In this document: positions 1-64,000 of the stretch, piece after piece
Layout: each line of letters starts with the position of its first letter
Numbering within the stretch: the first letter of the stretch is position 1
Origin: a virus
Taxonomy: Duplodnaviria; Caudoviricetes
DNA: 64,000 nucleotides
Direction: 5' to 3' (one strand)
Virus record (IMG/VR): IMGVR_UViG_3300044846_003573
Notes under the pieces: generated by a model
What the model saw: the letters and a program-made list of their open reading frames with translations, nothing else
Database searches by the model: none
What the model was told of the DNA's origin: nothing
Made by a program: the position numbers and the translations under genes

Positions 1-1
1 G

Positions 2-139
2 GGTATTGAAACCATAAAACAAATTAAAGAAGAAATAAACAAAGGTTTGACAAATAAAGAACTAAAAGAAAAATATCCTGAAATAAGATATAATTTATTT
101 AGTGAATTACGAAATAATCGTAGGTGGAAAAATATTTAA
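2..139 (+). CDS. C-terminal fragment of an upstream gene, probably the helix-turn-helix tail of a homing endonuclease
   Basis: Open frame from the window edge, GIETIKQIKEEINKGLTNKELKEKYPEIRYNLFSELRNNRRWKNI*. The ..RRWKNI ending is typical of phage homing-endonuclease tails. Confidence 0.4.
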   Translation, partial: GIETIKQIKEEINKGLTNKELKEKYPEIRYNLFSELRNNRRWKNI

Positions 140-143
140 TAAT

Positions 144-449
144 ATGGAAAAAATAAATTCAATACAAATTAAAGAAAAATTAGATAAAAATGAAACGTTT
201 TTATTAAAAATGTTTGCGGTCTGGTGTTTACCGTGCCGTCAACTAACAGAAGAATTAAATAAAATCAGAACTGATATACCAATCTATGAGTTTGATGTTG
301 AAAGTGATATTGATTTCTCAAAGAAATTAGGTGTTAGAAATGTTCCAGTTTTAAAGTTTTATAAAGAAGGTGTTGATACTCATACTATGGTCGGATTAAA
401 ACCAGCTCAGACCGTATCTTCATTAATCCTTGAATATATTGAAAACTAA
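144..449 (+). CDS. trxA: thioredoxin
   Basis: WCLPC active-site motif and VRNVPVL cis-Pro loop. Likely start is the ATG at 144. Confidence 0.85.
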   Translation: MEKINSIQIKEKLDKNETFLLKMFAVWCLPCRQLTEELNKIRTDIPIYEFDVESDIDFSKKLGVRNVPVLKFYKEGVDTHTMVGLKPAQTVSSLILEYIEN

Positions 450-721
450 TGGCTAATTTATTGGTTGCGTATACAATGAAAGGATGTCATTGGTGTGTGG
501 AGTTCAAAAAACAACTTAAAGAAAATAAGATTAAGTTTAAGGAGCGAGACATTGAAAAATACGAAGAGGAGTATAACCTTTTTGTTGAAGTTACTGGTAA
601 CGATTTTGTTCCGGCATTTATGATTGTGGATACTGTGACAGAAGATGCTAAGTTATTTGCTCCCGACAGAGATTTCCAAGATATAAACGAAGCTGTTGGA
701 ATTATCAAAAATATTTTGTAG
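449..721 (+). CDS. glutaredoxin-like protein
   Basis: YTMKGCHWC CxxC motif and FVPAF loop, 90 aa. Confidence 0.8.
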   Translation: MANLLVAYTMKGCHWCVEFKKQLKENKIKFKERDIEKYEEEYNLFVEVTGNDFVPAFMIVDTVTEDAKLFAPDRDFQDINEAVGIIKNIL

Positions 722-730
722 TTTTGTTCC

Positions 731-1258
731 ATGAAGGAACTAACATTTAAAAAGAAAGGGGTAGTTCATACCCCTTTGACATTTTGGCAAGTTGACCCAA
801 CATCGAAGATTGCTATCTACCAAGGTGGAAGAGGGGCTCGTCCTGATTTAGATTTTATCGTAAAACATAAGGAAGAAGGTAAGAGATTACGGACACCATC
901 ACATACACATTGGATTGTTGATTTGATTGCTAAGAAACAATGTGCTCCGAATGTTATTAAAGGGTTTATTGATGACCTGATAAAAATATATGATGAAACC
1001 GAACCATTTAATTGTGTAACATCAAGAGATACCTACAAGTTACAGTATGTTAATAAACTTACACCAAAGTATCTTGAGTTACAAGGATGTGGTTATTATT
1101 CTATTGAAGTTTTAATTTCGTTTATTGAGTTGTTTTCCAAGTGTGAAAAACAAACACCAGGGGCGTTCATGTTTAGAAACCTATTGGTGATGGTTAAGCA
1201 ATATATTGATGGTGAGAGGGACTTCTACCAAATCGTTGGTTATTCTAAACGTGTTTAA
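731..1258 (+). CDS. hypothetical protein
   Basis: 175-aa ORF in the operon, no recognisable motif. Confidence 0.7.
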   Translation: MKELTFKKKGVVHTPLTFWQVDPTSKIAIYQGGRGARPDLDFIVKHKEEGKRLRTPSHTHWIVDLIAKKQCAPNVIKGFIDDLIKIYDETEPFNCVTSRDTYKLQYVNKLTPKYLELQGCGYYSIEVLISFIELFSKCEKQTPGAFMFRNLLVMVKQYIDGERDFYQIVGYSKRV

Positions 1259-1887
1259 ATAACGTTCAGGAACAATTTAGAAGGTAGTTGGTAGTCATCT
1301 GATACCTTACCTTCAAAGTTGTCGTTTAATATCGATAGGATAAGTTCTGAACTATAGTAACTATCTGATTTTACCTTTGTGAATTTCAGGTTACCTTCAT
1401 TACTTTCAAATTCCAATTTAATGTTTCTGAACTTAAAGTACGGTTGTGATTTCTCCGAGATTTTATAAAGGTAAGAATAAAGATTACCTAAATAGTTTTT
1501 AGAATAACCGTGAGGGAATGTTGATTGTATGGTTATTGATGATAGATTGTTTGTTGTGAAAGTTTCAGGATATTCAAATACGAATTTTGTATCCTCAAAG
1601 TTTGTGTCTTTGGTATCATAATCTATGATGTCCAATGTTTTAAGATTAAGAGCTGTTAAATCAGAATAGTTATTTTGTTCTTGTTCTATGAACTTATCTG
1701 TCAGATTGTAACATCCATATATTTTTGGATTCTTTGTATAACCTTTGATAATAAATAAACTATTACAATCAACAACTGATAGTTTTGTTTTATAAGTGTT
1801 ATTATCACTTATTTCTTGACATAAGAAATCTGCGAACTTATTAACAAATTCCTGATTTAAAATACAACTCTCTTTTTCCATATCCAA
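1255..1887 (-). CDS. hypothetical protein with faint resemblance to the S-adenosylmethionine synthetase N-terminal region
   Basis: NKFADFLCQEISD..KLSVVDCNSLFIIKGYT loosely parallels MetK DKICDQISD..VACETLVTTGLVLVAGEIT. The catalytic GHPDK motif is not conserved. Confidence 0.5.
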   Translation of the reverse strand: MDMEKESCILNQEFVNKFADFLCQEISDNNTYKTKLSVVDCNSLFIIKGYTKNPKIYGCYNLTDKFIEQEQNNYSDLTALNLKTLDIIDYDTKDTNFEDTKFVFEYPETFTTNNLSSITIQSTFPHGYSKNYLGNLYSYLYKISEKSQPYFKFRNIKLEFESNEGNLKFTKVKSDSYYSSELILSILNDNFEGKVSDDYQLPSKLFLNVI

Positions 1888-2088
1888 TTTTAAAACTAAA
1901 ATTTTAAAGGTTAAAGTCTAAATTATTTTCTATTGTATTTAAAATATTCTTTTCTGTCTCGGATGACTAAAGAAACGTTAAAAAATAAAAATATTGGAAT
2001 AAAAATTAAACTAATCATACCAATATATAGGTATGAAATGTTGAAAGTGTGTTAAGGAATTATTAACAAATCTTGAATAAATTTGTTA

Positions 2089-3201
2089 TTAGAAATAACT
2101 ATTAAACTCAATATTAAGACATTTTTTAACGTCACCTAAATCGGGGTAGTCAGGAACTCTTCCAGAACTCAACCAATTTAAATCACCACTTTCAAATAAA
2201 CTTTTAAGTAGGTTGATATAACCTCCGTAATAATTTAAATTTTCATATGGGTTATTTACGTTACTTTCAAACCAAAGTTTAATATTATAATGAGCAGTTT
2301 TTGTGACTTCATATCTTACACCCCATCTTTCTGTTGATGTACTTTTATTGTAGTCGTGTTTTTTGTATTTATACTCTTCTGATTTTTTACTATCAATAAC
2401 CTCACCGACTAATTGTCCTATAAGTGAGTCATACAATTCGTTAGCGTAAACCGACCCATAACAATTTGAGTATAATGAATATAATTCACTTCTTATATCT
2501 AATCCTAAGTTCATTATAAAGTATTCAACGCAATCATTATCTTGTAAAAGTTTAGTGATTATCTCTTCATTTAATTTTAAATTTGATTCATCACCTTGTT
2601 TTTTTGCTAAATCTTCTATTAATTCAGGAGTTATATAATCAATTGATAAATTACCAATTTTAAGTAAATCTTCTTTGATGTATCCTCTAATTTCTTCTTG
2701 ATATTTTGGTTCTAGTTCTTCATAAACATCTTTGAATTCATCACCTGTTACGTCATCATAAAAATAACCATCATAATCCCCATTTAATATTTCGGCAATT
2801 CTATCTTCACTAATATCGTTTCTACCACTACTAAAGAATTGTGCCAGTTCACCAGAATCTTCTAAATCAACATAATATTTCCCATCAATTTCAGTTATAT
2901 CTGAAAATTCCATTTCCATCATCTTATAGATGTAATTTGGGTCTTTTTGTATTAATTGATAAATTATTTTATTTTGATAATCCGACCAGTCATCATTAAA
3001 AGGGTCAATGTAATGTGTTAAATTATATTTAATTATTAACTCAAAAAATTTATCAAAACTACCCATAGCGTTTTCAATATCCTCTTCAGTAACATCTCCG
3101 TTTTGGAATAAAGTAATAAGTTTTATTAACTTATTTTGGAAACCTGTTAGTACGGGTTTTTCCTCTTCTTCGTTTAATTTTTTGAAAATTTTAAATTCCA
3201 T
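2089..3201 (-). CDS. acidic hypothetical protein, possibly virion-associated
   Basis: 370-aa ORF with TATTTAT upstream on the minus strand (3206-3212). N-terminus KKLNEEEE. Confidence 0.75.
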   Translation of the reverse strand: MEFKIFKKLNEEEEKPVLTGFQNKLIKLITLFQNGDVTEEDIENAMGSFDKFFELIIKYNLTHYIDPFNDDWSDYQNKIIYQLIQKDPNYIYKMMEMEFSDITEIDGKYYVDLEDSGELAQFFSSGRNDISEDRIAEILNGDYDGYFYDDVTGDEFKDVYEELEPKYQEEIRGYIKEDLLKIGNLSIDYITPELIEDLAKKQGDESNLKLNEEIITKLLQDNDCVEYFIMNLGLDIRSELYSLYSNCYGSVYANELYDSLIGQLVGEVIDSKKSEEYKYKKHDYNKSTSTERWGVRYEVTKTAHYNIKLWFESNVNNPYENLNYYGGYINLLKSLFESGDLNWLSSGRVPDYPDLGDVKKCLNIEFNSYF

Positions 3202-3263
3202 AATTATAAATATAAAAAAAGGGGAAAAATTCCCCTTTTAGTTTTCTTATGTTGCGGGAAAAA

Positions 3264-3305
3264 TTATTTTCCACATCCGCAACCACCACCGTTGTTGTTT
3301 TTCAT
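3264..3305 (-). CDS. 13-aa micropeptide MKNNNGGGCGCGK
   Basis: Read by hand on the minus strand. A-rich leader, followed by the hairpin at 3218-3240. Confidence 0.4.
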   Translation of the reverse strand: MKNNNGGGCGCGK

Positions 3306-3329
3306 TGTTTTTAATTTATTAGAGGTTTA

Positions 3330-3455
3330 TTACTTTTTCTTGTTTTTATTGTAGTACTTATCAATAGTACTTTGAACTGCGTTTTTAATACTCTCAGTTC
3401 TTAACTTTTTCACCTGTTCAGGTGAAGCGTTTTGTTTTTTACATCCACATCCCAT
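3330..3455 (-). CDS. 41-aa basic protein MGCGCKKQNASPEQVKKLRTESIKNAVQSTIDKYYNKNKKK
   Basis: Read by hand. TATTTAT motif upstream on the minus strand (3473-3479). Confidence 0.6.
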   Translation of the reverse strand: MGCGCKKQNASPEQVKKLRTESIKNAVQSTIDKYYNKNKKK

Positions 3456-3545
3456 ATTGTTGGTATTTTATTATAAATATTTACCACATGTGATTTAATA
3501 GTAAATAATATAGTTATTTTAATATTTATTAATATAATTTTTATC

Positions 3546-4847
3546 ATGAGAGTTAATATAGATATATCACAAATACAAAGGGTTGTTCAGATGTTGGTTG
3601 AGGAAGAAGGACAAGAGAGTGTTGTTATAACACCTGAGCAATATATTAATTTTTTAAAGTTTACTAATTATAACGGTAAATTGGTTCAAAATATGAAACA
3701 ATTCAGAGGTAAACGAATTGTTATTGATGGTGATTTAAGTCTGAGAAATACGGATGCTAATAACATTACAAATATCACAGTTAATGGTGGTTTAGATTTA
3801 TCATATACACTAGTTAATTCTATTGAGGGTCTTATATACAATAATATTTCAACATATGGGACACCGTATCAAAAAATTCAAATCAAAAAACAAAGACAGA
3901 TTGAATTAGCCAAACAAAACGATTTACGACAAGAGGACGAATGGAATTTAGAAACTGCAACAAGTGATATTGCGATTACCGCAAATGTTTTATTTGAGTT
4001 TCTGACTTCATCTTCTGGTCTTTATGAAGCTAAAGAACCTAATCATGATGCTAGGTTACAACAACTTTACGCTGAAAAAGAAAGAATGGAAGAAATTGAA
4101 AGAAAAACGGAAGATAATGAAAATCTGATGGATTTAGAGGCGGTTGAAGAAGAAATTGAATACCTTGAACTAAGAATTGACGTATATAACTTGGTTTACG
4201 CCTACAAATATTATAATATGAGAGTTTTCTATGTGTTAACTGGCGACTTAGAAGAATCAAAAGAAAGATGGGCGGTTGGTGATAATTACGACACCCACAT
4301 GTCAGCGTATGAAAAAATTGATGAATTAATCGATGATATTGGAATAAAAGGTTTTAATCAAAGTTTTGTTGAAGATTATATTGATGTTGAAGAACTTAAG
4401 GAAACTTTCAGAGAAGATGAAGAAAGTAATGTTAGAGAAAACCTTGAAGATTTTTTTAATGAGGAAGATTTTGAATATTCAGACCCAGCAGTTCAAGAAA
4501 GAATTGATGAGATTAATAAAATGTTGGAAGATTCTGAGAACTTATCACAAGAACAATATGACGAATTAAATGAAGAGTTGGATGAATTAAAAGATAGTGA
4601 TAAAACTATTCCTGAAGATTTAATTGAGGATAAGGTTGAAGATTTAGTTAATGATTTGGTTGATGACCCTATGACCACAATTCAAAATTATGGTTTGGAA
4701 ATTGAGAATTATATAGACACACAAGGATTCAAAGAAGGATTACTTCGTTCTGATGGTATCGGTCACACATTGAACACTTACGATGGTGAATACGATACTA
4801 TTGAATTTAATGATGAAACATATTACATTTTACAAATAGAAGGGTAA
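3546..4847 (+). CDS. acidic hypothetical protein with short leucine-rich-repeat-like units
   Basis: GDLSLRNT / GGLDLSYT units and a very D/E-rich C-terminal half. TATTTAT at 3523-3529. Confidence 0.75.
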   Translation: MRVNIDISQIQRVVQMLVEEEGQESVVITPEQYINFLKFTNYNGKLVQNMKQFRGKRIVIDGDLSLRNTDANNITNITVNGGLDLSYTLVNSIEGLIYNNISTYGTPYQKIQIKKQRQIELAKQNDLRQEDEWNLETATSDIAITANVLFEFLTSSSGLYEAKEPNHDARLQQLYAEKERMEEIERKTEDNENLMDLEAVEEEIEYLELRIDVYNLVYAYKYYNMRVFYVLTGDLEESKERWAVGDNYDTHMSAYEKIDELIDDIGIKGFNQSFVEDYIDVEELKETFREDEESNVRENLEDFFNEEDFEYSDPAVQERIDEINKMLEDSENLSQEQYDELNEELDELKDSDKTIPEDLIEDKVEDLVNDLVDDPMTTIQNYGLEIENYIDTQGFKEGLLRSDGIGHTLNTYDGEYDTIEFNDETYYILQIEG

Positions 4848-4848
4848 A

Positions 4849-5610
4849 ATGGAAACCAAACCAAGAAAAAGAAGAACAAAAAAAAATAATCATTTCAGAT
4901 TAACGACAGACTGGTTATTAACAGAACCAATTGACTACGAACACAAATATTATATGTTGATGGACTTTTTAAAGTTCTGTGACGATAAGATTGAGAAGTT
5001 TGAGTTATACCCCTTATTTAGTGAAATGTCATTACACTTGGCTAATCTACAAGTGATGTCTTCGGAATTCAAATACATCATAGTTAACAAAAAATTTGAA
5101 GTCATTGATGATGAAATACTAATCAATGAACTTAAATTTACACCAATCCCAAAGTTAGGTGATGATGAGTTGGAGGAACTAAATAAGGTTCTAAAATATG
5201 CCGGACCAAAGTTTTTTGAATACTTTAATGTCATCAAAGCTCTTTGGACATTAACATACGATTCAGTTTCAATCAAACATACCAACGAAAACAAGAAACA
5301 GGATTTAGAAAGAGGTTACTTTTTTACACTTAATGGGAACAACAAAAGGATTTGGAAGTATACAACTGGTGGTATTGATACGGTTAAACACGACAGTAAA
5401 TTTGCGGTTCAGTTAATATTTGATGGGGAAAGTAAAAAGGTAATCAGAACAATATTAAATGAATTAACTCAAGATATAAGTTTACCTATTTTTGAATTAA
5501 TGTCTTCCAACGACCTACCATTTGAAAATACACTCCTACCAATCTTTAAAAGAAAGGTATTAAGTTACATAGTTCAGAAAAAAACAATTGTAAATCTAAA
5601 GAAAAATTAA
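4849..5610 (+). CDS. hypothetical protein
   Basis: 253-aa ORF abutting the previous gene. Confidence 0.75.
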   Translation: METKPRKRRTKKNNHFRLTTDWLLTEPIDYEHKYYMLMDFLKFCDDKIEKFELYPLFSEMSLHLANLQVMSSEFKYIIVNKKFEVIDDEILINELKFTPIPKLGDDELEELNKVLKYAGPKFFEYFNVIKALWTLTYDSVSIKHTNENKKQDLERGYFFTLNGNNKRIWKYTTGGIDTVKHDSKFAVQLIFDGESKKVIRTILNELTQDISLPIFELMSSNDLPFENTLLPIFKRKVLSYIVQKKTIVNLKKN

Positions 5611-5622
5611 TACTTTTGTAAT

Positions 5623-5784
5623 ATGGGATTCAACAAAAAAATAATAGGGGAAGAACAAATTAAAAATTTAGAAAAAGATTTAACTATTATTAATCACTAT
5701 CTCAAAGCTGATTCCATCATTTTCACAAATAACGACGTTGCTAAAAAATTTAAAGAGTATGAGAAACAATATAGACCTGAATGA
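5623..5784 (+). CDS. small hypothetical protein
   Basis: MGFNKKIIGEEQIKNLEKDL... (53 aa), directly after TACTTTTG at 5611-5618. Confidence 0.6.
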   Translation: MGFNKKIIGEEQIKNLEKDLTIINHYLKADSIIFTNNDVAKKFKEYEKQYRPE

Positions 5785-5959
5785 AGTTCTGTTAAGAAAA
5801 CTTGAAAAACCAGTTCATATCAATTACATTTGTGATTATATCCTACGAGTTGGAATCGATGAAACAAGAAAACGAATTGAAAAACTTGTAAGTGAGGGTA
5901 TACTTGAAGAAAGTAAATATGGAAAAGAATATTATGTCAGAACAAAAAGAAATGGTTAA
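5759..5959 (+). CDS. small hypothetical protein, possible winged helix
   Basis: PVHINYICDYILRVGIDETRKRIEKLVSEGILEE pattern. Confidence 0.6.
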   Translation: MRNNIDLNEVLLRKLEKPVHINYICDYILRVGIDETRKRIEKLVSEGILEESKYGKEYYVRTKRNG

Positions 5960-6161
5960 TCATCCATCACACTATGGTGGTGAGGATAATCCATATGAAG
6001 CAATCAAGGTCATTGATGCTTGGGGTTTAGATAAAGATTTTTATTTGGGTAATGCGGTCAAATACCTATCACGAGCTGGTAAGAAAGACAACGTAGTTCA
6101 GGACTTGAAGAAAGCGATATGGTATATTGAAAAAAAGATAGAAAAATTACAGAATGATTGA
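5934..6161 (+). CDS. DUF3310-like phage protein
   Basis: VNHPSHY...FYLGNAVKYLSRAGKK...DLKKAIWY signature. Confidence 0.85.
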   Translation: MSEQKEMVNHPSHYGGEDNPYEAIKVIDAWGLDKDFYLGNAVKYLSRAGKKDNVVQDLKKAIWYIEKKIEKLQND

Positions 6162-7011
6162 GAATTATATTAACAGAGTCCTGAATGGTGATACCATTGA
6201 GGTGATGAGTGAGATGCCTGAAGGTTGGGTTGACTTGATTGTAACATCACCACCTTATAATGTAGGTATCCAATACGACACACATAACGATGAGATTGTT
6301 ATGGATGAATATTGGGTGTGGTCTGAAAAATGGTTAACGGAAGCGTATCGTTTACTTAAAGACGATGGAAGAATGGCTATTAACATACCATATGAAGTTA
6401 ATGTACAAGCTCGTGGTGGTAGAGTATTCTTCGCTTCAGAATTATATCAGGTAATGAAGAAAGTTGGGTTTAAGTTCTACGGTATTGTGGACCTTGAAGA
6501 AGACTCACCACATAGAAGTAAAACAACTGCTTGGGGTTCTTGGATGAGTCCATCCGCACCTTATATCTACAACCCAAAAGAATGTGTCATCTTGGCTTAT
6601 AAAAAAGTTCATATCAAGAAGGTTAAAGGTGAACCACAATGGAAGGGTGAACCTTATCTAACTGAAGAAGGAAAGAACAAAGTTGCTTATTCCGAACAAG
6701 ATAAAAAAGAGTTTATGGAATTGGTATTTGGACAATGGAAATACTTTGCCGATACTCGTTCATTAACAAAGGCAACGTTCTCTATGGATATTCCTGAAAA
6801 GGCAATTAAGATATTATCATATAGAAACGATGTAGTGTTAGACCCGTTCAATGGTTCAGGAACCAGTTGTGTAGCCGCAGTTGTTCATGATAGACGATGG
6901 GTTGGTATTGAATTGAGTGAAAAATATTGTGAAATTGCAAAACAACGAATACAAAGTTTTGTAGACCAAAAGAGTCAACAAAAATTAGAATTTGAAAATG
7001 GGGGTCAATGA
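6154..7011 (+). CDS. DNA amino-methyltransferase (N4-C/N6-A, beta class)
   Basis: TSPPYN catalytic motif precedes the VLDPFNGSGTS SAM-binding motif. Confidence 0.92.
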   Translation: MIENYINRVLNGDTIEVMSEMPEGWVDLIVTSPPYNVGIQYDTHNDEIVMDEYWVWSEKWLTEAYRLLKDDGRMAINIPYEVNVQARGGRVFFASELYQVMKKVGFKFYGIVDLEEDSPHRSKTTAWGSWMSPSAPYIYNPKECVILAYKKVHIKKVKGEPQWKGEPYLTEEGKNKVAYSEQDKKEFMELVFGQWKYFADTRSLTKATFSMDIPEKAIKILSYRNDVVLDPFNGSGTSCVAAVVHDRRWVGIELSEKYCEIAKQRIQSFVDQKSQQKLEFENGGQ

Positions 7012-7055
7012 CCTCCATTTTTCATTTATTGATATATTTATTATAAAATATTGTT

Positions 7056-7427
7056 ATGAAAAATTCGGAAGTTGTTAAATTTTTATTAGAAACCCAAACT
7101 CAGTTCAGAGTGTTACACTGGCAAACAAAATCACTATCAAGACATAAGGCGTATGGTAAAACATATAGTTCACTTGATGATTTAATTGATAAGTTTGTTG
7201 AAGTTTGTATGGGTAAACACGGAAGACCTAGTTTTACAGGTGGTTATAGTTTAGGTGGTAGTGATATTGAAGAACTTGATTTAACTGGTTTTATTAATTC
7301 AGTATGTGAATATCTTATTGGACTTTCAGAAGTTTATGACCCAAAGATGGACTCAGATTTATTAAACATTAGAGACGAAATGTTAGCGGAAATTAACAAG
7401 TTGAAATACTTGTTAACTTTAAAATAA
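7056..7427 (+). CDS. Dps/ferritin-like four-helix protein (DUF5856-like)
   Basis: FRVLHWQTK..RHKAYGKTYSSLDDLIDKFVEV..G and C-terminal LLNIRDEML..KLKYLL. Confidence 0.75.
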   Translation: MKNSEVVKFLLETQTQFRVLHWQTKSLSRHKAYGKTYSSLDDLIDKFVEVCMGKHGRPSFTGGYSLGGSDIEELDLTGFINSVCEYLIGLSEVYDPKMDSDLLNIRDEMLAEINKLKYLLTLK

Positions 7428-7502
7428 GAGGTATATTACTTTTTTACTTTAAAAGGTTCATCGTAATGATGAACTTTTTTTTTGTTACAATATTTATTAT
7501 TA

Positions 7503-8906
7503 ATGAAAAAGATAATTTCCGAAGGTGGTATCAGAAACATAAGAGAACTTTCTGATAGATACAAAAAAGCAAAGATATACTTCCACCAAGATTTAGATGG
7601 TGTTGCAACTGCATTAGCGATGAAAAAGTATTTGGAAGACAACGGAATCAAAGTTGTTGATGTTGAAGTAATCCAATACGGAGATAAGGAATTCGCGGTT
7701 AAGAAAGCAGATGCTGAAGGTGAAATCATGCCAGTTCTTGTTGACTTTGCTCACGGAAAACCAATGTTCGTGGTTCATACTGACCACCACGATAGACAAG
7801 CCGGAGCTGACGAAACTAAGTCAACTCAGTTCAGAGGGGCTCGTTCAAATGTTGAAACTCTTTCACAGATTGTCCCGGCTTCTGAAATTTTCACACCAGA
7901 AGATGTTGCGACAATATCTATGGTTGATAGTGCTGATTATGCTTCAAAAAACATTACACCTGAAATGGTGATGAATTATGTGTATGGGACATCAAAAGAA
8001 AAGAGTGCTAAAGAAAATAGAATGTTATTAGGTTTGGTTACCAACAAATTATTGTTGGCTTTCAAAAGTAAACCAGGATTTTTAGAGACATTAGTATTAG
8101 ATTGTAAACCTTCACTTCTTTCAATCTTCAATAAGATTAAGGAATTAATGAAGACAAACAGATATGCTGATATATCTTCATTAGAGAAAAACAAAGAAGA
8201 TTACGTTCAGACAATGAAAGGACATAAGAATGTTCAGGTTAAAGATAATATCATCGTTCAGTATGGTGGTGGTAGTATGATGAGACCTGGTTCGTATGAC
8301 AGATACACCCCATTTAGAAACAACCCTGAAGCTGACTTTTTAGTTATTGCTTGGCCACTTGGTTTATTACAGGCATCATGTAACCCTTTTAAAAAAGAAA
8401 GAGAACTTAAAGGTGTTAACTTGGGAGAAATTGCTCAAGAAGTATTGGGACATTGGGAATCACAATTAAAAGAAAAACAAGTCCCATTATCAACAATCAA
8501 GTGGGTTTCTGAAACTGCTGCGAAAGAAGAATCAGTTGGATTTACCTTTAAGGATTTTGCTGCAATATACGGAGACAAATACTTGGATGAGAAAGATGGT
8601 GTTAAAACACTTATGGATATTAAATCTTTGATGGAAAAAAAATCATCTGAATTGACCGAAGAAGAATGGAGTGTGTTAGATGGTGTTACTGTTCCAGTAT
8701 GGGAAGTTATCCAAGCTAATTCAGGTGGACACAAGTGTATTACAAATGTATCTGGTTTAAATTATATTGGAAGAAGTAAGAGACCACCACAAGGTAAGTA
8801 CAAGTACGATTCTGAAAAAGAAGATTCACCTTATATTAAGTTCTTAAAGATGTTACAGAATAGATTTGTGAATGTTTTACAACAGAAGATTGAGGAAAGT
8901 AAGTAA
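7503..8906 (+). CDS. DHH-family phosphoesterase
   Basis: HQDLDG, VLVDFAH, TDHH and C-terminal SGGH motifs. Confidence 0.75.
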   Translation: MKKIISEGGIRNIRELSDRYKKAKIYFHQDLDGVATALAMKKYLEDNGIKVVDVEVIQYGDKEFAVKKADAEGEIMPVLVDFAHGKPMFVVHTDHHDRQAGADETKSTQFRGARSNVETLSQIVPASEIFTPEDVATISMVDSADYASKNITPEMVMNYVYGTSKEKSAKENRMLLGLVTNKLLLAFKSKPGFLETLVLDCKPSLLSIFNKIKELMKTNRYADISSLEKNKEDYVQTMKGHKNVQVKDNIIVQYGGGSMMRPGSYDRYTPFRNNPEADFLVIAWPLGLLQASCNPFKKERELKGVNLGEIAQEVLGHWESQLKEKQVPLSTIKWVSETAAKEESVGFTFKDFAAIYGDKYLDEKDGVKTLMDIKSLMEKKSSELTEEEWSVLDGVTVPVWEVIQANSGGHKCITNVSGLNYIGRSKRPPQGKYKYDSEKEDSPYIKFLKMLQNRFVNVLQQKIEESK

Positions 8907-8907
8907 T

Positions 8908-9255
8908 TTATTTAAAGAACTCACAAACTTGTCCTTCTCTGATACCTAAATCTTCACAGGTACCACCTTCAAGTTCTAATACATACATTCCTTTACCTAC
9001 AAACCTTTCACAAGGTTGAACCTTACATGGTTCACAGTAGTGATGTATTTTATTGATTTTAAAGTTCTTATCAATAAAGATAATGTCTAAAGGGATGATA
9101 CAATTCATCATCCAAAAACTATGTGAACCATCACCCATGATGAACAACATACCGTCAAAATCGTCAAAAGTCTTGTTCATCATACCTTGACTGGTCTCAG
9201 AACTTTCAATTAACACTTTGACATTGAAACTATTTTTATTTATTTTTAACAACAT
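8908..9255 (-). CDS. DUF192 family protein
   Basis: GMLFIM..HSFWMMNCIIPLDIIFID and YVLELEGG. Confidence 0.85.
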   Translation of the reverse strand: MLLKINKNSFNVKVLIESSETSQGMMNKTFDDFDGMLFIMGDGSHSFWMMNCIIPLDIIFIDKNFKINKIHHYCEPCKVQPCERFVGKGMYVLELEGGTCEDLGIREGQVCEFFK

Positions 9256-9275
9256 ACTTATTAATAAATATTTCT

Positions 9276-9686
9276 ATGAAACAAAGTGCAGGAATTATTG
9301 TGAAAGTAAATGATAAATGTTTGGTTTGTAAGAGAACTGCTGAGATTAATGAACCATCAAAGTGGGCAATACCTATGGGTGGAATAGAAGAAGGTGAAGA
9401 CCCAAAGGATGCTGCGTATAGAGAGTTCTATGAGGAGATGGGTGTTCCAGTTGAAGAAGATATTAAACCTTTGGGTAAAATTAATCGTTATAACAAATTA
9501 GGTGGAATAAAAACTATTCTACATGTGTTCCTTTTAAAGACTGATACCAAAATCATTCCTGATTTAGAGAATGCTATGGACGGTTTTGAACACACAGAAT
9601 GTGCGTACATGACTTTAGAAGAAATTAAAAAACTTAATATGTCATCAGGTATTAAGGAAGTTTTAACTGATGTGTTAAATTTTTGA
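9276..9686 (+). CDS. Nudix hydrolase
   Basis: GGIEEGEDPKDAAYREFYEEMG Nudix box. Confidence 0.92.
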   Translation: MKQSAGIIVKVNDKCLVCKRTAEINEPSKWAIPMGGIEEGEDPKDAAYREFYEEMGVPVEEDIKPLGKINRYNKLGGIKTILHVFLLKTDTKIIPDLENAMDGFEHTECAYMTLEEIKKLNMSSGIKEVLTDVLNF

Positions 9687-9703
9687 TTTTTTTGATATAT
9701 TTA

Positions 9704-9837
9704 TTTGACACTACGGAATATTCGCTGTAAGTTTGTAAAAGATTTAACACTTATAGGAAATGAAAGATACTCGGTAGTTAAATCAAAAAAAAAGTTCACA
9801 AACTACTTGACAGAAAGAAAAAAAAGTCGTAAGTTTG
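9704..9837 (+). promoter_or_regulatory. tandem Bacteroidota sigma70-type promoters upstream of the large ncRNA
   Basis: TTTG(9704-9707)-N20-TAAGTTTG(9728-9735) and TTG(9807)-N20-TAAGTTTG(9830-9837). These match the -33/-7 consensus TTTG-N19-21-TAnnTTTG. Confidence 0.75.
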
Positions 9838-9848
9838 TAAAACAAATC

Positions 9849-10757
9849 GGAAATGTCCGAGACGTTCTTTGAAACAAAAAGATTATCCATTCTCTGAGTA
9901 AGTCGTATTCCCGCCTTCGTGTGACGAATATGAGCACTGAAAAGAGATAAACGATAATGGGCCGTGTATGGTCCTTAAATAAACTACGAAAGTAGGATAA
10001 AGTGGTCTCCCCCGTGTTGAGGAGACTGCGGTTTGAAACCCCGTAAGGGGAATTGAACTCAAGTACACAAGTGGGGTATCACCAAACCTTTAGTACCGAG
10101 GATAACTTCGTAGGGAGAATGGTAGGGTGACCTGGCAAAGTAGATTGTCAGGTTGAGTTCGGAAGAACGATAAGAATAACCCATAGGAACTCTGTAAGAA
10201 ATGTGACCATCCAGTTACACAATTGCGGGTCCCAATATGATAGAGGACTTAAAACCGAAAGGTAAGATGGAGAACGAGTGGTGTCGCTACTATCCCTAAG
10301 GAAGACCTACCAAGGTCTCTTTATGAAGTAATCTTGAAATATGGAGGTGGGGACACTTCACGGAGTAGTTTAGTATTCTGTCGCTCAAAAGGAGACAGAG
10401 CTTATGTTGGACCACTACTCTGACACATCTACAACACAACCCTAAAATTATTACAAAATAACAAAGGAAAAGTGTCCATCAGGTTTGAGTGAAAGGTGAC
10501 TACATAGTAATGAGCCGTTCATTGCATACAGAGACCCCAAGTCAATGTGTATTGTTAAGAAAAACCTTTAGTCCCGCAAGGACGAACTGGGGTGGCAACC
10601 TCGGAAAGAGTTAAGTATTGATAGAGTAATTCAAACCTCAAGGAGTGGTACACCTAAAATACCGTCACTAAGAAATACTACCCAAAAGGTGGTGGATAAG
10701 AAGGGAAACAATAATCCTTCAAAAGTTTCTTAACATAAGCTGTAATCTCAGGCTTTT
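9849..10757 (+). ncRNA. large highly structured non-coding RNA (GOLLD/ROOL-class candidate)
   Basis: About 900 nt with no credible ORF and higher GC than its flanks. Many GNRA hairpins (ctacGAAAgtag, ccccGTAAgggg, accGAAAggt, gtccCGCAAGgac). Own promoters, boxA-like GTTCTTTGA and terminator. Confidence 0.7.
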
Positions 10758-10764
10758 CTAATTT

Positions 10765-10790
10765 GACCTGTCAATTGACGGGTTTTTTTA
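10765..10790 (+). terminator. intrinsic terminator of the large ncRNA
   Basis: acctgtcaATTGACgggt stem followed by a T-tract. Confidence 0.7.
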
Positions 10791-10810
10791 TTTATAGACA
10801 CTTATAAACT

Positions 10811-11035
10811 ATGACAATATTAGAAAATCTTAAAGAGGTATTACCATCATGGGCGGTGGTAAAACAAAAGGAACTACCATATAAGATGGAGTATGAGATT
10901 AGACTTCAACCTACTTTGGATGAGGATGAACATTTTGCTTTAACACCAAAACTTAAGGAAGCTTGTCAGGGTAAGTTTATGGAAAGATACACTGTAGATA
11001 TTGGTGAACACTTTTATATTTATACAAAAAAGTAA
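10811..11035 (+). CDS. hypothetical protein
   Basis: 74-aa ORF. Confidence 0.65.
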   Translation: MTILENLKEVLPSWAVVKQKELPYKMEYEIRLQPTLDEDEHFALTPKLKEACQGKFMERYTVDIGEHFYIYTKK

Positions 11036-11037
11036 TC

Positions 11038-11223
11038 ATGATACCTAAAGAGATTAAAGAATTAGTTAACAAATACCCAAACAATTATGAATTGGGTGAG
11101 GAAGTTAGAAAATATTATCACAAAAATAAACAGAAAGAAAATTTTAATTCTGGTGTTCTGTGGATAGGAATTTTATTCTTTTTTATATTTGCTTCACTCT
11201 TGACTTGGATTATAACCGTTTAA
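11038..11223 (+). CDS. small membrane protein
   Basis: YPNNYELGEEVRKY motif plus a C-terminal hydrophobic helix. Confidence 0.65.
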   Translation: MIPKEIKELVNKYPNNYELGEEVRKYYHKNKQKENFNSGVLWIGILFFFIFASLLTWIITV

Positions 11224-11263
11224 TTTCCTGACTTTAAACATATTTATAATAAAATTATAAATT

Positions 11264-12097
11264 ATGTTACTAAAAGTTGGGTCTAAAGGAGAAGACGTTA
11301 AAAAACTCCAAGCAAAATTAGGTACCACCGCTGATGGAAGTTTCGGTCCTGGTACAGAAAAACTGGTTAAAGAATGGCAATCGGATAACGGACTAACAGC
11401 TGACGGTATCGTTGGTGATGGTACTTGGTCTAAGATGTTCCCAACAACTCAACCAGTTCAAGTGGTTAAAGAAGATGTTGTTATCCCGACAAGTTCTGAG
11501 TTTAAATTACAAAATCTAAAAGGACATGTTCCTGACGCAGTAATTGCTCAAATCCCTGAAACTGCTAAAAAATTCAATATTACTAACCCATTAAGATTAG
11601 CTCATTTCTTGGCTCAGTGTGGACACGAGTCAGGTGGGTTTAAAGCTGTTTCTGAGAACCTTAACTATTCTGCTGACGGACTTAAGAAAATCTTTGGTAA
11701 GTATTTCCCTGGTAACTTAAATGAGTCATACGCTCGTCAACCTGAAAAGATTGCTTCACGTGTTTATGGAAGTAGAATGGGTAATGGTGATGAGTCAACA
11801 GGTGAAGGTTTCAAGTTCCGTGGAAGAGGTTACATCCAATTAACTGGTAAGAATAACTATACAAACTTCGCTAAGTTCATTGGTGAAGATACTGTGTCTA
11901 ATCCTGATTTAGTTGCAACCAAATATCCTTTGGCATCTGCGGCGTTCTTCTTTGATTCAAATAAACTTTGGTCAATCTGTGATAAGGGTGCAGATGTTGC
12001 AACGGTCACGGCAGTTACCAAGAGAGTTAATGGTGGTACGATAGGTCTACCAGATAGAATAAAACACTTCAACGAGTATTATAACCTACTTAAATAA
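11264..12097 (+). CDS. endolysin: peptidoglycan-binding domain plus GH19 (chitinase-like) muramidase
   Basis: GSKGEDVKKLQ..DGSFGPGT..ADGIVGDGTW PG-binding repeat, AHFLAQCGHESGG, FRGRGYIQLTGKNNY and TKRVNGGTIGL. Confidence 0.92.
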   Translation: MLLKVGSKGEDVKKLQAKLGTTADGSFGPGTEKLVKEWQSDNGLTADGIVGDGTWSKMFPTTQPVQVVKEDVVIPTSSEFKLQNLKGHVPDAVIAQIPETAKKFNITNPLRLAHFLAQCGHESGGFKAVSENLNYSADGLKKIFGKYFPGNLNESYARQPEKIASRVYGSRMGNGDESTGEGFKFRGRGYIQLTGKNNYTNFAKFIGEDTVSNPDLVATKYPLASAAFFFDSNKLWSICDKGADVATVTAVTKRVNGGTIGLPDRIKHFNEYYNLLK

Positions 12098-12100
12098 TCT

Positions 12101-12127
12101 AAAACCCCTTGAAAAAGGGGTTTTTTA
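12101..12127 (+). terminator. intrinsic terminator
   Basis: aaaaccccttgaaaaagggg followed by T7. Confidence 0.8.
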
Positions 12128-12185
12128 TTTTACAATAAAGAAATTATTCACTATATTTGTATCACTAATTAAAAAATAAAAAAAT

Positions 12186-13238
12186 ATGAAAAAAATCAAA
12201 TTATTTCTCTTAACTCTTTTTGCATTCATTGGAATGAGTGCATCATCACAAGTATTAACGTCTTTTAACGTTGATATAATTAACCTCGGAGGATGTCCAT
12301 ACACATTGTTCGGAAACTATTATGGAGGTGGTATTCAAGGTAGTATTACTTTAACACAACAACCTACAGGAAGTTATGTTGCAGTTGTACCAGCAATTGA
12401 TAGTCTAAATGTTAGTATCTGTGCAATTTATACTTCACCATGTTTAGGTGAGACTTGTATAAATGAAACAATATATCTTGGGTCAGGACAAGGTGTTCAG
12501 ACATTTACGATAGTACTTCAAAACCAAGACTCAGATTTTGATGGGTTCATGGATAACATTGACTGTAATCCATTTGACCCATATATCTATCCAGGTGCAC
12601 CTGAACTATGTTATGACGGTATTGATAACAACTGTGATGGTTTAATTGAGGCAATGCCGACAATTGATACTCTGTACTTTGTTCCTGATTCACTTGTATC
12701 TGAACCAAACACTATTTACGTGGTTTACCAAGGTTCAAATACTGTAGAATGGGAATGGTTTTTTGGAAATGGAGGAAATGGGACGAGTTCAAACGAACAA
12801 TACCCAACCATTACATTCCCTACCTCAACGTTTACTTCACAAATGCTCCCGATTAACTTATACGCAATTTCCATTAATGGTTGTCAGGTTTATACTTCAA
12901 TAAACTTTTCAATTGATAGTAATGGAGTTTGGACACCGGGTGGAATTTTAAATGATTATACCTTAAACGTTGTTCCTGAATTTATAATTGGGGTTGAAGA
13001 AACAATGACTAATAACGTTAAAGTTTGGCCAAACCCTGTGTTAGGTGTTGTTAATATTAATACACCTTCAAATAGTGGGATGTTAAGAATTATGTCTATC
13101 GACGGAAGATGTGTCTATCAAGAAAAATATTTAACTAACAACATTCAGTTTGATTCTGAAATATTAAGTGACGGAACCTACGTTATTACTCTTACTGACG
13201 ATAGTGGTAAGTTTTATACAACAAGAATTATTAAATAA
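12186..13238 (+). CDS. secreted protein with a T9SS type A C-terminal sorting domain, metal-binding repeat and PKD-like domain
   Basis: Sec signal peptide; [33 protein letters not shown]; WEWFFGNG; C-terminal [23 protein letters not shown]. Confidence 0.85.
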
Positions 13239-13283
13239 TAAAATCCCCCTGAAACATGGGGGATTATAATTTTTATATCGGAT

Positions 13284-13547
13284 ATGAAAATTAAAATGGG
13301 GGTGGTTGAAAAACACCAATACGAAGGTGTTAGAGAATTTGAGGAAATTGACTTGGATAAGTTTCCGATTATTAAACAGTTTATGGATGTTAATCCAGAT
13401 TGTACCGAACAGGAATTACTTTCTTATATTAAGAAGATTAAAGACGAAGAGTTCAAAAAATTCATAACAGAACTAAGTTGGAACTCTATCATTAAAGAAA
13501 ACTTCAGTAAAAATAAAACTGAATTTAAAATAGAAATAGAGAAATGA
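13284..13547 (+). CDS. hypothetical protein
   Basis: 87-aa ORF. Confidence 0.65.
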   Translation: MKIKMGVVEKHQYEGVREFEEIDLDKFPIIKQFMDVNPDCTEQELLSYIKKIKDEEFKKFITELSWNSIIKENFSKNKTEFKIEIEK

Positions 13548-14512
13548 ATATATTAATAACTGGTGGATTAGGTTTTATTGGTTCTAATTTTTATAACACC
13601 TTTAAAAAGAAATATCCTGACTATAATTTAGTTATCCTTGATAGTGGGACATATGCTGCTGATGAAAATAACATTGAAAATTTTAGAAGTTCTAGAATAA
13701 TCAAATTCAGTATTACTGAACGAGAAAGATTATTTAAGTTATTTGAAAATTACAAGTTTGACTCGGTAATACACTTTGCCGCTGAATCACATGTTGATAA
13801 CTCAATATTAAATCCGATGGAGTTTGTTCAAACAAATATTATTGGAACGTTGAATCTGTTGGATGCTTCAATTAAGTATGGTATTAAATTGTTCTATCAT
13901 ATATCGACTGATGAGGTTTTCGGACATTTAGGTGCGGTGGGTTCTTTTGATGAGAAAACTGCTTATGACCCAAGAAGTCCTTATTCCGCATCGAAGGCAT
14001 CATCCGACCACTTTGTTAGAGCGTACTACCACACTTATGGATTACCTGTTGTTATATCAAACTGTTCAAACAATTTTGGACCGAACCAACACCAAGAAAA
14101 ATTAATTCCGACAATCATTAAAAGTATCCTCAATGGTGAACCAATACCAGTTTATGGTAACGGACAGAATGTTAGAGATTGGTTATATGTTCAGGACCAT
14201 GTGGATGCGATTGATATGATATTCCACAAAGGTAAGGTAGGTGAAACCTATTGTATCGGTGGACGTAATGAATTAAACAATTTAAGACTTGTTAGGTTGA
14301 TTTGTGATAAGATTGATAATATTAAACAATGGGAACAGAACTCACAGGATTTAATTACATTTGTTGAAGATAGAAAAGGACATGACTTTAGATACTCTAT
14401 TGATTCAACCAAAGTAAAAGAACAAATTGGGTGGGAACCTAAAGTTAATTTTGATGAAGGGTTAGACAGAACTATCGATTTTTATTTTAAAAAGTTTGGA
14501 AGTCAGGAATAG
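13544..14512 (+). CDS. rfbB: dTDP-glucose 4,6-dehydratase
   Basis: ITGGLGFIGSNF, HFAAESHVDNS, HISTDEVFG, SPYSASKAS, RDWLYVQDH, DRKGHDFRY. Confidence 0.95.
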   Translation: MNILITGGLGFIGSNFYNTFKKKYPDYNLVILDSGTYAADENNIENFRSSRIIKFSITERERLFKLFENYKFDSVIHFAAESHVDNSILNPMEFVQTNIIGTLNLLDASIKYGIKLFYHISTDEVFGHLGAVGSFDEKTAYDPRSPYSASKASSDHFVRAYYHTYGLPVVISNCSNNFGPNQHQEKLIPTIIKSILNGEPIPVYGNGQNVRDWLYVQDHVDAIDMIFHKGKVGETYCIGGRNELNNLRLVRLICDKIDNIKQWEQNSQDLITFVEDRKGHDFRYSIDSTKVKEQIGWEPKVNFDEGLDRTIDFYFKKFGSQE

Positions 14513-14530
14513 TTTATCTATATTTGTGTT

Positions 14531-14791
14531 ATGAAAGTAACATTAAACATCCAACACGAAAAATTCGGTAAAGTTTTAACAATGTCTTTTGTGGACGCAA
14601 TACAGACAAAGTTATTTTTAAAACTTGTGAATGACGCTATTGATAACGGAGTCGCGTTCAGATACTTCAACGTGACTGACACATTAGTACATATTCCTAA
14701 CAAGATTTTAGTTGAATCTTTAATCACAACTGAAATGGAGTTTGTGACATTTTCTGAACAAGTATTGGCTAAAGTAGGTGAGGTTAAATAG
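14531..14791 (+). CDS. hypothetical protein
   Basis: 86-aa ORF after TATATTTG (14519-14526), followed by hairpins and a terminator at about 14836-14866. Confidence 0.7.
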   Translation: MKVTLNIQHEKFGKVLTMSFVDAIQTKLFLKLVNDAIDNGVAFRYFNVTDTLVHIPNKILVESLITTEMEFVTFSEQVLAKVGEVK

Positions 14792-14896
14792 TCTTTGTTA
14801 GACAAAGTGGTGGACCAACTTCCGGGTTGGGCTCAAAAGGGAACATTAGTGTTCCCTTTTTTCTTTTTATTTGTATTTATATATAAAACTATAGTT

Positions 14897-15214
14897 ATGT
14901 CAAAAATTATAATCACAGAAGAACAACTTCAAAAATTAAAAAAAGCTTTATCTGAAAATACTGAGACTATTAAAGAAGATAAAGATGGTAATTATATGGC
15001 TAAGCAACAACTTTTTACCATTGGTACTTTAGCATTACAAATGTGGGAGATTTTAGAAGATGACGAACAGTTGGATGACTGGATGGAATCTAAAATTGCG
15101 CAATCTGAACAATCAATCGTTTCAGTGGTTAAAGCTTACATGTATGACGAAGTAGTTGATGATATGAAAGGTATGGAAACTTTAAACTACAATGATATTG
15201 TAATTGGTAAGTAA
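14897..15214 (+). CDS. hypothetical protein with N-terminal IITEEQ motif
   Basis: True start is likely MSKIIITEEQLQKL. YMAKQQL..LDDWMESKI segment. TATTTAT at 14874-14880. Confidence 0.7.
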   Translation: MSKIIITEEQLQKLKKALSENTETIKEDKDGNYMAKQQLFTIGTLALQMWEILEDDEQLDDWMESKIAQSEQSIVSVVKAYMYDEVVDDMKGMETLNYNDIVIGK

Positions 15215-16095
15215 TGAAAAAGAAAAAACTTATAACTGAAGAGGTCAAAAATAAATTTTACCTATATAATCCTATACCTATTGTTAAGCAGGAGGCGGTT
15301 ATTGTTATTCAAGACATTCTAAAAAGTCGCAATTTGAATTTTGAATGGGGGGAAAATGTTGATTTAAATACTTTTGATGTAGTTAACCGAATGAGGTTTA
15401 AAGATTATATCAATCGTGTTATTAAGTATAAAGAGATTAGAGGACATGCGATTGAAGGATTGATGGCTGGTTTATTTGGAGGAATTCTTAATGAAAGTAA
15501 AAGTGGGGTATGGGATTATGAAATCAGACAAGGACAAGTTGAACAGAAATTTTTAAATAGTAGTGAAGAAAGTCCGTCAATAGGTGGTTTTACAAATGCT
15601 TTAAATAGTTTAGGGTCAGACGCAGTTATAGATATTAAAAATACTATATCAAAATATGATATGACAGGAACCAATTTATTTTTGATAAATGACGATAGTT
15701 TGACTGAATATAAGAAAGAAATTTTAAGAAAGATACTTGTTGATATTACATGTATTACATTTGATTCTAATGATAGATTAAAGACATATTATTTAACAAA
15801 AGAAAACGCTGTCGAATTATTTTCAGATGCTAATAACATAAGAAAACCAAGAAAATTAAGTTCCAATGAGTTAAGGGCTTCTTCTGATGTTTTTATTAAT
15901 GGAGGAAATTCTTTTGATATTATTAAAGCGAAAGTAAAACCGGAAGAATATAAAGAATATATTGAGGTGACCCAAAGAGATATAGAAGTTGCAAAGATTT
16001 TTGGACCTTATGGTGGAAAAATTAGACCTGATATTTTAAATTGGATACAACAAAATAAAGATGAATTTAAAAATTTGGTTAATACATTGTTATAA
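15214..16095 (+). CDS. hypothetical protein, possible PD-(D/E)xK nuclease fold
   Basis: RGHAIEGL...WDYEIRQGQVEQK has E..D..ExK spacing. Confidence 0.55.
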   Translation: MKKKKLITEEVKNKFYLYNPIPIVKQEAVIVIQDILKSRNLNFEWGENVDLNTFDVVNRMRFKDYINRVIKYKEIRGHAIEGLMAGLFGGILNESKSGVWDYEIRQGQVEQKFLNSSEESPSIGGFTNALNSLGSDAVIDIKNTISKYDMTGTNLFLINDDSLTEYKKEILRKILVDITCITFDSNDRLKTYYLTKENAVELFSDANNIRKPRKLSSNELRASSDVFINGGNSFDIIKAKVKPEEYKEYIEVTQRDIEVAKIFGPYGGKIRPDILNWIQQNKDEFKNLVNTLL

Positions 16096-17144
16096 TGAAA
16101 ATTATTATTACAGAAGAACAATATAAACGATTATTAACAGAATCACTTGGTGTTAATGAACCTGCAATTGAATATACTAATTTTATATATAATTTATTAG
16201 AACCAATTGCTATTGAAATGATTGATTTGGGTAAAAAAAAGATTGAAGAAATTGATATCACAGTAAAAGAGTTACTTAACTTTATTAAGAGTGACCCTGA
16301 AACATTCCAAGAATTACCAATTGAAGAGTTAGAACTTGATTTAGTATTTATACCTACAAAAAATGAATTAATCGGTGATAAACCATTTGCAGTTGGTGGT
16401 GGTTATTATGATTTGTTGGATGAGGAAAATGGGGGTTCATATATAATTGACTCATCATTTAGAATACCAAAAGACATACTTCAGGATGTACCAAAGACCA
16501 TTCATGCTAAATTACAATTTGAAATATATGTTAATCCATCATTTGACGAGACAATGATGGATGATTTGTTGTTTGATTTAAGAGATACAATTACTCACGA
16601 AGTTAATCATCTATATGAATCTTATAAAAGATGGGAAAACACTGGTAGAGGTAGTAACAACTTAGTTAAATCTTTTGCTGGAACAAAGAATGTCAATACG
16701 CCAAAAGTTATTTTCCAAGTGTATAGTAAATTTTTAAACTTTTTGTATTATTCAGAGCCTTGGGAAATTAATGCAAACGTACAGGAAGCGTTTTCAAAGA
16801 TTAGTAGAATGAGTTTTGATGACTTTAAAAAAACTAGTCAATGGGAGATTGCTAACGATATGGAAAATTACTCGGCTGACGGACTATTTGAAGAATTAAT
16901 TAAGACTGCTGAAAGTAAAGACCCTGACACAGTAGATTATCATATTAGAAATTTACATAAGTTTTATCTTAAACAATATAAAAAATATGACGAATCATAT
17001 AGAGAAGCTAATGATATTAAAGATACTGTTTATAAGACCAAAAACTTACTTGATTTATTTAGAAAATATGAAAAAAGAATTAATTTAGCGGGTAAAAAAC
17101 TAAAAAAGAATTACACTAGATTATATGCAATTGAAAAATCTTAA
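16095..17144 (+). CDS. HExxH zinc-metallopeptidase-like protein with N-terminal IITEEQ motif
   Basis: ITHEVNHLYE with downstream EPWEINANVQE. Confidence 0.65.
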   Translation: MKIIITEEQYKRLLTESLGVNEPAIEYTNFIYNLLEPIAIEMIDLGKKKIEEIDITVKELLNFIKSDPETFQELPIEELELDLVFIPTKNELIGDKPFAVGGGYYDLLDEENGGSYIIDSSFRIPKDILQDVPKTIHAKLQFEIYVNPSFDETMMDDLLFDLRDTITHEVNHLYESYKRWENTGRGSNNLVKSFAGTKNVNTPKVIFQVYSKFLNFLYYSEPWEINANVQEAFSKISRMSFDDFKKTSQWEIANDMENYSADGLFEELIKTAESKDPDTVDYHIRNLHKFYLKQYKKYDESYREANDIKDTVYKTKNLLDLFRKYEKRINLAGKKLKKNYTRLYAIEKS

Positions 17145-17556
17145 CATATTATTATTTATTTTACTATTCACATCTTGTGCTAGTTTTGAAAACCTAACAG
17201 ACGACAGAACAAGACCTGAAGATGATGAAATGTATTGGAACAGGACTGAAGAGTTTTGGGTGACACATCACGAACCAAAGGAAAGACCGGTATCAAGTGA
17301 GGATTACTATGGTAACAGAGTTGTATTACCCCCAACTTATTACAACAACTATCCTGATTATAACTACTATAATAGAAACAACAATTATTACCCAACGTAT
17401 AACTATCAACAGACTACACTACCATTACCACCACCTCCACCACCACAACACAACAACCCTTCACCGACTATTAATACTCCTAAACCAAATGTAACTCATT
17501 ATAAAAGAAATAATGAACCGCAAAGAGGTAATTCTAAACCTGGTGTTAGACGATGA
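17125..17556 (+). CDS. lipoprotein with Tyr/Asn- and Pro-rich low-complexity tail
   Basis: Lipobox LFTSC and a PPPPPP run. Confidence 0.7.
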   Translation: MQLKNLNILLFILLFTSCASFENLTDDRTRPEDDEMYWNRTEEFWVTHHEPKERPVSSEDYYGNRVVLPPTYYNNYPDYNYYNRNNNYYPTYNYQQTTLPLPPPPPPQHNNPSPTINTPKPNVTHYKRNNEPQRGNSKPGVRR

Positions 17557-17960
17557 ATAAAGAACTTAACGGGATAAATAAATTTCTTGATGGTAAAACT
17601 TTTGTTTACGACCATCGTGTTAGTTTCAGTGAAAAACCTGTAAAGGGTTATTATCAATTCCATATAGATAAAGTTGGTCAGTTAATAAGTATTGGTGAAA
17701 TGAAAGACCACCTTTTTGTATCGGTTAAGTTGGTTAATGGTGAAGGTATGGTTAATTTTTATTTATCCGCTTTTGGCAATAAACAAAAGATAACTGGAAG
17801 AGACCTTGTTAATAAACAATGGTATGAGTTTTCAGTTCAAATAGGTCATGACATTGAGGAATTCCTTAAATTCTTTAGTATTGATATGCCTGTCGTTGTT
17901 GATAACTTAGAATTTACCCCATCAAAAGATTTTGTTCCATTAATTATTTTGCCAAGTTAG
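17553..17960 (+). CDS. hypothetical protein
   Basis: 135-aa ORF. Confidence 0.7.
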   Translation: MNKELNGINKFLDGKTFVYDHRVSFSEKPVKGYYQFHIDKVGQLISIGEMKDHLFVSVKLVNGEGMVNFYLSAFGNKQKITGRDLVNKQWYEFSVQIGHDIEEFLKFFSIDMPVVVDNLEFTPSKDFVPLIILPS

Positions 17961-17985
17961 AATAATTTCGTATCTTAGCTCCCTT

Positions 17986-18156
17986 ATGAGCGACAAAACT
18001 AAATTTACAAGAACCTACGAAACGGACGAGACCATTGCTGTTTGGACTTATGATTTGGATAAGTTCAAGAACGGTCCGATTTCTGTTGACATCAAATACA
18101 AATACGACCCTGACAGGAAACTTTCCAACAGGGAAAAATACTCAAAGAAAAAATGA
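17986..18156 (+). CDS. small hypothetical protein
   Basis: MSDKTKFTRTYETDETIAVWTYDLDKFKNGPISVDIKYK..., read by hand. TGA overlaps the next ATG. Confidence 0.65.
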   Translation: MSDKTKFTRTYETDETIAVWTYDLDKFKNGPISVDIKYKYDPDRKLSNREKYSKKK

Positions 18157-18725
18157 AAGTAATCTTTTTAGACCACGATGGAGTTATCTGTTTATCTGAT
18201 AACTGGGGGTCACGATTTAAGAAACAAAAAAAGGCTAGACGAAAGTTAAGTCAATCAGTAATGACAATGCCTCTTGATGCTCGTTTTGATAACTTTGATA
18301 AGAAAGCAATCAAGGTATTGAATGAAATCTTGGAACAGACTGGCGCTGAAATTGTTGTCTCTTCTGACTGGAAAGTTTGGTGTTCAGTTGAAGAGATGGG
18401 TGATTACTATGAGAAACAAGGTATCATCAAACGACCAATTGATTTTACAACCAATACGATTGATGGGGAAAAAGTTACCTGGCACCGAAATTGGGATTTG
18501 GAAGGAACAAGAAGTGTACAAATCCAAGAATGGTTAAAGGAACATCCCGAAGTTACACATTGGGTGGCGATTGATGATTTGGAGATGGGAAAGACTGGAC
18601 TACGTTACTCAATGGAATATGAACACGAATGGGGACTTGATAACTTTGTCTTAACACCTTTGAACAATGAGGGTATCAAACAACTTGGGGTTAAAGAAAA
18701 GGTATTATCCTTTTTGGAAGGGTAA
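18153..18725 (+). CDS. HAD-superfamily phosphatase (type found in RNA-repair proteins)
   Basis: VIFLDHDGVIC, IVVSSDWK, WVAIDDL. Confidence 0.85.
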   Translation: MKVIFLDHDGVICLSDNWGSRFKKQKKARRKLSQSVMTMPLDARFDNFDKKAIKVLNEILEQTGAEIVVSSDWKVWCSVEEMGDYYEKQGIIKRPIDFTTNTIDGEKVTWHRNWDLEGTRSVQIQEWLKEHPEVTHWVAIDDLEMGKTGLRYSMEYEHEWGLDNFVLTPLNNEGIKQLGVKEKVLSFLEG

Positions 18726-18737
18726 TATTTATTTAAT

Positions 18738-19295
18738 ATGAAATACCTAATATCAGAGGAACAAAATAAATTTTTGAAGGAAGAGTTGGATAAACCAAAT
18801 TTTAAAAATTTGATTAAGAAATTGTTTGAGAAACAAGTTAGTAAAGGTGAACAACCACATATTAATGATATGATTATGGATTTCTTTGAAGTTGATGTGT
18901 GGGAAAGAGACTTTAATATCCTGATTGAATTGTTAAGGGATTTCTTGGGTAGGGAACAATCGGTTAAATTGACTGAAGAACTATTACAGAAAACCTTTAA
19001 AACAGACCGATATAACTTTTCAGGTGGATACAGTTTTGATTTCAGAGCTAAAATAATAGACCAAGAAGATGAAGAATATTTTAAAGTAGATGTTTATATT
19101 TTACCGGGTAGTGAGGTGGATTTAATAATGACAGGTGACGGAGTTCGTGATTTAAAACAAGCTCTTAACGACCAATCTATTGGATTTGAAATTGAAAGTG
19201 AAGTGAAAGAAATTATTGATGAAATTTTTACAGAAGAAATTACCTATAAGACTGGTGTTGTTGTGGATTTAGAAACACTTATTATTCAGGAGTAA
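18738..19295 (+). CDS. hypothetical protein with N-terminal LISEEQ motif
   Basis: 185-aa ORF, TATTTAT at 18726-18732. Confidence 0.7.
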   Translation: MKYLISEEQNKFLKEELDKPNFKNLIKKLFEKQVSKGEQPHINDMIMDFFEVDVWERDFNILIELLRDFLGREQSVKLTEELLQKTFKTDRYNFSGGYSFDFRAKIIDQEDEEYFKVDVYILPGSEVDLIMTGDGVRDLKQALNDQSIGFEIESEVKEIIDEIFTEEITYKTGVVVDLETLIIQE

Positions 19296-19951
19296 GGTAA
19301 CATATAATTAGTATTCACATGCCAACCCATCCAGTTAAAATCAACAAAAGATTTGTTGTTTGTTATATCCTCAGTTAGACATCCCCATATTAGCTCATCA
19401 ATATGGTGGTCAAACTTATCGTGAAGTATGTCAAGTATTTCATCTTCATCAAATCCATAGTAAACTTCACCATCTAATGTTATTTCCATAGATTTAACTA
19501 ATAAATTAACGTCTATGACAATCATTTCGGCATCAACTTCAATATAAAAGTCTTTAGAAAAACGACCTTCAAGAGTTATTTTTTTACGTTCATATTGGGA
19601 ATCTAATTTAAATGGTTTTCCCACAAGACAACTATTAATTTCATTTAAACTTTTTTGTGGGATATATAAATTATCGCAATCTAAATAATATAAAAATTGT
19701 GGAGCGATGTTAACCTCAGGAAAAAATTTTCTTAACGAATGTATTTCTTCATCAATGTAACCTGAGAGAGCTTCATGGGTGTATGGTAAGTTTTTAGGGT
19801 TTTCTATTGTATAGACAGGTACTTTTTTGTAATGAAATGATTTTTTTTCTTCACCTGTTAAATGCAATGTTATACCATCTGCGTTAATTACAGAAAACAT
19901 TTTAACAACAGTGTCCATTAATCTTTTTAGTTGTAATTCACTAGTGTTCAT
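19286..19951 (-). CDS. hypothetical protein
   Basis: 221-aa ORF convergent with the previous gene. N-terminus MNTSELQLKR. Confidence 0.7.
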   Translation of the reverse strand: MNTSELQLKRLMDTVVKMFSVINADGITLHLTGEEKKSFHYKKVPVYTIENPKNLPYTHEALSGYIDEEIHSLRKFFPEVNIAPQFLYYLDCDNLYIPQKSLNEINSCLVGKPFKLDSQYERKKITLEGRFSKDFYIEVDAEMIVIDVNLLVKSMEITLDGEVYYGFDEDEILDILHDKFDHHIDELIWGCLTEDITNNKSFVDFNWMGWHVNTNYMLPYS

Positions 19952-20006
19952 ATTATGTAAATAGTAATAATTTTATTTAAAATTTGAAACTAAAATGAAA
20001 AAAAAC

Positions 20007-20037
20007 TTGACATAAGAAGAAATTTATAGTACTTTTG
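20007..20037 (+). promoter_or_regulatory. Bacteroidota-type promoter of the tRNA operon
   Basis: TTGA at 20007-20010 and TACTTTTG at 20030-20037. Confidence 0.7.
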
Positions 20038-20065
20038 TAAAACAATTGATATTTAATTAGAAACA

Positions 20066-20179
20066 ATGAAACAGAACTCAACACATAACGTAAGTAATCT
20101 CCCGACAAACGTGGGCCAATCGTGGTTTACGATTAAGGGGCAGGATTGCCGTAAGTTCAGGGTTCTTAATAAGATGTAA
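20066..20179 (+). CDS. putative 37-aa leader peptide of the tRNA operon
   Basis: MKQNSTHNVSNLPTNVGQSWFTIKGQDCRKFRVLNKM*, lying between the promoter and the terminator. Confidence 0.55.
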   Translation: MKQNSTHNVSNLPTNVGQSWFTIKGQDCRKFRVLNKM

Positions 20180-20202
20180 TCGTATCATCAAATATATAAG
20201 GA

Positions 20203-20239
20203 AACCCTGGACTACAAAAAAGTTCAGGGTTTTTTTTTT
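20203..20239 (+). terminator. terminator/attenuator upstream of the tRNA cluster
   Basis: AACCCTGGACT-acaaaaa-AGTTCAGGGTT followed by a T-tract. The 3' arm sequence is duplicated at 20153-20164. Confidence 0.75.
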
Positions 20240-20256
20240 GGGATAAAAGCACATAA

Positions 20257-20310
20257 GGATGTGCGGCTGCTAGACGGCAGAGGGCTTGGGTTCGAATCCC
20301 AGATATTCCA
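20257..20310 (+). ncRNA. degenerate minimal tRNA-like element
   Basis: T-arm tgggTTCGAATccca, imperfect acceptor stem, no anticodon arm. Confidence 0.35.
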
Positions 20311-20338
20311 CAGTGGTTCTTTGACGTATTGGGAAAAT

Positions 20339-20410
20339 GGTGATGTAGCTCAGAGGGAGAGCATCTGATTGTTAATCAGAGGGTCGGGATTTCGAAATTC
20401 CCCATCACCG
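20339..20410 (+). tRNA. trnN: tRNA-Asn(GTT)
   Basis: Cloverleaf; anticodon arm tctga-ttGTTaa-tcaga. Confidence 0.92.
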
Positions 20411-20420
20411 CAAAAATAAT

Positions 20421-20495
20421 GACTTCGTAGCTCAGCTGGTTTAGAGCACCTCACTTTTAATGAGGGAGTCGTGGGTTCGAGTCCCACCGGGGTCA
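20421..20495 (+). tRNA. trnK: tRNA-Lys(TTT)
   Basis: cctca-ctTTTaa-tgagg; T-loop TTCGAGT. Confidence 0.95.
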
Positions 20496-20571
20496 CTTTT
20501 TTAATTAGGTGGTAAAACATACGTTCAGGTGAACTTTACTAATTTTTCTGATATTTATTAATAAATGAATT

Positions 20572-21030
20572 ATGAAATTATCAGGAGTAACAAAAGAACA
20601 AATGTTTGAAGTATTATCTTCATCAAAATCAATGAGAGAAGTTATTCTTTCATTTGGATTACAACCTAATGGTTCCGGGGGATATCGGAACATTAAACGA
20701 AAAATAATGGAACTTGGGTTAGAAATCCCAAAGTATAATTACTTTGGTGAGGGTTCTAAAAAAAGAAGACATAATGATGAAAATGTTTTTTGTGAGAATT
20801 CTCAGTTTCCAAGACAACATCTTAAAAAAAGAATTATTAATAATAAAATAATTGATTATATATGCGAAAAATGTAATAATAGTGGGCAATGGGAGGGAAA
20901 TGATTTATCATTACATTTAGACCATAAGAATGGTATAAATGACGATAATAGAATTGAAAATCTGAGATTTCTTTGTCCTAATTGTCATTCACAAACCCCG
21001 ACATATGCGGGTAAATCAAGGAAAAAATAA
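20572..21030 (+). CDS. HNH homing endonuclease
   Basis: CEKC...LSLHLDHKNGINDDNRIENLRFLCPNCHSQT. Free-standing between tRNA genes. Confidence 0.92.
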   Translation: MKLSGVTKEQMFEVLSSSKSMREVILSFGLQPNGSGGYRNIKRKIMELGLEIPKYNYFGEGSKKRRHNDENVFCENSQFPRQHLKKRIINNKIIDYICEKCNNSGQWEGNDLSLHLDHKNGINDDNRIENLRFLCPNCHSQTPTYAGKSRKK

Positions 21031-21034
21031 ACAC

Positions 21035-21106
21035 ACGTCTGTAGCTCAGGGGCAGAGCACTTCTCTCCAAAAGAAGGTGTCGGGATTTCGAAATTCTCCA
21101 GACGTG
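21035..21106 (+). tRNA. trnW: tRNA-Trp(CCA)
   Basis: cttct-ctCCAaa-agaag. Confidence 0.9.
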
Positions 21107-21112
21107 CAACAA

Positions 21113-21186
21113 GCCTCCATAGCTCAGCAGGTCAGAGCGACTGATTTGTAATCAGTAGGTCGTTGGTTCGATTCCGACTGGAGGCT
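21113..21186 (+). tRNA. trnT: tRNA-Thr(TGT)
   Basis: actga-ttTGTaa-tcagt. Confidence 0.95.
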
Positions 21187-21193
21187 CTAACAT

Positions 21194-21268
21194 TCTCACG
21201 TAGCTCAGTTGGTTTAGAGTTTTTGACTGATATTCAAAAGGTCGTTGGTTCGATTCCAACCGTGAGAA
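21194..21268 (+). tRNA. trnI: tRNA-Ile(GAT)
   Basis: tttga-ctGATat-tcaaa. Confidence 0.9.
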
Positions 21269-21276
21269 CTTAAAAA

Positions 21277-21353
21277 CGAGTAGTTGGGGAGTCCGGTTAC
21301 CCCGCTTGCTTTGGGAGCAAGAGAACTCGCAGGTTCGAATCCTGCCTACTCGA
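21277..21353 (+). tRNA. trnP: tRNA-Pro(TGG)
   Basis: cttgc-ttTGGga-gcaag. Confidence 0.93.
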
Positions 21354-21360
21354 CTATGAT

Positions 21361-21435
21361 GGGGGTGCATGTACCAAGGCTTGGCGAGAAACACTTGCAA
21401 TGTTTCTGAGGTCGTTTCGATTACGACCATCTCCA
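21361..21435 (+). tRNA. trnA: tRNA-Ala(TGC)
   Basis: aaaca-ctTGCaa-tgttt; G3:U70 Ala identity pair present. Confidence 0.88.
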
Positions 21436-21441
21436 CAACTT

Positions 21442-21515
21442 AGCCCCTTAGCTCAGTGGTTTAGAGCGATTGTCTTACAAACAATAGGTCGTGTGTTCGA
21501 TTCACACAGGGGCTA
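21442..21515 (+). tRNA. trnV: tRNA-Val(TAC)
   Basis: attgt-ctTACaa-acaat. Confidence 0.92.
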
Positions 21516-21588
21516 CATTAATCCGGTATAAATCAGTATTATTTTTACCGGAACAACAAAAAAGTTTGTATATTAGCAAACGAAATAT

Positions 21589-21661
21589 GGAGCGGTTACC
21601 AACGTGGTCAAGGTGAACGACTGAAAATCGTTTTATGAGAGTTCGATTCTCTCCCGCTCCA
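21589..21661 (+). tRNA. trnF: tRNA-Phe(GAA)
   Basis: aacga-ctGAAaa-tcgtt. Confidence 0.92.
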
Positions 21662-21818
21662 CGAGGTCCTGAATTGACAGGACAACCCCCACCTCCGATA
21701 TGGCAGTCGGTCCGTTAATCCGACGAAGATGGGGTTTTTAAAAAGTGTCTCGGTACGCTCTGACGAAAGTCAACGACGAGGTCTCGGTGGACAGAAGGCC
21801 TCTGATTCCACCCAAACT

Positions 21819-21894
21819 GCGGGTGTCGTATAACGGCTTATTATGACTGGCTTCCAACCAGTAGACGGGGTTTCGATTACCCCCACCCGCTCCA
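21819..21894 (+). tRNA. trnG: tRNA-Gly(TCC)
   Basis: actgg-ctTCCaa-ccagt; U73 and encoded CCA. Confidence 0.93.
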
Positions 21895-21899
21895 TATAC

Positions 21900-21986
21900 G
21901 GTCACGGCGCATAACGGCTGTTGCGCTACCCTGTCACGGTAGTAAGTAGGTAAACGAAAAAGTGGGTTCGACTCCCATCGTGACCG
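21900..21986 (+). tRNA. trnD: tRNA-Asp(GTC) with abnormally long variable region
   Basis: ctacc-ctGTCac-ggtag; G73; about 19-nt variable region. Confidence 0.8.
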
Positions 21987-22053
21987 CAGGAAAAAAGAAT
22001 ATCACGGGTTCGATTTTAATGAAACCCGTGATATTTATAATAAAAGGAATGAT

Positions 22054-22875
22054 ATGAACAAGTGTTTGAATTGTGGAAAACCAGTGAAAAATAAATACTG
22101 CAATGTTTCTTGTCAAAATACTCATACTTGGACTGGAAAAAAACGGAAAAAAGAAAGTATTGAGAGACAAAAAGAATCTAATAAAAATCTATGGAAAGAA
22201 TTTGATGTTGAATGTTCGGTTTGTGGTAAGGAGTTTAAAATAAAAGAATTTAATGTTGAGTCCCCCAAAAAAGAAAAATACTATTGTGGTAGGTCTTGTG
22301 CAAATAAAAGAGTTTGGGATAGTCAACATAAAGAAAAATTAAGTAATATTTGTAAGAACTCTGATAAGGTAATTAGTGCTAATCGTGAAATTGGTAAAAA
22401 GAAAAAAGAAAAATCAATTAAAATTAAAAAAGGTGATTGTCTTTATTGTGGTGAGGCGTTGTATAAATCAAAAAAATATCATTCGGAATGTTGGTTGAAA
22501 TGTTCAGGGGGTATTAAAGAAGGTACAAGTCGAGGTAAATCAGGATGGTATAAGGGATATTGGTGTGATAGTAGTTATGAGTTGGCTTGGATTATCTATC
22601 AGATAGATAACGGACAAAAATTTGAAAGGAATAAAGAAGGGTTTGACTACACACACTCAAACAAAACTCGTAAATTTTATCCTGATTTTATATTACCTGA
22701 TAAAACTTATGTTGAAATTAAAAATTATAAGTCAGAATTAACTGATGATAAAATAAAACACTTCCCACATAAAATTGAGGTGATTTATAAAGAAGAAATG
22801 AAAGAAAAATATTTACCATACGTTACTTCAAAGTACGGTAAAAATTTTATATCATTATATCATAAAGAGGAGTAA
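22054..22875 (+). CDS. putative homing endonuclease (Cys zinc-binding repeats plus PD-(D/E)xK domain)
   Basis: CLNCG..YCNVSC and CSVCG..YCGRSC repeats; DSSYE..FYPDFILPDKTYVEIK. Confidence 0.8.
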   Translation: MNKCLNCGKPVKNKYCNVSCQNTHTWTGKKRKKESIERQKESNKNLWKEFDVECSVCGKEFKIKEFNVESPKKEKYYCGRSCANKRVWDSQHKEKLSNICKNSDKVISANREIGKKKKEKSIKIKKGDCLYCGEALYKSKKYHSECWLKCSGGIKEGTSRGKSGWYKGYWCDSSYELAWIIYQIDNGQKFERNKEGFDYTHSNKTRKFYPDFILPDKTYVEIKNYKSELTDDKIKHFPHKIEVIYKEEMKEKYLPYVTSKYGKNFISLYHKEE

Positions 22876-22921
22876 CTTGCGTAGGTGCCTCAGGGGACTG
22901 CAGCCCCACTACGCTCCATAT

Positions 22922-22992
22922 TGTCCTGTAGTGAAATGGCATCACACAACATTTTGGATGTTGTATTTCTGGTTCGAGTCCAGACGGGATAA
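22922..22992 (+). tRNA. trnQ: tRNA-Gln(TTG)
   Basis: caaca-ttTTGga-tgttg. Confidence 0.9.
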
Positions 22993-23034
22993 CTATTTTT
23001 TGTTTTATTAATAAACTTACCTTATCTTTGTATT

Positions 23035-23469
23035 ATGAAAAAAGAATTTGTTACATACGAAATTGCTTCGGAACTCAAGAAACTTGGATTTGATGAACCT
23101 TGTTTTGGCAGATATGACGGAAGAGGTAAAAACAAAGGTAAAATTTGGTATGAAATGCCAAATTCAGGACAAGATACTATTCCTGTTGGTGATGTATTAG
23201 CACCACTATACCAACAGGTATTCAGATGGTTTGAAGAGAAGTATTCATACTTTGTGGATGTTAAAACTGACACCACACCAAATGAGATTTTGGGATTTGA
23301 TTATTATATCAAGAGTTGGAAGTTTGGACCAAAATATTTTAATTTCTTCAAAGAAAAGGAAGAAGGTAACATTAAGGTTATCAAGATAATGATTGAGATG
23401 GTGAAGAAAGAGAAACAAAAGGAAGCTCTTATTGAGTTGATGGATAATGATAAAGATTTAGATAAATAA
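23035..23469 (+). CDS. hypothetical protein
   Basis: EFVTYEIASELKKLGFDEPC..APLYQQVFRWFEEK, a pattern common in small phage proteins. Confidence 0.75.
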   Translation: MKKEFVTYEIASELKKLGFDEPCFGRYDGRGKNKGKIWYEMPNSGQDTIPVGDVLAPLYQQVFRWFEEKYSYFVDVKTDTTPNEILGFDYYIKSWKFGPKYFNFFKEKEEGNIKVIKIMIEMVKKEKQKEALIELMDNDKDLDK

Positions 23470-23470
23470 T

Positions 23471-23776
23471 ATGACACAGAAACAACAAGACGCAATTGAT
23501 AACATAATGGACTACTTCAAGTTTGAACAAGTCCGAAAAGTAATGGAAGTGTTGAATTGGGAGTGGGCGGCTTCTGACGAAGGTATTCCAACGGTTCCTG
23601 AATTGAGACAAGAAGCAAGACGATTATTAAAGATGGCGTTTAAAGAAAAAACAGATGTATCAACAGGTGGGTTCCACGTAAGATATGAATCGGACGCTGA
23701 TGGTGGAGAGTTTATTCAATTAATCTTCGCGGTTGAAGAATGGTACGAAGATGTGGAAAAAGATTTGGTTGAATAA
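23471..23776 (+). CDS. hypothetical protein
   Basis: 101-aa ORF. Confidence 0.75.
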   Translation: MTQKQQDAIDNIMDYFKFEQVRKVMEVLNWEWAASDEGIPTVPELRQEARRLLKMAFKEKTDVSTGGFHVRYESDADGGEFIQLIFAVEEWYEDVEKDLVE

Positions 23777-23783
23777 GAAAAAC

Positions 23784-23846
23784 ATGGCATCAGGTATTGT
23801 AATTGGAATCTTCATAGGATGGTTAATATGGGGAAGAGAAGAATAA
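23784..23846 (+). CDS. 20-aa hydrophobic micropeptide MASGIVIGIFIGWLIWGREE
   Basis: Read by hand; a single transmembrane-like helix. Confidence 0.35.
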   Translation: MASGIVIGIFIGWLIWGREE

Positions 23847-23854
23847 AAAAAGAT

Positions 23855-23885
23855 TTGGTGGAATAAGAAAGTTGTTATATCTTTG
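23855..23885 (+). promoter_or_regulatory. Bacteroidota-type promoter, near-duplicated at about 24359-24390
   Basis: gatTTTGgtggaat..N20..TATCTTTGttgaagttc occurs twice. The same -7 box is at 5611, 12152, 14519, 26768, 28449, 29102, 29628, 30930, 35978, 47765, 48802, 51735, 53301 and 57879. Confidence 0.75.
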
Positions 23886-23922
23886 TTGAAGTTCATTAAG
23901 AGATAAATAAAATAATTAGTAT

Positions 23923-24129
23923 ATGCAACATTCGGTAAAAGAAATTGCCAAAAGATACTCAGAATTGTCTGACCTCAGAAAAGATAAAAAAAGATTTGTT
24001 GAATCTAATTTTATCCAATTTGCAAAGGACAATCAACGTAAGTATACCCTTACTGAAAATGGGGATGACTTGATGGTTAGCACTTGGCATTCAAATGACT
24101 TGATTGAAGATTACCGAAAAACGTTGTAA
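23923..24129 (+). CDS. hypothetical protein
   Basis: 68-aa ORF. Confidence 0.65.
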   Translation: MQHSVKEIAKRYSELSDLRKDKKRFVESNFIQFAKDNQRKYTLTENGDDLMVSTWHSNDLIEDYRKTL

Positions 24130-24135
24130 AAAAAT

Positions 24136-24226
24136 AGTCAGGTGGACGTAATGAGGGAGGGACCCAAATCCGTAAGGTTGTCTAATCCGTCAAGAACGGT
24201 ATCCGGTTCGAGTCCGGCCCTGACTA
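24136..24226 (+). ncRNA. tRNA-like RNA, AGTCAGG family copy A
   Basis: Acceptor AGTCAGG/CCTGACT+A, T-arm ccggTTCGAGTccgg, no canonical anticodon arm. Confidence 0.7.
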
Positions 24227-24233
24227 CTAATAT

Positions 24234-24340
24234 GGGTACACTTATGGAAGGTGGAAACAAAACTTGTTAAACAAGAAGTGGGGTTACCGTATGTCTGATG
24301 GCCCCGTCAGATGGTTTGGGTTCGAGTCCCAGTGTATCCA
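24234..24340 (+). ncRNA. tRNA-like RNA with expanded non-canonical core
   Basis: Acceptor GGGTACA/TGTATCC+A, T-arm tgggTTCGAGTccca, 107 nt. Confidence 0.55.
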
Positions 24341-24418
24341 CAAAAAAATAAAAAAAGATTTGGTGGAATGAAAAACTTACCATATCTTTGTTGAAGTTCT
24401 TTGAGAGATTAAAAACAT

Positions 24419-24501
24419 AGTCAGGTGGTGTAAGGGTAGACAAACACACGGTAAGGTACTAGAGACTAATTGAGTAACAGGTTCGAGTCCTGTTCTGACT
24501 A
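24419..24501 (+). ncRNA. tRNA-like RNA, AGTCAGG family copy B
   Basis: AGTCAGG/TCTGACT+A, acaggTTCGAGTcctgt. Confidence 0.7.
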
Positions 24502-24667
24502 CTAAAGTACACACTACGCTACCCATTGACCAGCGTCCCAGGGTGTGTCTTTTACGGTGTTGTTCCCTTGAGAAAGGAATAGTTTATGTTCAGGACAAAG
24601 GGTGTAAAAGTGCATTTTTACCGACTTTCACAACACAGAGGACTTCTCATCCTCAACTATTAGTGAA

Positions 24668-24740
24668 CTTCGGTACCCATACCGCTGACGATGGGCTAAG
24701 TAAGATACAATTCCGTGTTGCGGGGAGTAGAATGCCGAAG
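24668..24740 (+). ncRNA. 73-nt structured RNA motif, copy 1
   Basis: Closing stem cttcggta/tgccgaag with two internal hairpins. Paralogous to 25679-25751. Confidence 0.65.
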
Positions 24741-24755
24741 AGCTGGTAGTAACAT

Positions 24756-24822
24756 AGTCAGGTAACTCAATTGGCAGAGCTCCTAACAAGGAAGATTGCA
24801 GGTTCGAATCCTGTTCTGACTA
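24756..24822 (+). ncRNA. tRNA-like RNA, AGTCAGG family copy C
   Basis: Normal D-arm and T-arm; anticodon arm reduced to tcct-aaca-agga. Confidence 0.7.
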
Positions 24823-25039
24823 CACGTTCTGACTAATCATCAGATAGTATGTCCCATACGATGAGAAATGGTGTGATAACCATAGGGGAGAGTTGAAGGT
24901 TTGTATATATATTACCTTCTAGTTGACTACTAAGGTCGGTAAAACCCATCACGAAGGGGAGCAAGACAGTTTATTCCTAACTCAGCAATGAGGACAGCCA
25001 TAACACCTGTAAGTTGGATAGATAAGGGTGTTTTAATAT

Positions 25040-25065
25040 AGTCAGGTGGCAATTGGTCCTGACTA
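25040..25065 (+). ncRNA. AGTCAGG family copy D (acceptor-only minihelix)
   Basis: AGTCAGG-tggcaattggt-CCTGACT+A. Confidence 0.5.
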
Positions 25066-25080
25066 AAAAATTAAATAAGA

Positions 25081-25185
25081 ATGACACAGGAACAAATAAA
25101 GAATTGGATAGATAGGTGGTCGAAACTAAAACCATCACCACAAAGAGATATGGTAATTAAGATTTGGTCTAGGTTATTGAAATAA
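25081..25185 (+). CDS. 34-aa small protein
   Basis: MTQEQIKNWIDRWSKLKPSPQRDMVIKIWSRLLK*, read by hand. Confidence 0.5.
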   Translation: MTQEQIKNWIDRWSKLKPSPQRDMVIKIWSRLLK

Positions 25186-25190
25186 AATAT

Positions 25191-25271
25191 AGTCAGGTGG
25201 CGAATGGTAACGCAGCTCGCGGTGTACACTATAAAGGGGTGACAATGCAGGTTCAAATCCTGTTCTGACTA
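25191..25271 (+). ncRNA. tRNA-like RNA, AGTCAGG family copy E
   Basis: D-arm gcg-aatggtaa-cgc, T-arm gcaggTTCAAATcctgt, oversized anticodon-position loop. Confidence 0.7.
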
Positions 25272-25488
25272 CAATGAGTAAGAGATACTCAACAGTCTTT
25301 GGTCCAAGACTCATTTAACAATGGACTCGGTTTAGACTGGGAAATGCCGATAGTACCCAGCCGTGGAGTAACGGTCCTGACACACCGCCACGTAGTCTGA
25401 CTTTTTTTAACGGGGATGCCCAGCAGGTTTTTACAAATAGGAAAAAACCGATATGACTACTCACCATAATCTCAGGGTGGGGAACTTT

Positions 25489-25575
25489 GGAAGAGTAAAG
25501 CGTAATTGGTATCGCCCCGGTCTTGAAAACCGGTATCGGGAAACTGATGTGTAGGTTCGAGTCCTATCTCTTCCG
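25489..25575 (+). tRNA. trnS: tRNA-Ser(TGA)
   Basis: ccggt-ctTGAaa-accgg; long variable arm; G73. Confidence 0.93.
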
Positions 25576-25582
25576 CTTATTT

Positions 25583-25665
25583 ACCCCTTTGCTGGAATTG
25601 GTAGTCAGGGTGGTCTTAGAAACCATTGTCTTAAAGACGTGTAGGTTCGACTCCTACAAGGGGTA
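25583..25665 (+). tRNA. trnL: tRNA-Leu(TAG)
   Basis: gtggt-ctTAGaa-accat; variable arm; A73. Confidence 0.92.
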
Positions 25666-25678
25666 CAAAACACATAAA

Positions 25679-25751
25679 CTCAAGTACCCATACTGAGGAC
25701 GGTGGGCTAAGTAATATACAATTCCGTCATGCAGGGAGTAGAATGCTTGAG
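25679..25751 (+). ncRNA. 73-nt structured RNA motif, copy 2
   Basis: Closing stem ctcaagta/tgcttgag, with compensatory changes relative to copy 1. Confidence 0.65.
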
Positions 25752-25767
25752 AGTGTGTTTATTACAC

Positions 25768-25840
25768 GGTGTCTATGGTGTAGAGGCGAGCACGACAGAT
25801 TGTGGTTCTGTTAGCACCAGTTCGAATCTGGTTAGACACA
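25768..25840 (+). tRNA. trnH: tRNA-His(GTG)
   Basis: acaga-ttGTGgt-tctgt; G-1 present; A rather than C at position 73. Confidence 0.88.
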
Positions 25841-25847
25841 CTAACAT

Positions 25848-25935
25848 GGAGAGTAAAGGAGGGTAATGGTGACCCCGACTGTTTGCTAAACAGTAACCCA
25901 TTAAGTTGGGCGTGGTTCGAGTCCACTGCTCTCCG
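25848..25935 (+). tRNA. trnS: tRNA-Ser(GCT)
   Basis: actgt-ttGCTaa-acagt; long variable arm. Confidence 0.92.
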
Positions 25936-25940
25936 CTTTT

Positions 25941-26013
25941 ACCTCCATAGTTTAATGGAAAAACACTAAAATACGGATTTAGAGACGTGGGAGTTCGAGT
26001 CTCTCTGGGGGTA
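25941..26013 (+). tRNA. trnR: tRNA-Arg(ACG)
   Basis: ctaaa-atACGga-tttag. Confidence 0.88.
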
Positions 26014-26022
26014 CTTTAATAA

Positions 26023-26094
26023 GGTCGGATGTCTGAATGGTTTAAGTGGGGTTCTGCAAAAGCCCTTATGTTGGTTCGATTCCAACTCCGACCT
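26023..26094 (+). tRNA. trnC: tRNA-Cys(GCA)
   Basis: gggtt-ctGCAaa-agccc; U73. Confidence 0.92.
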
Positions 26095-26141
26095 CAACTT
26101 TTTTTGACTTTACAAAGTCTAATGTGTATTATTAATTTCGT

Positions 26142-26741
26142 ATGAAAAAACTTTTATTTGTATTATTATTTATTCCTTCACACTTCTTTGGACAGTGTGA
26201 TACTTTACCACTAACGATAACACACGATGGTAATGTGCTTGATATGTGTTCAGAGTTTAAGACACATAACTATTCTGTTGAGAATATAGACAATGTTGTT
26301 TATTACTGGACGGTTGATAGTGTAGGACAGGTTGAGTCCGATAATGATATTTCATTGACTTGGGATGATACCACTGATAATCATTTGATTGAAGTGTATG
26401 GTGTGGATTTAAATGGGTGTAGTACTGACACGGCTTCTTTAACTATTACCACCACTATCTGTCATAAACTATACATGCCCAATTCGTTTTCACCTAACAA
26501 CGATGGGTTGAATGATATATTTTCCTTCAAGGGAACCAATGTATTTAATCCACGATTGGAGATTTATACGCAGTGGGGTGAAATGGTTTGTGTTATTGAA
26601 TCATCATCACAATATTGGACTGGTAATGTTAATAACAGTGGATACTACTGTGAGTCGGGTATATATACTTGGAAGATGTATTATCGTGATGAAAAAGGAA
26701 CACCACATTACCAAAAAGGTTTTGTTAGTTTGGTAAGATAA
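26142..26741 (+). CDS. secreted protein with T9SS type B (gliding-motility-associated, CHU_C-like) C-terminal domain
   Basis: Signal peptide; LYMPNSFSPNNDGLNDIF..IYTQWGEMV..WTG..SGIYTW..KGFVSLVR. Confidence 0.9.
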   Translation: MKKLLFVLLFIPSHFFGQCDTLPLTITHDGNVLDMCSEFKTHNYSVENIDNVVYYWTVDSVGQVESDNDISLTWDDTTDNHLIEVYGVDLNGCSTDTASLTITTTICHKLYMPNSFSPNNDGLNDIFSFKGTNVFNPRLEIYTQWGEMVCVIESSSQYWTGNVNNSGYYCESGIYTWKMYYRDEKGTPHYQKGFVSLVR

Positions 26742-26805
26742 TATTTGATATAACCAAAAATTAAAAGTATATTTGTAAAAGAAATAAAAACAAAAAAATA
26801 ATAAT

Positions 26806-27171
26806 ATGTCTAAGAAGAACAAAAAACAAAACGAAGAGTTAATTGAGAAATTAATTGAAATCCAATCACAATTAAATGAAGTTAAATCTGAAGCGGGTAT
26901 CGTAGTTGAAGAAGCGGATATCGTTTTCACAAGAGAACAATTAAAAGATTTCTTGATTGAATACACCGGTAAAATTAATGAATGTATCTTTGATGAAATG
27001 ATTAATTCATTAGAAGCTAATGATGTGGTAACATTTGAAGTTGATGGTCGTTTAATCATCCCAAGTATTGACGAAGATGTTTTGAGAGACACATTCGTAA
27101 GTGCTACAGGCGAAATTCACTCAGATATTATAATGGATTGTGCTGACGAGGCAATCTCTGAAGTAATCTAA
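26806..27171 (+). CDS. hypothetical protein
   Basis: 121-aa acidic ORF after promoter 26768-26775. Confidence 0.75.
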   Translation: MSKKNKKQNEELIEKLIEIQSQLNEVKSEAGIVVEEADIVFTREQLKDFLIEYTGKINECIFDEMINSLEANDVVTFEVDGRLIIPSIDEDVLRDTFVSATGEIHSDIIMDCADEAISEVI

Positions 27172-27225
27172 TTTAATTTATATATAAAGGTCGGATTGTG
27201 AAATACACCGGCCTTTATTTTACAT

Positions 27226-27299
27226 GAAGAAGTAGCTCAGTCGGTAGAGCAAAGGTTTGAAACATCTTGCGCCACGTGGTTCGATTCCCGTCTTCTTCA
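27226..27299 (+). tRNA. trnF: second tRNA-Phe(GAA), possibly degenerate
   Basis: aaggt-ttGAAac-atctt; bulged T-stem. Confidence 0.65.
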
Positions 27300-27313
27300 C
27301 AAATTTTAAAATT

Positions 27314-27523
27314 ATGGCAGCAAAAGGAAAGAACTGGTTTGATGTATTGAAATGGGTTGAAAAAGTTATTGAGTCGTGTGAGACACCAGGACAAGAAAGA
27401 ACAACAAGAAAACTGGTTAAATTATATTTTGAACGATACAAAAAAGAATTTGGTGAAGTAGATTTACATATCTACAATATGCTGATTGAAAAACTTGATG
27501 GTATTACATTTAAAAAAATATAA
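27314..27523 (+). CDS. hypothetical protein
   Basis: True start is likely MAAKGKNWFDVLKW; the longer ORF overlaps the tRNA. Confidence 0.7.
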   Translation: MAAKGKNWFDVLKWVEKVIESCETPGQERTTRKLVKLYFERYKKEFGEVDLHIYNMLIEKLDGITFKKI

Positions 27524-27524
27524 T

Positions 27525-27686
27525 ATGTCTTGTTGTAAGGAATGTCCTTGGAAGGTTGAGAATAATCACAACAGTAAGTTAAAAAACTTTGTTCAACGAA
27601 CAGGTAGAAAACATACCTGTCATATGGTTAATCCCAAACTATGGGACACATCGGACGATAAACAAATTTGTAAAGGAATAAAATAA
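27525..27686 (+). CDS. small Cys/His-rich (zinc-binding) protein
   Basis: CKECPW...HTCH...ICKG. Confidence 0.65.
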   Translation: MSCCKECPWKVENNHNSKLKNFVQRTGRKHTCHMVNPKLWDTSDDKQICKGIK

Positions 27687-27692
27687 TATAGT

Positions 27693-28415
27693 ATGGATTA
27701 CGGAAAAGAATTTAGAAAATTCGCAAAGAGTGAAGGTGTGTCATCATTATCATTAGATAGATACGAAAATGCGTTAACACCTTACGTGTTGGAAGAGAGA
27801 GAGTTAAGAGCAACACAAATAGATATCTTCTCAAGGTTACTCAGAGAAAGAATCTTATGGGTATCAGGACCTGTTGACCAGCATATGTCCGATATTGTTC
27901 AGGCTCAGATGTTATTCTTGGATTCGGTTGAACAGAAAGATATTACCTTATATATTAACTCACCAGGTGGTTCAGTATTGTGTGGTCTTGGTATTGTGGA
28001 TTTGATGAACTACATTAAGTCAGATGTTGTTACCACAAACATTGGTATGTGTGCATCTATGGGTTCGGTATTACTTTCATCAGGTACCAAAGGTAAACGT
28101 TCATCACTGGTGTATTCAAAGGTAATGACACACCAAGTAAGTCATGGAACAAGTGGTAACATTCAAGATACTCGTATCAACCAGATGGAAGCTGAGAAGT
28201 ATAACTATATCTTATTTAAGATGTTGGCTGAGAATTGTGGTAAAACTATTGATGAGGTATTGGAGTTTTCTGCACGTGACAGATGGTATAATTCAGACGA
28301 AGCAAAAGAGTTTGGTTTGATTGACGAGGTTATCAAAAATGATGGAACCAAAACAATCACTGAAATGCTTGACGGGTTTGATGACTACTACAAGAAAAGT
28401 GTGTTATCAATTTGA
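27693..28415 (+). CDS. clpP: ATP-dependent Clp protease proteolytic subunit
   Basis: DIFSRLLRERI, YINSPGGSV, CASMG (catalytic Ser), MTHQ (His), RDRWY..EAKEFGLIDEV. Confidence 0.95.
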   Translation: MDYGKEFRKFAKSEGVSSLSLDRYENALTPYVLEERELRATQIDIFSRLLRERILWVSGPVDQHMSDIVQAQMLFLDSVEQKDITLYINSPGGSVLCGLGIVDLMNYIKSDVVTTNIGMCASMGSVLLSSGTKGKRSSLVYSKVMTHQVSHGTSGNIQDTRINQMEAEKYNYILFKMLAENCGKTIDEVLEFSARDRWYNSDEAKEFGLIDEVIKNDGTKTITEMLDGFDDYYKKSVLSI

Positions 28416-28460
28416 TGAAAAAAGTTTGTGTAACTAAAAAGAATGTTGTAGATTTGTTGT

Positions 28461-28691
28461 ATGAAAAACGCAATAACTGAACTCTACACAAACTTAACTG
28501 ATGAACAGTTAAGAGAAGCCATCTTACAAATGAAAGAAGATGAGCCATTGGGAATTATCCGAACAGATGGATGGGTTAGAAAACTAGCTAGACAAGTATG
28601 TGAAATCTTAGGAGGTACAGATATGTCAACTCATTTGTTCTTATCTCAAACTAATTTATTCAAAGAAGCGGCATACCGATTTGTAAAATAA
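28461..28691 (+). CDS. hypothetical protein
   Basis: 76-aa ORF after promoter 28449. Confidence 0.7.
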   Translation: MKNAITELYTNLTDEQLREAILQMKEDEPLGIIRTDGWVRKLARQVCEILGGTDMSTHLFLSQTNLFKEAAYRFVK

Positions 28692-28697
28692 AAATTA

Positions 28698-28802
28698 GCT
28701 CAGGTGGCGGAAGAGAGACTAATGCATTAGTCCGATGGATAGACGCTAGGGTAACCTACCCGAGTCAGAAATGACGTGAAGGTTCAAGTCCTTCTCTGAG
28801 TA
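28698..28802 (+). ncRNA. tRNA-Leu-like RNA with D-loop insertion and a GNRA loop in place of the anticodon
   Basis: GCTCAGG/TCTGAGT+A; tagg-GTAA-ccta at the anticodon position; gtca-GAAA-tgac variable arm; gaaggTTCAAGTccttc T-arm. Confidence 0.7.
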
Positions 28803-28817
28803 CAAAAAATAAAAGAT

Positions 28818-29039
28818 ATGAAAAGAATAATTGTAATATTAGGTATCGGTATGTTTTTAACTGGTTGTTCAGATAAAACCACCATGTCCCAAGACACGGA
28901 GATGCTACAAACAAAGTACCCTAATTGTGTTGTGTATCAGATAAATAGCGAAAGATATATAGTTATTGATTCGTTACACGCTTTAGATGTTCGTGTTAGT
29001 TTATCGGGAGAGATTACATCCACTGTTAAAATAAAATAG
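28818..29039 (+). CDS. small lipoprotein
   Basis: Lipobox FLTGC. Confidence 0.7.
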   Translation: MKRIIVILGIGMFLTGCSDKTTMSQDTEMLQTKYPNCVVYQINSERYIVIDSLHALDVRVSLSGEITSTVKIK

Positions 29040-29113
29040 TTAGGTATTGCGTAATGTGAAAGCATACTACAAAAAAATTTGTGGGGTAAACTATTTCGTC
29101 GTATATTTGTGAT

Positions 29114-29596
29114 ATGAATAACGAAATAAAGTACATACCTACAAAAGATGCGATTATTGGATACAGTGATTCTAAAATCGCTCAAAGTGAAAGTAATGAT
29201 TGTGTTGTTAGAGGTATCGCATCTTCATTTGAAATGCATTACGACGAGGCTCATAAGTTTGTTGCAAAAACTTGGTTTCGTGGGAATCGTCAGGGAACAA
29301 GAAACTTTGTTGGAGGTATGCGTAGTATGGTTAGAAGAGGAGTTTTGATTAATGGTAAATCATTCTCCAATTTGGGTGACCAAAACGGACATATGAAATA
29401 TGATGTTAAAGTTAAAGGTCAGATTGTTAAACGTAATATGACCACAGGAACGTTCATTAAGAAATTCCCAAAAGGTAGATATCTTGTTGTTGTTCGTGGA
29501 CACGCTTTCTCAATCATTGATGGAGTAGTTGTTGGAAACACAGAAGATTCTAAGATGAAAAAACGAGTTATTTTGTATTCTTGGGAAGTTAAATAA
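29114..29596 (+). CDS. hypothetical protein
   Basis: NDCVVRGIA...YLVVVRGHAFSIIDG, a Cys..His pattern seen in phage proteins. Confidence 0.75.
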   Translation: MNNEIKYIPTKDAIIGYSDSKIAQSESNDCVVRGIASSFEMHYDEAHKFVAKTWFRGNRQGTRNFVGGMRSMVRRGVLINGKSFSNLGDQNGHMKYDVKVKGQIVKRNMTTGTFIKKFPKGRYLVVVRGHAFSIIDGVVVGNTEDSKMKKRVILYSWEVK

Positions 29597-29680
29597 GATT
29601 TTTCTTGACACGAGAGTATTTATTACTTACATTTGTCAAACAATTCAGGAACGACTGAATGTTAAATTGAAATATTATAA

Positions 29681-29755
29681 AGCAGGATGGAGAAGATGGT
29701 CTATCTCGTGACTCTCATAAGGTCAAGGTCGCAAGTTCGAATCTTGCTCCTGCTT
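29681..29755 (+). tRNA. trnM: tRNA-Met(CAT)
   Basis: tgact-ctCATaa-ggtca; T-loop TTCGAAT. Confidence 0.88.
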
Positions 29756-29874
29756 CTAAAGGATAGAAGTAAGTTACACCTGTTGCAGGCAACGTAAAGT
29801 AAGAATCACAACTTAACTGGTCGTTACTTCTTATAATGGTATAATGTGGACACTATAAGCTATCTTTTTTATTT

Positions 29875-29946
29875 GGCCCGTTCGTATAGAAGTAAGTACA
29901 CTGCCCTTTCACGGCAGAGACGGCGGAGCGTTACCGCCACGGGCTA
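29875..29946 (+). tRNA. trnE: tRNA-Glu(TTC) with non-canonical T-loop
   Basis: ctgcc-ctTTCac-ggcag; T-arm ggcgg-AGCGTTA-ccgcc. Confidence 0.85.
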
Positions 29947-30843
29947 CAAATCTTTTTCATAAGATTTAATCCACTTTCGGATTGAGTTGTCAGAAACACC
30001 AAACATTTTTCCGGTCTTACTATATCCATTTGTTTTAATTAAATTAATTAATTCTTGATATGGGGGACGAGTAACTCTTCTTTGTTTAATAGACCTTTCA
30101 ATTTCACCTTTTGTTAAACCACAAGATTCTCTTTCTTTCATCTGTCTTTTCTTTGGAAACTTCACTACCCCAAGTTTCATAGATTGTATTTTTGGTCTAT
30201 CATTAATTATTGAGATTATTGTGTTAAATACTGAGTTAATATTTGTTTTAACTTCGTTTTCACTAACACGTAAGATAAACCAACCATCTTTTTTTAATAA
30301 CTCATCTTTTTTATCGTCTCTTTCTTTTCTTTCAGGCAATAAATGTTGGGACCCATCAATTTCAACTGCGACCTTTTCATTAACAAATGCAAAATCTATA
30401 AAGAAAGGAAATACGGAATACTCCCTAACTATTGAATATTTTTTATCTAAACATAAATCATATACCTTTTCCAAAAATAGTTTTTCAGGGTAAGATAGAT
30501 TCTTAGTCCTCCAAGCAGTTTGTTCAGGGTTTTCTTTCATAAACTTAATTCTCTTTTCTCTGATTTTTTGTTTTGTTTCATCAGAGTGTATAAATGATTC
30601 TGGAAATAATTTACGTGCAATCTTATTTGACTCACTTGCGGTCCTCAAATTATCTCCTAATATGTCTGTAATCGTTTGTGACCCTAAATTATATTTGTCT
30701 TTAATTCTTTTAATTGACCACAATTCATCAACATATAATTTTTTAATCTCTTCTTTTACATTATAAACATACTCACAAGTAGTTTGATGAACCACTAGTG
30801 CCCCATTACCTTTAATTTCTTTACCACAAGTTTTACATTCCAT
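29944..30843 (-). CDS. DUF559/Vsr-like putative homing endonuclease
   Basis: SYPEKLF...FFIDFAFVNEKVAVEIDGSQH..DDKKDELLKKDGW; C-terminal HTH; inserted between tRNA-Glu and tRNA-Tyr. Confidence 0.85.
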   Translation of the reverse strand: MECKTCGKEIKGNGALVVHQTTCEYVYNVKEEIKKLYVDELWSIKRIKDKYNLGSQTITDILGDNLRTASESNKIARKLFPESFIHSDETKQKIREKRIKFMKENPEQTAWRTKNLSYPEKLFLEKVYDLCLDKKYSIVREYSVFPFFIDFAFVNEKVAVEIDGSQHLLPERKERDDKKDELLKKDGWFILRVSENEVKTNINSVFNTIISIINDRPKIQSMKLGVVKFPKKRQMKERESCGLTKGEIERSIKQRRVTRPPYQELINLIKTNGYSKTGKMFGVSDNSIRKWIKSYEKDL

Positions 30844-30950
30844 AATGCTCTTTTATTATAAATATACGAACTCTTATCAAAAGTTAGTTGTCCTAATCAT
30901 TTTTTTCTTGTTTTTTTAAATATTTATAGTATCTTTGTAAAAGAATTAAG

Positions 30951-31033
30951 GGGAGTATCGCATAGAGGCAATTGCAAAACACTGTAAATGTTTCACCATT
31001 TTGGTTTCGTAGGTTCGAGTCCTTCTACTCCCA
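30951..31033 (+). tRNA. trnY: tRNA-Tyr(GTA)
   Basis: aaaca-ctGTAaa-tgttt; long variable arm. Confidence 0.92.
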
Positions 31034-31094
31034 CAAACCAACTTTAAAAAGGGCGCTTCCTGAAATATTGGCTCGCTGGGCCCGAGTTTGTTAA

Positions 31095-31122
31095 ACCCCA
31101 TCTCCAAAAGAGTGGGGTTTTT
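31095..31122 (+). terminator. intrinsic terminator
   Basis: aaaccccatctccaaaagagtggggttttt. Confidence 0.75.
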
Positions 31123-31397
31123 ATATTAATATAATATTTATAAAGTATGAAGAAATATATTTGCAAATTAGTTCAAAAGATTACCTTTGGTAAGGTATGT
31201 CTTGGTTGGTGTGAATTATAACCGACAATCTTAAACCCCACCTTGAGTGGGGTTTTTTATTTACAAAAAAACAAATTACCTTATAGTTATTAATGAAACC
31301 TTGTTGATGAGGTCCACCTGTCCGATGAGACAGTTGAGTTGGAGAAATACCAACAAAGTGGGGTTCAATAAACATAAAAAATAAAATAAGGAAAAAA

Positions 31398-32423
31398 ATG
31401 TATTACACAAAACTCAAGAAGTTTCCGTCCGCTTATATTACGACAGGGAAACAAAGATTAAAACAAAACGGCTCAAACGTTTATCTTAACAACGGGGAAG
31501 AATTTGAGGTAGAAATCTTCAACCCAAAATCAATTTCAGTTTTAGCAAAAATAAAAATCAATGGGAATTACCTATCAGGTGGTGGTATTATTATCAAACC
31601 TGGTCAAAGAGTATTCTTGGAAAGATATTTGAACGAAGCTAAGAAGTTCAAATTTGATGTATATGAGGTTAACTCATCATCAACGGAAGTCCAAGAAGCC
31701 ATCCAAAACAATGGTGAGGTTGTCGTTGAATTCTATGATGAGAGTGTTTATTTGACTAACCCAATTATGACGTTGGCGGGTAGCGCTAATAGTACTTGGA
31801 CTAATGATAAATGGCATGGTGATATAAACACTATAACCACAGGTACGTATAGTATAAATTGGGGTCAAAACGCTAAGTATTATAACACAAATGTTAGTTT
31901 AACATCTAACAGTAATACTTTCGCAGGTGACTCAAACGCTTTTTATACCAACGATTCGTATAATACGAACAGTTCACAAAACTTAAAAAAATCATTACAA
32001 ACCGACAGGTTCAAAGAGACTGGTAGAATTGAGAAAAGTTCAGACTCAAAACAAGAGTTTGAATCAGTTGTTATGAATTTTAATTCATTCCCATCACACT
32101 ATTCAACATGGAGAATATTACCTTTGTCTGAAAAACCATTGACTGCAACAGAAGTGAATATTACACATTGTTCAAATTGTGGAACCAAGATAAAGAAATC
32201 ATCTTGGAAATTCTGTCCTCAATGTGGTAAACAAATGGTTAGAACCAAAACTGAAATTCATTATACTATGGACACTAAAGTAAGTATTGATGGTAAACAT
32301 TATGTTATGTTAACATATAATGACACTTTAGATAATTTCTTAAAGAGAAATGAAAATAAACTAATTTACATAAAATCAGATTCATTGACATCCTACTCGT
32401 TGAGAGCTATTATCATTGACTAA
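31398..32423 (+). CDS. hypothetical protein with C-terminal zinc ribbon
   Basis: HCSNCG..WKFCPQCG; N/S/T-rich middle region. Confidence 0.8.
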   Translation: MYYTKLKKFPSAYITTGKQRLKQNGSNVYLNNGEEFEVEIFNPKSISVLAKIKINGNYLSGGGIIIKPGQRVFLERYLNEAKKFKFDVYEVNSSSTEVQEAIQNNGEVVVEFYDESVYLTNPIMTLAGSANSTWTNDKWHGDINTITTGTYSINWGQNAKYYNTNVSLTSNSNTFAGDSNAFYTNDSYNTNSSQNLKKSLQTDRFKETGRIEKSSDSKQEFESVVMNFNSFPSHYSTWRILPLSEKPLTATEVNITHCSNCGTKIKKSSWKFCPQCGKQMVRTKTEIHYTMDTKVSIDGKHYVMLTYNDTLDNFLKRNENKLIYIKSDSLTSYSLRAIIID

Positions 32424-32474
32424 AAAAATATCAACAAGGTTTCTTAAAGCCCCTCCGATGTGAGGGGTTTTTTA

Positions 32475-33218
32475 TTATTCTTGATTTGATAAAAGTTGTA
32501 AATGTTCAAATGCGTCAAAGACATCATCAGTTAATTTTGTGTAATCAATATCAAATGTTTTTGGCATCTTTGTGTAAACTGACTCAATATTGTACGGTTC
32601 AAAACCAATCTTGTACCATTTTCTTTTTTGTCTCATCCATAGGTAGGACAGTACATAAGCGTTTGACTTTTGAGTGTATACCTCAGAATTTGCAACAAAT
32701 TCTAAATCATATTTTTTAATCTTTTCGACGGTTCTTTTCTCACAATCCACCTCAACGGCAATACCTGATTTAATTTCTTCATCAATCTTATTAATGTCAA
32801 TATCATCTGAGCCCTCAATCCATTTAAAAGTTTCCTCTAAACCTAATAAAGAATTGAACAATGGGTCATTTTCAATGAATTGGTCCATATGTGATGCTTC
32901 GTGAAGTAAAATAAGTAACCATTTATTAAGTTCTTTTCCTGTTGCGCAAGCAAGAACTCGTCTATCTGGGTCAAAATATCCGTTTGTTTGAATATTTTCA
33001 CCTGGATATTGAACTCCGAGTGTGTTTGGGGTGAATAATGTTATATTATGTTCCAAACATTTTTCTTCTAAGTCGGATATAAACTTATCAATCTTTGATT
33101 TTTGTTCATCGGTTAAATTGGGTTCGTTTACATATATTGATTCATTAATCATATTTTCAGTATTAACCCCCATAATCTCTTTGATTCTACGAGTTTCAGT
33201 AATAATTTCTTTTTTCAT
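32475..33218 (-). CDS. HExxH-motif protein with N-terminal IITE motif
   Basis: True start is likely MKKEIITETRRIKEIMG; LLHEASHMDQ..EVDCE. Confidence 0.7.
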   Translation of the reverse strand: MKKEIITETRRIKEIMGVNTENMINESIYVNEPNLTDEQKSKIDKFISDLEEKCLEHNITLFTPNTLGVQYPGENIQTNGYFDPDRRVLACATGKELNKWLLILLHEASHMDQFIENDPLFNSLLGLEETFKWIEGSDDIDINKIDEEIKSGIAVEVDCEKRTVEKIKKYDLEFVANSEVYTQKSNAYVLSYLWMRQKRKWYKIGFEPYNIESVYTKMPKTFDIDYTKLTDDVFDAFEHLQLLSNQE

Positions 33219-33310
33219 TCTGTCAATAAATATTTTATTTGGGCTAATATACAAAAAATTACATGTTCTAATACTTTAAAAAAAGAAAAACAATGTGATA
33301 TTTATTTGGT

Positions 33311-34210
33311 ATGAGGGATTTAATCAAAAAAATCATAAGAGAAGAAACAGAAGTTAAAGAGATGGGTCTCAGTATGGGTAAGCTACGAGCTTCCCAGCCA
33401 AAGAACTATCTTGTCAAATCTCTTATAGATAAAGAAAAGAGTGAAGAATCAAGAAGTGAGTTAAAGAAGATGGTTAAAAAATGTAATAACCTTTACTCCG
33501 AAATTGATAGTGAACTCCGAAATCTTAAATGGGAAGACATCAATTTTTATGAACCAAATAAGTTTTTTTATGTTATGTTACCAAAAAACATAACTAATAA
33601 AATGAAAGAGATGACTGAGTTGTATGAAGAATTAAATAAGAATGGTTATACAAACGGATTAAATCCTCTTAGTAAGATTGCTCAAATGGCTGCTGATTAC
33701 AGGGAGTTTATAGAAACAATATGGATTTACATGTACACTGACCAGCCAAGAAATAGAACTCACTTCCCGGTAGGACTACCTAAATCATTACTTGGGTATA
33801 ATCTCGGTGTTAAAATTTACAGGTCACTTCTTCATAAACTTGGATTTATACAATCAGCTGAAAATGCAACTAATGCGGTTCAGGAAGTTTTTAGACGATT
33901 ATTAGAAATGCCGGATGTTAACGCTGTGGTGTATAATGATACTGTTTTATTGATTGAAGATGGATTACCAAAAAGTAAAGTAATTGAAATTGTAACTGAT
34001 AGTATCTATGAAAGATACTTAACCAAGAAAAACACAAGAAAACTTGTTTTAAACAGAAGTATTATTGTTAGTAGTAAGTTATTAAAACTTATTGGGGAGA
34101 CAAGGTTACTCAATATGATGTATGAGTTATTTTATAGTGCTAAAAAAGAAAATAGAGAACCATTTGAAAAAATTGGTTATAAGAGCCCCAAGAGTGACGA
34201 ACCTGAGTAA
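33311..34210 (+). CDS. hypothetical protein with N-terminal IKKIIREE motif
   Basis: 299-aa ORF, TATTTAT at 33299-33305. Confidence 0.75.
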   Translation: MRDLIKKIIREETEVKEMGLSMGKLRASQPKNYLVKSLIDKEKSEESRSELKKMVKKCNNLYSEIDSELRNLKWEDINFYEPNKFFYVMLPKNITNKMKEMTELYEELNKNGYTNGLNPLSKIAQMAADYREFIETIWIYMYTDQPRNRTHFPVGLPKSLLGYNLGVKIYRSLLHKLGFIQSAENATNAVQEVFRRLLEMPDVNAVVYNDTVLLIEDGLPKSKVIEIVTDSIYERYLTKKNTRKLVLNRSIIVSSKLLKLIGETRLLNMMYELFYSAKKENREPFEKIGYKSPKSDEPE

Positions 34211-34219
34211 GTATTATAA

Positions 34220-34549
34220 ATGAAATATATAATCACAGAATCACAATTAGACAGAGTCATCTTTAAATATTTGGATAACCAGGACTTCATTCAAATTGAA
34301 AAAGACGGTTATATATATTTTTTAAATTCAGAAAATGATACGTATTCTGAAATTGTATTTGATATCACTAAACATTATTGTTTTATTTCACCTGATTTGA
34401 TTAGGGAGATATGTGATTTTTTCACTATTGATAAAACTGTATCAAAAGATAATATAGGTATTTGGGTTGAAAACACACTTGGTGTCGATATATCTGAAAT
34501 TAATCCTAATATTTTGATGAAAAAGTATCCTTTTAAATTTTCTGATTAA
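34220..34549 (+). CDS. hypothetical protein with N-terminal IITESQ motif
   Basis: 109-aa ORF. Confidence 0.75.
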   Translation: MKYIITESQLDRVIFKYLDNQDFIQIEKDGYIYFLNSENDTYSEIVFDITKHYCFISPDLIREICDFFTIDKTVSKDNIGIWVENTLGVDISEINPNILMKKYPFKFSD

Positions 34550-34564
34550 ATCTATTTATAAGGT

Positions 34565-34936
34565 ATGAAAAAAATTATTAACTTAACTGAGAGTGATTTG
34601 GTTAGAATTATAAAAAGAGTTATTACCGAACAAACAAAGGATGGTCCTGTAGCAATTCCTAAAAATGCTGAAATTAATATTGATAATAATATTATTCAGG
34701 ACGCTAAAAAGATGGGTATTAATTTACTAAATAAAGAAACACCTAAAACTTTTTTAGAAAAGTTAAACAAAAGTAAGGTTGGTATAAATGCGTTCCATGT
34801 TAAACAAGATTATGAGTTCCCAATTTATCCAGTGTATGCTAACATAGGTGATTTTAGATTTAGTTTTGAACCATTTGACAAAGTTAATGGTCAGTATAGG
34901 TTAAAATGGACTAAAACAATTCCTTATAAAAAATAA
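34565..34936 (+). CDS. hypothetical protein with N-terminal LTESDLVRIIKRVITE motif
   Basis: 123-aa ORF, TATTTAT at 34553-34559. Confidence 0.75.
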   Translation: MKKIINLTESDLVRIIKRVITEQTKDGPVAIPKNAEINIDNNIIQDAKKMGINLLNKETPKTFLEKLNKSKVGINAFHVKQDYEFPIYPVYANIGDFRFSFEPFDKVNGQYRLKWTKTIPYKK

Positions 34937-34971
34937 TTGACAATCCAAAGTTAATATTCTATAATTGGAAT

Positions 34972-35325
34972 ATGAAAAAATATCTTACACTTAAAAATTT
35001 GGGATGGTTGTTAACTGCAATCGTTACCTTTATGCTTGGAATGAGCGGACTAACAAAAATTGTTAGTGCTGAACAACAAGTCACTAATTTCACCGCAATG
35101 AACTTACTACCTTACATGGCACTTGTTGGTGTGATGGAAGTTGCCGGTGTTGTAGCTCTTTGTATTCCAAGAACATCAATTTACGGAGCAGTTATCTTGT
35201 CTTCAGTAATGTCAGGAGCAGTTGCTCTTCACTTAGCCCTTATGGGTGGTTCAGGTTTCTTGGTTCCAGTGGTTCTTGGTTGTTTAGCTTGGACCGCACA
35301 TTGTTTGAGAACTTATACCAAGTAA
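34972..35325 (+). CDS. DoxX-like membrane protein
   Basis: Four hydrophobic helices; GLTKIV..GVMEVAGVVALCIPRT..GAVALH. Confidence 0.8.
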   Translation: MKKYLTLKNLGWLLTAIVTFMLGMSGLTKIVSAEQQVTNFTAMNLLPYMALVGVMEVAGVVALCIPRTSIYGAVILSSVMSGAVALHLALMGGSGFLVPVVLGCLAWTAHCLRTYTK

Positions 35326-35398
35326 TCTTAAAACAAAAATTATTAAACCCTGTCGTAAATGATGGGGTTTTTTGTTTATATTTGTATTTATAAATTAT

Positions 35399-35953
35399 AT
35401 GACAAAGAAAGAACAAATATTGAGTAGTTTTTTAAAAACTAAAATGAACATCCCAAAGGATGTTAAATATGAGTTTGTTGATTTTGATAATAGACGAGCA
35501 TTGAAGGTTTATACTGATGTTGCCAAGACTGATAAAAACAGTGGACAATATGATGAAGAATACACCAAGTTTTTTAGACCCTCAACAAAAAAATTAACTG
35601 GAATCCCAAGGTTTACATATGATTGGTCAAGAAAGTTTGAAGGTGTATTTAATGAGTTTTTTAATTCAACAGGTTTACCAAAAGAATATTATAAAGTTTA
35701 TGATGAGTTCATTAATTATGATTACCTATCAGATATCAATGATAAAATTGAAGAGGCAATTAAGAGAACAAACTATCCTAATACAGAATTTAGTTGGGAT
35801 AGAGACAGCAATCCTGAACTAAAAATCTTATTTACTAATTTAACAAAGGAACAATTTGCCGATTATACAAATTTTAAAAATGAGTTACAAGATGAACTTA
35901 GAGGTTCCGTTGATTTAGATGAGTATAATCTTTCCTTTAGACAACCAAGATAA
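35399..35953 (+). CDS. hypothetical protein
   Basis: Start is likely MTKKEQILSS; TATTTAT at 35385-35391. Confidence 0.7.
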   Translation: MTKKEQILSSFLKTKMNIPKDVKYEFVDFDNRRALKVYTDVAKTDKNSGQYDEEYTKFFRPSTKKLTGIPRFTYDWSRKFEGVFNEFFNSTGLPKEYYKVYDEFINYDYLSDINDKIEEAIKRTNYPNTEFSWDRDSNPELKILFTNLTKEQFADYTNFKNELQDELRGSVDLDEYNLSFRQPR

Positions 35954-35988
35954 TTTGATTATCTAAAAATTTCATCCTATATTTGTTA

Positions 35989-36327
35989 ATGAAATTGATT
36001 TTAGGAATGTTAGTGGGGTTACTTGCTCAAGTACTAACCTTCTTACAACTACAAGGAAGATGGAAGTATGATTGGATGAAAAACAACCAATGGTTGGTCG
36101 TACTAATGGGTATTCCGATTTCAATTTTATTTATGACATCAGTTGGTTTGATGGTTGAGCACTTCAACGGACAGTTGTGGCCATCAAGGTTGATAGGATT
36201 TGTGTTGGGAACAATTATGTTTACAATCTTATCTATTACATTGTTTGGTGAACCTATAACGGTTAAAACGGGAGTGTGTTTAGGTTTGAGTTTTTTGATA
36301 CTGATGGTTCAGTTGTTTTGGAAGTAA
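35989..36327 (+). CDS. four-helix small membrane protein (DMT/SMR-like)
   Basis: Four TM segments; C-terminal LFGEPITVKTGVCLGL resembles the end of SMR proteins. Confidence 0.65.
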   Translation: MKLILGMLVGLLAQVLTFLQLQGRWKYDWMKNNQWLVVLMGIPISILFMTSVGLMVEHFNGQLWPSRLIGFVLGTIMFTILSITLFGEPITVKTGVCLGLSFLILMVQLFWK

Positions 36328-36328
36328 A

Positions 36329-36402
36329 GCGCCCTTAGCTCATTCGGTTAGAGCAACTGACTCATAATCAGTGGGTGACAGGTTCGATTCCTGTAGGGCG
36401 CA
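36329..36402 (+). tRNA. trnI: tRNA(CAT), probably Ile2 (lysidine-type)
   Basis: actga-ctCATaa-tcagt; body resembles bacterial tRNA-Ile2. Confidence 0.85.
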
Positions 36403-36408
36403 CTTGTT

Positions 36409-36493
36409 GGTTGGATGGTGGAACAGGTAGACACGCAAGACTTAAAATCTTGTGGACATTACGTCCGTGCGGGTTCGATTCCCGCTCCGACTA
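36409..36493 (+). tRNA. trnL: tRNA-Leu(TAA)
   Basis: caaga-ctTAAaa-tcttg; variable arm. Confidence 0.93.
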
Positions 36494-36562
36494 CTAAAAA
36501 GACCCTCTAATTTATTTAGGGGGTTTTTTGGTTTTATTAATATTTATCATTATATTCGTATT

Positions 36563-36709
36563 ATGAAAAATCCATTTGAAGGTTTTACAGAGGAACAGAT
36601 TAAGAAACTGATGTTTTCTACTGATTTATCTTTATACGAAAGGAATAAAGAATTATTTGAGAAAAATGTCCGTATCAAACAAACTGAAAATAAGAAACCT
36701 ACTTCGTGA
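36563..36709 (+). CDS. small hypothetical protein
   Basis: MKNPFEGFTEEQIKKL..., after TATTTAT 36541-36547. Confidence 0.55.
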   Translation: MKNPFEGFTEEQIKKLMFSTDLSLYERNKELFEKNVRIKQTENKKPTS

Positions 36710-37760
36710 AGCTGTAGGTGTTCCTTCTGATATTGAAATGATGACTTCGGTATTTGCTGAGGTCGTTAAAAAACTGCTCTATTCTTTCAAGTCATCCAAT
36801 GAACCATTAGAGGAGGTTGAGATTGATGTTAAAACCATTGGTGAAAGTGTTATGCGTAGGGGTGAGATTGAAATTGACGGTGATAAATCTTGGAACATGG
36901 TTAAGGAAACTCAAAGCTTTGATGAACAGGAGTGGGGTAAGTTTCCGATGTATAAAAACCCTATTGATATTAAGTTTGAAATCTTTGAAGAGGGTGTTTT
37001 ACAGGCGGTTTATAAAAGTAATCTTAATGTTGATGCGTCACATAGTTTTGATGCTGCTGACTTCAAGAGTGGTGATGTGTTTGATATTAGTATGTTTGAT
37101 TTCCATATTAGAATGGATGAGGAAACGTGGGATAATCTGGAATTGTTATCTCCAACGTTGGAGTCAGTTATTTCACATGAGTTATTACATGCTTATCAGT
37201 TGTATAAGAGATATACTAATAAGGGTCAGATAGGATTTGGTAAGGGACAGGCAACAAATGTATTGGTTAACGCTATTAAAAGTGAGTTCTTACCTGAATG
37301 GAATAATTTTTTACATTTGATTTATTTGACTTTGAACTTTGAGCAAGACGCTCGTATTCCACAGGTGTCACATATTTTAAGAAGGACTAAAATTGATAGT
37401 TATGAAGATTTCATTGAAGCTTTAAGGGGTACATCGGTTTTTAAAGAGATTAAAGAATTAAGAGATTTCTCAGCGGATGATTTATTTGAATCATTAAAAA
37501 AGATTAATAGTCTCCAAGATATGATATTTAAAGAGGTGGCGGTTGAGAAGGCTTATGAATGGATTTTTGAATGGAATGATATTTTGGAAAAGATTGTTGA
37601 ACATACGGTTGCGAATGGTGTTAGTCCATCGAAGATTGACGCAATACCATTGGCCGTTAGAAAAGACCCAAAGAAGTTTTTTGAATACTTTGAAAGAAAG
37701 TTTAAATTCACGGCTAATAATATGTTAAAGAGAGTTTCAAAACTTTATTCTTTAAGATGA
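36666..37760 (+). CDS. HExxH zinc-metallopeptidase-like protein, paralog of 16095-17144
   Basis: ISHELLHAYQ..NFEQDARIPQ, with the same architecture as 16095. Confidence 0.65.
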   Translation: MSVSNKLKIRNLLREAVGVPSDIEMMTSVFAEVVKKLLYSFKSSNEPLEEVEIDVKTIGESVMRRGEIEIDGDKSWNMVKETQSFDEQEWGKFPMYKNPIDIKFEIFEEGVLQAVYKSNLNVDASHSFDAADFKSGDVFDISMFDFHIRMDEETWDNLELLSPTLESVISHELLHAYQLYKRYTNKGQIGFGKGQATNVLVNAIKSEFLPEWNNFLHLIYLTLNFEQDARIPQVSHILRRTKIDSYEDFIEALRGTSVFKEIKELRDFSADDLFESLKKINSLQDMIFKEVAVEKAYEWIFEWNDILEKIVEHTVANGVSPSKIDAIPLAVRKDPKKFFEYFERKFKFTANNMLKRVSKLYSLR

Positions 37761-38137
37761 AATATAAATTAACACCACATCAATATCAGAAACTTCAGAA
37801 CATGATTTATAATGTTATTGAGGATATGATGCCTGAACATATTAATGTTGAGTATGTTGATGGTTATTATCATAGTGATTTGAATGATGTGGATGATATA
37901 AATGAAATTGATTCGGTTTTATTTTATGACGCGGAAAGTTACGAAAATCTTTTTAAGATACGTATAAGACATCATTATGATAATACTGTTCCTAAAATAT
38001 TTATTGAGGATTTTATTAAAGAAAAACTTGATGGTTTATTTGGTGAGGGTAGATGGCATGAACAGTTAATCAAATGGATTGAATACAATCATCCTGAGGT
38101 TTCCACTTTATATGACAAAATTAAATCTGTTGTGTAA
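37757..38137 (+). CDS. hypothetical protein
   Basis: N-terminus MKYKLTPHQYQKL. Confidence 0.7.
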   Translation: MKYKLTPHQYQKLQNMIYNVIEDMMPEHINVEYVDGYYHSDLNDVDDINEIDSVLFYDAESYENLFKIRIRHHYDNTVPKIFIEDFIKEKLDGLFGEGRWHEQLIKWIEYNHPEVSTLYDKIKSVV

Positions 38138-38148
38138 TACTTATTAGT

Positions 38149-39303
38149 ATGGCTATCATATATAATAGTATTACTCCAAACAAAATTAAAATAGATTATA
38201 CCACACAAGGGTTTCCAAATACCTTTAATTACGACTCAAATTATTTAAACATTAATACATGGTATTTTGGTATTGATGTTAATAGACCTTACGGACCTTC
38301 TTCAGGTACTGGATGGTATCAGGGGGTTGATGCTCGTACAATAGATGAAGCGACCTACACCATTTATTATACAGGAACAACAATTGGTAATACAGGTAAT
38401 GCCAATGACAAATATAGATGTGTTCAATATGACAACCAATCAGATGTTATAAACTTTGTTAATAATGTAACCGCAGGTTTTCCTACTTTTGGTTCATTAC
38501 CGGATGCATTGAATTGGTTTAAAGATGATGGTTATACTAGAGGTGGTCTAGGTGAAATGGTCTGTGTTAATATGAATTATCCTAATATACCAACATCAGG
38601 ATTAACTTTTGGTGTCGATTCTGGGTTTGTTGCATCCTATCCATGGACAAACCCAACGTGGTATGATTTCGGAATGTCTACTATGAGTGGATTTTCAGGT
38701 AATTCAAGAATAATCCAACATTTTGACAACAGTTTATTTTTTGATTTTATAGATGATGGTTCCCCAACTGAATACTTTACGTCATCAAAACAGGAAAACT
38801 TAGGACAAGATTTTACTGTAATATTTTGGGGTTCACCGGCAGCAGTTGCTGATACTAGAACTCATTCAGTATTTTCAGTTAGGTCAAATAATCGTTCAAA
38901 CTATGTTGGTATTTACGATGATAAGTTTTCAATAACTTTTTATTTCACGGTTCGTGATACTACCGATGGTTTAAAAACTAGACAAGGTGCTACCAATTAC
39001 ACTTCAGGTGTTTGGGCTCAATTCTCATATGTTTTTGAAACCAATAGTGGTGGAACAACGACAACTAGTTTTTATTATAATGATAGTCTTGAAGAAACAA
39101 ATGAAGAAAGTTATTTAGTTGAATCATGGAACTCGGATATTGGTGAAGGATGGGTTATTGGACAGCTTGCTGGTGCAAAATCAGTTACTGAAAACTATTT
39201 TGGTGGTATGGCAGTTGTATTGGTTTATGATAGAGCTCTCAGCGCAACTGAAATTGCTGACATATACCAAAACTATCTTGAAACAAGAACGTTATTTCAG
39301 TGA
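38149..39303 (+). CDS. LamG/concanavalin-A-like jellyroll domain protein (probable virion or receptor-binding accessory)
   Basis: WAQFSYVF..FYYND..WVIGQ..YFGGMAVVLVYDRALSATEIADIYQ. Confidence 0.8.
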   Translation: MAIIYNSITPNKIKIDYTTQGFPNTFNYDSNYLNINTWYFGIDVNRPYGPSSGTGWYQGVDARTIDEATYTIYYTGTTIGNTGNANDKYRCVQYDNQSDVINFVNNVTAGFPTFGSLPDALNWFKDDGYTRGGLGEMVCVNMNYPNIPTSGLTFGVDSGFVASYPWTNPTWYDFGMSTMSGFSGNSRIIQHFDNSLFFDFIDDGSPTEYFTSSKQENLGQDFTVIFWGSPAAVADTRTHSVFSVRSNNRSNYVGIYDDKFSITFYFTVRDTTDGLKTRQGATNYTSGVWAQFSYVFETNSGGTTTTSFYYNDSLEETNEESYLVESWNSDIGEGWVIGQLAGAKSVTENYFGGMAVVLVYDRALSATEIADIYQNYLETRTLFQ

Positions 39304-39335
39304 CAATTTGTCATACTTTTTTCTTTGGTACATTG
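39301..39335 (+). promoter_or_regulatory. putative heat-shock regulatory motif upstream of dnaK
   Basis: Palindrome TGACAATTTGTCA (39301-39313) followed by TGGTACATTGTTT. Confidence 0.45.
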
Positions 39336-39405
39336 TTTAATAATGGGGGTCGGACTTGACTCCATAAAAAATAATCAATATTATTAAACAAAATTAAATT
39401 AAACT

Positions 39406-41277
39406 ATGGGAAAAATTATAGGTATTGACCTTGGAACAACTAATTCATGTGTTGCCGTAATGGAAGGTAACGAACCAGTTGTAATTACAAACAGTGAAGG
39501 AAAAAGAACCACCCCTTCAATTGTGGGTTTCTTAAATGGTGGTGAGAGAAAGGTTGGCGACCCGGCTAAACGTCAGGCGGTTACTAATCCTGATAAGACT
39601 ATCTCATCTATCAAACGTTTCATGGGAACAAGTTTTGATGAAAGTAAGGGTGAGGTTAAACGTGTACCTTATAAAGTGGTTAAGGGTGATGGTGGAACTC
39701 CTCGTGTTGAGATTGAGGATAGAAAGTATTCACCACAAGAAATTTCCGCAATGGTTCTTCAAAAGATGAAACAAACTGCTGAGGACTATTTGGGAAGTGA
39801 AGTTACTGAAGCGGTTATCACCGTACCGGCATACTTCAACGATGCTCAACGTCAAGCTACAAAAGAAGCTGGTGAGATTGCGGGATTGAAGGTGATGAGA
39901 ATTGTTAACGAACCAACTGCGGCAGCACTTGCTTACGGATTGGACAAACAATCTAAAGATATGAAGATTGTTGTGTTTGACTGTGGTGGTGGAACACATG
40001 ACGTATCTGTGTTGGAACTTGGTGATGGTGTGTTTGAAGTATTGTCTACTGATGGTGATACACACCTTGGTGGTGATGACTTTGACCAAGCAATCATTGA
40101 CTGGTTGGTTACAGAGTTCAAAGATGAAAACGGAATTGACTTGACCAAAGATGCTATGGCTCTTCAACGTCTTCGTGAAGGAGCTGAGAAGGCGAAGATT
40201 GAATTATCTTCTTCACCATCTACGGAGATTAACTTACCATATATTATGCCTGTTGATGGTATACCGAAACACTTGGTAAGAACTTTAACTAAGGCTAAGT
40301 TTGAACAACTTGTTGATAGTTTGGTTGAAAGAACTATTGCTCCTTGTAAGTCGGCATTGAAGAACGCAGGAATTAAGACAAGTGATATTGACGAAATCAT
40401 TTTGGTTGGAGGAACAACACGTATTCCGGCAATTCAGGAAGCAGTTAAGAAGTTCTTCGGTAAGGAACCATCAAAGGGTGTTAACCCTGATGAGGTTGTT
40501 GCTCTTGGAGCAGCAATTCAGGCAGGTGTATTAGCAGGTGATGTTAAAGATGTATTGTTATTAGATGTAACACCACTATCACTTGGTATTGAAACTATGG
40601 GTGGAGTATTCACAAAGTTAATTGAGGCTAACACGACTATCCCGACTAAGAAGTCACAGGTATTCTCAACTGCGGTTGATAACCAACCTACCGTTGAAAT
40701 CCATGTATTACAAGGTGAGAGAGCGATGGCTAAAGACAACCGAAGTATTGGACGTTTCCACTTGGATGGTATCCCACCGGCACAAAGAGGTATTCCACAG
40801 GTTGAGGTAACATTTGATATTGATGCTAATGGTATCATCAATGTATCGGCATTAGACAAAGGAACTAACAAACAACAAAATATCCGCATTGAATCATCAT
40901 CAGGACTTTCGAAAGAAGAGATTGAAAAGATGAGACAAGAGGCGGAGATGAACGCTGAATCAGATAAGAAAGCAAAAGAAGATGCTGAGGTTATCAACCA
41001 AGCTGACACAACAATCTTCCAAGTGGAAAAGTCTTTAAAAGATATTGAAGATAAAATCACGGAAGAACAAAAGTCAGAGGTAACAACTGCTCTTGAAGAA
41101 TTGAAATCTGCTCATTCATCAAAGGACATTGAGAAGATTAAGGAAGGAATTGAGAACATTAATAACGTGTTTCAAGGGATTACCGCAAATCTTTATAGTC
41201 AATCGTCTGATATGAATGAAACCATGACTGATGATTCTGAAGTATCTGATGTAGATTTTGAAGAAGTTGGTAAGTAG
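39406..41277 (+). CDS. dnaK: Hsp70 chaperone DnaK
   Basis: [54 protein letters not shown]-terminal DVDFEEV. Confidence 0.98.
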
Positions 41278-41297
41278 TTCATAACCAACTAATGTTA

Positions 41298-41325
41298 AAA
41301 CCCCTCACTTTGAGGGGTTTTTTTA
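41298..41325 (+). terminator. intrinsic terminator
   Basis: aaaacccctcactttgaggggttttttt. Confidence 0.8.
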
Positions 41326-41348
41326 TTTAATAAAGGTATTTATGAAAT

Positions 41349-42620
41349 ATGACGAAAAATACAAAAATCTATTTACTTTTTTCTATTTTAATAATGTCTG
41401 TATTCTTTTTGGTTAAAACATCTGTTTTACTTGAAATACAGGAATCAACAAGAGTTACACGTGGTATTGAATACATTTGTTTTATTTTGTTAATTCCTAT
41501 ATCAATATTAATGATTAAAGACTTTATCAAATCTAATAAAAATTCAATATCTAAAGAATCTGTAGATAAGTTAATTAAATTAGAAAATGAACTTACTAAT
41601 AGAATGACCGCTATCAATAAATCTAATGCGGTTATTGAATTTGATTTAGAAGGTAATATTATTTTTGCCAATGATTTGTTTATAAAAACTATGGGATATC
41701 CATCACAGGATGAAATAGTTGGAAAACATCACAGAATTTTTGTGGAAGATGATTATGAGAAAAGTGAGGATTATTGTCTTTTTTGGGAAAAATTAAGAAG
41801 TGGTGTATTATTTTCAGGGGAAATTGTTAGAGTTAAAAAAGATGGGTCTTTAGTTTATTTACAAGCGACCTACAATCCTATTTTTGATACTGATGGTAAG
41901 ATTTATCGTGTTATGAAAATCGCTATTGATATCACGAATTCTTACGAACAGAAGAAAGAGATTGAAAGAAAGAATACATACTTGGAACATGCTGCTAAGA
42001 TATTGAGACACGATATGCATTCAGGTATTAATACCTATATACCAAGAGGTGTTAACTCGTTGGAGAGAAGATTAACTCAAGAAGATATTGTTAAACTTAA
42101 AATTGAGGCACCACTTAAAATGATTAAGGAAGGACTTAAGCATTCACAGAAAGTTTATAAAGGTGTTTATGAATTTACCAATCTGGTAAAGAAAGATGTT
42201 GTTCTTAATAAAACTGAATTTAACATCAAGGACATTCTCAAGGACTATTTGTCCTCGACGGCATACATTAGTCAGGTTATGTTGGATGATAACCTACCAA
42301 CGATTGAAGTTAATGAACCATTGTTTTGTACAGCATTGGATAACCTAATTAGGAATGGTTTAAAATATAATGATTCAGATACCAAGTTTGTTAAGATATA
42401 CTCTGAAGGTGATATGATATTCATACAGGATAATGGTAGAGGTATTACCCAAGAAGATTTTAATTATTTATCAAAACCATACACCAGAAAAGAAGGTCAA
42501 AAAGAATCGGGTACTGGTTTAGGATTGAATATCTGTGTTGCCATTTTAGAAGAACACGGATTTAAAATAACCTGTGAAAAAAATGAAACAGGAACTAAAA
42601 TGAAAATCAAATTTAAATGA
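41349..42620 (+). CDS. membrane-bound PAS-domain sensor histidine kinase
   Basis: Two TM helices; PAS (SNAVIEFDLEGNIIFANDLF..GKHHRIFV..FWEKL..YLQATYNPI); H-box RHDMH; N-box DNLIRNGLKYN; G1 QDNGRGI; G2 GTGLGL. Confidence 0.93.
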   Translation: MTKNTKIYLLFSILIMSVFFLVKTSVLLEIQESTRVTRGIEYICFILLIPISILMIKDFIKSNKNSISKESVDKLIKLENELTNRMTAINKSNAVIEFDLEGNIIFANDLFIKTMGYPSQDEIVGKHHRIFVEDDYEKSEDYCLFWEKLRSGVLFSGEIVRVKKDGSLVYLQATYNPIFDTDGKIYRVMKIAIDITNSYEQKKEIERKNTYLEHAAKILRHDMHSGINTYIPRGVNSLERRLTQEDIVKLKIEAPLKMIKEGLKHSQKVYKGVYEFTNLVKKDVVLNKTEFNIKDILKDYLSSTAYISQVMLDDNLPTIEVNEPLFCTALDNLIRNGLKYNDSDTKFVKIYSEGDMIFIQDNGRGITQEDFNYLSKPYTRKEGQKESGTGLGLNICVAILEEHGFKITCEKNETGTKMKIKFK

Positions 42621-43234
42621 AAACATTACTAACTTTTATTTTCTTAACAATTTCTTTGTTTGGGTTTAGTCAAATTAAATACCCAATTCAAACAATCTAT
42701 AGAGGTGACTCTGTTGTTATCCTATCTGTTAAACAATCTGTTGATATTAATAAAGCAATTGAAACACAAAGAAGGATTATTAGAGAACAAGGTAAAAAAA
42801 TCACATCCTTAAATAATAAGATAGATAGTTTAAATAACATTGTTGAAAATATACCTAACATGTTAGATAGTATCAAATATGTAGCAGATACGACATATAA
42901 ATGGGCTGATGAATTGAATATGACTCTTTGGGAATACGCTACAAATGGAGCGTTCATATACACTATACCCCCATACAACAAGTTATATTTTGTGAATTTA
43001 GATGATTACAATCTTTACACTCATGAATACGGAAAAATTCTTGTTTTTGAAAAAATGACTAAAAGTGAGTATGAAGAATATAAAAAATTCAGAGAAGAGT
43101 TTGATATGCAGTTCGCACCAGCAACAAATTATTTTCACAATTTAAAGTTTCTTGATTTTAATGGTATAACTCGAAGATATGAATCATGGATTTGGAAAAA
43201 TAAAAGTTTATTAAAAGAAGAATTAAAAAAGTAA
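42617..43234 (+). CDS. secreted coiled-coil protein
   Basis: Signal peptide (SLFGFSQ) and a coiled-coil segment; translationally coupled between the two kinases. Confidence 0.75.
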   Translation: MKTLLTFIFLTISLFGFSQIKYPIQTIYRGDSVVILSVKQSVDINKAIETQRRIIREQGKKITSLNNKIDSLNNIVENIPNMLDSIKYVADTTYKWADELNMTLWEYATNGAFIYTIPPYNKLYFVNLDDYNLYTHEYGKILVFEKMTKSEYEEYKKFREEFDMQFAPATNYFHNLKFLDFNGITRRYESWIWKNKSLLKEELKK

Positions 43235-44562
43235 TGAAAAAGATAATATTATTGATTTTAGTAACACTCGTATCGACAGGTTTACACTCACAAAATTTGA
43301 ATTACAACGATACATTAGTTGACGGAATTGACGTTTCATGGTCTAACGATAATTTACAGATTGATGGTGATACTAGTCAAGTTGCGGCTATGGATATACA
43401 AGAAATCGTTACAACTTGGATTCCACCTGAACCTGAACCAGTTGATGAAACTAAATTGTCTGAAAGTGATTTAGCAAGTATTGCTGAAGACTTACAGTTT
43501 TTAACTGACTTACCAAAATCGTATACTGATTTACCTAAAGAAGATTTAAAAAATGTATTAGTTCAAATTGATAACAAGATTAATAAACTTACCGCAGAAC
43601 GAGATTTATTATTAGCTCAAGCTATAAGAAATGAAGAACTTATAAAATCAAAAGAAAATACCATTACTTCGTTAAGTAAAGAAAAGAATATCATCGGTTT
43701 GACTTTGGAGACTGATGACTTAATGGATGAGAATGGAAATTTGATGACTGAAAAAACTGATTTGGAAAAACAAAGAGAGACCTTGAAGAAATACCTTTAT
43801 GGTGCTTTAGGTGTTGTTATACTGTTTGTTTTAATATTGGCGGTTGTCTTACAAAGAAAGAGAATACAAGTACAGGATGTTGAGATTGAACAACAGATTA
43901 GTGATATTGCTAAGAAGAATAGTTACTTGGAACACGCTGCAAGAATCATTAGACATGACATGCACTCAGGTATTAACACATACATGCCAAGAGGTATTAC
44001 ATCATTAGAAAAAAGATTAACCGTTGAGGACATCCAAAGATTAAAGATTGAAGGGGCACTTAAGATGGTTAAAGAAGGATTAAACCATACGCAAAAAGTT
44101 TATAAGAGTGTTTATGAGTTTACCAATCTTGTTAAACAAAATGTTGTGTTAAATAAATCTGTGGTTAATCTTAAAGATTTGATTTGGAAATACATTTCAC
44201 CAAATTCATATAGTTCACAGGTTGAGATATCTGACTTGGGTGATATGGAAGTGAATGAGACTTTATTCTGTAATGCGGTTGAGAACTTAATTAAGAATGG
44301 TTTATCATATAACGATAGTGAAGTTAAAAAAGTTAAGATATACAACGAAGAAGAATATTTAATAGTTGAGGATAACGGTAAAGGATTCTCACAAAAACAA
44401 CTTGAAAAACATTTAACAAAATACTCAAAGAAGGCTGATGTCACTGGTGAAGAGAAGGGTCTTGGGTTGAATATATGTGTTGCGATATTAGAAGAACATG
44501 GTTTTAAATTGAGTTGTGAAAAAATTGAAGGTGGAACCAAAATGAAAATAAAAATAAAATAA
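43234..44562 (+). CDS. sensor histidine kinase with extracytoplasmic coiled-coil domain
   Basis: Signal peptide, one TM helix, H-box RHDMHSGINTY, ENLIKNGLSYN, EDNGKGF, KGLGLNI. Confidence 0.92.
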   Translation: MKKIILLILVTLVSTGLHSQNLNYNDTLVDGIDVSWSNDNLQIDGDTSQVAAMDIQEIVTTWIPPEPEPVDETKLSESDLASIAEDLQFLTDLPKSYTDLPKEDLKNVLVQIDNKINKLTAERDLLLAQAIRNEELIKSKENTITSLSKEKNIIGLTLETDDLMDENGNLMTEKTDLEKQRETLKKYLYGALGVVILFVLILAVVLQRKRIQVQDVEIEQQISDIAKKNSYLEHAARIIRHDMHSGINTYMPRGITSLEKRLTVEDIQRLKIEGALKMVKEGLNHTQKVYKSVYEFTNLVKQNVVLNKSVVNLKDLIWKYISPNSYSSQVEISDLGDMEVNETLFCNAVENLIKNGLSYNDSEVKKVKIYNEEEYLIVEDNGKGFSQKQLEKHLTKYSKKADVTGEEKGLGLNICVAILEEHGFKLSCEKIEGGTKMKIKIK

Positions 44563-45285
44563 GTGGCATACGTTTACCAACATATTAGAAAAGACACTAA
44601 TGAACCTTTTTATATTGGGATTGGTAGTGATTTAAATTTTTATCGGGCTAATAAGTTCTCTGAAAGAAATGAAATATGGGAAAGAATTAAAAATAAAACT
44701 GAAATTTTAGTTGAAATATTACATAATAATATTGAATGGGATGAAGCTTGTGAAATTGAGATAGAACTAATAAAAAAATATGGTAGAATAAATAATAAAA
44801 CTGGTATTTTATCTAATATGACTGATGGAGGTGAAGGGACTTTGAATCGGGTGATTAATGAAGATACTAGGTATTTGTTAGGTAATGGAAATAGAGGGAA
44901 ACAAAGAACTGACGAATCTAGGTTAAAACAAAGTATTACTAATAAAGGTGTTAAAAAAACAAAAGAACATTGTGAAAAAATACGACAATATAGATTAGGA
45001 AAAAAAATGAGTGAGGAGAGCAAGAAAAAAATGTCGGAAAATTCAAAAGGAAGACAAACTTGGAATAAAGGGGTTAAATTTACAGAAGAATCTAAAATTA
45101 AAATGAGTAATTCAAAAAAAGGTAAAAAAACTTCAGGTAATAACCCAAATTCTAAAATAGTTTTAAATACTGAAAATGGTATTTATTATGATACTCTTAA
45201 AGATGCTGCGTTATCTGTTAATATAGGGTATTCAAATTTTAAACAAAAAATAAAAAAAAATAAAATAAATTTTAAATATGTGTAA
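44563..45285 (+). CDS. GIY-YIG-type homing endonuclease with NUMOD3-like repeats
   Basis: YVYQHIRKDTNEPFYIGIG; LSNMTDGGEG; repeated SEESKKKMS-like motifs; GTG start. Confidence 0.85.
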   Translation: MAYVYQHIRKDTNEPFYIGIGSDLNFYRANKFSERNEIWERIKNKTEILVEILHNNIEWDEACEIEIELIKKYGRINNKTGILSNMTDGGEGTLNRVINEDTRYLLGNGNRGKQRTDESRLKQSITNKGVKKTKEHCEKIRQYRLGKKMSEESKKKMSENSKGRQTWNKGVKFTEESKIKMSNSKKGKKTSGNNPNSKIVLNTENGIYYDTLKDAALSVNIGYSNFKQKIKKNKINFKYV

Positions 45286-45287
45286 AA

Positions 45288-45719
45288 ATGATTGATTCAA
45301 TTTTATTGGTTGATGATGAAGACCTTTTTCATCTAGTTTTTGAGGACTCTTGTTCATTACTTGACATTACATTGTCATTAAGAAGTTTGAACAGTTCGGA
45401 TGAAGCTGCTAAACTATTTGCTGGATGGCAAAAAGATACATCACAAAAACCTGAATGTGTGTTTGTGGATTTAAACATTATAGGTTCATCCTTTGATGGT
45501 ATTGAACTTATCCGTAAGATTAACTTTGAATATGGTAACCATGTAGTTATCGGTATCATATCTTCAAGTAACGAACCTGAAGAACAGGCTAAGGCAGTTC
45601 AGGCTGGTGCTCAGTTTTGGATTATCAAGTCGGATGACATTGAACCAAGACTTGAAGAGTTTAAGAAAGACTACGACGGATATAAGAACAGAACAAACCC
45701 TTTCAAAGTTTATAAATGA
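45288..45719 (+). CDS. single-domain response regulator (CheY-like receiver)
   Basis: ILLVDDED acidic pocket, VFVDLNI phosphoacceptor Asp, IISSS, GAQFWIIKS conserved Lys; no output domain. Confidence 0.93.
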   Translation: MIDSILLVDDEDLFHLVFEDSCSLLDITLSLRSLNSSDEAAKLFAGWQKDTSQKPECVFVDLNIIGSSFDGIELIRKINFEYGNHVVIGIISSSNEPEEQAKAVQAGAQFWIIKSDDIEPRLEEFKKDYDGYKNRTNPFKVYK

Positions 45720-46399
45720 TTGTTTTAGATAAAAATACAAAGAAGATATTAATGGAGACCTTTAAGACCAAGAACATTGGTCTTGAGGGTAACATTACTA
45801 AATTAATAGATGCTGAAGATGACCAAGAGTTTAAAGAGTATCTTAAAACTTGTATTGAAAAGGATACGACAACTAGACGTAAACGTTTAGAGATGACCAA
45901 ACAGGTTCAGGTTCAGAACAAAGACTTGACTGAACTTAACGAAGAAAACCAAAGAATACTTGAGGAACTCCAAAATACTTTAACAGGTATGGAGAACCAA
46001 AACAATCAGATTGAGAGTCAAAACTCTGAACTTCTTGAATGGAAATTAGAAAACGAAAAGATTAGTGCCGAACTTGTTGAGGCGATGAAACAATCTGAAC
46101 AAGCAAGAATAACTGCTGAAAACGCTAAAAACGAAGCGGAAAACAATTTGGATTTAATACAGAAGAAAACTCAATTTGAGTTGATTAATAATATTGTTAG
46201 AGTTGCTCTCTATGTAATCATAGGTGTTGGATTTATTACGACTGGTATATATGTTTATTCTATGTCAATAGGAATGGATACAGACATCATCGGCTCTACT
46301 TGGAGTAATATGTTTGGTATTCTATTAACAAATAGTTTCAGTATCGTGGGAACAATACTTGGGGTGAAGTATGGGGCAAGTCCTAACAAGGATAAATAA
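45716..46399 (+). CDS. coiled-coil protein with two C-terminal TM helices
   Basis: Long heptad region followed by two hydrophobic segments. Confidence 0.8.
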   Translation: MIVLDKNTKKILMETFKTKNIGLEGNITKLIDAEDDQEFKEYLKTCIEKDTTTRRKRLEMTKQVQVQNKDLTELNEENQRILEELQNTLTGMENQNNQIESQNSELLEWKLENEKISAELVEAMKQSEQARITAENAKNEAENNLDLIQKKTQFELINNIVRVALYVIIGVGFITTGIYVYSMSIGMDTDIIGSTWSNMFGILLTNSFSIVGTILGVKYGASPNKDK

Positions 46400-46415
46400 A
46401 TAAAAAAATAAAAAA

Positions 46416-46940
46416 ATGAGTAGATTTAAAAGAATGTTATTCGGTGAAACTCCGTATGTAAAGGTTGAAGATAAAAATAGATTTTATTACATGCTTCAAC
46501 AGATGCAGGCAAACAGATGGAAGATAACAATGATTGTATTGTTTTTATTCTTCTTTATCATTGCCGGTATAAACTCCGCAATATTTTTTGGTGTGTCCAT
46601 TGAAGAAAGTTGGAAAGAAATGTTATTGATATTATTTGGAGCGTTTGTTGGTAATCTTAATAAGGTTGTTGATTACTGGTTCAACTCTGAAGACAGAGAC
46701 AAGATGTTAATTCAAAAGGTTGACGAGGAAGATGGAACATCACTATCAAGTGCTGTGGAATACCCAATAACACCAAGACCACCACAACCACCAGTTGTTG
46801 TAGTTACACAAGTTAAAGAAGAAACTCCTGTGGTTGTTGAAGAACCAGTTGTTTATACTGAACCTGAAGTATATGAGGAACCAATCGTTGAGGAATACCC
46901 AACAGAGGAACCGACACAAGAAGGTGAAGAAAACGTATAA
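46416..46940 (+). CDS. two-TM membrane protein with acidic Pro/Glu-rich tail (holin-like)
   Basis: WKEMLLILFGAFVGNLNKVVDYWFNS resembles the LG..V.YYFGSS end of small phage holins. Confidence 0.6.
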   Translation: MSRFKRMLFGETPYVKVEDKNRFYYMLQQMQANRWKITMIVLFLFFFIIAGINSAIFFGVSIEESWKEMLLILFGAFVGNLNKVVDYWFNSEDRDKMLIQKVDEEDGTSLSSAVEYPITPRPPQPPVVVVTQVKEETPVVVEEPVVYTEPEVYEEPIVEEYPTEEPTQEGEENV

Positions 46941-46955
46941 TAAGTTAACTTAATA

Positions 46956-46991
46956 TTGAAAACCCCACTTGAAAAGGTGGGGTTTTTGTTT
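46956..46991 (+). repeat. 36-bp direct repeat (terminator), copy 1
   Basis: ttgaaaaccccacttgaaaaggtggggtttttgttt, identical at 47729-47764. Confidence 0.9.
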
Positions 46992-47025
46992 AACGGTGTA
47001 TTTATAAATAAAAAACTAAAAAATT

Positions 47026-47712
47026 ATGAAAAAAATTATTTTAAGTATTATTATGTCAACTATGTTATTTAGTTGTGATACAAGTACAAAAACTGAAAAT
47101 GCTGAAGACATTAAATCTGATAAAATTGTTAAGATACATGATGGGTCTTTTGCTTTTTGTGGTGCATCGGGAGCGATTCCAACCGGACGAAAGATTGTTG
47201 TTCAAGGTGTAGAATATGATGAGGGTTGTGCAATATGTCCTGTATTATCAGGGCCATCAATCTCCAATTTGGCGATGGAAGGTTTTAGTGAAACCTACGG
47301 AAAGTTTAATGTTAATGAATACTTCCAAAGTCCTGACGGAACCAATAATACTGTTTGGTCGTTATTTTGGTATTATGATTCAACTACGACTATTCCTCAA
47401 TTTAACCCTTCAACTAAAGAATGGGAAATGATGACACCTGTGAATAGAGCTTTTGTTGTGAATACAGATGAACCAAGTACAAGTGAAAGTAATATGTTCG
47501 CAATGCCAGGTATTATTTTTGATACAACATCTACAGGTATTGTGTTGGCAAAAGTATATGGCCCACTTAACGAGGCTGCGGTTCCACTACGTAAAGCAAT
47601 TCCTGTTAAAACAGGTATGACATCAATCACGGCAGCTAAGATTGGATTTCCTTATCCTGTGGGGACACCTGTACCTATTGCTGAGTATAGTAAAGAACTT
47701 CAAAAAAAGTAA
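47026..47712 (+). CDS. lipoprotein
   Basis: Lipobox MLFSC; Cys-containing soluble domain. Confidence 0.8.
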   Translation: MKKIILSIIMSTMLFSCDTSTKTENAEDIKSDKIVKIHDGSFAFCGASGAIPTGRKIVVQGVEYDEGCAICPVLSGPSISNLAMEGFSETYGKFNVNEYFQSPDGTNNTVWSLFWYYDSTTTIPQFNPSTKEWEMMTPVNRAFVVNTDEPSTSESNMFAMPGIIFDTTSTGIVLAKVYGPLNEAAVPLRKAIPVKTGMTSITAAKIGFPYPVGTPVPIAEYSKELQKK

Positions 47713-47728
47713 AAACAAATAAATATTG

Positions 47729-47764
47729 TTGAAAACCCCACTTGAAAAGGTGGGGTTTTTGTTT
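47729..47764 (+). repeat. 36-bp direct repeat (terminator), copy 2
   Basis: Identical to 46956-46991. Confidence 0.9.
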
Positions 47765-47776
47765 TACATTTGTATC

Positions 47777-48214
47777 AGTTACAAGAGTTCTTTGAAATAA
47801 ATAAAGAGATAATATTATGGAAACAACTTATTTTGTTTTAGGTATGCTCTCGGTTGTTGCTCTAATTTTCATTGGGGTAATTGCTTGGGGTATGGTTAAG
47901 ATTAGTAAACAACAAACAGAAATTGGAAATTTGAAAGAAGATATCCAAGGATTAGTGAGAACAATATCACAAGAAATAGAAGATACGACTCGTCGTATTG
48001 ATTATGAAAGACAAAACATTCAATCTGAGGTTAGAGGATATAGCGACAGATTGGAAAGACAAATTACAGATATTTGGAGAGGTATGACGGATTCTATTTC
48101 TGAATCCAACTCATATACTGACAAACGAATTGATAAATTAATTGATACCTATGATATCAAGAAAGAAAAAGACCTGTTAAAAGGATAAAATAAACATAAA
48201 GAACTCTTGTAACT
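47777..48214. repeat. 17-bp perfect inverted repeat flanking ORF 47817-48188
   Basis: agttacaagagttcttt (47777-47793) and aaagaactcttgtaact (48198-48214). Confidence 0.85.
47817..48188 (+). CDS. membrane-anchored coiled-coil protein
   Basis: N-terminal TM helix followed by a coiled coil. Confidence 0.75.
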   Translation: METTYFVLGMLSVVALIFIGVIAWGMVKISKQQTEIGNLKEDIQGLVRTISQEIEDTTRRIDYERQNIQSEVRGYSDRLERQITDIWRGMTDSISESNSYTDKRIDKLIDTYDIKKEKDLLKG

Positions 48215-48231
48215 TTTTAAAAAAATATATT

Positions 48232-48423
48232 ATGAAAACTTTCAAAAAAATAATAGGAATACTTCCCTTAATCGTTGCTCTTTACCTTTTTGTGGTATTG
48301 TTGATTTCAGCTTTTACAGGAACTAAAATTGAAGAATATGTTGATGTTAAGTGGTGGGGATTGTTCCTTTTAGTTGACCTTTGGGCTGAACAAAAAAATA
48401 AGAAGTTATATGAGGGTGAATAA
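48232..48423 (+). CDS. small membrane protein
   Basis: Two hydrophobic segments. Confidence 0.65.
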   Translation: MKTFKKIIGILPLIVALYLFVVLLISAFTGTKIEEYVDVKWWGLFLLVDLWAEQKNKKLYEGE

Positions 48424-48796
48424 GTTAAGGTTTGCGGTTATCGCTCACGACAATAAGAAGGCCGACATGGTTGCCTTTATCATGAAGAGGTTGGACTTCT
48501 TCAAAGATAATGTTGAAATATTTGCAACAGGAACAACTGGTAAACATATTGAGTTTGCTGGTTTGGATGTTACAAGACTGAAGTCAGGACCGATGGGTGG
48601 TGATGCTCAGATTGCGGCAATGATTGTTGAAGATAAGATTGATTGTGTCATCTTCTTCATTGACCCTTTGTCTGCTCACCCTCACGAAGTTGACGTTCAA
48701 ATGTTAGTTCGTATATGTAATGTTACCGACACACCTATTTCTTGTAATTATGCTACGGCAAGTATGTTGATTAATTATTTTGAAAATCAAGAATAA
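48410..48796 (+). CDS. mgsA: methylglyoxal synthase
   Basis: AVIAHDNKK, ATGTTG, LKSGPMGGDAQI, FFIDPLSAHPHEVDVQMLVRIC. Confidence 0.95.
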   Translation: MRVNKLRFAVIAHDNKKADMVAFIMKRLDFFKDNVEIFATGTTGKHIEFAGLDVTRLKSGPMGGDAQIAAMIVEDKIDCVIFFIDPLSAHPHEVDVQMLVRICNVTDTPISCNYATASMLINYFENQE

Positions 48797-48813
48797 TATC
48801 ATATCTTTGTCCC

Positions 48814-49512
48814 ATGATTTTAAAGATTGAACAAGACATAAAAGGAATATTCCCAAACGTATGGATATGTTCTGACCCGCACTACAATCACAAGAACATT
48901 TGTAGAGGAACGACTAATTGGAGAACAACAGATAACGAAATCCCTGTTGACCAAACTCGTGACTTTGACACACTTGAACGAATGAACCAATCTATCGTTG
49001 ATGGTATCAATTGGAACGTTGGACAGGATGATGTATTGGTTTGTCTTGGTGACTGGTCCTTTGGTGGGTTTGAGTTCATTAAACAATTCAGAGATAGAAT
49101 TGTGTGTAAGAATGTTCACCTTGTATTAGGTAACCATGACCAACACGTTGAAAGAAACAAAGGGGACATACAATCAATCTTCAGTTCAGTATCCGAATAC
49201 CTACGACTTGTAGTTATGGAACCTGTTAAGAAGAACGAAGTAAAGAGACATGAGTTTGTATGTATGCACTACCCAATCCAAAGTTGGGACGGAATGAATA
49301 AAGGTATTCCTCACCTTCACGGACACGTTCACTTACCAAACAATAAAAAGTTTGGTAATGGAAAGAAAATGGACGTTGGGTTTGACGGACACCCTGAGTT
49401 CCGACCATACAACTTGTTGAGAGAAGTATTACCTTTGATGAAAAATCGTGAGCAGTTGTCGGATATGCCGAATGACCACCACCTTGAAAGATTATTAAAC
49501 GCTGATAAATAA
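48814..49512 (+). CDS. calcineurin-like metallophosphoesterase
   Basis: SDPHYNH, CLGDWS, LGNHD, HLHGHVH. Confidence 0.9.
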   Translation: MILKIEQDIKGIFPNVWICSDPHYNHKNICRGTTNWRTTDNEIPVDQTRDFDTLERMNQSIVDGINWNVGQDDVLVCLGDWSFGGFEFIKQFRDRIVCKNVHLVLGNHDQHVERNKGDIQSIFSSVSEYLRLVVMEPVKKNEVKRHEFVCMHYPIQSWDGMNKGIPHLHGHVHLPNNKKFGNGKKMDVGFDGHPEFRPYNLLREVLPLMKNREQLSDMPNDHHLERLLNADK

Positions 49513-49518
49513 AAATAC

Positions 49519-49968
49519 ATGAAAATCTATCTAGATGATATCCGAACACCTGTTGAAAAAGACTGGCAGGTTGTTAGAACTTTTTACGAACTATCTGATT
49601 TAATCCAAAAGGTTGGATTGAATGTTGTTGATGTTATATCATTAGACCACGACTTGGGTGATAGTGCTATGACTGAGTATCACACAAACGTTTCACCTAA
49701 CTATAAATTGAGTTATGAGAACATTGATGAGAAGACTGGATACGACGGTGCGAAGTTCTTGGTTGATGAGTTCTATAAACTAAACCCTGAAAGATTGGAG
49801 ATGAGCCGTTCCGACAAAAAGAAAGAACCAATTAAGTTCCCTGATGTTTATACCCACTCAGCTAATCCTATTGGTAGTGCTAACATCATGGGTTATATCA
49901 ATAACTTCTTGATGAATGAGGGTAAACCACAAAATTGTATCAGAGTTCAAATACCACACACAGTATGA
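49519..49968 (+). CDS. cyclic-phosphate-processing receiver-like domain protein
   Basis: IYLDDIRTP, ISLDHDLG, KTGYDGAKFL, HSANPIG. Confidence 0.8.
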   Translation: MKIYLDDIRTPVEKDWQVVRTFYELSDLIQKVGLNVVDVISLDHDLGDSAMTEYHTNVSPNYKLSYENIDEKTGYDGAKFLVDEFYKLNPERLEMSRSDKKKEPIKFPDVYTHSANPIGSANIMGYINNFLMNEGKPQNCIRVQIPHTV

Positions 49969-50174
49969 CAAGTAGAATAGTTTTTGATGTTGAATTAACG
50001 TTAGACCAAAGAATTGAGATTATTGAAAAGGTTGACCAACACTTTGATATTCTTGATTTTGGAATCAATAGTAATTTCAATAGAGATACTGAGGACAAGG
50101 ATTTACATACACAAATTGATGTGATGTATCCTGGTGTCCCAAGAAAAGTAACCGCTTATTACATAATTAATTAA
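49965..50174 (+). CDS. hypothetical protein
   Basis: Start is likely MTSRIVFDVE. Confidence 0.6.
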   Translation: MTSRIVFDVELTLDQRIEIIEKVDQHFDILDFGINSNFNRDTEDKDLHTQIDVMYPGVPRKVTAYYIIN

Positions 50175-50175
50175 T

Positions 50176-50346
50176 ATGGGACACGCAATTGTTATTATAT
50201 TTTGTTGGGCATTTTTTATTAGTATTAGTGTCCTTTTAGTAGTAATTTTAGGAACTTATTTGGCAGATACGTTTAAAGATAGTAAATTTGACAAATGGTG
50301 GAGACGCCATATTATTGATGATATACCTGAAGAATTAGAAGATTAA
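50176..50346 (+). CDS. small membrane protein
   Basis: MGHAIVIIFCWAFF..KWWRRHIIDDIPEELED*, read by hand. Confidence 0.6.
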   Translation: MGHAIVIIFCWAFFISISVLLVVILGTYLADTFKDSKFDKWWRRHIIDDIPEELED

Positions 50347-50350
50347 AATT

Positions 50351-50740
50351 ATGAAAACATTATATATCGTAAGAGGAATACCAGGAAGTGGCAAAAGCAC
50401 ATTTGCACAATCATTGGATTGTCCTGTATTTGAGGCTGACCAATATTTTATTGATTCTGAAACAGGTGAATACAAATTTGACGGGTCAAAAATAAAACTG
50501 GCTCATAACTGGTGTAAATTACGTGTTGAGCAAAGTATGGAAGATGATTTTCAAAAGATTGCCGTTTCAAACACCTTTACACAAGAGTGGGAAATGGATG
50601 CTTACTATGAGTTAGCCAAACAATACGGATACAGAGTTTTTTCACTTATAGTGGAGAACAGACATGGTGGTGTAAATGAACATGGTGTGCCTGAAGACAA
50701 GTTAGAATTAATGAAAAACCGTTTTGAAGTAAAACTTTAA
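50351..50740 (+). CDS. P-loop kinase (polynucleotide-kinase/AAA_33-like)
   Basis: RGIPGSGKST Walker A, EADQYF, VSNTF, HGVPED. Confidence 0.9.
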   Translation: MKTLYIVRGIPGSGKSTFAQSLDCPVFEADQYFIDSETGEYKFDGSKIKLAHNWCKLRVEQSMEDDFQKIAVSNTFTQEWEMDAYYELAKQYGYRVFSLIVENRHGGVNEHGVPEDKLELMKNRFEVKL

Positions 50741-50746
50741 CAAACA

Positions 50747-51346
50747 ATGATTGATAATATTGAATTAATAAAACCATTATTGAACTTTGAAAACGAGGGT
50801 GACTTCTATATGCTCTACGTATTCAAACGAAAGAAGGACCAACCTGAAGGTGAGAGAGACAATCACCAATCAGTTCGGACTATTAAAACTTATTGTGTTG
50901 AAAGTATTGAATACTTGGAGAAACGATACGATGAGATTAAACAACTCTGTGAGATGTTTAAAGCTCGGGCATATATCCACGTTCAAAAACAAAACCATAA
51001 GGATGTGTCTTTGGAAATGATGATTGGACTGGCTGAAAAGATTAAGAACGGACAACATAACCAAAAACATTTGTTTGACTCAGTTGTCGGACAGATTAAA
51101 ACTCATGAGAAGAGGTGGATTGTAGATTTGGATACTCAAGATGAAGACGAAGTGGTTAGAATGACAAAAGTTATCAATATCACTAGACCTGAAGGAGATA
51201 AGATTAAATGTATCATTCCAACCAAAAATGGTTATCATTTCATTACCGATAGATTTGATGTATCGCAATTTAGTAATGTATATCCTGACGTTGATATTCA
51301 GAAAAAAAATCCAACTTTGTTATTTTTACCTAATTCATTATGTTAA
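50747..51346 (+). CDS. conserved phage hypothetical protein
   Basis: 199-aa ORF with WIVDLD and PTKNGYHFIT (AEP-like motif spacing). Confidence 0.7.
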   Translation: MIDNIELIKPLLNFENEGDFYMLYVFKRKKDQPEGERDNHQSVRTIKTYCVESIEYLEKRYDEIKQLCEMFKARAYIHVQKQNHKDVSLEMMIGLAEKIKNGQHNQKHLFDSVVGQIKTHEKRWIVDLDTQDEDEVVRMTKVINITRPEGDKIKCIIPTKNGYHFITDRFDVSQFSNVYPDVDIQKKNPTLLFLPNSLC

Positions 51347-51726
51347 TTTCATTTATTATTATCTTCATCCATTGGATTGCCGACTTTGTATTACAAACTG
51401 ACTGGCAAGCCCAAAACAAAAGTAAGAACAACTTTGCTTTATTAAGCCACACATCAAATTATTCAATGGTGTGGTTGTTACCTATGTGTTTTGTCTTTGG
51501 TATAATGAAACAAGGTGCGACAACTGAATGGATTGTTTGGTCTACTTTATATTTTAGTATGATTACTTTTGTTGTTCACACTATTACCGATTACTTTACT
51601 AGTCGTCTGAATAGTAAGTTATGGACGGGAGGTAAAGTTCATTACTTCTTTGTCAGTGTTGGTTTTGACCAAGTGTTACATTATGGTCAGTTATTTTTAA
51701 CATATCATTATTTGTTTAATCGTTAA
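51340..51726 (+). CDS. DUF3307-like membrane protein
   Basis: HWIADFVLQT..K, HTITDY, GFDQVLH. Confidence 0.85.
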   Translation: MLISFIIIFIHWIADFVLQTDWQAQNKSKNNFALLSHTSNYSMVWLLPMCFVFGIMKQGATTEWIVWSTLYFSMITFVVHTITDYFTSRLNSKLWTGGKVHYFFVSVGFDQVLHYGQLFLTYHYLFNR

Positions 51727-51746
51727 TTGTTTTGTATCTTTGTTAA

Positions 51747-52808
51747 ATGAACGAAGTGCTAAACAAATATTTTGAGGAAGGGTTGGTGTATAAACAATTA
51801 CATCCAACTCTTCCTTTGACTATATGGAACTACACTGAAAAGGTTCAGTATGAAGGTCTTTTTGATGATGTTACTTTACAAACTCGTGGGTTAGTTACTG
51901 ACAACAAAGGTAATGTTGTTGCTCGTCCATTTAGAAAGTTCTTCAACATAGAAGAAGAAAGACACACTCCGACTTCTGAGTTTGATGTTTATGAAAAGAT
52001 GGATGGTTCACTTGGTATATTGTTCAACTATGAGGGACAATGGGTGATAGCAACTCGTGGTTCATTTGCGTCTGACCAATCATTAAAAGGTTTCTTCATG
52101 TTACAAAAGTATGACTTTAAGAAACTTCACAAAGATTACACTTACCTGTTTGAAATAATATATGATGATAACCGTATAGTTGTTAAGTATGACTATGAGG
52201 ACTTGGTATTACTTGGTATGATAAATACTGAAACTGGGTATGAGGTTGATTTACATGGTGAAGGTAACGATGTTAGATTTAAGAACATGGTTAACAATCT
52301 TGGTTTCAAAGTTGTCAAAAAATACGATGGAATTCGGGATTATACCGAATTGAAGGATAAAGTTGAGCAAAACGCTGAAGGATTTGTTGTTCGTTTTTCT
52401 AATGGAGATAGAATGAAAGTTAAGGGTGTTAAGTATCTTCGTCTTCATAAACTTATGACTAATGTATCTACTACTTCTGTTTGGGAAATGTTGAGCGAGG
52501 ACAAAGATGTATTGGAAATACTGAAAGATGTTCCTGACGAATTCTATAAGAAGATAAAGATGTATGTTCAAGAGTTAAGATATAACCACTATCAGTTTGG
52601 AGAACGTGCTGGTAAGATATATCAGTATTTCAGATATGGTAAGTATGGGGACAGAGAAACTGAACCATCAAAGAAAGACTTTGCTTTACACTTACAAGAA
52701 TGTGAAACTCACCCAAAGATAAAGGCGTTATGTTTTATGATGTGGGATGGAAAGAGTACTGATAAAGTAATATGGAATTATTTAAAACCCGAATATAAAA
52801 AGTTATGA
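51747..52808 (+). CDS. RNA ligase (T4 Rnl1-like)
   Basis: TRGL, KFFN, YEKMDGSLG (adenylated Lys), ATRGSF, LFEII, EGFVV, RMKVK. Confidence 0.92.
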   Translation: MNEVLNKYFEEGLVYKQLHPTLPLTIWNYTEKVQYEGLFDDVTLQTRGLVTDNKGNVVARPFRKFFNIEEERHTPTSEFDVYEKMDGSLGILFNYEGQWVIATRGSFASDQSLKGFFMLQKYDFKKLHKDYTYLFEIIYDDNRIVVKYDYEDLVLLGMINTETGYEVDLHGEGNDVRFKNMVNNLGFKVVKKYDGIRDYTELKDKVEQNAEGFVVRFSNGDRMKVKGVKYLRLHKLMTNVSTTSVWEMLSEDKDVLEILKDVPDEFYKKIKMYVQELRYNHYQFGERAGKIYQYFRYGKYGDRETEPSKKDFALHLQECETHPKIKALCFMMWDGKSTDKVIWNYLKPEYKKL

Positions 52809-53005
52809 AAAAAGAAACATTTGGACAAATAGACCAAACCAATCCTGTTACAAGAGGTAGTACCGCTTTGGTATATAAAGAAGAAACACTTGAAGATGCA
52901 GCACAATCTTACGCTGTAAATCAAAGAAATAGAACTTCTCATTATATGGGGTTTATTCAAGGTGCTAAATGGATGGAAAGACAACTGAAAAATAAAACTA
53001 AATAA
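52805..53005 (+). CDS. hypothetical protein
   Basis: LEDAAQSY..FIQGAKW small-protein pattern. Confidence 0.65.
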   Translation: MKKETFGQIDQTNPVTRGSTALVYKEETLEDAAQSYAVNQRNRTSHYMGFIQGAKWMERQLKNKTK

Positions 53006-53009
53006 AACT

Positions 53010-53288
53010 ATGAAAAAAATTTTAATATCCCCTTGGACATTGTTCTTCGTGTTCGTCGCAACAGTAATGTCGTTAATTGTAATTGCGTCTTATGATAAAC
53101 AAAATGGTTATTATTATAGTGAGGCTCATTATGTTATAAAGGTTGAGAGACACCGACCACAGAATGTTCATGAAGAGATGAACTTGTATTATGATATCAC
53201 ACTTGAAAATGGTGTGGAGATGAAGTCGTTGAGACAGGTATCTGTTGGTGATACTATCTACTTTGATATGTATAAAGTTGGAAAGTAA
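53010..53288 (+). CDS. membrane-anchored hypothetical protein
   Basis: N-terminal TM helix. Confidence 0.7.
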   Translation: MKKILISPWTLFFVFVATVMSLIVIASYDKQNGYYYSEAHYVIKVERHRPQNVHEEMNLYYDITLENGVEMKSLRQVSVGDTIYFDMYKVGK

Positions 53289-53312
53289 GTAATTTATTCG
53301 TATATTTGTTAA

Positions 53313-53993
53313 ATGTTGAAAGTAACCCTAATATCAGACACGCACACTAAAGAACGAAATGTTCTTGTGAATGGTGGTGATTTGATTTTACATAGCGGTG
53401 ACGTTATGAACTCAGGTTATAATTGGGAAGATTTGTATGACTTCTTAAAATGGTTCAGTGAGTTACCATATAAGATGAAGGTATTCATTCCTGGTAATCA
53501 CGACAGATACATTGAGGACAAACCATTTGACGCTTGGAAGATGATTCGTGAGTTTAACGACAAAGGTGTTGTTTGTTTGATTGATGACTTCGTTGAGTTT
53601 GAGGGATTGAAAATCTATGGTAGTCCTTGGCAACCTGAGTTCTACAATTGGGCATTCAATCTACCACGTAATGGTAAGGAGTTGGAAGAGAAGTGGGCAA
53701 ACATTCCTGACGATACCGACATCTTATTGACACACGGACCGGCTTGGGGTATCTTGGATACTGTAGTCAATCGTCGTGATATGAACTTGGGTTGTGAGAT
53801 GTTAACCAAACGATTGGAGACATTACACCCACTAATCCATAGTTGTGGGCATATCCACACAGGTTATGGGTATGTTGAGAAGAACGGAACACACTTCTTC
53901 AACGCATCTATCTTGGATGAGCGTTACCGTCACAACCAAAAACCTTTTGATATCACAATTAATTTAGAAAATAAACAAATAGATATATTATGA
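53313..53993 (+). CDS. metallophosphoesterase
   Basis: ISDTH, HSGD, PGNHD, THGP, CGHIH. Confidence 0.92.
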   Translation: MLKVTLISDTHTKERNVLVNGGDLILHSGDVMNSGYNWEDLYDFLKWFSELPYKMKVFIPGNHDRYIEDKPFDAWKMIREFNDKGVVCLIDDFVEFEGLKIYGSPWQPEFYNWAFNLPRNGKELEEKWANIPDDTDILLTHGPAWGILDTVVNRRDMNLGCEMLTKRLETLHPLIHSCGHIHTGYGYVEKNGTHFFNASILDERYRHNQKPFDITINLENKQIDIL

Positions 53994-54259
53994 AAAAATC
54001 AAATTTTTATGTGGTGATGTTATTCACATCACTAACAATTATGGCAACAATGGTATCTTGTACCGATGCTGAAAAGAGTAAACTAGGTGGATATGGTGAT
54101 ACGTTCACAGTTAAAGTATTAGGACCTGACACCATAATTACTTACCATTCAACAGGTAAGGTTATTAGTGAACAAAATTCTGATGGATATTATTTCACAA
54201 ACCGAGATAATGGTAAATTAGTTGAGGTAAGTGGAAATGTTATAATAGAACAAGAATAA
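53990..54259 (+). CDS. small lipoprotein
   Basis: Lipobox MVSC. Confidence 0.75.
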   Translation: MKKSNFYVVMLFTSLTIMATMVSCTDAEKSKLGGYGDTFTVKVLGPDTIITYHSTGKVISEQNSDGYYFTNRDNGKLVEVSGNVIIEQE

Positions 54260-54260
54260 T

Positions 54261-54989
54261 ATGATTGAAAAATTAGTTAAAAACAGAACCCCGTACCTTG
54301 GGAAAATGGTATTGAAGTTTGAGAAATATCCATACTACACAAGTAGTCATAATGGTCAATTAAATAAAGTTCACCTTAATTTAGGGTTCACCAAATTGGT
54401 GACTAGGTTCATACCAAATCAGGTTATGACAGGTCACTCAAATATTGACCCCAAGAAAGTTGAGTTGATTGAGAAATATACTGGTGGTGTTATTGGAACT
54501 CACAAGTGGGATAATGATGAATTTGTTTTGGAGGATTCTTTCTTAACTAAAGACGGGAAATACATTGGTAACATTGAGACTGCTTGGTGGTATTTTCAAA
54601 ACGGAATGACTGTTTGTGAAGAATATCCAAACGGAGTTGCTATTGTTTGGAATACTGTAAACTCTGATAAAACATTGATGAGTGGGTGGGGTGGTATTAA
54701 AGGTTACTATGGTTACACACATCGTGGTGGAGGTCTATTCAAAATTGGTGACCGATTGTTTGATGAAAAATATAATCCAGTTGTTGAGGATTATGATGAG
54801 AAGGAATTTACAAAGTGGTGGAAAACATATATCAAGTCATATAAAAAGGGTGACGATTTTGATAGAAAACACATTTATAATGATGGAATTAAATCGGTAA
54901 TACCATTCAACAAGAGAGGTAAACATACGATTAAAAATTGGGAAGACGCAAGAACTGCGGCGATTAATATGTCAAAATATCTATCATAA
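54261..54989 (+). CDS. hypothetical protein
   Basis: 242-aa ORF. Confidence 0.75.
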   Translation: MIEKLVKNRTPYLGKMVLKFEKYPYYTSSHNGQLNKVHLNLGFTKLVTRFIPNQVMTGHSNIDPKKVELIEKYTGGVIGTHKWDNDEFVLEDSFLTKDGKYIGNIETAWWYFQNGMTVCEEYPNGVAIVWNTVNSDKTLMSGWGGIKGYYGYTHRGGGLFKIGDRLFDEKYNPVVEDYDEKEFTKWWKTYIKSYKKGDDFDRKHIYNDGIKSVIPFNKRGKHTIKNWEDARTAAINMSKYLS

Positions 54990-55189
54990 TGACGGGTAAA
55001 GTATATAAAACAACAAAAGGTTGGTTCGTTGAAACTAAAAACAATGAAATCATACCTGTACATCCAAATAGTGAATTGGATGAAATGAATAGTGGTAATA
55101 AAGTTGACTTTGATATTGTTGAAGAAGACAATAATGGAATGGGTTACACCGAGACATATGAACTAATCAAATATGCAAAAATTGTATGA
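54989..55189 (+). CDS. hypothetical protein (small OB-fold-like)
   Basis: 66-aa ORF. Confidence 0.65.
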   Translation: MTGKVYKTTKGWFVETKNNEIIPVHPNSELDEMNSGNKVDFDIVEEDNNGMGYTETYELIKYAKIV

Positions 55190-55347
55190 AAATAATACCA
55201 TTTTTTGATATGACTTGGAGCAGTGACTTCAAACAGGTTGGACTAATCCCAACAATCTTCGTAACTAAAAGCTACGGAAATAGATATAACTTGTGTATAA
55301 ACTTTTTATGTTTTGATTTTGGACTATGGGTGATAAAAAGAAAATGA
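55186..55347 (+). CDS. small hypothetical protein
   Basis: MKIIPFFDMTW..., read by hand; coupled on both sides. Confidence 0.55.
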   Translation: MKIIPFFDMTWSSDFKQVGLIPTIFVTKSYGNRYNLCINFLCFDFGLWVIKRK

Positions 55348-55493
55348 CACAACAAGAAATCATTTCAAGGATTATTGTATTAGAATCAATTATAACAGAG
55401 GCAGTGTCTAAAGGACACAAAGCACATACACAAGATGAGTTTCAACCATATAGGGAAGAACTTAAAGTATTAAGAAAAAAATTAATGTTATGA
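55344..55493 (+). CDS. small hypothetical protein
   Basis: MTQQEIISRIIVLE..., read by hand; coupled on both sides. Confidence 0.55.
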   Translation: MTQQEIISRIIVLESIITEAVSKGHKAHTQDEFQPYREELKVLRKKLML

Positions 55494-55765
55494 GTAAAGT
55501 AAGAGTTATTGAAGATTTAAGTAAGTATGAAGATTACCTTACCGTTGGTAAACTTAAAAAGTTTTTAGAGGAACACTCCGAACTACCTGATGATGCTTTG
55601 GTTCTAACACAACGAGTGGAAGACAGGTACTATGAGGAAAATGGTTGGGGTGTTGTATTAAAAGGTAGTGTTTGGTATGAGACGGAACAAGAACAATACC
55701 ATCCGGCTTGGTGTTGTGTAAAATATAAGGATGACGATAATCTTTATTTGGATTTACATTATTGA
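55490..55765 (+). CDS. hypothetical protein
   Basis: 91-aa ORF. Confidence 0.7.
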   Translation: MSKVRVIEDLSKYEDYLTVGKLKKFLEEHSELPDDALVLTQRVEDRYYEENGWGVVLKGSVWYETEQEQYHPAWCCVKYKDDDNLYLDLHY

Positions 55766-55766
55766 T

Positions 55767-56108
55767 ATGAAAAAGATTAACGGAGAAGTATTATCAGAGC
55801 ATCCATTTCCAGGTTCTGAGTTTGTTCAGGATATAATTTATTATGATGGGCCAATCCTATCATTGTATAAGTTTGAAGATAGATTGTTCTTGTGGTATTG
55901 GATGGACACCAACGAAATAATGAACCGATGGGGTGTTATTGAAACCACAATGGATAGATTACAAACATGGAAAGAAAAAGATTATGTTTGGGAATTTGTT
56001 GAAGATTGTGTTTTGAATGACCAAGTTTATTTCATAAATTTGGACACTGAAAAGAAGTTTGTTGTTGGGTGGAAGTGTGATGTTAAAGAGTTAGTTAACT
56101 ACGATTAA
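55767..56108 (+). CDS. hypothetical protein
   Basis: IIYYDGPILSL..YLWYW-like pattern. Confidence 0.7.
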   Translation: MKKINGEVLSEHPFPGSEFVQDIIYYDGPILSLYKFEDRLFLWYWMDTNEIMNRWGVIETTMDRLQTWKEKDYVWEFVEDCVLNDQVYFINLDTEKKFVVGWKCDVKELVNYD

Positions 56109-56127
56109 TAATTAAATAAATAAATAT

Positions 56128-56526
56128 ATGTTAAAAAAATCAGTTATTTTACCAGTCCTTGCGTCTGTTGTTCTTGTATTATTCTTATCATCATTTGGAC
56201 TTATGATATCCAAGATGTTGTATCAAGAAACCCCTGTTAGTAAAGAAACACCTAAGTTTGAAGCACCATCTTGTGAAGATGAATGTGATGAAGATGAGGA
56301 CAAAATTGAATTTCAAACATTGGATACCTGTTTGAGTAGTGAAGAGATGTATCCAGCGGTAGTCGTTGATATTCAAATTGACGAGTATTACGGTAAAGGA
56401 AAATACTATGCGGTTACTACACAAAATGGTATTCTTTATTATACTAAAAAGAAACCAAAAATTGGTGATACTGCTATGTTCGTGGATGATAACCACAACA
56501 TCATCAATTGTGATATGAATAAATAA
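56128..56526 (+). CDS. membrane-anchored hypothetical protein
   Basis: N-terminal TM helix. Confidence 0.7.
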   Translation: MLKKSVILPVLASVVLVLFLSSFGLMISKMLYQETPVSKETPKFEAPSCEDECDEDEDKIEFQTLDTCLSSEEMYPAVVVDIQIDEYYGKGKYYAVTTQNGILYYTKKKPKIGDTAMFVDDNHNIINCDMNK

Positions 56527-56534
56527 TAAGGATT

Positions 56535-56741
56535 ATGGATAATTGTTTTGAGGTTAAGAAAATTGCTTACGAAATTACAACAGCTCTAAAATATTTTGAG
56601 AAAGAAAGAACTGGATTTGAAAGTTGTAGTTTAACGGTTCTACCTGAGGTGGAACAATCAAATGATGAAATCATAATCCCTGTTATTACAAAAAATAATA
56701 AACAAATAAAAATATCTATATCAGTAAATGAAACTGTTTGA
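56535..56741 (+). CDS. hypothetical protein
   Basis: 68-aa ORF. Confidence 0.6.
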   Translation: MDNCFEVKKIAYEITTALKYFEKERTGFESCSLTVLPEVEQSNDEIIIPVITKNNKQIKISISVNETV

Positions 56742-57048
56742 TGTAAAATTAGGAAAATGTATTGTGGGGTTTTATTATAAAACTCTATGGACGGATAATA
56801 CTTTGAAGCAAAGTAATTATCGTCATGTTGGTGTCTTTACCTCAAGACACTTGGCTTATGTGTGGTATAAAGATGAAAAGACTGGTGAGAAGAAACGAGA
56901 GTCAACCTATAACTTTGGTTTGGACTTGGTTGTGGCTCGTCTTTGGATATCGTTTAACTTCAACAAGAAGAAAGGAGCTAAACCAAAAGAAGACAAACGA
57001 AAATTCGTTGAACCACTTTCAACTGAAGAAGTTGTTTGGGAACAATGA
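56728..57048 (+). CDS. hypothetical protein
   Basis: 106-aa ORF. Confidence 0.65.
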   Translation: MKLFDVKLGKCIVGFYYKTLWTDNTLKQSNYRHVGVFTSRHLAYVWYKDEKTGEKKRESTYNFGLDLVVARLWISFNFNKKKGAKPKEDKRKFVEPLSTEEVVWEQ

Positions 57049-57272
57049 AAAAGTATATCCACGTCAATCAACACAAGATAAGGTCCAACAAGAAGAATAA
57101 CGAGTTAGAACCTGTTATAACCATTAAAGAAGGTAAAAAGAACACCTATTGTTCCGAGGTTGAAATCTTGGGACCTAGTCGTGTTGTGTATGGTGGTAAT
57201 GAAAAGACATTGTTGTCCTGTGGGGCACGTGTGATAATTGAAACTGAATCGGAAATTAATATCATAAGATAA
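57045..57272 (+). CDS. conserved phage hypothetical protein
   Basis: MKKYIHVNQHKIRSN..EPVITIK..EILGPS..LSCGARV. Confidence 0.75.
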   Translation: MKKYIHVNQHKIRSNKKNNELEPVITIKEGKKNTYCSEVEILGPSRVVYGGNEKTLLSCGARVIIETESEINIIR

Positions 57273-57625
57273 TGGCAACACTTGAATCACAATATTGGAA
57301 GTTTTTGGAAGATAACCCTGGCTCAACTCTAACATTTGAAGAGTGGAATGTTGAGTTAGGTAAACGAATTAAAATGGGTTTTGAAAACAGGAAAAATAAT
57401 TTAGATGAACAACTTGAAGAGTTTGAAATGGTTCGTTATAGAATGGAGGCTGAAGGTTTCCATTACTGTTTCAAACATTACTCATCATTCAAAGAAGTTA
57501 AGGATGAAAAGTTTCACGAATTAAGAAATAAATATTTGGAGATATCTCACGAACTTGAGGAATATGTCCATTCAAAGATTAGCACATTGAGAGATGAAAT
57601 TGATGGATTGGAAGAAATCATTTAA
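57272..57625 (+). CDS. hypothetical protein
   Basis: EAEGFHYCFKHYSSF..DEKFHELR. Confidence 0.7.
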   Translation: MATLESQYWKFLEDNPGSTLTFEEWNVELGKRIKMGFENRKNNLDEQLEEFEMVRYRMEAEGFHYCFKHYSSFKEVKDEKFHELRNKYLEISHELEEYVHSKISTLRDEIDGLEEII

Positions 57626-57638
57626 ATAAGTAACTGAT

Positions 57639-57809
57639 ATGAGAAGTAAAACGTTAGACAGAATCCTTAAAGAAATGGAGAACGACACTTGGCATGTTAA
57701 GTTAAGAAGGTGGTGGAGAGTGAGATTGTGGGTATGGACTTGTAGAACAAGATGGATTTGGGATTTAGAATATGAACGTAATATCTTTAGAAATAAGAAA
57801 AACAAATAA
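57639..57809 (+). CDS. small Trp/Arg-rich protein
   Basis: MRSKTLDRILKEME..KLRRWWRVRLWVW, read by hand. Confidence 0.6.
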   Translation: MRSKTLDRILKEMENDTWHVKLRRWWRVRLWVWTCRTRWIWDLEYERNIFRNKKNK

Positions 57810-57916
57810 AGTTACAGTTTTGGGTGTTGTTGAATTAAATACGTAAAAATACGTATTGGGGGATTATGGAATTAGTTATATATTTGTAAAAGAAATAAAA
57901 ACAAAACTAAACAACT

Positions 57917-58063
57917 ATGTTAGACACAATGATTTATATTTTATTATTCATGCTGGTAGTAATCTTTCCAGTGTCCTTTGTATTATACGTTGCTGTATGG
58001 ACTCCTAAACAGAAGATGAAAGGTCATGCAGGTAGAGGTAAATGTAAATGTTGTAATAACTAA
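57917..58063 (+). CDS. cassette 1: 48-aa membrane protein with C-terminal CxCC
   Basis: MLDTMIYILLFMLVVIFPVSFVLYVAVWTPKQKMKGHAGRGKCKCCNN*. Confidence 0.6.
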   Translation: MLDTMIYILLFMLVVIFPVSFVLYVAVWTPKQKMKGHAGRGKCKCCNN

Positions 58064-58076
58064 AAAATAAATAACT

Positions 58077-58187
58077 ATGGACAGAAGAGAAGGAATGCCT
58101 GTAGAAGCATTAGGACAAATACTATTTGTTATACTCACAATTTGGGGAATAGCTTATGGAGTGTCTTGGCTAATTGAATTAATCTAA
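58077..58187 (+). CDS. cassette 2: 36-aa membrane peptide
   Basis: MDRREGMPVEALGQILFVILTIWGIAYGVSWLIELI*. Confidence 0.6.
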   Translation: MDRREGMPVEALGQILFVILTIWGIAYGVSWLIELI

Positions 58188-58199
58188 AACTAAATAACT

Positions 58200-58301
58200 A
58201 TGGAAAACACCGATTTAAATTCTCAAAGAATTATTCAAGCATTGCGTCAACCAACAAACGAAATTGTTGAAAGCATTTTAATTTCACTAATTACTAAATA
58301 A
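58200..58301 (+). CDS. cassette 3: 33-aa peptide
   Basis: MENTDLNSQRIIQALRQPTNEIVESILISLITK*. Confidence 0.55.
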   Translation: MENTDLNSQRIIQALRQPTNEIVESILISLITK

Positions 58302-58303
58302 CT

Positions 58304-58909
58304 ATGAAAAAACTATTTGTACTAGCTATGGTAAGCCTTTTATGTTTACCTGTATTTTCTCAAACTTCTAACTATTACATTGAAATAGTTAACAATGACT
58401 TTAACAACGATAGTTGTGGAATTATAAATATGAGTATTGACCCTGCTGCTAATTATACAGCTTGTGGTGTAGTAGTAAATGGGGTTGGTATTAAAAAAAG
58501 TGTAACATACCCTTTTACTATGACTGCTAATCACATATTCAATTTTACTCTACATTTTGAAACTACTTGTGGATGTGTCTATGATTTTATAATCTCAGAT
58601 ACAGTAACGTTTGTACCAAATACCACATATGCAAGAGTAATTTTTGCTGATGGGGATGATTGCAATGACTCAAGTACTTTTGTTCTAGGGACAGATGAAT
58701 TAGAAATTACTACGGTTTTAACAATTTATCCTAGCCCAGCAACTGAACAGATAACTTTAAGTAGAATAGGTGATGTGTTAATATATTCATCTAATGGAAA
58801 GTTAGTTAAAAATGTTAGGAATGAGAAAATAATTGATGTTAGTGATTTACCAAGTGGGTTATATCTTGGATTCATTAATGGGAAGAAGTTTAATTTTATT
58901 AAAAAGTAA
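58304..58909 (+). CDS. cassette 4: secreted protein with T9SS type A sorting domain
   Basis: Signal peptide (LPVFSQ); LTIYPSPATEQI..IYSSNGKLV..IDVSDLPSGLYL..FNFIKK. Confidence 0.88.
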   Translation: MKKLFVLAMVSLLCLPVFSQTSNYYIEIVNNDFNNDSCGIINMSIDPAANYTACGVVVNGVGIKKSVTYPFTMTANHIFNFTLHFETTCGCVYDFIISDTVTFVPNTTYARVIFADGDDCNDSSTFVLGTDELEITTVLTIYPSPATEQITLSRIGDVLIYSSNGKLVKNVRNEKIIDVSDLPSGLYLGFINGKKFNFIKK

Positions 58910-58915
58910 ATAATT

Positions 58916-59068
58916 ATGGAAAAGAAAAAAACACTTGAAGATGCTCTTAAAAATTATGTGCAAGGTAAAGACACCGTTGCTAAAAATATACCTGTTTATT
59001 CTGAAAATGGGGAGAAACTATACTTTAATGAGCAAGGCTATTTAATCAAATTGTATCATGAAAACTAA
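58916..59068 (+). CDS. cassette 5: 50-aa protein
   Basis: MEKKKTLEDALKNYVQGK..YHEN*. Confidence 0.6.
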   Translation: MEKKKTLEDALKNYVQGKDTVAKNIPVYSENGEKLYFNEQGYLIKLYHEN

Positions 59069-59074
59069 ATAACT

Positions 59075-59335
59075 ATGGAAAAGAAACAAACTGCGGTTGA
59101 ATGGTTGGTGGAACAACTCGATAAACTTGAATATGAGTATGATGTTGAAGGAATAAGCATATTAGATTTCGATAAAAGAAAAATAGAAATTGAAAACCAA
59201 GCCAAGCAAATGATGAAGGAGCAGATGAAAGATGTGTATCTAACTCACTGTGTTAAATCAGAGCGTTTGAGAAAAATCTTTGAGCAACAATTTGATGATT
59301 TTTACAACGAAACTTACGGACAAACTAAAAACTAA
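59075..59335 (+). CDS. cassette 6: TAVEWL-family small protein
   Basis: MEKKQTAVEWLVEQL..QAKQMMKEQ..FYNETYGQTKN. Confidence 0.75.
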   Translation: MEKKQTAVEWLVEQLDKLEYEYDVEGISILDFDKRKIEIENQAKQMMKEQMKDVYLTHCVKSERLRKIFEQQFDDFYNETYGQTKN

Positions 59336-59341
59336 ATAACT

Positions 59342-59587
59342 ATGGAAAAGAAAGAAACTGCGGTTGAATATCTTGTAGAGCAATTATTTAAAATACACAA
59401 CAATACTACTGATGTTAAAGAAATGAATAGCAAAAGTATTATTGAACAAGCCAAGCAAATGGAGAAGGAGCAACACGAAGAAACTTGGTTTAGTAGTAGA
59501 GATGAAGATATGGGTGATGAATTTAAGGTGGAGCAAAAGTCATTTGAGGACTACTACAACGAAACTTATGGAGAAACTAAAAACTAA
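59342..59587 (+). CDS. cassette 7: TAVEWL-family paralog
   Basis: MEKKETAVEYLVEQL..QAKQMEKEQ..YYNETYGETKN. Confidence 0.75.
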   Translation: MEKKETAVEYLVEQLFKIHNNTTDVKEMNSKSIIEQAKQMEKEQHEETWFSSRDEDMGDEFKVEQKSFEDYYNETYGETKN

Positions 59588-59593
59588 ATAACT

Positions 59594-59794
59594 ATGGAAA
59601 ACCTCACAGTTTATTCTACAAATGGTAATCTTATTGAACATTCAAAACCTATCGTTACTATTGAGACGGAAGTAGAAATTGCAGGGCAAGGAGAACTACC
59701 AATTAAAATAATTGCAGATTTTACAGATATTCCTGAGCATAAGCATGAGCTGTTTTTTCAAGCATTCAAAATGATGTATAATATTAAATTTTAA
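59594..59794 (+). CDS. cassette 8: hypothetical protein
   Basis: 66-aa ORF between repeats. Confidence 0.65.
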   Translation: MENLTVYSTNGNLIEHSKPIVTIETEVEIAGQGELPIKIIADFTDIPEHKHELFFQAFKMMYNIKF

Positions 59795-59805
59795 ACTAAA
59801 AAACT

Positions 59806-60408
59806 ATGAAAAAACTATTTGTATTAGCTGTAGCAAGTCTTTTATGGCTTCCCGTATTTTCTCAAACAACATATTACATTAATATTGTTAATAGTGACTT
59901 CAACAATGATAGTTGTGGAATCATTAACACCACAATTGACCCTCCTGGGGATTGGATAGCATGTGGTGTATTAGTAAATGGGGTTGTGTTTCAAAAAAGT
60001 GTAACCTATTCGTATAACGTAACATCTGACCATATATTTAATTCTACTTTACACATTGAAACCACTTGTGGATGTGTCTATGATTTTACAATCACCGATA
60101 CTGTGTTATTCGCATTGTTAAATAGCCATTATACTAGAATAATTTTCATTGATGGAAATGATTGCACTGATTATGGTACAATTGTTTTAGGTGTGGATGA
60201 ATTAACTAGTGATGCTTTAACAGTTTATCCAAATCCAGCAAATAGTCAAATAACTTTAAGTAAGATAGGTGATGTGTTAATATATTCATCTAATGGACGG
60301 TTGATTAAGACTATTAAAAATAAGAAGGTAATTGATGTTAGTGATTTACCAAGTGGGTTATATCTTGGGTTCATTAATGGAGAGAAGTTTAACTTTATTA
60401 AAAACTAA
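59806..60408 (+). CDS. cassette 9: secreted T9SS type A protein, paralog of 58304-58909
   Basis: Near-identical signal peptide and C-terminal domain, with a diverged middle. Confidence 0.88.
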   Translation: MKKLFVLAVASLLWLPVFSQTTYYINIVNSDFNNDSCGIINTTIDPPGDWIACGVLVNGVVFQKSVTYSYNVTSDHIFNSTLHIETTCGCVYDFTITDTVLFALLNSHYTRIIFIDGNDCTDYGTIVLGVDELTSDALTVYPNPANSQITLSKIGDVLIYSSNGRLIKTIKNKKVIDVSDLPSGLYLGFINGEKFNFIKN

Positions 60409-60414
60409 ATAACT

Positions 60415-60513
60415 ATGAATATTAAAAGAAAGATTTTAACATCAATTTTTAATTGGTTGGGAAAAAGATGGGATGACTATAATGAATCATTCAAAAACGG
60501 ATTTAATTATTAA
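60415..60513 (+). CDS. cassette 10: 32-aa peptide
   Basis: MNIKRKILTSIFNWLGKRWDDYNESFKNGFNY*. Confidence 0.55.
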   Translation: MNIKRKILTSIFNWLGKRWDDYNESFKNGFNY

Positions 60514-60518
60514 AAATT

Positions 60519-60809
60519 ATGAATAACGAAATTGAAATAAAACCAGTATCCGAAATGGAAGCTGACACAAGACGACTTTGTGAAATACGATTTGATTGTA
60601 TGGTAACAATGCATGATGCTGCGTTTAAAAAGTATAAGGGAATGTGGGGTCAAGAAAACCAATCAAAGAAACCACAATGGTTTAAGTCCAACACTACTCT
60701 CACATTAGAGTTTATTAAAGATGCTGAACCTCAACTTATAGGTGAGCACATCAAACAAATGTTTCATCAATTAGAACAAACAATAGAACAATATGAATCT
60801 GTCAGATAA
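60519..60809 (+). CDS. hypothetical protein
   Basis: 96-aa ORF. Confidence 0.7.
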   Translation: MNNEIEIKPVSEMEADTRRLCEIRFDCMVTMHDAAFKKYKGMWGQENQSKKPQWFKSNTTLTLEFIKDAEPQLIGEHIKQMFHQLEQTIEQYESVR

Positions 60810-61623
60810 ATACTATTTACAGAACATTCAAAAAATTATGTCAGAAGGTTCTTGGGATGAAAATCCTAGACCAAAATATTATGATGGAGTGACGGCTCAT
60901 TCAAAATTCATCACAGGAGTTTTTGAAGAGTATGATATCTCAAAAGGAGAGTTCCCAATACCAACATTAAGAAATACTGCAATAAAAACAGGTATTAAAG
61001 AAATATTATGGATTTATCAAAAACAAACTTCATCATTACGAGTTGCTCGTGAAATGGGAATTAATTGGTGGGAAGATTGGAACGTAGGTGATGATACTAT
61101 TGGTCAGAGATATGGAGCAACTATTGGTAGATATAATTTAATTGATAGATTATTAAAGGGTTTGATTGACGACCCATTTGGAAGAAGACATATAATCAAT
61201 ATGTTCCAATATCACGATTTGTTTGAAACAAATGGATTATACCCTTGTGCTTATGAAACATTGTGGTCAGTTAGAAAAGGTGACGATGGATTGATACTTG
61301 ATATGACATTGATTCAGAGAAGTAATGATTTTATTACCGCTGGTTATATTAACAAAATACAATACACCGCACTTTTAATGATGGTTGCAGGTCATTGTAA
61401 CTATAAAGTTGGTAAGTTTTGTCATTTAGTTCAGAACCTACACATATATGATAGACATTTTGATGCGGTTGCCGAATTATTAAACAAGGAGCCGTTAGAC
61501 ATCCAACCAAAAATAATTTTGAAAGAAAACAAAAACTTTTATGATTATACAATTGATGATTTTGAAATTGTTGGAATTGAAGGTATTACCAAAATAAATT
61601 CAAAATTAGAGTTAGCAATTTAA
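60793..61623 (+). CDS. thyA: thymidylate synthase
   Basis: GQRYG, RRHII, LYPCAY (catalytic Cys), QRSND, NLHIYDRH. Confidence 0.95.
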   Translation: MNLSDKYYLQNIQKIMSEGSWDENPRPKYYDGVTAHSKFITGVFEEYDISKGEFPIPTLRNTAIKTGIKEILWIYQKQTSSLRVAREMGINWWEDWNVGDDTIGQRYGATIGRYNLIDRLLKGLIDDPFGRRHIINMFQYHDLFETNGLYPCAYETLWSVRKGDDGLILDMTLIQRSNDFITAGYINKIQYTALLMMVAGHCNYKVGKFCHLVQNLHIYDRHFDAVAELLNKEPLDIQPKIILKENKNFYDYTIDDFEIVGIEGITKINSKLELAI

Positions 61624-61667
61624 GATTTCCGTTGGTTTCCATATATTTATATAATATACGGAAACCT

Positions 61668-62492
61668 ATGGATTATTTAAAAATTTACAATAGTTTAGTT
61701 GAGAAAGGAAAAAACAGAAAACTAACAGGTTACACTGAAACTCATCATATTATTCCTAAATGTGTCGGTGGGACTAACGATAAATGGAATTTAGTTAAAC
61801 TAACGGCGAGAGAACATTTTATATGTCACTTATTATTATGTGAAATTTACCCCGAAAATATGAAATTAAGATTCGCATTATGGAATATGTGTAATGTTAA
61901 AAGAAACTATCAAAATAGATTTAAAGTTAACTCAAGATTATATGATTTAATTAGGAAAGAGTATTCAATAAATGTTTCAGGTGTTAACAATCCTAGATTT
62001 GGTAAAAAATTAACAGATGAACAAAAAAATCAAATCAGTTTGTCAAGGATTGGTAAATATGGAGGTGAAAAAAATTCATTTTACGGTAAAAAACATAGTG
62101 AAAGAACTAAAGAAATATTAAGAAAAAAAAGTTCAGAAAAAAAACATACCGAAGAAGCTAAAGAAAAAATGTCAATCTCACATAAACATAAATTATGGTA
62201 TTTTAATGACAATGGAAAACATTTACGAACATTCCCTGATGACCCAAGAATAATTAATGAAGGGTGGAAAAAAGGTAGAATTGGTGGTAAAGAACTATCA
62301 AGATTGGCGAATGAAAAAAGAAAAGAAAAATACTCAATTATTGAACCCCCAAAACCAAATTCAAAAAAGTGTGTCGTTGATGATTTGACTTTTGACTCAG
62401 CGGTTGAAGCTGCGAAACACTTTAATATCCCAGATAGTACTGTTAGAGACAGAATTAGAAATAAAAACTTCCCAAATTGGAGATGGGTTTGA
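61668..62492 (+). CDS. HNH homing endonuclease with NUMOD3-like repeats
   Basis: ETHHIIPKCVGGTNDKWNLVKLTAREHFICHLLL; NSFYGKKHSE; located directly after thyA. Confidence 0.92.
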   Translation: MDYLKIYNSLVEKGKNRKLTGYTETHHIIPKCVGGTNDKWNLVKLTAREHFICHLLLCEIYPENMKLRFALWNMCNVKRNYQNRFKVNSRLYDLIRKEYSINVSGVNNPRFGKKLTDEQKNQISLSRIGKYGGEKNSFYGKKHSERTKEILRKKSSEKKHTEEAKEKMSISHKHKLWYFNDNGKHLRTFPDDPRIINEGWKKGRIGGKELSRLANEKRKEKYSIIEPPKPNSKKCVVDDLTFDSAVEAAKHFNIPDSTVRDRIRNKNFPNWRWV

Positions 62493-62523
62493 CAATTACA
62501 AATATAAAGATTAAGATTAACCT

Positions 62524-62679
62524 ATGACCGCAACGTTAGAACCTGTAACTCATATTAACACATCAGATGTTTTATATGATACAAAAATGAAACATCTATG
62601 TGTTTATCCACAAGGTGTAGAGACCTTTGACGAGGAGTATATTAAAAATAATTGTTTAAAGATTGTAATCACAGAATAA
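62524..62679 (+). CDS. small hypothetical protein
   Basis: MTATLEPVTHINTSDVLYDTK..., read by hand. Confidence 0.55.
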   Translation: MTATLEPVTHINTSDVLYDTKMKHLCVYPQGVETFDEEYIKNNCLKIVITE

Positions 62680-62680
62680 T

Positions 62681-62875
62681 ATGGACAATTTCACACATAT
62701 ATTAAATCGTATTAAAACCCAATTGGATGAAGTTAATTACGATAACGGAGATATGTCTGATATCGGAAATGAGATTGGTATTGTGTTGGGTGATGTTATC
62801 ACAACTGAAAGTGAATTACAAGATTTTATTACAGGAATAAGACACGGAATGTCATTAACAAATGGAACACACTGA
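62681..62875 (+). CDS. hypothetical protein
   Basis: 64-aa ORF. Confidence 0.65.
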   Translation: MDNFTHILNRIKTQLDEVNYDNGDMSDIGNEIGIVLGDVITTESELQDFITGIRHGMSLTNGTH

Positions 62876-63329
62876 TGATTTATGGTGTCAGTACTCTGAT
62901 TTACCAAGCGTAATGTCTTACGATATGCCAAAAGAAAAGAAATACCCCGATAATGTTGTATGGAGTGAAGAACGTGGATACTACGCTCACCTGTTACCAT
63001 ACGCAACAAATGTCGGAGCACCTGTCATCATACCTGATAATGTATCAACATGGAAGAACGAAAAGATATTAAAGACAAACCATTACTTCCAAAAGAAATA
63101 TCAAGAAATCAAAGAACAATACGACGAATTACTCAAAGAGTTTGAATGGAATAGTGTTGTCTATGGTTCACATTATAACTTTCAACCAATAATTGGTGAA
63201 ACATATTACCTATATCGTAGACAAGATGGTGAATTATTCTTATCAATTATTAAACCAACAGAATGGAAACAAGAATATGTTGGTGAGTTTGAGTTGGACT
63301 CAGAAAATAAATGGATTAAAAAAGATTAG
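62862..63329 (+). CDS. DUF2452-like protein
   Basis: YNFQPIIGETYYLY..LFLSIIKPTEW..GEFELDSE..W. Confidence 0.75.
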   Translation: MEHTDDLWCQYSDLPSVMSYDMPKEKKYPDNVVWSEERGYYAHLLPYATNVGAPVIIPDNVSTWKNEKILKTNHYFQKKYQEIKEQYDELLKEFEWNSVVYGSHYNFQPIIGETYYLYRRQDGELFLSIIKPTEWKQEYVGEFELDSENKWIKKD

Positions 63330-64000
63330 ATGAAAGGAATTATTTTAGCGGGTGGTTCAGGAACAAGACTACACCCTTTAACTATTTCAGTAACAAAACA
63401 ATTGTTACCAATTTACGATAAGCCGATGATATACTATCCCTTATCAACCCTGATGTCTTTGGGTATTAAAGATATATTAATCATCTGTACACCAAATGAT
63501 AAACATCTATTTGAACAACTATTAGGTGACGGCATTCAGTTTGGTATTAACTTAACATATAGAATACAACCATCACCTGATGGACTAGCACAAGCGTTTA
63601 TTATAGGTGAAGACTTCATCGGTGATGATAGTGTTGCGTTGGTTCTTGGTGATAATATATTCTCAGGATTAGATATTAAGAAGATAAAGAAATCAATTAA
63701 GAACATCTATGGTTCAATGATATTTGCATATCATGTTCATGACCCTGAAAGATATGGCGTAGTTGAGTTTGATGAGGAATGTAATGTAGTAAGTTTGGAT
63801 GAGAAACCAACACTTCCAAAATCAAATTATGCGGTACCAGGCTTATACTTCTACGACAATAATGTGATACAGATTGCCAAGAAGATTAAACCATCTTGGA
63901 GAGGTGAACTTGAGATTACTGATGTGAACCGAGATTATCTTGATAGAAATATGTTAAAGGTTCATATCCTTGAAAGAGGAACTGCATGGTTGGATACAGG
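63330..64000 (+). CDS. rfbA: glucose-1-phosphate thymidylyltransferase (truncated by the window end)
   Basis: [78 protein letters not shown]; absent from the supplied ORF track. Confidence 0.96.

Follow-up and report, generated by a model that had tools for sequence, protein, structure and literature searches.

GOLLD RNAs have been known since 2009, and the cage structure that they adopt since 2025. GOLLD env-38, from a marine metagenome, was resolved by cryo-EM as a 14-mer nanocage with D7 symmetry, 380 Å across (Kretsch et al., Nature 2025, PMC12286853), in which the 5' domains build the caps, the 3' domains build the ring, and a disordered linker (497-538) points inward (PMC12286853). The 5' halves of GOLLD RNAs were described in that work as less conserved (PMC12286853). 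The GOLLD of Streptococcus agalactiae (Sag), which is without P9, P11a-c, P21b and parts of P7 and P10 (PMC12990946), forms mainly decamers (review, PMC12990946). Ideas on the role of these cages include the encapsulation or storage of tRNA and an interaction with ribosomes (PMC12286853, PMC12990946). ROOL (RF03087; 8-mer nanocage) is likewise a large phage-associated cage RNA encoded near tRNA genes, with a sequence and fold unrelated to those of GOLLD.

The antitermination leader of rRNA (rrn) operons consists of a boxB hairpin, boxA, and boxC, and works with NusA, NusB, NusE, NusG, and SuhB. With the resulting complex in place, Rho termination on untranslated RNA is suppressed, elongation is faster, and co-transcriptional folding is assisted. 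In the nut sites of phage lambda, boxA comes first and boxB second, the partner is the N protein, and the targets are delayed-early mRNAs.

The locus analyzed here lies in a stretch of phage DNA of 64,000 nucleotides, referred to as the window. Taken jointly, its features are very likely explained by an env-38-type GOLLD gene in a tRNA-rich lake phage with a probable Bacteroidota host, equipped with rRNA-style promoters and an rRNA-style leader. Table 1 gives the coordinates of the features.

Table 1. Features of the GOLLD locus in the window, with tmRNA positions in six related phage loci (L numbers)
Feature	Position	Strand	Description
GOLLD locus (gap)	9687-10810		flanked by NUDIX hydrolase gene 9276-9686 and gene 10811-11035
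Leader	9703-9956	+	tandem promoters, hairpin, boxA-like motif, variable part
Promoter P1	9704-9735	+	TTTG/TTGACA 9704-9710, 17-nt spacer, TAAGTTTG 9728-9735; TAnnTTTG type
Promoter P2	9807-9837	+	TTGACA 9807-9812, 17-nt spacer, TAAGTTTG 9830-9837
Leader hairpin	9847-9860	+	TCGG-AAATGT-CCGA; boxB-like position, 3 nt before boxA-like motif
boxA-like GTTCTTTGAAA	9864-9874	+	11-mer
Conserved block GATTATCC	9881-9888	+	6-8 nt after boxA-like motif
Variable leader part	9889-9956	+	hairpin differing even from that of the nearest record (G001); ends in GATAAAnGATAAT
GOLLD 5' domain	9957-10360	+	404 nt; counterpart of env-38 cage cap
GNRA-type hairpin	9977-9988		CTAC-GAAA-GTAG
GNRA-type hairpin	near 10044		CCCC-GTAA-GGGG
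GNRA-type hairpin	near 10256		CC-GAAA-GG
GNRA-type hairpin	near 10573		CCC-GCAA-GG
GOLLD 3' domain	10361-10754	+	Rfam RF02032, model positions 1-416
A/C-rich single-stranded linker in 3' domain	~10423-10480	+	unpaired in Rfam alignment
Intrinsic terminator	10765-10790	+	8-bp stem, 4-nt loop, T7
tmRNA, L006	2090-2488		
tmRNA, L029	5-424		
tmRNA, L021	5315-5713		
tmRNA, L009	7805-8203		
tmRNA, L016	2012-2389		
tmRNA, L004	861-1249		

Family identity, extent and conservation of the RNA

The preliminary description had hesitated between a GOLLD-class RNA and a new large RNA class, had proposed an Infernal comparison with the Rfam GOLLD model, and had named a strong match beforehand as the mark of a known class. 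Such a match was obtained. When the whole window was scanned with Rfam 15, the sole non-tRNA match was GOLLD (RF02032) on the + strand at 10361-10754, running over model positions 1-416 of 416 without truncation and scoring 321.7 bits (E = 2.5e-91), more than twice the gathering score of 150 bits; the GOLLD option was the right one. The terminal hairpin with its GUAAUCUCAG loop (L27) was aligned at high posterior probability by cmscan, as were the segments that form the pseudoknot of the 3' domain (bracketed columns). ROOL gave no match in the window in the Rfam searches, and a relaxed Rfam search of 9600-10900 returned, besides GOLLD, only a sub-threshold terminator-like match.

Since RF02032 is limited to the conserved 3' domain of GOLLD RNAs, the 5' ~400 nt were assessed separately. 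Blocks of window 9957-10360 were compared by eye with the env-38 cryo-EM construct, whose sequence was taken from the supplement of PMC12286853. The construct aligns from its nt 1 onward with the window from 9957 onward, and the two have in common, in the same order, ATGG.CCG..TATGGTC; AAATAAA..ACGAAAGTAGGATAAAGTGG; CTGCGGTTT; GTTGAGTTCGGAAGA.C.ATAAGAATAAC; GGTGGTG.CG; and ATGAAGTAA.CTTG.AAAT. Together with the RF02032 match, this homology of the 5' domain excludes the other option, a new class. As judged from the model match and the shared blocks, the RNA is a GOLLD of known class whose two domains are both of env-38 type. Its 3' domain has one hairpin that falls short of the Rfam consensus (model positions ~161-185) and also a shorter linker, so an oligomer number other than 14 is possible. 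No tRNA was found inside the linker (10423-10480).

The earlier statement that the region holds no credible ORF was borne out, the longest frames in the gap 9687-10810 being 61 aa on the - strand and 55 aa on the + strand (TTG start). The upstream neighbor matches Pfam NUDIX (E = 1.7e-20), and a run of small genes begins at 10811, downstream of the gap. The length of about 900 nt proposed for the RNA needs a correction, the conserved GOLLD body measuring ~798 nt (9957-10754) with ~115 nt of leader before it. From the start region of the second promoter to the terminator, the distance is ~945 nt. The 3' end and the terminator were both found as described: GCTGTAATCTCAGGC at 10739-10753 corresponds to the terminal hairpin of the Rfam GOLLD model, and the terminator at 10765-10790 has the same sequence in the nearest record. 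Several of the GNRA-type capped hairpins mentioned earlier can be read directly from the sequence.

This nearest record (G001), an IMG/VR phage contig of 85.6 kb with an estimated completeness of 29%, carries a near-identical GOLLD copy in which, relative to the window, two pairs of one hairpin (10127-10148) show compensatory changes. A conserved-motif scan of IMG/VR yielded 26 more loci, and blastn found two phage genomes, LR745206 and LR756502, of 634 and 642 kb; a megablast with window 1-20000 as query gave no match in the phage collection. Conservation over the whole length of the ~800-nt RNA extends to 28 phage loci. With nhmmer, the 5' half was recovered in 27 loci (E 7e-125 to 3.5e-25) and the 3' half in 28 (E 1.8e-117 to 2.3e-22), and all 16 relatives tested passed the Rfam GOLLD threshold, with 275-335 bits.

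The 5'-half fold was derived with RNAalifold from 19 non-identical 5' halves. Its consensus contains 103 pairs; in 72 of them, both sides have changed at least once with pairing preserved, and 97.1% of the pair cells are canonical. In a control in which the 3' partner was slid by 1-3 columns, only 36-43% of cells were canonical and changes appeared in 16-23 pairs. A lack of conserved covarying structure was the outcome that the preliminary description had set against its own reading; compensatory changes in 72 of the 103 pairs were found instead, and covarying structure is conserved in both halves.

The window holds 23 tRNA genes, located 10-27 kb downstream of GOLLD, and in four relatives (L018, L010, L016, and L003) a tRNA starts 10-18 nt after GOLLD. 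A tmRNA (RF00023, 74-112 bits) was observed ~0.1-1.2 kb from GOLLD, on the opposite strand, in six related phage loci; the Rfam scan gave no tmRNA match in the window. In related phages, GOLLD seems to travel with tRNAs and tmRNA. Among the tRNA-like genes of the window, 25489-25576 scored just above threshold for the Rfam tRNA-Sec model (48 vs 47 bits) and was called tRNA-Ser (TGA anticodon) by ARAGORN; it is most likely an ordinary tRNA-Ser with a long arm.

Tandem promoters and leader module

The two tandem promoters proposed earlier are present, with TTGACA-N17-TAAGTTTGTAAAA at 9705-9740 and 9807-9842, and this pattern has only 2 matches in 64 kb against an expectation of 0.21. Promoter P1 is conserved in L001, L016, L014, L018, and L010, and a promoter at the place of P2 in 13 relatives; transcription from P2 is expected to start at ~9843. 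Six exact copies of TAnnTTTGTAAAA are present in the window, all of them on the + strand: one at each GOLLD promoter and the others at 20030, 26768, 30930, and 57879, of which those at 20030, 26768, and 30930 lie upstream of tRNA genes. A promoter-like TATCTTTG followed by GTTCTTTGAGA (24396) was also seen at 24370-24410, among tRNA-like RNAs. The transcript of the upstream promoter would open with a conserved stretch of ~45 nt (..GATGAAAGATACTCGG..; 9741-9806), which is also found in L016, L014, L018, and L010; no boxA follows the upstream promoters, either in the window (9741-9806) or in these four loci. The L016 group has three tandem promoters, not two.

Leaders were compared through an alignment of 22 loci and a motif-anchored view of 16 leaders, and their order proved fixed: promoter, hairpin, GTTCTTTGAAA, usually GATTATCC, a variable hairpin, and GOLLD P1. 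The boxA-like motif reported at 9864-9872 is there as GTTCTTTGA, the conserved unit being the 11-mer GTTCTTTGAAA at 9864-9874. An exact copy of this 11-mer is carried by 19 of 29 loci, and its placement ahead of GOLLD is constant across the 15 loci inspected. A hairpin of 5-7 bp lies 2-5 nt upstream of it in 15 of the 16 leaders, L001 having an insertion there, and the hairpin sequences are clade-specific, with five different stems among the 16. The GATTATCC(A/G)T block is kept in the window and 11 relatives and is missing in L011, L025, L022, and L002. The hairpin and the 11-mer are retained in L022 and the 634-kb phage (L002), even though GOLLD there lacks its own promoter and comes behind a tRNA. 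A processing stem formed by ATTATC in the leader and GATAAT just before GOLLD P1 was considered as a candidate and rejected, the pairing being lost in L029, L021, and L009.

In Brevundimonas phage Bajun (ON529858), a member of the published GOLLD alignment, the boxA regular expression found no match in the GC-rich upstream region, and nhmmer found no match between that region and the window halves. Since the motif is missing in Bajun, the leader module is not shown to be general to GOLLD.

The motif also appears elsewhere in the window. The GTTCTTTGA core lies 23 nt before the first tRNA in the leader of the tRNA array. That leader (20007-20338) contains TTGACA-N17-TACTTTTGTAAAACAA and, at 20315-20326, GGTTCTTTGACG, which directly follows a tRNA-like T-arm and precedes tRNA-Asn by 12 nt. 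An exact GTTCTTTGAAA occupies 47787-47797 after a promoter-like TACATTTG, in the 5' untranslated region of a gene for 123 aa (47817-48188); this copy comes just after a terminator-like hairpin, and the whole element spans 47762-47816. The boxA-like motif before this gene is either a chance occurrence or a sign of operon antitermination. Because the copy at 47787 precedes a protein gene, the motif is not exclusive to stable RNAs.

Likeness to Bacteroidota rRNA operons, host and occurrence

The comparison set comprised five Bacteroidota genomes (Flavobacterium, Chryseobacterium, Christiangramia, a Saprospiraceae MAG, and a Bacteroidia MAG), in which the 16S gene was located and the leaders and spacers were read. 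A scan of genomes with a loosened GOLLD pattern had given at least 120 loci; because nhmmer with the window halves finds no GOLLD among the matches listed, these loci are regarded as chance matches, which are uninformative on which bacteria carry GOLLD and served only to reach Bacteroidota genomes.

In all five genomes, rrn promoters of the TAnnTTTG type stand ahead of the 16S leaders. In three of the five, sense-oriented 12-mers of the form AGTTC(T/A)TTGA(A/C)A stand in the 16S leader and/or the 16S-23S spacer: in both 16S leaders and one 16S-23S spacer of the Saprospiraceae MAG, the leader and spacer of the Bacteroidia MAG, and the spacer of Flavobacterium. Looser variants are found in the leaders of the remaining two, and close variants in other rrn leaders read AAGTTCTTAGACA, AAGTTCATTGATA, and AGATCATTGACA. 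The 12-mer is present only 8-17 times per whole genome, so its location at both canonical boxA places is not due to chance. No counterpart of GATTATCC was seen in Bacteroidota rrn leaders; this block might be boxC-like or a processing site.

At the level of sequence, the earlier proposal that the RNA is expressed like an rRNA operon agrees with these data, in that promoter type, hairpin, and boxA-like motif all match Bacteroidota rrn. The leader has the same arrangement and core sequence as the boxB/boxA antitermination signal in the rRNA operons of Bacteroidota; this likeness was assessed at phylum level, and from it we infer a function as antiterminator. A GOLLD with an rRNA-style leader may be a new point; in the full-text literature, no paper was found that links GOLLD with boxA or antitermination.

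The phage probably infects Bacteroidota, as suggested by the promoter type, the identity of the boxA, and a T9SS C-terminal sorting domain (Por_Secre_tail) in ORF 12186-13238. The protein of this ORF also has a MopE-type metal-binding motif, and it adjoins a likely endolysin (11264-12097) with a peptidoglycan-binding domain and a glycoside hydrolase 19 domain. The completeness estimate of the nearest record (85.6 kb, 29%) points to a phage genome of ~300 kb.

Among lake-water metagenomes, 14 DNA runs from 14 different studies each contain at least half of the sampled words of the stretch, and at least part of it is found in 20 runs, six of them RNA libraries, from 19 studies. GOLLD-matching contigs occur in lake metatranscriptome libraries. 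The interval 9976-10721 is matched by contigs of four freshwater metatranscriptome libraries from four studies, the evidence consisting of assembled contigs pooled at >=90% likeness, for which strand, ends, and level are not given and DNA carry-over is possible. Contig pieces free of differences include 10139-10377 (X18), 10239-10396 and 10367-10492 (X15), and 10353-10432 (X19). Across 9000-11600, cover by RNA libraries is next to none in the flanks (9000-9695 and 10827-11600) and very little in the leader (9696-9956), uncovered positions not being evidence in themselves. Contigs that start near 9976/9977 do not map a 5' end, because their loose ends stem from relatives.

Proposed expression, alternatives and comparison with known systems

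The features of the locus suggest a route from promoter to cage. Transcription would start at the two tandem TAnnTTTG promoters and stop at the intrinsic terminator (10765-10790), and with such strong stable-RNA promoters the host would make the untranslated GOLLD RNA of 0.8 kb as it makes rRNA. The boxA would recruit NusB/NusE and the rest of the rrn complex, giving a modified RNA polymerase; the transcript would then be shielded from Rho termination, and its orderly co-transcriptional folding would be favored. An untranslated, intricately folded RNA of 800 nt would profit from the suppression of Rho termination, the faster elongation, and the help in folding alike. The leader would probably be trimmed off afterwards, given that env-38 folds without one. 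By homology, the RNA would fold into the P1-P27 architecture and self-assemble into an RNA-only nanocage with the A/C-rich linker inside; assembly into a closed cage, and its stoichiometry, are extrapolated from env-38 and Sag GOLLD, the only two for which a cage is known. In the relatives in which a tRNA starts 10-18 nt downstream, the 3' end of GOLLD would be set by RNase P, and in the window by the terminator.

We see about an even chance that freshwater Bacteroidota phages of ~300 to >600 kb carry GOLLD behind tandem stable-RNA promoters and a working boxB-like/boxA antitermination module, the RNA being made by the host rRNA machinery. A rather unlikely but serious alternative accepts the GOLLD gene and takes the hairpin and GTTCTTTGAAA as a processing signal (RNase site) or a promoter-proximal element, not as a Nus-dependent antiterminator, in which case shared processing or AT-rich composition would account for the likeness to the rrn boxA. 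A second conserved block, GATTATCC, with no visible rrn-leader counterpart agrees with a processing signal, as does the copy of GTTCTTTGAAA before the protein gene at 47787; the leader is perhaps outside the stable RNA, env-38 having been solved without it. However, a processing signal accounts less readily for a motif that occupies the two canonical boxA sites (leader and spacer) of Bacteroidota rrn operons, that comes after a hairpin like its counterpart in rrn leaders, that stays invariant while its surroundings vary, and whose core recurs 23 nt before the phage tRNA array.

The other alternatives concern the identity of the RNA itself. A new large-RNA class that resembles GOLLD only at its 3' end would be compatible with an Rfam model confined to the 3' half and with GOLLD 5' halves that are less conserved (PMC12286853), but its probability is close to nil: the 5' half is homologous, block by block, to the env-38 5' domain (404 vs 420 nt), and this comparison and the RF02032 match refute it. 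A small-protein region or decaying remnant with an incidental RNA match is just as improbable, the short ORFs of 32-61 aa on both strands being outweighed by a covariance-model E of 2.5e-91, by substitutions among relatives that keep base pairs and not reading frames, and by the two compensatory pair changes within one hairpin of the G001 copy.

In large freshwater phages with a probable Bacteroidota host, the env-type two-domain GOLLD is a conserved gene; no new class is added, and the conserved rRNA-like leader represents a modest, testable addition to a known family. If the antitermination reading is true, GOLLD would be Rho-resistant, quickly elongated, chaperoned in its folding, and perhaps controlled by growth rate like rRNA and the phage tRNA array. 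It would also be tied to the translation-apparatus regulon, and its expression would gain an experimental handle of which the full-text searches turned up no description. With a working leader, GOLLD would be handled by the phage as one more stable RNA belonging to the translation apparatus, beside the tRNA genes, and this would narrow the hypotheses on its function.

Compared with the nut sites of phage lambda, the GOLLD leader likewise combines a phage boxA with a hairpin on the nascent RNA for modifying RNA polymerase. In contrast to nut, it follows the rrn order, with the hairpin first, would serve a stable RNA, and implies no N-like protein. With the rrn antitermination leader it shares tandem strong promoters, a hairpin, and the boxA core, as well as an untranslated, highly structured product; unlike that leader, it is phage-encoded and drives a cage RNA, and no boxC-like element was recognized in it.

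Among the cage RNAs, Sag GOLLD belongs to the same family and has the same conserved 3' domain, whereas the RNA of the window aligns with env-38 across the whole 5' domain. Two hairpins in the 3' model are taken as the putative P21 position. Because of this full 5'-domain alignment and the two putative P21 hairpins, the RNA looks to be of the env-38 type and not of the Sag type. Unlike env-38, which lies directly behind a tRNA-Met, the window copy has its own tandem promoters and terminator; it comes from fresh water and from a phage of ~300 kb with a probable Bacteroidota host, and one 3'-domain hairpin and the linker are shorter. The two RNAs are nevertheless homologous in both domains (798 vs 833 nt overall; 404 vs 420 nt in the 5' domain), each has a single-stranded 3'-domain linker, and each is set in a phage context close to tRNA genes.

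Follow-up and report, generated by a model that had tools for sequence, protein, structure and literature searches.

A probable leader-peptide attenuator between the promoter and the boxA of a phage tRNA array, with a recurrent layout in unrelated phage leaders

In the attenuators of amino-acid operons (trpL, hisL, pheL, thrL, leuL and the ilvGMEDA leader), a short ORF close to the promoter is followed by an intrinsic terminator that stands before the regulated genes, and exclusive 1:2, 2:3 and 3:4 pairings of the leader RNA together with control codons cognate to the product decide whether transcription continues. In T-box riboswitches and aminoacyl-tRNA synthetase attenuation, a choice between terminator and antiterminator likewise couples the expression of translation components to a specific tRNA; T-box leaders bind the tRNA directly and are untranslated. 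The principle of leader-peptide attenuation has been reviewed (PMC1183508), and an antibiotic-responsive leader before resistance genes provides an example of stalled-ribosome sensing (PMC6851288). A further way of modifying transcription is the boxA antitermination of rRNA operons, which involves NusB/NusE, NusA, NusG and SuhB (PMC4807359, PMC6614797). Why phages carry tRNA genes has been debated for fifty years, the proposals including codon supply and escape from tRNA-cleaving defences (PMC10264068, PMC11555353, PMC11464382). In the full-text literature, we found no description of tRNA-gene attenuation or of regulated phage tRNA expression. To our knowledge, the control of phage tRNA genes is hardly known.

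Here we describe a locus in a 64,000-nucleotide stretch of DNA (hereafter the window) from an uncultured phage, IMG/VR record IMGVR_UViG_3300044846_003573, whose DNA recurs in lake-water metagenomes from many studies. On the + strand, the parts follow one another in the order promoter, 37-codon ORF, terminator, tRNA-like insert, boxA, tRNA-Asn and tRNA-Lys (Table 1). A first-pass annotation made from the letters alone had proposed a leader-peptide attenuator with the order promoter, 37-codon ORF, strong terminator, boxA and tRNA genes; all of these parts are present at or near the places that it gave them, and the insert between the T-run and boxA was absent from its list. We propose that the locus is a ribosome-mediated transcription attenuator in the style of the trp operon, set between the promoter and the boxA of the main tRNA array, and we put the probability of this reading at roughly two in three.

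The locus shares with the attenuators of amino-acid operons the promoter-proximal short ORF, the exclusive 2:3 and 3:4 pairings with a predicted 1:2 pairing, the intrinsic terminator before the putatively regulated genes and, at the level of the whole class of leaders described below, the principle that control codons are cognate to the product. However, those attenuators regulate biosynthetic enzymes whereas the phage leader would regulate tRNAs, and their control codons form a tandem run whereas those of the phage leader are scattered, although a family that precedes tRNA-Asp comes near to a run. Unlike them, the leader is also phage-borne and has an rRNA-type boxA downstream. From T-box leaders it differs in having an ORF with an in-frame codon match. 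With stalled-ribosome leaders it shares the logic that ribosome delay in a short ORF would turn on downstream genes; antibiotic leaders respond to ribosome-bound drugs, some of them at the level of translation, whereas the phage leader probably responds to slow decoding and its output would be tRNA. The boxA is the same 17-mer word as in Bacteroidota genomes, with putative Nus binding, but unlike the boxA of rRNA operons it heads a tRNA array and lies downstream of a candidate regulated terminator. In an Rfam search at a permissive threshold, the leader reached the gathering threshold of no family: Thr_leader (RF00506) scored 20.4 bits against a threshold of 55, rnk_leader (RF01771) 26.2 against 50, and there was no T-box match. 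Among GenBank phage records, the leader region of the window matched at the tRNAs only, as did those of three other leader families, and no cultured phage with such a leader was found for these four.

Table 1. Positions of the parts of the candidate attenuator and of the adjoining tRNA genes in the window
Feature	Position	Strand	Remarks
Promoter, Bacteroidota sigma-A type	20008-20037	+	TTG(ACA) 20008-20013, TACTTTTG 20030-20037
Leader ORF, ATG, 37 codons + TAA	20066-20179	+	stop codon 20177-20179
Region 1	20073-20084	+	pairs with 20155-20166 (RNAfold); closes long imperfect hairpin 20073-20166
Region 2, antiterminator strand (predicted)	20153-20167	+	contains exact upstream copy of terminator 3' arm
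Region 3, terminator 5' arm	20200-20213	+	begins 20 nt past stop codon
Region 4, terminator 3' arm	20221-20234	+	merges into run of ten T, 20230-20239
tRNA-like insert, 71 nt	20240-20310	+	Rfam tRNA 27.4 bits (gathering score 29); not called by ARAGORN
boxA, Bacteroidota rRNA-operon type, GTTCTTTGACGTATTGG	20316-20332	+	same 17-mer in Bacteroidota genomes
tRNA-Asn(GTT)	20339-20411	+	first putatively regulated gene
tRNA-Lys(TTT)	20421-20496	+	second; remainder of 23-tRNA array downstream

The promoter fits the Bacteroidota TTG-N19-TAnnTTTG type, its spacer being 19 nt when counted from TTG. In 20 distinct relatives both boxes are conserved and the spacer is variable at 11 of 16 columns; transcription probably starts near 20043-20046. 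An A-rich stretch of 28 nt separates the -7 box from the start of the ORF, which thus comes soon after the promoter and ahead of the putatively regulated genes. The ORF has Asn codons at positions 4, 8, 11, 15 and 35 and Lys codons at positions 2, 24, 30 and 36. Its frame is intact in 19 of 19 relatives, with neither an indel nor a stop, and indels flank it closely on both sides.

Between the leader ORF and the tRNAs there is an intrinsic terminator, formed by regions 3 and 4 with a 7-nt loop and a stem of 14-16 bp (16 by RNAfold); a simple terminator scan, unlike RNAfold, did not list this hairpin. The first-pass annotation had noted that the 3' arm is duplicated exactly within the last codons of the ORF, and we confirm this: the 12-mer AAGTTCAGGGTT has two exact copies on the + strand, one within codons 30-33 of the ORF (20153-20164) and one in the 3' arm (20220-20231), and its sole other near match within the 64 kb carries one mismatch and lies on the opposite strand. 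The accompanying claim, that the upstream copy is able to pair with the terminator 5' arm, also held up, with a predicted duplex of -17.0 kcal/mol as compared to -18.8 kcal/mol for the terminator arms themselves (z -3.7 against shuffles). A strand complementary to the terminator 5' arm therefore lies near the end of the ORF. It stops 12 nt short of the last stop-codon nucleotide, and the stop codon is sited such that a terminating ribosome would mask region 2 and not the 5' arm.

We then asked how these pairings fare among relatives, using 19 further copies of the leader from IMG/VR contigs, of which 18 aligned sequences are distinct. The copies were found via the neighbouring gene, the terminator and a DNA pattern back-translated from the peptide; the last of these biases synonymous counts in codons 20-28, and dN/dS was therefore left unused. 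Across the 18 distinct relatives, all 234 of the 234 cells of the 13 antiterminator pairs (20154-20166 with 20200-20213) remain paired, and the four changes that occur among them are all wobble-neutral. The pairing of region 1 with region 2 is kept in 99.3% of cells of the same relatives, with one-sided changes only. We find no two-sided covariation in the leader family of the window (18 distinct sequences, 93% identity), because the sequences are so alike, and the family alone cannot prove a structure. Variants of one type, that of L022, are informative in a different way. These carry a G to A change in the 5' arm and an A to G change in the 3' arm with the upstream copy unchanged, so that the antiterminator is fully Watson-Crick and, at -22.3 kcal/mol, exceeds the terminator (-18.1 kcal/mol). 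The kept feature is complementarity to the 5' arm and not identity with the 3' arm. Most relatives have tRNA-Asn next after the leader, others tRNA-Trp or tRNA-Lys, and in this family no promoter lies between the T-run and boxA.

The 202-nt leader is predicted by RNAfold to fold at -53.7 kcal/mol (z -3.8 against shuffles), and for the full-length transcript without a ribosome the optimum consists of the terminator plus the leader hairpin. We repeated the folding with a 30-nt ribosome footprint made unavailable for pairing. When the transcript ends at 20214, regions 2 and 3 are predicted to pair whether the ribosome is absent or stalled, the stalls that give this pairing being those at Asn-4, Asn-8, Asn-11, Asn-15 and Lys-24. 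With the ribosome at the stop codon, the terminator is predicted to form. When the ribosome is absent, the hairpin 20073-20166 can, in these models, hold region 2. This hairpin is both predicted and conserved, yet equilibrium folding favours the pairing of region 2 with region 3 once region 3 exists, and so permits the antiterminator even in the absence of a ribosome.

The anatomy, the alternative pairings and their conservation, as well as the recurrence of the layout, the spacing and the codon match described below, are observed in the sequences and their predicted folds; that the ORF is translated, that ribosome and polymerase race one another, that the switch has the direction given here and that Nus factors load at boxA, we infer. 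RNA polymerase would start near 20044 and a ribosome would start on the 37-codon ORF. A ribosome that keeps pace would cover region 2, have only just left it, or be paused at the stop codon as the terminator arms emerge; with region 2 masked, regions 3 and 4 would form their hairpin and transcription would end in the T-run. A ribosome delayed in roughly codons 3-24 would leave region 2 free to pair with the emerging 5' arm, and the antiterminator, having formed first, would block the terminator and let the polymerase continue through boxA. There, host Nus factors would render the polymerase resistant to further stops; given that boxA lies past the terminator, it cannot help the polymerase to pass that terminator. 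Readthrough would yield tRNA-Asn, tRNA-Lys and the rest of the array. The delay would most likely be one of slow decoding, here at the four Asn codons at 4-15 and at Lys.

The main support for this mechanism comes from other phage contigs. At least about 26-35 leaders of unrelated sequence that precede boxA and tRNA genes in them share the layout of the window, with an ORF of 15-37 codons. A first scan of viral contigs gave at least about 16 mutually dissimilar leaders with a terminator just 5' of boxA, and a second gave at least 84 distinct leaders in at least 35 blastn families, the family clustering and the choice of ORF being heuristic. At the terminators 5' of boxA, a complement to the 5' arm is present in the upstream 120 nt far more frequently than at 79 other terminators (median z -2.95 as compared to -0.09; Mann-Whitney p 3e-10), and in 11 of 16 leader families the upstream complement reaches p<=0.05. 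Read by eye, two comparisons show three-way covariation. In L073 the 5' arm ends in CATCTT and the upstream strand is GAAGATGG, while L077 has CATCTC with GGAGATGG; between L050/L139 and L126 an A/T swap runs across the three strands. Among the matches listed, 26 families with a tRNA after boxA have an ATG ORF of 19-37 codons with a complementary strand at its 3' end. In most families the equivalent of region 2 has a further predicted partner in the first part of the ORF, which completes the classical 1:2, 2:3 and 3:4 arrangement.

The spacing of these parts is also constrained. From the stop codon to the terminator 5' arm there are 20-38 nt in the 26 families, and no family has fewer than 20 nt although shorter distances were permitted in the search; of the ordinary gene-end terminators on these contigs, 51% lie less than 20 nt from the stop codon (Fisher p 2e-6). 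A distance of at least 20 nt would be predicted if a ribosome at the stop codon has to sit over the strand immediately before it and stay clear of the 5' arm. In several other leader families (L050, L139, L126, L045, L077, L101 and L140) there is a second, complete promoter (TTG-N19-TAnnTTTG) between the T-run and boxA, and its TTG comes from the T-run itself. These would thus be tandem promoters, of which one is attenuated, and the control would be diluted in those families.

Some additional features were seen in passing. A short word, [AC]ATA, recurs in 24 of 29 unrelated leaders, where it begins between nucleotides 15 and 23 of the ORF and most often at nucleotide 19 (codon 7, commonly His), as compared to 1-3 of 29 for windows of equal size elsewhere in the ORFs; examples are 20084-20088 in the window and those in L042, L050, L138 and L336. 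As the word is not tied to a single frame, it may work through the RNA. In L018, a hairpin at 6079-6104 has the arm cores of the window's terminator (AACCCTGGACT / AGTTCAGGGTT) in an unrelated context with no leader ORF. Lastly, at 31148-31261 of the window lies a 24-codon ORF with two Cys pairs and, 11 nt past it, a terminator (31233-31255). A complement to the 5' arm of this terminator is again present upstream (z -3.7), and no boxA comes after it. Because of the missing boxA and the different spacing, this may be a small protein gene and not an attenuator.

What would such a leader sense? The first-pass annotation had argued that the peptide uses many different amino acids and would therefore respond to a general shortage of tRNA. 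This argument fails, because a 37-codon ORF with 17 kinds of amino acid is nothing unusual: among random 37-residue windows of the proteins of this phage, 20% reach that number. The proposal of an attenuator thus stands in its core, which is borne by the recurrent layout, the spacing of stop codon and terminator and the kept pairing; its reason for a general sensing does not hold, and its link to anticodon-nuclease defence is speculative. Across families, the codons of the leaders correspond instead to the first tRNA downstream. A codon for that tRNA is present in 26 of 26 leaders among the matches listed. When the tRNA labels are permuted among families, the match has p 4e-4 (2e-4 without the first two codons, and 5e-5 with the first two tRNAs counted), a significance that any shared ancestry of the families would inflate; after merging two related family pairs the value is 3e-4. 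When only the codons before the antiterminator strand are counted, p is 5e-5, with a score of 2.46 observed against 1.29 expected. The match is found in the frame of the ORF (p 2.5e-4) and not in the other two (0.17 and 0.93), which argues for a ribosome reading the ORF and against a T-box-like pairing. For instance, in the tRNA-Asp family of 13 members the peptides differ widely and all have an Asp/Glu cluster directly before the antiterminator strand. Other matches are nine Ser codons before tRNA-Ser, three His codons before tRNA-His and six Asn codons before tRNA-Cys/Asn. As codons of the first tRNA are over-represented across the class, we suggest a feedback from tRNA availability to tRNA synthesis. 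Separately, we considered an enrichment of Trp, His and Cys (Trp occurs in 20 of 28 leaders, some of them TnaC-like) and rejected it, given that TGG, CAT and TGY are about equally common in the three frames; a TnaC-like reading was likewise set aside, as Trp stands at varying distances from the stop codon among leaders.

The evidence on codons also bears on whether the same attenuator might sense only the overall speed of translation, such that delay at any codon opens the gate and the Asn/Lys content is incidental. Within the window there is something to recommend this: Asn and Lys make up 9 of 36 residues, an excess over expectation that is not significant alone (P 0.10), a stall at any of codons 4-24 frees region 2 in the masked folding, and among relatives an identical leader stands before tRNA-Asn, tRNA-Trp or tRNA-Lys. 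However, leader composition tracks the first downstream tRNA across 24-26 families and does so in frame only, and the four Asn codons at 4-15 of the window sit where a stall would free region 2. We consider it unlikely that speed is all that is sensed.

A more distant explanation is that promoter, ORF and terminator make up a small gene of their own, whose product is a 37-residue protein or a small RNA of about 195 nt, that the tRNAs are expressed from a constant leak of the terminator and that the repeat of the 12-mer has some other cause. The 3' half of the ORF indeed shows hardly any nucleotide variation (at 4 of 57 columns among relatives), and the G+C content of the leader is above that of the genome (42% vs 33%). 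But a small gene leaves unexplained why a complement of the 5' arm recurs in unrelated leaders, why the distance from stop codon to arm always falls within 20-38 nt, why the codons match the next tRNA and why the window's family lacks a promoter between the T-run and boxA, and we regard it as improbable. A second role in addition to attenuation is possible, given that trans activity is known in other bacteria for terminated attenuator RNAs as well as for leader peptides (PMC6614838, PMC7298713). That a tRNA (in the manner of a T-box) or a protein binds the leader RNA and chooses between terminator and antiterminator with no ribosome involved is very improbable, for while the leader is highly structured (z -3.8) and the [AC]ATA word is conserved in more than one frame, neither the T-box nor any other Rfam family reaches threshold, the codons match in the reading frame of the ORF and in no other, and all families have an intact ATG ORF with a fixed geometry of stop codon and terminator.

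The ribosome-mediated attenuator would feed into a boxA whose origin can be sought in the host phylum. The 17-mer is common in viral contigs, where, among the matches listed, it usually lies directly before or between tRNA genes. The bacterial genome contigs that carry it are mostly from Bacteroidota among the matches listed, and there it often follows the 3' end of a tRNA or lies on short contigs; the latter, by our reading, look like collapsed rRNA-operon contigs. Among 88 bacterial sites listed, one has a tRNA within 160 nt downstream, and none has a terminator with a T-run just upstream in the 70 nt that were read by eye. Given that the 17-mer is found mostly in Bacteroidota and often past tRNA 3' ends, it is most likely the rRNA-type boxA of the phylum, borrowed by phages for their tRNA genes. 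Other boxA-like words in the window (GTTCTTTGA, at 9864 and 24396) lie directly after promoters of the Bacteroidota type and head runs of non-coding RNA or tRNA-like sequence (9800-9880 and 24350-24410); at neither site does a leader ORF or a terminator separate the boxA-like word from its promoter. Because these other RNA operons of the window run from promoter to boxA without a leader, the unit of leader and terminator (20066-20239) has the appearance of an additional module for control.

The tRNA-like insert between the T-run and boxA has an acceptor stem, a D arm and a T arm, with an anticodon stem of 4 bp and an anticodon loop of 6 nt. It is missing in 19 of 19 relatives, in which the T-run abuts boxA or is separated from it by a 10-15 nt spacer, and no second copy was found in the window or in the fetched loci. 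Within the array, ORFs lie between tRNA blocks at 20572-21030 and 22054-22875, and the first of these has a motif of H-N-H type (…HLDHKNG…NLRFLCPNCH). Homing endonucleases between the tRNA blocks may be shuffling the array, which would fit the differing first tRNAs among relatives.

Two metatranscriptome contigs touch the locus. One, of 168 nt, covers 20082-20238 and continues with 11 letters of boxA in the form that the relatives have; it was not counted as bridging terminator and boxA because 11 letters are too few. A second, of 256 nt, joins the spacer, boxA, tRNA-Asn and tRNA-Lys. Such contigs are a weak hint at most, because they give neither ends, strand nor level and DNA carry-over is possible, and stretches that they leave uncovered carry no information.

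Taken more broadly, the locus may represent a widespread, modular "tRNA thermostat" of Bacteroidota phages, in which every tRNA block has a leader ORF composed of codons that its first tRNAs decode, a switchable terminator and a borrowed boxA, and each tRNA is made only when ribosomes wait for it, including after cleavage by host defences; for this wider idea we see the odds as evenly balanced. The classes of tRNA-Asn and tRNA-Lys, the first two of the array, are known targets of anticodon nucleases (PMC10264068, PMC11464382). If the attenuator reading is true, the output of phage tRNAs would be driven by demand, with decoding speed fed back on tRNA synthesis, and the codons of each leader would be a handle that reveals which tRNA shortage a phage meets in its host. 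Classical attenuation would thereby be extended to RNA genes, and phages would combine it with the rRNA antitermination signal of their host.

What the first reader, a model, noticed from the sequence alone, without database searches (positions are those of the whole stretch)
41349..45719. Phage-encoded two-component signalling operon: two histidine kinases (one with PAS), a secreted partner and a CheY-like regulator
Seen in sequence: a translationally coupled operon behind a TATTTAT motif (41337-41343) encodes HK1 (two TM, PAS, kinase), a secreted coiled-coil protein, HK2 (signal peptide, extracytoplasmic coiled coil, TM, kinase) and a receiver-only regulator with all catalytic residues (DD, D, S/T, K). 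The two kinases share an atypical H-box, LEHAA(K/R)I(L/I)RHDMHSGINTY(I/M)PRG, unlike the canonical HE/DLRxP, which suggests a private, duplicated subfamily. AT content and flanking genes match the phage backbone. Established: complete phosphorelays are rare in lytic phage genomes, and this PAS type occurs in redox/oxygen-sensing chemoreceptors. Inference: the phage runs an insulated circuit integrating a cytoplasmic signal (PAS) and a periplasmic one (HK2). With no DNA-binding output, it would act post-translationally on a protein partner, for example in lysis timing, superinfection sensing or host gliding motility. The homing endonuclease inserted inside the operon hints that the locus is conserved among relatives.
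Basis: partly seen in the sequence, partly recalled or inferred. Interest (0 to 1): 0.88.

Follow-up and report, generated by a model that had tools for sequence, protein, structure and literature searches.

The report
Phage two-component signalling cassette
A widespread group of ~300-kb freshwater phages that probably infect Bacteroidota carries its own sensor kinase, CheY-like relay protein and a new membrane protein as a fixed three-gene unit, usually next to the phage's cell-wall-degrading enzyme, so the virus probably reads the state of its host to control a membrane or lysis step; this window holds an expanded copy with a second kinase and a selfish endonuclease.

Summary
All six genes lie where stated and are tightly packed between two hairpin terminators. 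Both kinases have intact H, N, G1 and G2 boxes, and the receiver keeps D9/D10/D61/S92/K114.

The interpretation needs re-centring:
- In 80 IMG/VR relatives the conserved unit is HK1 (PAS kinase), then the receiver, then the 45716 coiled-coil/2-TM protein (ORF6).
- The secreted ORF2 plus HK2 is an accessory insert, present in about 18 of 80 loci. HK2 arose by one duplication of HK1 inside the phage clade.
- The homing endonuclease occurs only here and in one other locus; a 97%-identical relative lacks it.
- The "atypical" H-box aligns with the HK853 H-box. It is invariant across the family, including two chromosomal Bacteroidetes homologues (56-62% identity), so it is not strictly phage-private. 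None of the 440 other Bacteroidota genomes sampled has this receiver type.
- ORF6's N-domain is fused to a kinase in one bacterium, so it behaves as an input module. Modelling of receiver with ORF6 gave weak support (0.39 against 0.00 for controls).
- A GH19 endolysin lies within 2 kb of the cassette in 32 of 51 non-redundant relatives, but 29 kb away in this window.

Likely function: a phage-owned circuit gating a membrane or lysis step. No paper found describes it. This scan has noted the same module on other DNA.

The parts
41297..41321 (+). Intrinsic terminator closing dnaK, upstream boundary of the unit
   Evidence: Stem of 11 pairs followed by a T run.
41337..41343 (+). TATTTAT element 12 nt before the HK1 start: candidate promoter -7-like box, implying a near-leaderless mRNA
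   Evidence: The sequence is. The same motif sits at -11 to -13 in 24 of 59 distinct upstream regions of relatives. It is not enriched in the window as a whole.
41349..42620 (+). HK1: membrane-anchored cytoplasmic PAS histidine kinase. TM at about 41367-41429 and 41472-41522; PAS 41625-41945; DHp with His221 at 42009-42011; CA 42324-42614.
   Evidence: Pfam; PDB alignment to HK853; PAS nearest to MmoS, Aer and NifL; hydropathy; residue positions.
42617..43234 (+). ORF2: secreted protein (signal peptide, conserved N-terminal strands, long helix, C-terminal domain). Accessory; travels with HK2.
   Evidence: No family hit. Homologues only in HK2-bearing loci. The AF2 model is poor, pLDDT 64.
43234..44562 (+). 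HK2: paralogous kinase with signal/anchor, about 170-aa extracytoplasmic helical region, TM at 43798-43863, His241 at 43954-43956, and CA 44263-44556.
   Evidence: Pfam; hydropathy and 61% core identity to HK1; monophyletic and nested in the phage HK1 clade.
44563..45285 (+). Free-standing homing endonuclease (NUMOD3; GIY-YIG-like N-terminus by eye) inserted in the short HK2|RR spacer
   Evidence: Pfam NUMOD3 and phrog_314. Absent from the 97%-identical G001. Present only in L063 among 80 loci. Junctions are aligned in A3.
45288..45719 (+). RR: stand-alone receiver with D9, D10, D61, S92, W111 and K114, plus a conserved C-terminal extension (EPRL...F..Y)
   Evidence: Pfam; alignment A1. It is a narrow subfamily: 78 representatives at E<=1e-10 out of 1.84 billion.
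45716..46399 (+). ORF6: conserved third gene of the cassette. N-terminal cap domain (45716-45940), variable-length coiled coil, and a near-invariant 2-TM hairpin (46181-46369). Proposed partner or output of the receiver.
   Evidence: Follows RR in all loci with room, including those with 44-50% identical RRs. Alignment A2. AF2 model pLDDT 83. N-domain fused to a HisKA kinase in L087. Complex model gives weak support, 0.39 against controls 0.00.
46416..46940 (+). ORF7: small membrane protein with an acidic Pro/Glu tail, last gene before the terminator. Accessory: homologues in 13 fetched loci, in several of which it lies between ORF6 and the GH19 lysin.
46958..46990 (+). Hairpin terminator closing the unit
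   Evidence: Read from the sequence. The consensus scan missed it because the T tail is interrupted.
11264..12097 (+). GH19 / PG_binding_1 endolysin-like gene, the usual neighbour of the cassette in relatives but 29 kb away here
   Evidence: tblastn gives 74% identity to the neighbour gene of relatives; Pfam; adjacency statistics.

Best explanation
**What it is.** This is a self-contained, phage-owned two-component signalling cassette.
- Its conserved core has three genes. HK1 is a membrane-tethered kinase whose sensing domains (PAS here; PAS-PAS or GAF-PAS-PAS in relatives) face the cytoplasm. The second gene is a stand-alone CheY-like receiver. The third is ORF6, a virus-specific protein with a small N-terminal cap, a roughly 150-residue helix and a two-helix membrane hairpin.
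- In this phage lineage the core has gained a second input branch. A paralogous kinase, HK2, has an extracytoplasmic region and comes with a secreted protein, ORF2.
- It has also gained a selfish homing endonuclease.

**Proposed mechanism.**
1. HK1, and here also HK2, autophosphorylates on the first His of RHDMH (His221 in HK1, His241 in HK2).
2. Both kinases pass the phosphoryl group to Asp61 of the one receiver. Their DHp helices are nearly identical.
3. The phosphorylated receiver docks, through its alpha1 and alpha5 face, on the invariant residues of the ORF6 N-domain.
4. The signal travels down the coiled coil to the membrane hairpin.
5. Because the cassette usually abuts the phage's GH19 endolysin in relatives, the favoured output is control of lysis timing or of envelope permeability according to the host's redox or energy state.

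**Shown:** the domains, the catalytic residues, the conservation, the gene linkage, the HK2 duplication and the HEG mobility.

**Inferred:** phosphotransfer, receiver-ORF6 contact (weak modelling support only), the signal sensed and the lysis link.

**My odds:** functional phage two-component system 0.85; ORF6 is the receiver's direct partner 0.6; the output is lysis or envelope control 0.35.
For: **Domains and residues**
- Pfam domains. H-box alignment to HK853. N, G1 and G2 boxes.
- The receiver's catalytic set is invariant.

**Phage ownership**
- The nearest record is an IMG/VR virus, 97% identical. More than 588 viral loci carry the kinase, on contigs up to 322 kb.
- Complete relatives carry bS21. 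That matches the bS21 phages of Bacteroidetes described in PMC9723584.
- The phage clade has 95/98 support in the kinase tree.
- The receiver type was found in only 1 of 441 Bacteroidota genomes searched.

**Three-gene core**
- HK1-RR-ORF6 is present in every locus with room, while the flanks vary.
- RRs that are only 44-50% identical are still followed by ORF6 homologues.
- ORF6 clusters are 96-100% viral.

**ORF6 as the receiving element**
- In the chromosomal locus L087 its N-domain replaces the sensor of a canonical HisKA kinase directly after the RR.
- In the complex model the median ipSAE was 0.39 (runs 0.57, 0.09, 0.39) and the best control scored 0.00. In the tool's calibration that mark was reached by 58 of 80 solved complexes and 2 of 110 mismatched pairs, and passes at 0.60 or under count as weak.
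- The modelled interface falls on ORF6's invariant G25, R54, R57, L58, T61, Q65 and N68, and on RR helix alpha1.

**Lysis link**
- A GH19/PG_binding_1 gene lies within 150 nt of the cassette in 23 of 51 non-redundant loci, and within 2 kb in 32 of 51. It occurs in three different arrangements.

**Input and expression**
- Flavin-type PAS similarity.
- Pieces of the operon occur with 0 mismatches in metatranscriptome contigs from four studies.
Against: - No biochemical data exist for any member.
- The complex model is only 'weak support': one of three runs scored 0.09. It may simply imitate a DHp helix docking on alpha1.
- In this window, and in its closest relatives L055 and L059, the cassette is 29 kb from the GH19 gene, or has none within the fetched flanks. 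The lysis link therefore rests on other genomes and could be inherited synteny.
- ORF6 matches no holin or other known family.
- The kinase fusion that marks the N-domain as an input module is a single lineage.
- The PAS kept in this window lacks Aer's RHPDMP residues. Flavin binding, and therefore the signal sensed, is unknown.
- RNA-library contigs do not prove transcription.
Confidence: 0.55

Rival explanations
1. The receiver's real targets are host proteins and ORF6 is only an accessory. The phage kinases would load a CheY-like protein that binds a host machine (for example envelope, secretion or motility apparatus). Alternatively the receiver would drain or jam host two-component signalling.
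For: - Single-domain receivers commonly act on assorted protein partners (established knowledge of CheY and DivK).
- The chromosomal homologue L088 has the kinase and the receiver but no ORF6, so the pair can work without it.
- The complex model is weak.
Against: - RR-ORF6 linkage is universal in phage loci and persists down to 44% RR identity.
- The receiver type is missing from 440 sampled Bacteroidota genomes, so no conserved host pathway built around it is evident.
- The near-invariance of the H-box and the RR suggests an insulated pair.
Confidence: 0.18
2. ORF6 is not the output but an auxiliary regulator of the pathway. It could be a membrane-anchored phosphatase, scaffold or kinase modulator acting on the RR or HK1. 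The true output would lie elsewhere.
For: - The predicted contact uses the RR alpha1 face, the same face kinases and some phosphatases use.
- ORF6 has an invariant polar helix (T61, Q65, N68), which loosely recalls the amide-bearing helices of CheZ/CheX-type phosphatases (from memory, not tested).
- HK1 is usually membrane-anchored too.
Against: - No acidic-plus-amide catalytic pair is invariant in A2.
- Some HK1 forms have no TM segment, yet ORF6 keeps its membrane hairpin.
- In L087 the N-domain sits where a sensor domain sits, upstream of a kinase core. That fits signal reception better than catalysis.
Confidence: 0.12
3. The cassette is a superinfection, defence or counter-defence sensor, not a lysis clock. 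It would detect envelope or energy disturbance caused by a second phage or by host abortive-infection systems, and respond at the membrane.
For: - In this lineage HK2 and the secreted ORF2 add an extracytoplasmic input, as expected for sensing events at the envelope.
- The input domains are highly variable (375-743 aa; GAF and PAS gain and loss), a pattern common in conflict systems.
Against: - I did not scan the PADLOC library.
- The neighbours seen are housekeeping or lysis genes rather than defence genes.
- The core sensor is cytoplasmic in every relative.
Confidence: 0.1
4. The operon is a recently captured host operon carried as a passenger with no phage-specific role.
For: - Chromosomal Bacteroidetes homologues exist with the same H-box (L087, L088).
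- The composition matches an AT-rich Bacteroidota-like background.
Against: - The best bacterial matches are only 56-62% identical.
- Hundreds of phage loci form one clade, with the cellular copies outside it.
- The cellular copies are sporadic: 1 of 441 genomes.
- ORF6 is virus-specific.
- The RR is 77-100% conserved across the phage clade.
Confidence: 0.03

Closest known systems
Class I (HisKA-type) sensor kinases such as Thermotoga HK853 (PDB 2c2a/3dge) paired with a single-domain receiver (RR468)
   Same: The DHp + CA core aligns over about 190 residues with the His in register, and the N, G1 and G2 boxes are present. The cognate receiver has no output domain.
   Different: The H-box reads H-D-M-H-S-G, lacking the usual Pro and the T/N of the phosphatase motif, and Pfam HisKA does not score. 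The system is encoded by a virus. A dedicated membrane protein always follows the receiver.
CheY/DivK-type stand-alone receivers that act by protein-protein contact (CheY-FliM/CheZ; DivK-DivL/PleC)
   Same: It is a receiver-only protein with a full catalytic set and an aromatic switch residue (W111 at the CheY Y106 position). The chromosomal variant L087, where the RR is followed by an N-domain-kinase fusion, resembles DivK-type control of a second kinase.
   Different: There are no chemotaxis or cell-cycle genes nearby. It has a conserved 25-residue C-terminal extension. The nearest solved sequence, 3ilh (deposited only as 'Two component response regulator'), scores just 26.7 bits. The proposed partner is a new protein family.
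Flavin-binding PAS sensors: MmoS PAS-A (3ewk), Aer (8dik), NifL (2gj3)
   Same: These are the best PDB sequence matches for the window's PAS (55.7, 33.4 and 31.7 bits). By eye, the extra PAS of most relatives carries a motif (DHNIVNSG; sequences) close to the DHRIVNSG stretch of MmoS PAS-A seen. That extra PAS was not itself searched against solved structures.
   Different: The window's PAS replaces Aer's RHPDMP stretch with VEDDYE. The more MmoS-like PAS has been lost in this phage. Cofactor binding is untested.
Phage lysis-timing systems: holin/antiholin pairs, and T4 RI-T lysis inhibition that senses superinfection
   Same: It includes a small membrane protein with a 2-TM hairpin encoded next to the endolysin in most relatives. 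The logic is the same: a sensed signal adjusts a membrane step.
   Different: There is no sequence or fold similarity to any holin or antiholin family. Control would run through His-Asp phosphotransfer, which I know of in no phage lysis system (from my own knowledge; literature searches found none). In this window the lysin is 29 kb away.
bS21-encoding huge phages of freshwater Bacteroidetes (Chen et al. 2022, PMC9723584)
   Same: Complete relatives of this window (304-322 kb) carry bS21.
   Different: Neither the paper nor the two of its supplementary files held as text mentions a kinase, a response regulator or two-component signalling.

Membership tests
HisKA-type histidine kinase (class I, HK853/EnvZ-like) | Phospho-acceptor His in a DHp helix, in register with the family H-box | tested here: met
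   phmmer alignment to HK853 puts the first His of RHDMH on the H of HELRTP. This is His221 in HK1 and His241 in HK2.
HisKA-type histidine kinase (class I, HK853/EnvZ-like) | Match to the Pfam HisKA model (PF00512) | tested here: not met
   No PF00512 hit at E<=0.01 for HK1 or HK2. The H-box is a divergent variant (H-D-M-H-S-G).
HisKA-type histidine kinase (class I, HK853/EnvZ-like) | Bergerat ATP-binding domain with N, G1 and G2 boxes | tested here: met
   HATPase_c scores 55.4 and 48.7 bits against a cut-off of 26.4. The motifs NLI(R/K)NG, DNG(R/K)G and G(T/K)GLGL were located.
HisKA-type histidine kinase (class I, HK853/EnvZ-like) | ATP-dependent autophosphorylation and transfer to the cognate receiver | not testable with these tools
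   Needs purified proteins.
Response-regulator receiver domain (CheY-like, PF00072) | Pfam model above its curated cut-off | tested here: met
   36.4 bits against a cut-off of 30.2.
Response-regulator receiver domain (CheY-like, PF00072) | Acidic pair, phospho-acceptor Asp, Thr/Ser and Lys with CheY-like spacing | tested here: met
   D9, D10, D61, S92 and K114 are invariant in 26 sequences. W111 occupies the aromatic switch position.
Multi-step phosphorelay (His-Asp-His-Asp) | A hybrid kinase with its own receiver, and/or an HPt protein | tested here: not met
   No receiver domain in HK1 or HK2 and no HPt hit in any operon protein. ORF6 has no conserved His. This is a plain two-component pair.
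Flavin-binding PAS (Aer / NifL / MmoS type) | Closest sequence relatives among solved structures are flavin PAS domains | tested here: met
   3ewk scores 55.7 bits, 8dik 33.4 and 2gj3 31.7, followed by LOV domains.
Flavin-binding PAS (Aer / NifL / MmoS type) | Conservation of the cofactor-contacting residues, and bound flavin | tested here: inconclusive
   Aer's RHPDMP stretch aligns with VEDDYE in the window's PAS. I did not map the cofactor contacts of the other solved flavin PAS domains. Cofactor content needs spectroscopy.
Free-standing homing endonuclease (GIY-YIG / NUMOD3 class) | Nuclease-associated DNA-binding modules | tested here: met
   NUMOD3 scores 32 bits against a cut-off of 20.4. 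phrog_314 'homing endonuclease' has E = 7.8e-22.
Free-standing homing endonuclease (GIY-YIG / NUMOD3 class) | GIY-YIG catalytic domain recognised by a profile | tested here: inconclusive
   No Pfam GIY-YIG hit at E<=0.01. The N-terminus reads ...VYQ...(9 residues)...YIGIG by eye.
Free-standing homing endonuclease (GIY-YIG / NUMOD3 class) | Presence/absence polymorphism at one site among close relatives | tested here: met
   Absent from the 97%-identical G001, where a 17-nt spacer takes its place. Present at the same site in L063.
Holin / antiholin | Membership of a described holin family | tested here: not met
   ORF6 and ORF7 have no significant Pfam, PHROG or NCBIfam hit. Fold searches found no match at E<=0.1.
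Holin / antiholin | Small membrane protein encoded beside the endolysin | tested here: inconclusive
   ORF6 has a 2-TM hairpin. A GH19 gene is adjacent in 23 of 51 non-redundant relatives, but lies 29 kb away in this window.

The most novel reading that the evidence does not exclude
The phage runs a phosphorylation-gated lysis clock. A flavin-type PAS kinase reads the host's redox or energy state. A CheY-like protein carries the signal to ORF6, a new membrane protein that acts as a switchable holin or antiholin for the GH19 endolysin. In this lineage a second, outward-facing kinase plus its secreted partner adds an extracellular cue such as superinfection or cell density. This would be the first lysis or membrane decision in a virus made by its own His-Asp signalling pathway.
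Probability: 0.3. Interest if true: 0.85.

Novelty: new variant of a known kind. Interest (0 to 1): 0.66.

Why it matters
Phages are usually thought to read their host indirectly or through small-peptide or quorum receptors. A complete sensor-to-effector His-Asp pathway, owned by a virus, conserved in hundreds of environmental genomes and ending in a virus-specific membrane protein, would be a new way for a virus to make decisions.

It also has practical value:
- It offers a compact, apparently insulated kinase/receiver pair with an unusual, invariant H-box.
- It defines a new receiver-binding domain, the ORF6 N-cap.
- It provides a natural series of swapped input domains (TM, GAF, PAS) on one output core.
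- It bears on how abundant huge phages of freshwater Bacteroidota time host killing, and so on carbon turnover in lakes.

Tried and rejected
- **GenBank phages.** blastn of the operon, and tblastn of the RR and ORF6, gave no match. HK1 gave only partial PAS or CA hits.
- **Own assembly.** Not held.
- **ORF2, ORF6, ORF7, ORF8.** Nothing meaningful in Pfam, PHROGs or NCBIfam. PADLOC was not scanned.
- **ORF6 fold search.** No AFDB-cluster match with E below 0.4, and no PDB match with E below about 5. The long helix dominates the search.
- **ORF2 model.** AF2 pLDDT was 64, too poor to search.
- **Receiver-ORF6 complex.** Only 'weak support'. It is used as a hint, not as evidence of binding.
- **Metatranscriptomes.** Logan contigs from four runs cover pieces of the operon at low depth, some with 0 mismatches. 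Contigs cannot show strand, level or true transcription.
- **GTATTTAT motif.** Not significantly enriched in the window.
- **ORF6 N-domain fusions.** A search for more fusions to kinases found only the one L087 lineage.
- **Literature.** Four searches and three papers read found no description of this cassette.
- **Rejected reading: 'phosphorelay'.** No HPt or hybrid kinase is present.
- **Rejected reading: gliding-motility output.** No supporting evidence.
- **Rejected reading: recent passenger from the host.** See the rival explanations.
- **Direction of transfer.** Whether genes moved from phage to bacterium or the reverse could not be settled. The sister grouping of L087 and L088 has only 82/77 support, on long branches.

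Full report
**1. Observation**

- *ORFs and packing.* The window carries the stated ORFs: HK1 41349-42620, ORF2 42617-43234, HK2 43234-44562, a homing-endonuclease gene (HEG) 44563-45285 and RR 45288-45719. They are packed with 4-nt or 1-nt overlaps or direct abutment.
- *Domains.* Pfam finds PAS plus HATPase_c in HK1, HATPase_c in HK2, NUMOD3 in the HEG and Response_reg above its cut-off in the RR. PHROGs adds 'homing endonuclease' for the HEG, and places the kinases and the RR in PHROG families of viral proteins, one annotated 'kinase' and the others of unknown function.
- *Topology.* Hydropathy gives HK1 two TM segments joined by a loop of only about 14 residues. HK2 has an N-terminal signal/anchor and one TM at about 189-210.
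- *Boundaries.* A strong terminator follows dnaK at 41297-41321. A second hairpin at about 46958-46990 follows ORF7. The transcription unit therefore probably runs from 41349 to 46940 and includes two genes the finding left out.
- *Composition.* GC content is about 0.30, as in the rest of the window.

**2. The 'atypical' H-box**

- The kinase cores align with Thermotoga HK853 over about 190 residues. The first His of RHDMH falls on the phospho-acceptor His. That is His221 in HK1 and His241 in HK2, and the N, G1 and G2 boxes are intact.
- The H-box is therefore a HisKA variant (H-D-M-H-S-G) that the Pfam HisKA model does not score.
- The motif YLEHAA(K/R)I(L/I)RHDMHSGIN(T/V)Y(I/M)PRG is essentially invariant in about 100 copies from loci whose kinases are otherwise only 50-92% identical.

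**3. Whose genes are they?**

- The window's own assembly is not held. The nearest record is an IMG/VR virus fragment (G001), 96-98% identical across dnaK to ORF8.
- A scan of IMG/VR found more than 588 loci encoding HK1 relatives, on contigs up to 322 kb.
- Two relatives rated 100% complete, at 304 and 322 kb, carry ribosomal protein bS21. This matches the bS21 huge phages of freshwater Bacteroidetes described in PMC9723584. Neither that paper nor the two of its supplementary files held as text mentions kinases or regulators.
- The window's DnaK is 71% identical to that of a Bacteroidetes MAG.

**4. What is conserved**

A tblastn survey of 80 loci shows the following.
- HK1, then RR, then the 45716 product (ORF6) occur in that order in every locus with room. 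RR is the most conserved (77-100% identity), followed by HK1 (64-92%) and ORF6 (42-97%).
- ORF2 plus HK2 lie between HK1 and RR in only about 18 loci, four of which lack ORF2.
- The HEG occurs only in the window and in L063.
- The genes flanking the trio differ from lineage to lineage.
- More distant receivers found with a profile search (44-50% identical) are still followed by ORF6 homologues at 28-46% identity.
- The receiver subfamily is narrow: 78 representatives at E<=1e-10 among 1.84 billion.

**5. Input side**

- HK1 relatives range from 375 to 743 aa. The PAS-DHp-CA part is constant. The N-terminus carries optional TM pairs, a GAF domain and a further PAS with a DHNIVNSG motif that by eye resembles MmoS PAS-A.
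- The window has the minimal form: two TM segments plus one PAS.
- Its PAS is nearest to the flavin-binding PAS domains of MmoS, Aer and NifL, but it lacks Aer's RHPDMP stretch.
- Sensing is therefore cytoplasmic. The sensed signal is unknown, and redox or energy state is a reasonable guess.

**6. HK2 is a phage-born paralogue**

- In a maximum-likelihood tree of 73 kinase cores, rooted with the distant L102 kinase, HK2 sequences form one clade (100/99 support) nested inside the phage HK1 clade (95/98). HK2 branches are longer.
- The HK1 and HK2 cores are 61% identical. By eye their DHp helices differ at only a few positions, so both probably feed the one receiver. Heterodimers are conceivable; that is inference.

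**7. Cellular relatives**

- The species-genome collection gave eight loci with the same H-box, all from MAGs.
- L086 looks like a mis-binned phage contig, and L089 has only ORFan neighbours.
- Two are truly cellular. L088 lies on a 967-kb Bacteroidetes contig among TauE, Sox-type cytochrome c, TetR and ABC1 genes. L087 lies next to a giant T9SS-sorted surface protein.
- Identity to the window is 56% for the kinase and 62-67% for the RR.
- The receiver profile found no other carrier among 400 evenly sampled Bacteroidota genomes or 40 relatives of the L088 genome.
- The family is therefore overwhelmingly viral, with sporadic cellular copies. The claim that the subfamily is 'private' to phages is too strong.

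**8. ORF6**

- Alignment A2 shows three parts: a conserved N-terminal domain (invariant G25, Y42, R54, R57, L58, T61, Q65, N68), a coiled coil of variable length, and a nearly invariant polar two-helix membrane hairpin.
- AlphaFold (pLDDT 83) gives a small cap, one helix from residue 37 to 185 that runs into TM1, and a return helix.
- The protein atlas places it in clusters that are 96-100% viral.
- In the cellular locus L087, the gene after the RR has this same N-domain joined by a coiled coil to a canonical HisKA/HATPase_c core. There the domain sits where a sensor sits. Only this one lineage shows the fusion.
- A complex prediction of RR with ORF6(1-100) gave a median ipSAE of 0.39 (runs 0.57, 0.09, 0.39) against a best control of 0.00. 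The tool grades this as weak support: the mark was reached by 58 of 80 solved complexes and 2 of 110 mismatched pairs in its calibration, and passes at 0.60 or under count as weak. The modelled contacts use RR helix alpha1 and exactly the invariant ORF6 residues.

**9. A link to lysis, in relatives**

- Following a lead from earlier notes of this scan, I clustered all flanking genes. The commonest neighbour is a 275-aa PG_binding_1 + GH19 protein.
- It lies within 150 nt of the cassette in 23 of 51 non-redundant loci and within 2 kb in 32 of 51. Three different arrangements occur: downstream on the same strand, upstream divergent, and upstream on the same strand.
- In this window the orthologue is at 11264-12097, 29 kb away.

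**10. The homing endonuclease**

- G001 has HK2 and RR separated by a 17-nt spacer. The window and L063 have the HEG at that point, replacing about 10 nt.
- It is a free-standing selfish insert and says nothing about the pathway's function.

**11. Promoter**

- TATTTAT lies 12 nt before the HK1 start.
- GTATTTAT is not enriched in the window. TATTTAT does keep the -11 to -13 position in 24 of 59 distinct upstream regions of relatives whose surrounding sequence differs.

**12. Expression**

- Metatranscriptome assemblies from freshwater sediment, lake and wetland studies contain contigs matching parts of the operon, some with no mismatch.
- This is compatible with transcription but does not prove it.

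**13. Verdict**

The cassette is a genuine, ancient, phage-owned two-component system.
- Its core is HK1-RR-ORF6. HK2/ORF2 and the HEG are lineage-specific additions.
- The most likely mechanism is phosphotransfer to a CheY-like protein that acts on ORF6 at the membrane, with lysis or envelope control as the favoured but unproven output.
- I found no paper describing it. Earlier notes of this scan describe the same module on other DNA.

Noticed in passing
L002:3258-3896 (G001), between the homologues of window 46940 and 47026: The 97%-identical relative has an extra 212-aa gene here that the window lacks. Its N-terminus (MKKVIRLTESDLVRIVKRVISEQ) resembles the shared amphipathic leader that another first-reader note describes on many proteins of this genome.
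   Followed up: partly
window 12186-13238: Directly after the GH19 lysin gene, the phage encodes a protein with a MopE-type metal-binding motif and a T9SS C-terminal sorting domain (Por_Secre_tail). Relatives also carry CHU_C-tailed proteins near the cassette (L033:4318-6525). These phage-encoded T9SS cargo proteins fit a Bacteroidota host.
   Followed up: partly
L087:8041-9090: A chromosomal Bacteroidetes gene fuses the ORF6-type N-domain to a canonical HisKA/HATPase_c kinase, directly after the homologous PAS kinase and receiver. It looks like a receiver-controlled second kinase. Only one lineage was found.
   Followed up: yes
window 39406-41277: The window encodes a full-length phage DnaK/Hsp70, 71% identical to the DnaK of a Bacteroidetes MAG. 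Its position relative to the cassette varies among relatives: upstream here, downstream in others.
   Followed up: partly
window 48374-49512: An MGS-like domain protein and a calcineurin-like metallophosphatase lie just downstream. The metallophosphatase family is also a frequent neighbour of the cassette in relatives (L026:12456-13151).
   Followed up: no
L063:12595-13446 (minus strand): A truncated class II aminoacyl-tRNA-synthetase-like gene (tRNA-synt_2, 283 aa) sits next to the cassette in some relatives.
   Followed up: no
L090:8773-12872: In a Bdellovibrionota MAG contig, the kinase-receiver-ORF6 trio lies beside a PrkA / SpoVR / DUF444 stress-kinase operon. I could not decide whether this contig is cellular or viral.
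   Followed up: partly
window 42373 joined to 45449 in one metatranscriptome contig (run X1): The contig skips 3075 nt. It fits a co-occurring relative in which HK1 is followed directly by the receiver, with no ORF2, HK2 or HEG.
   Followed up: partly
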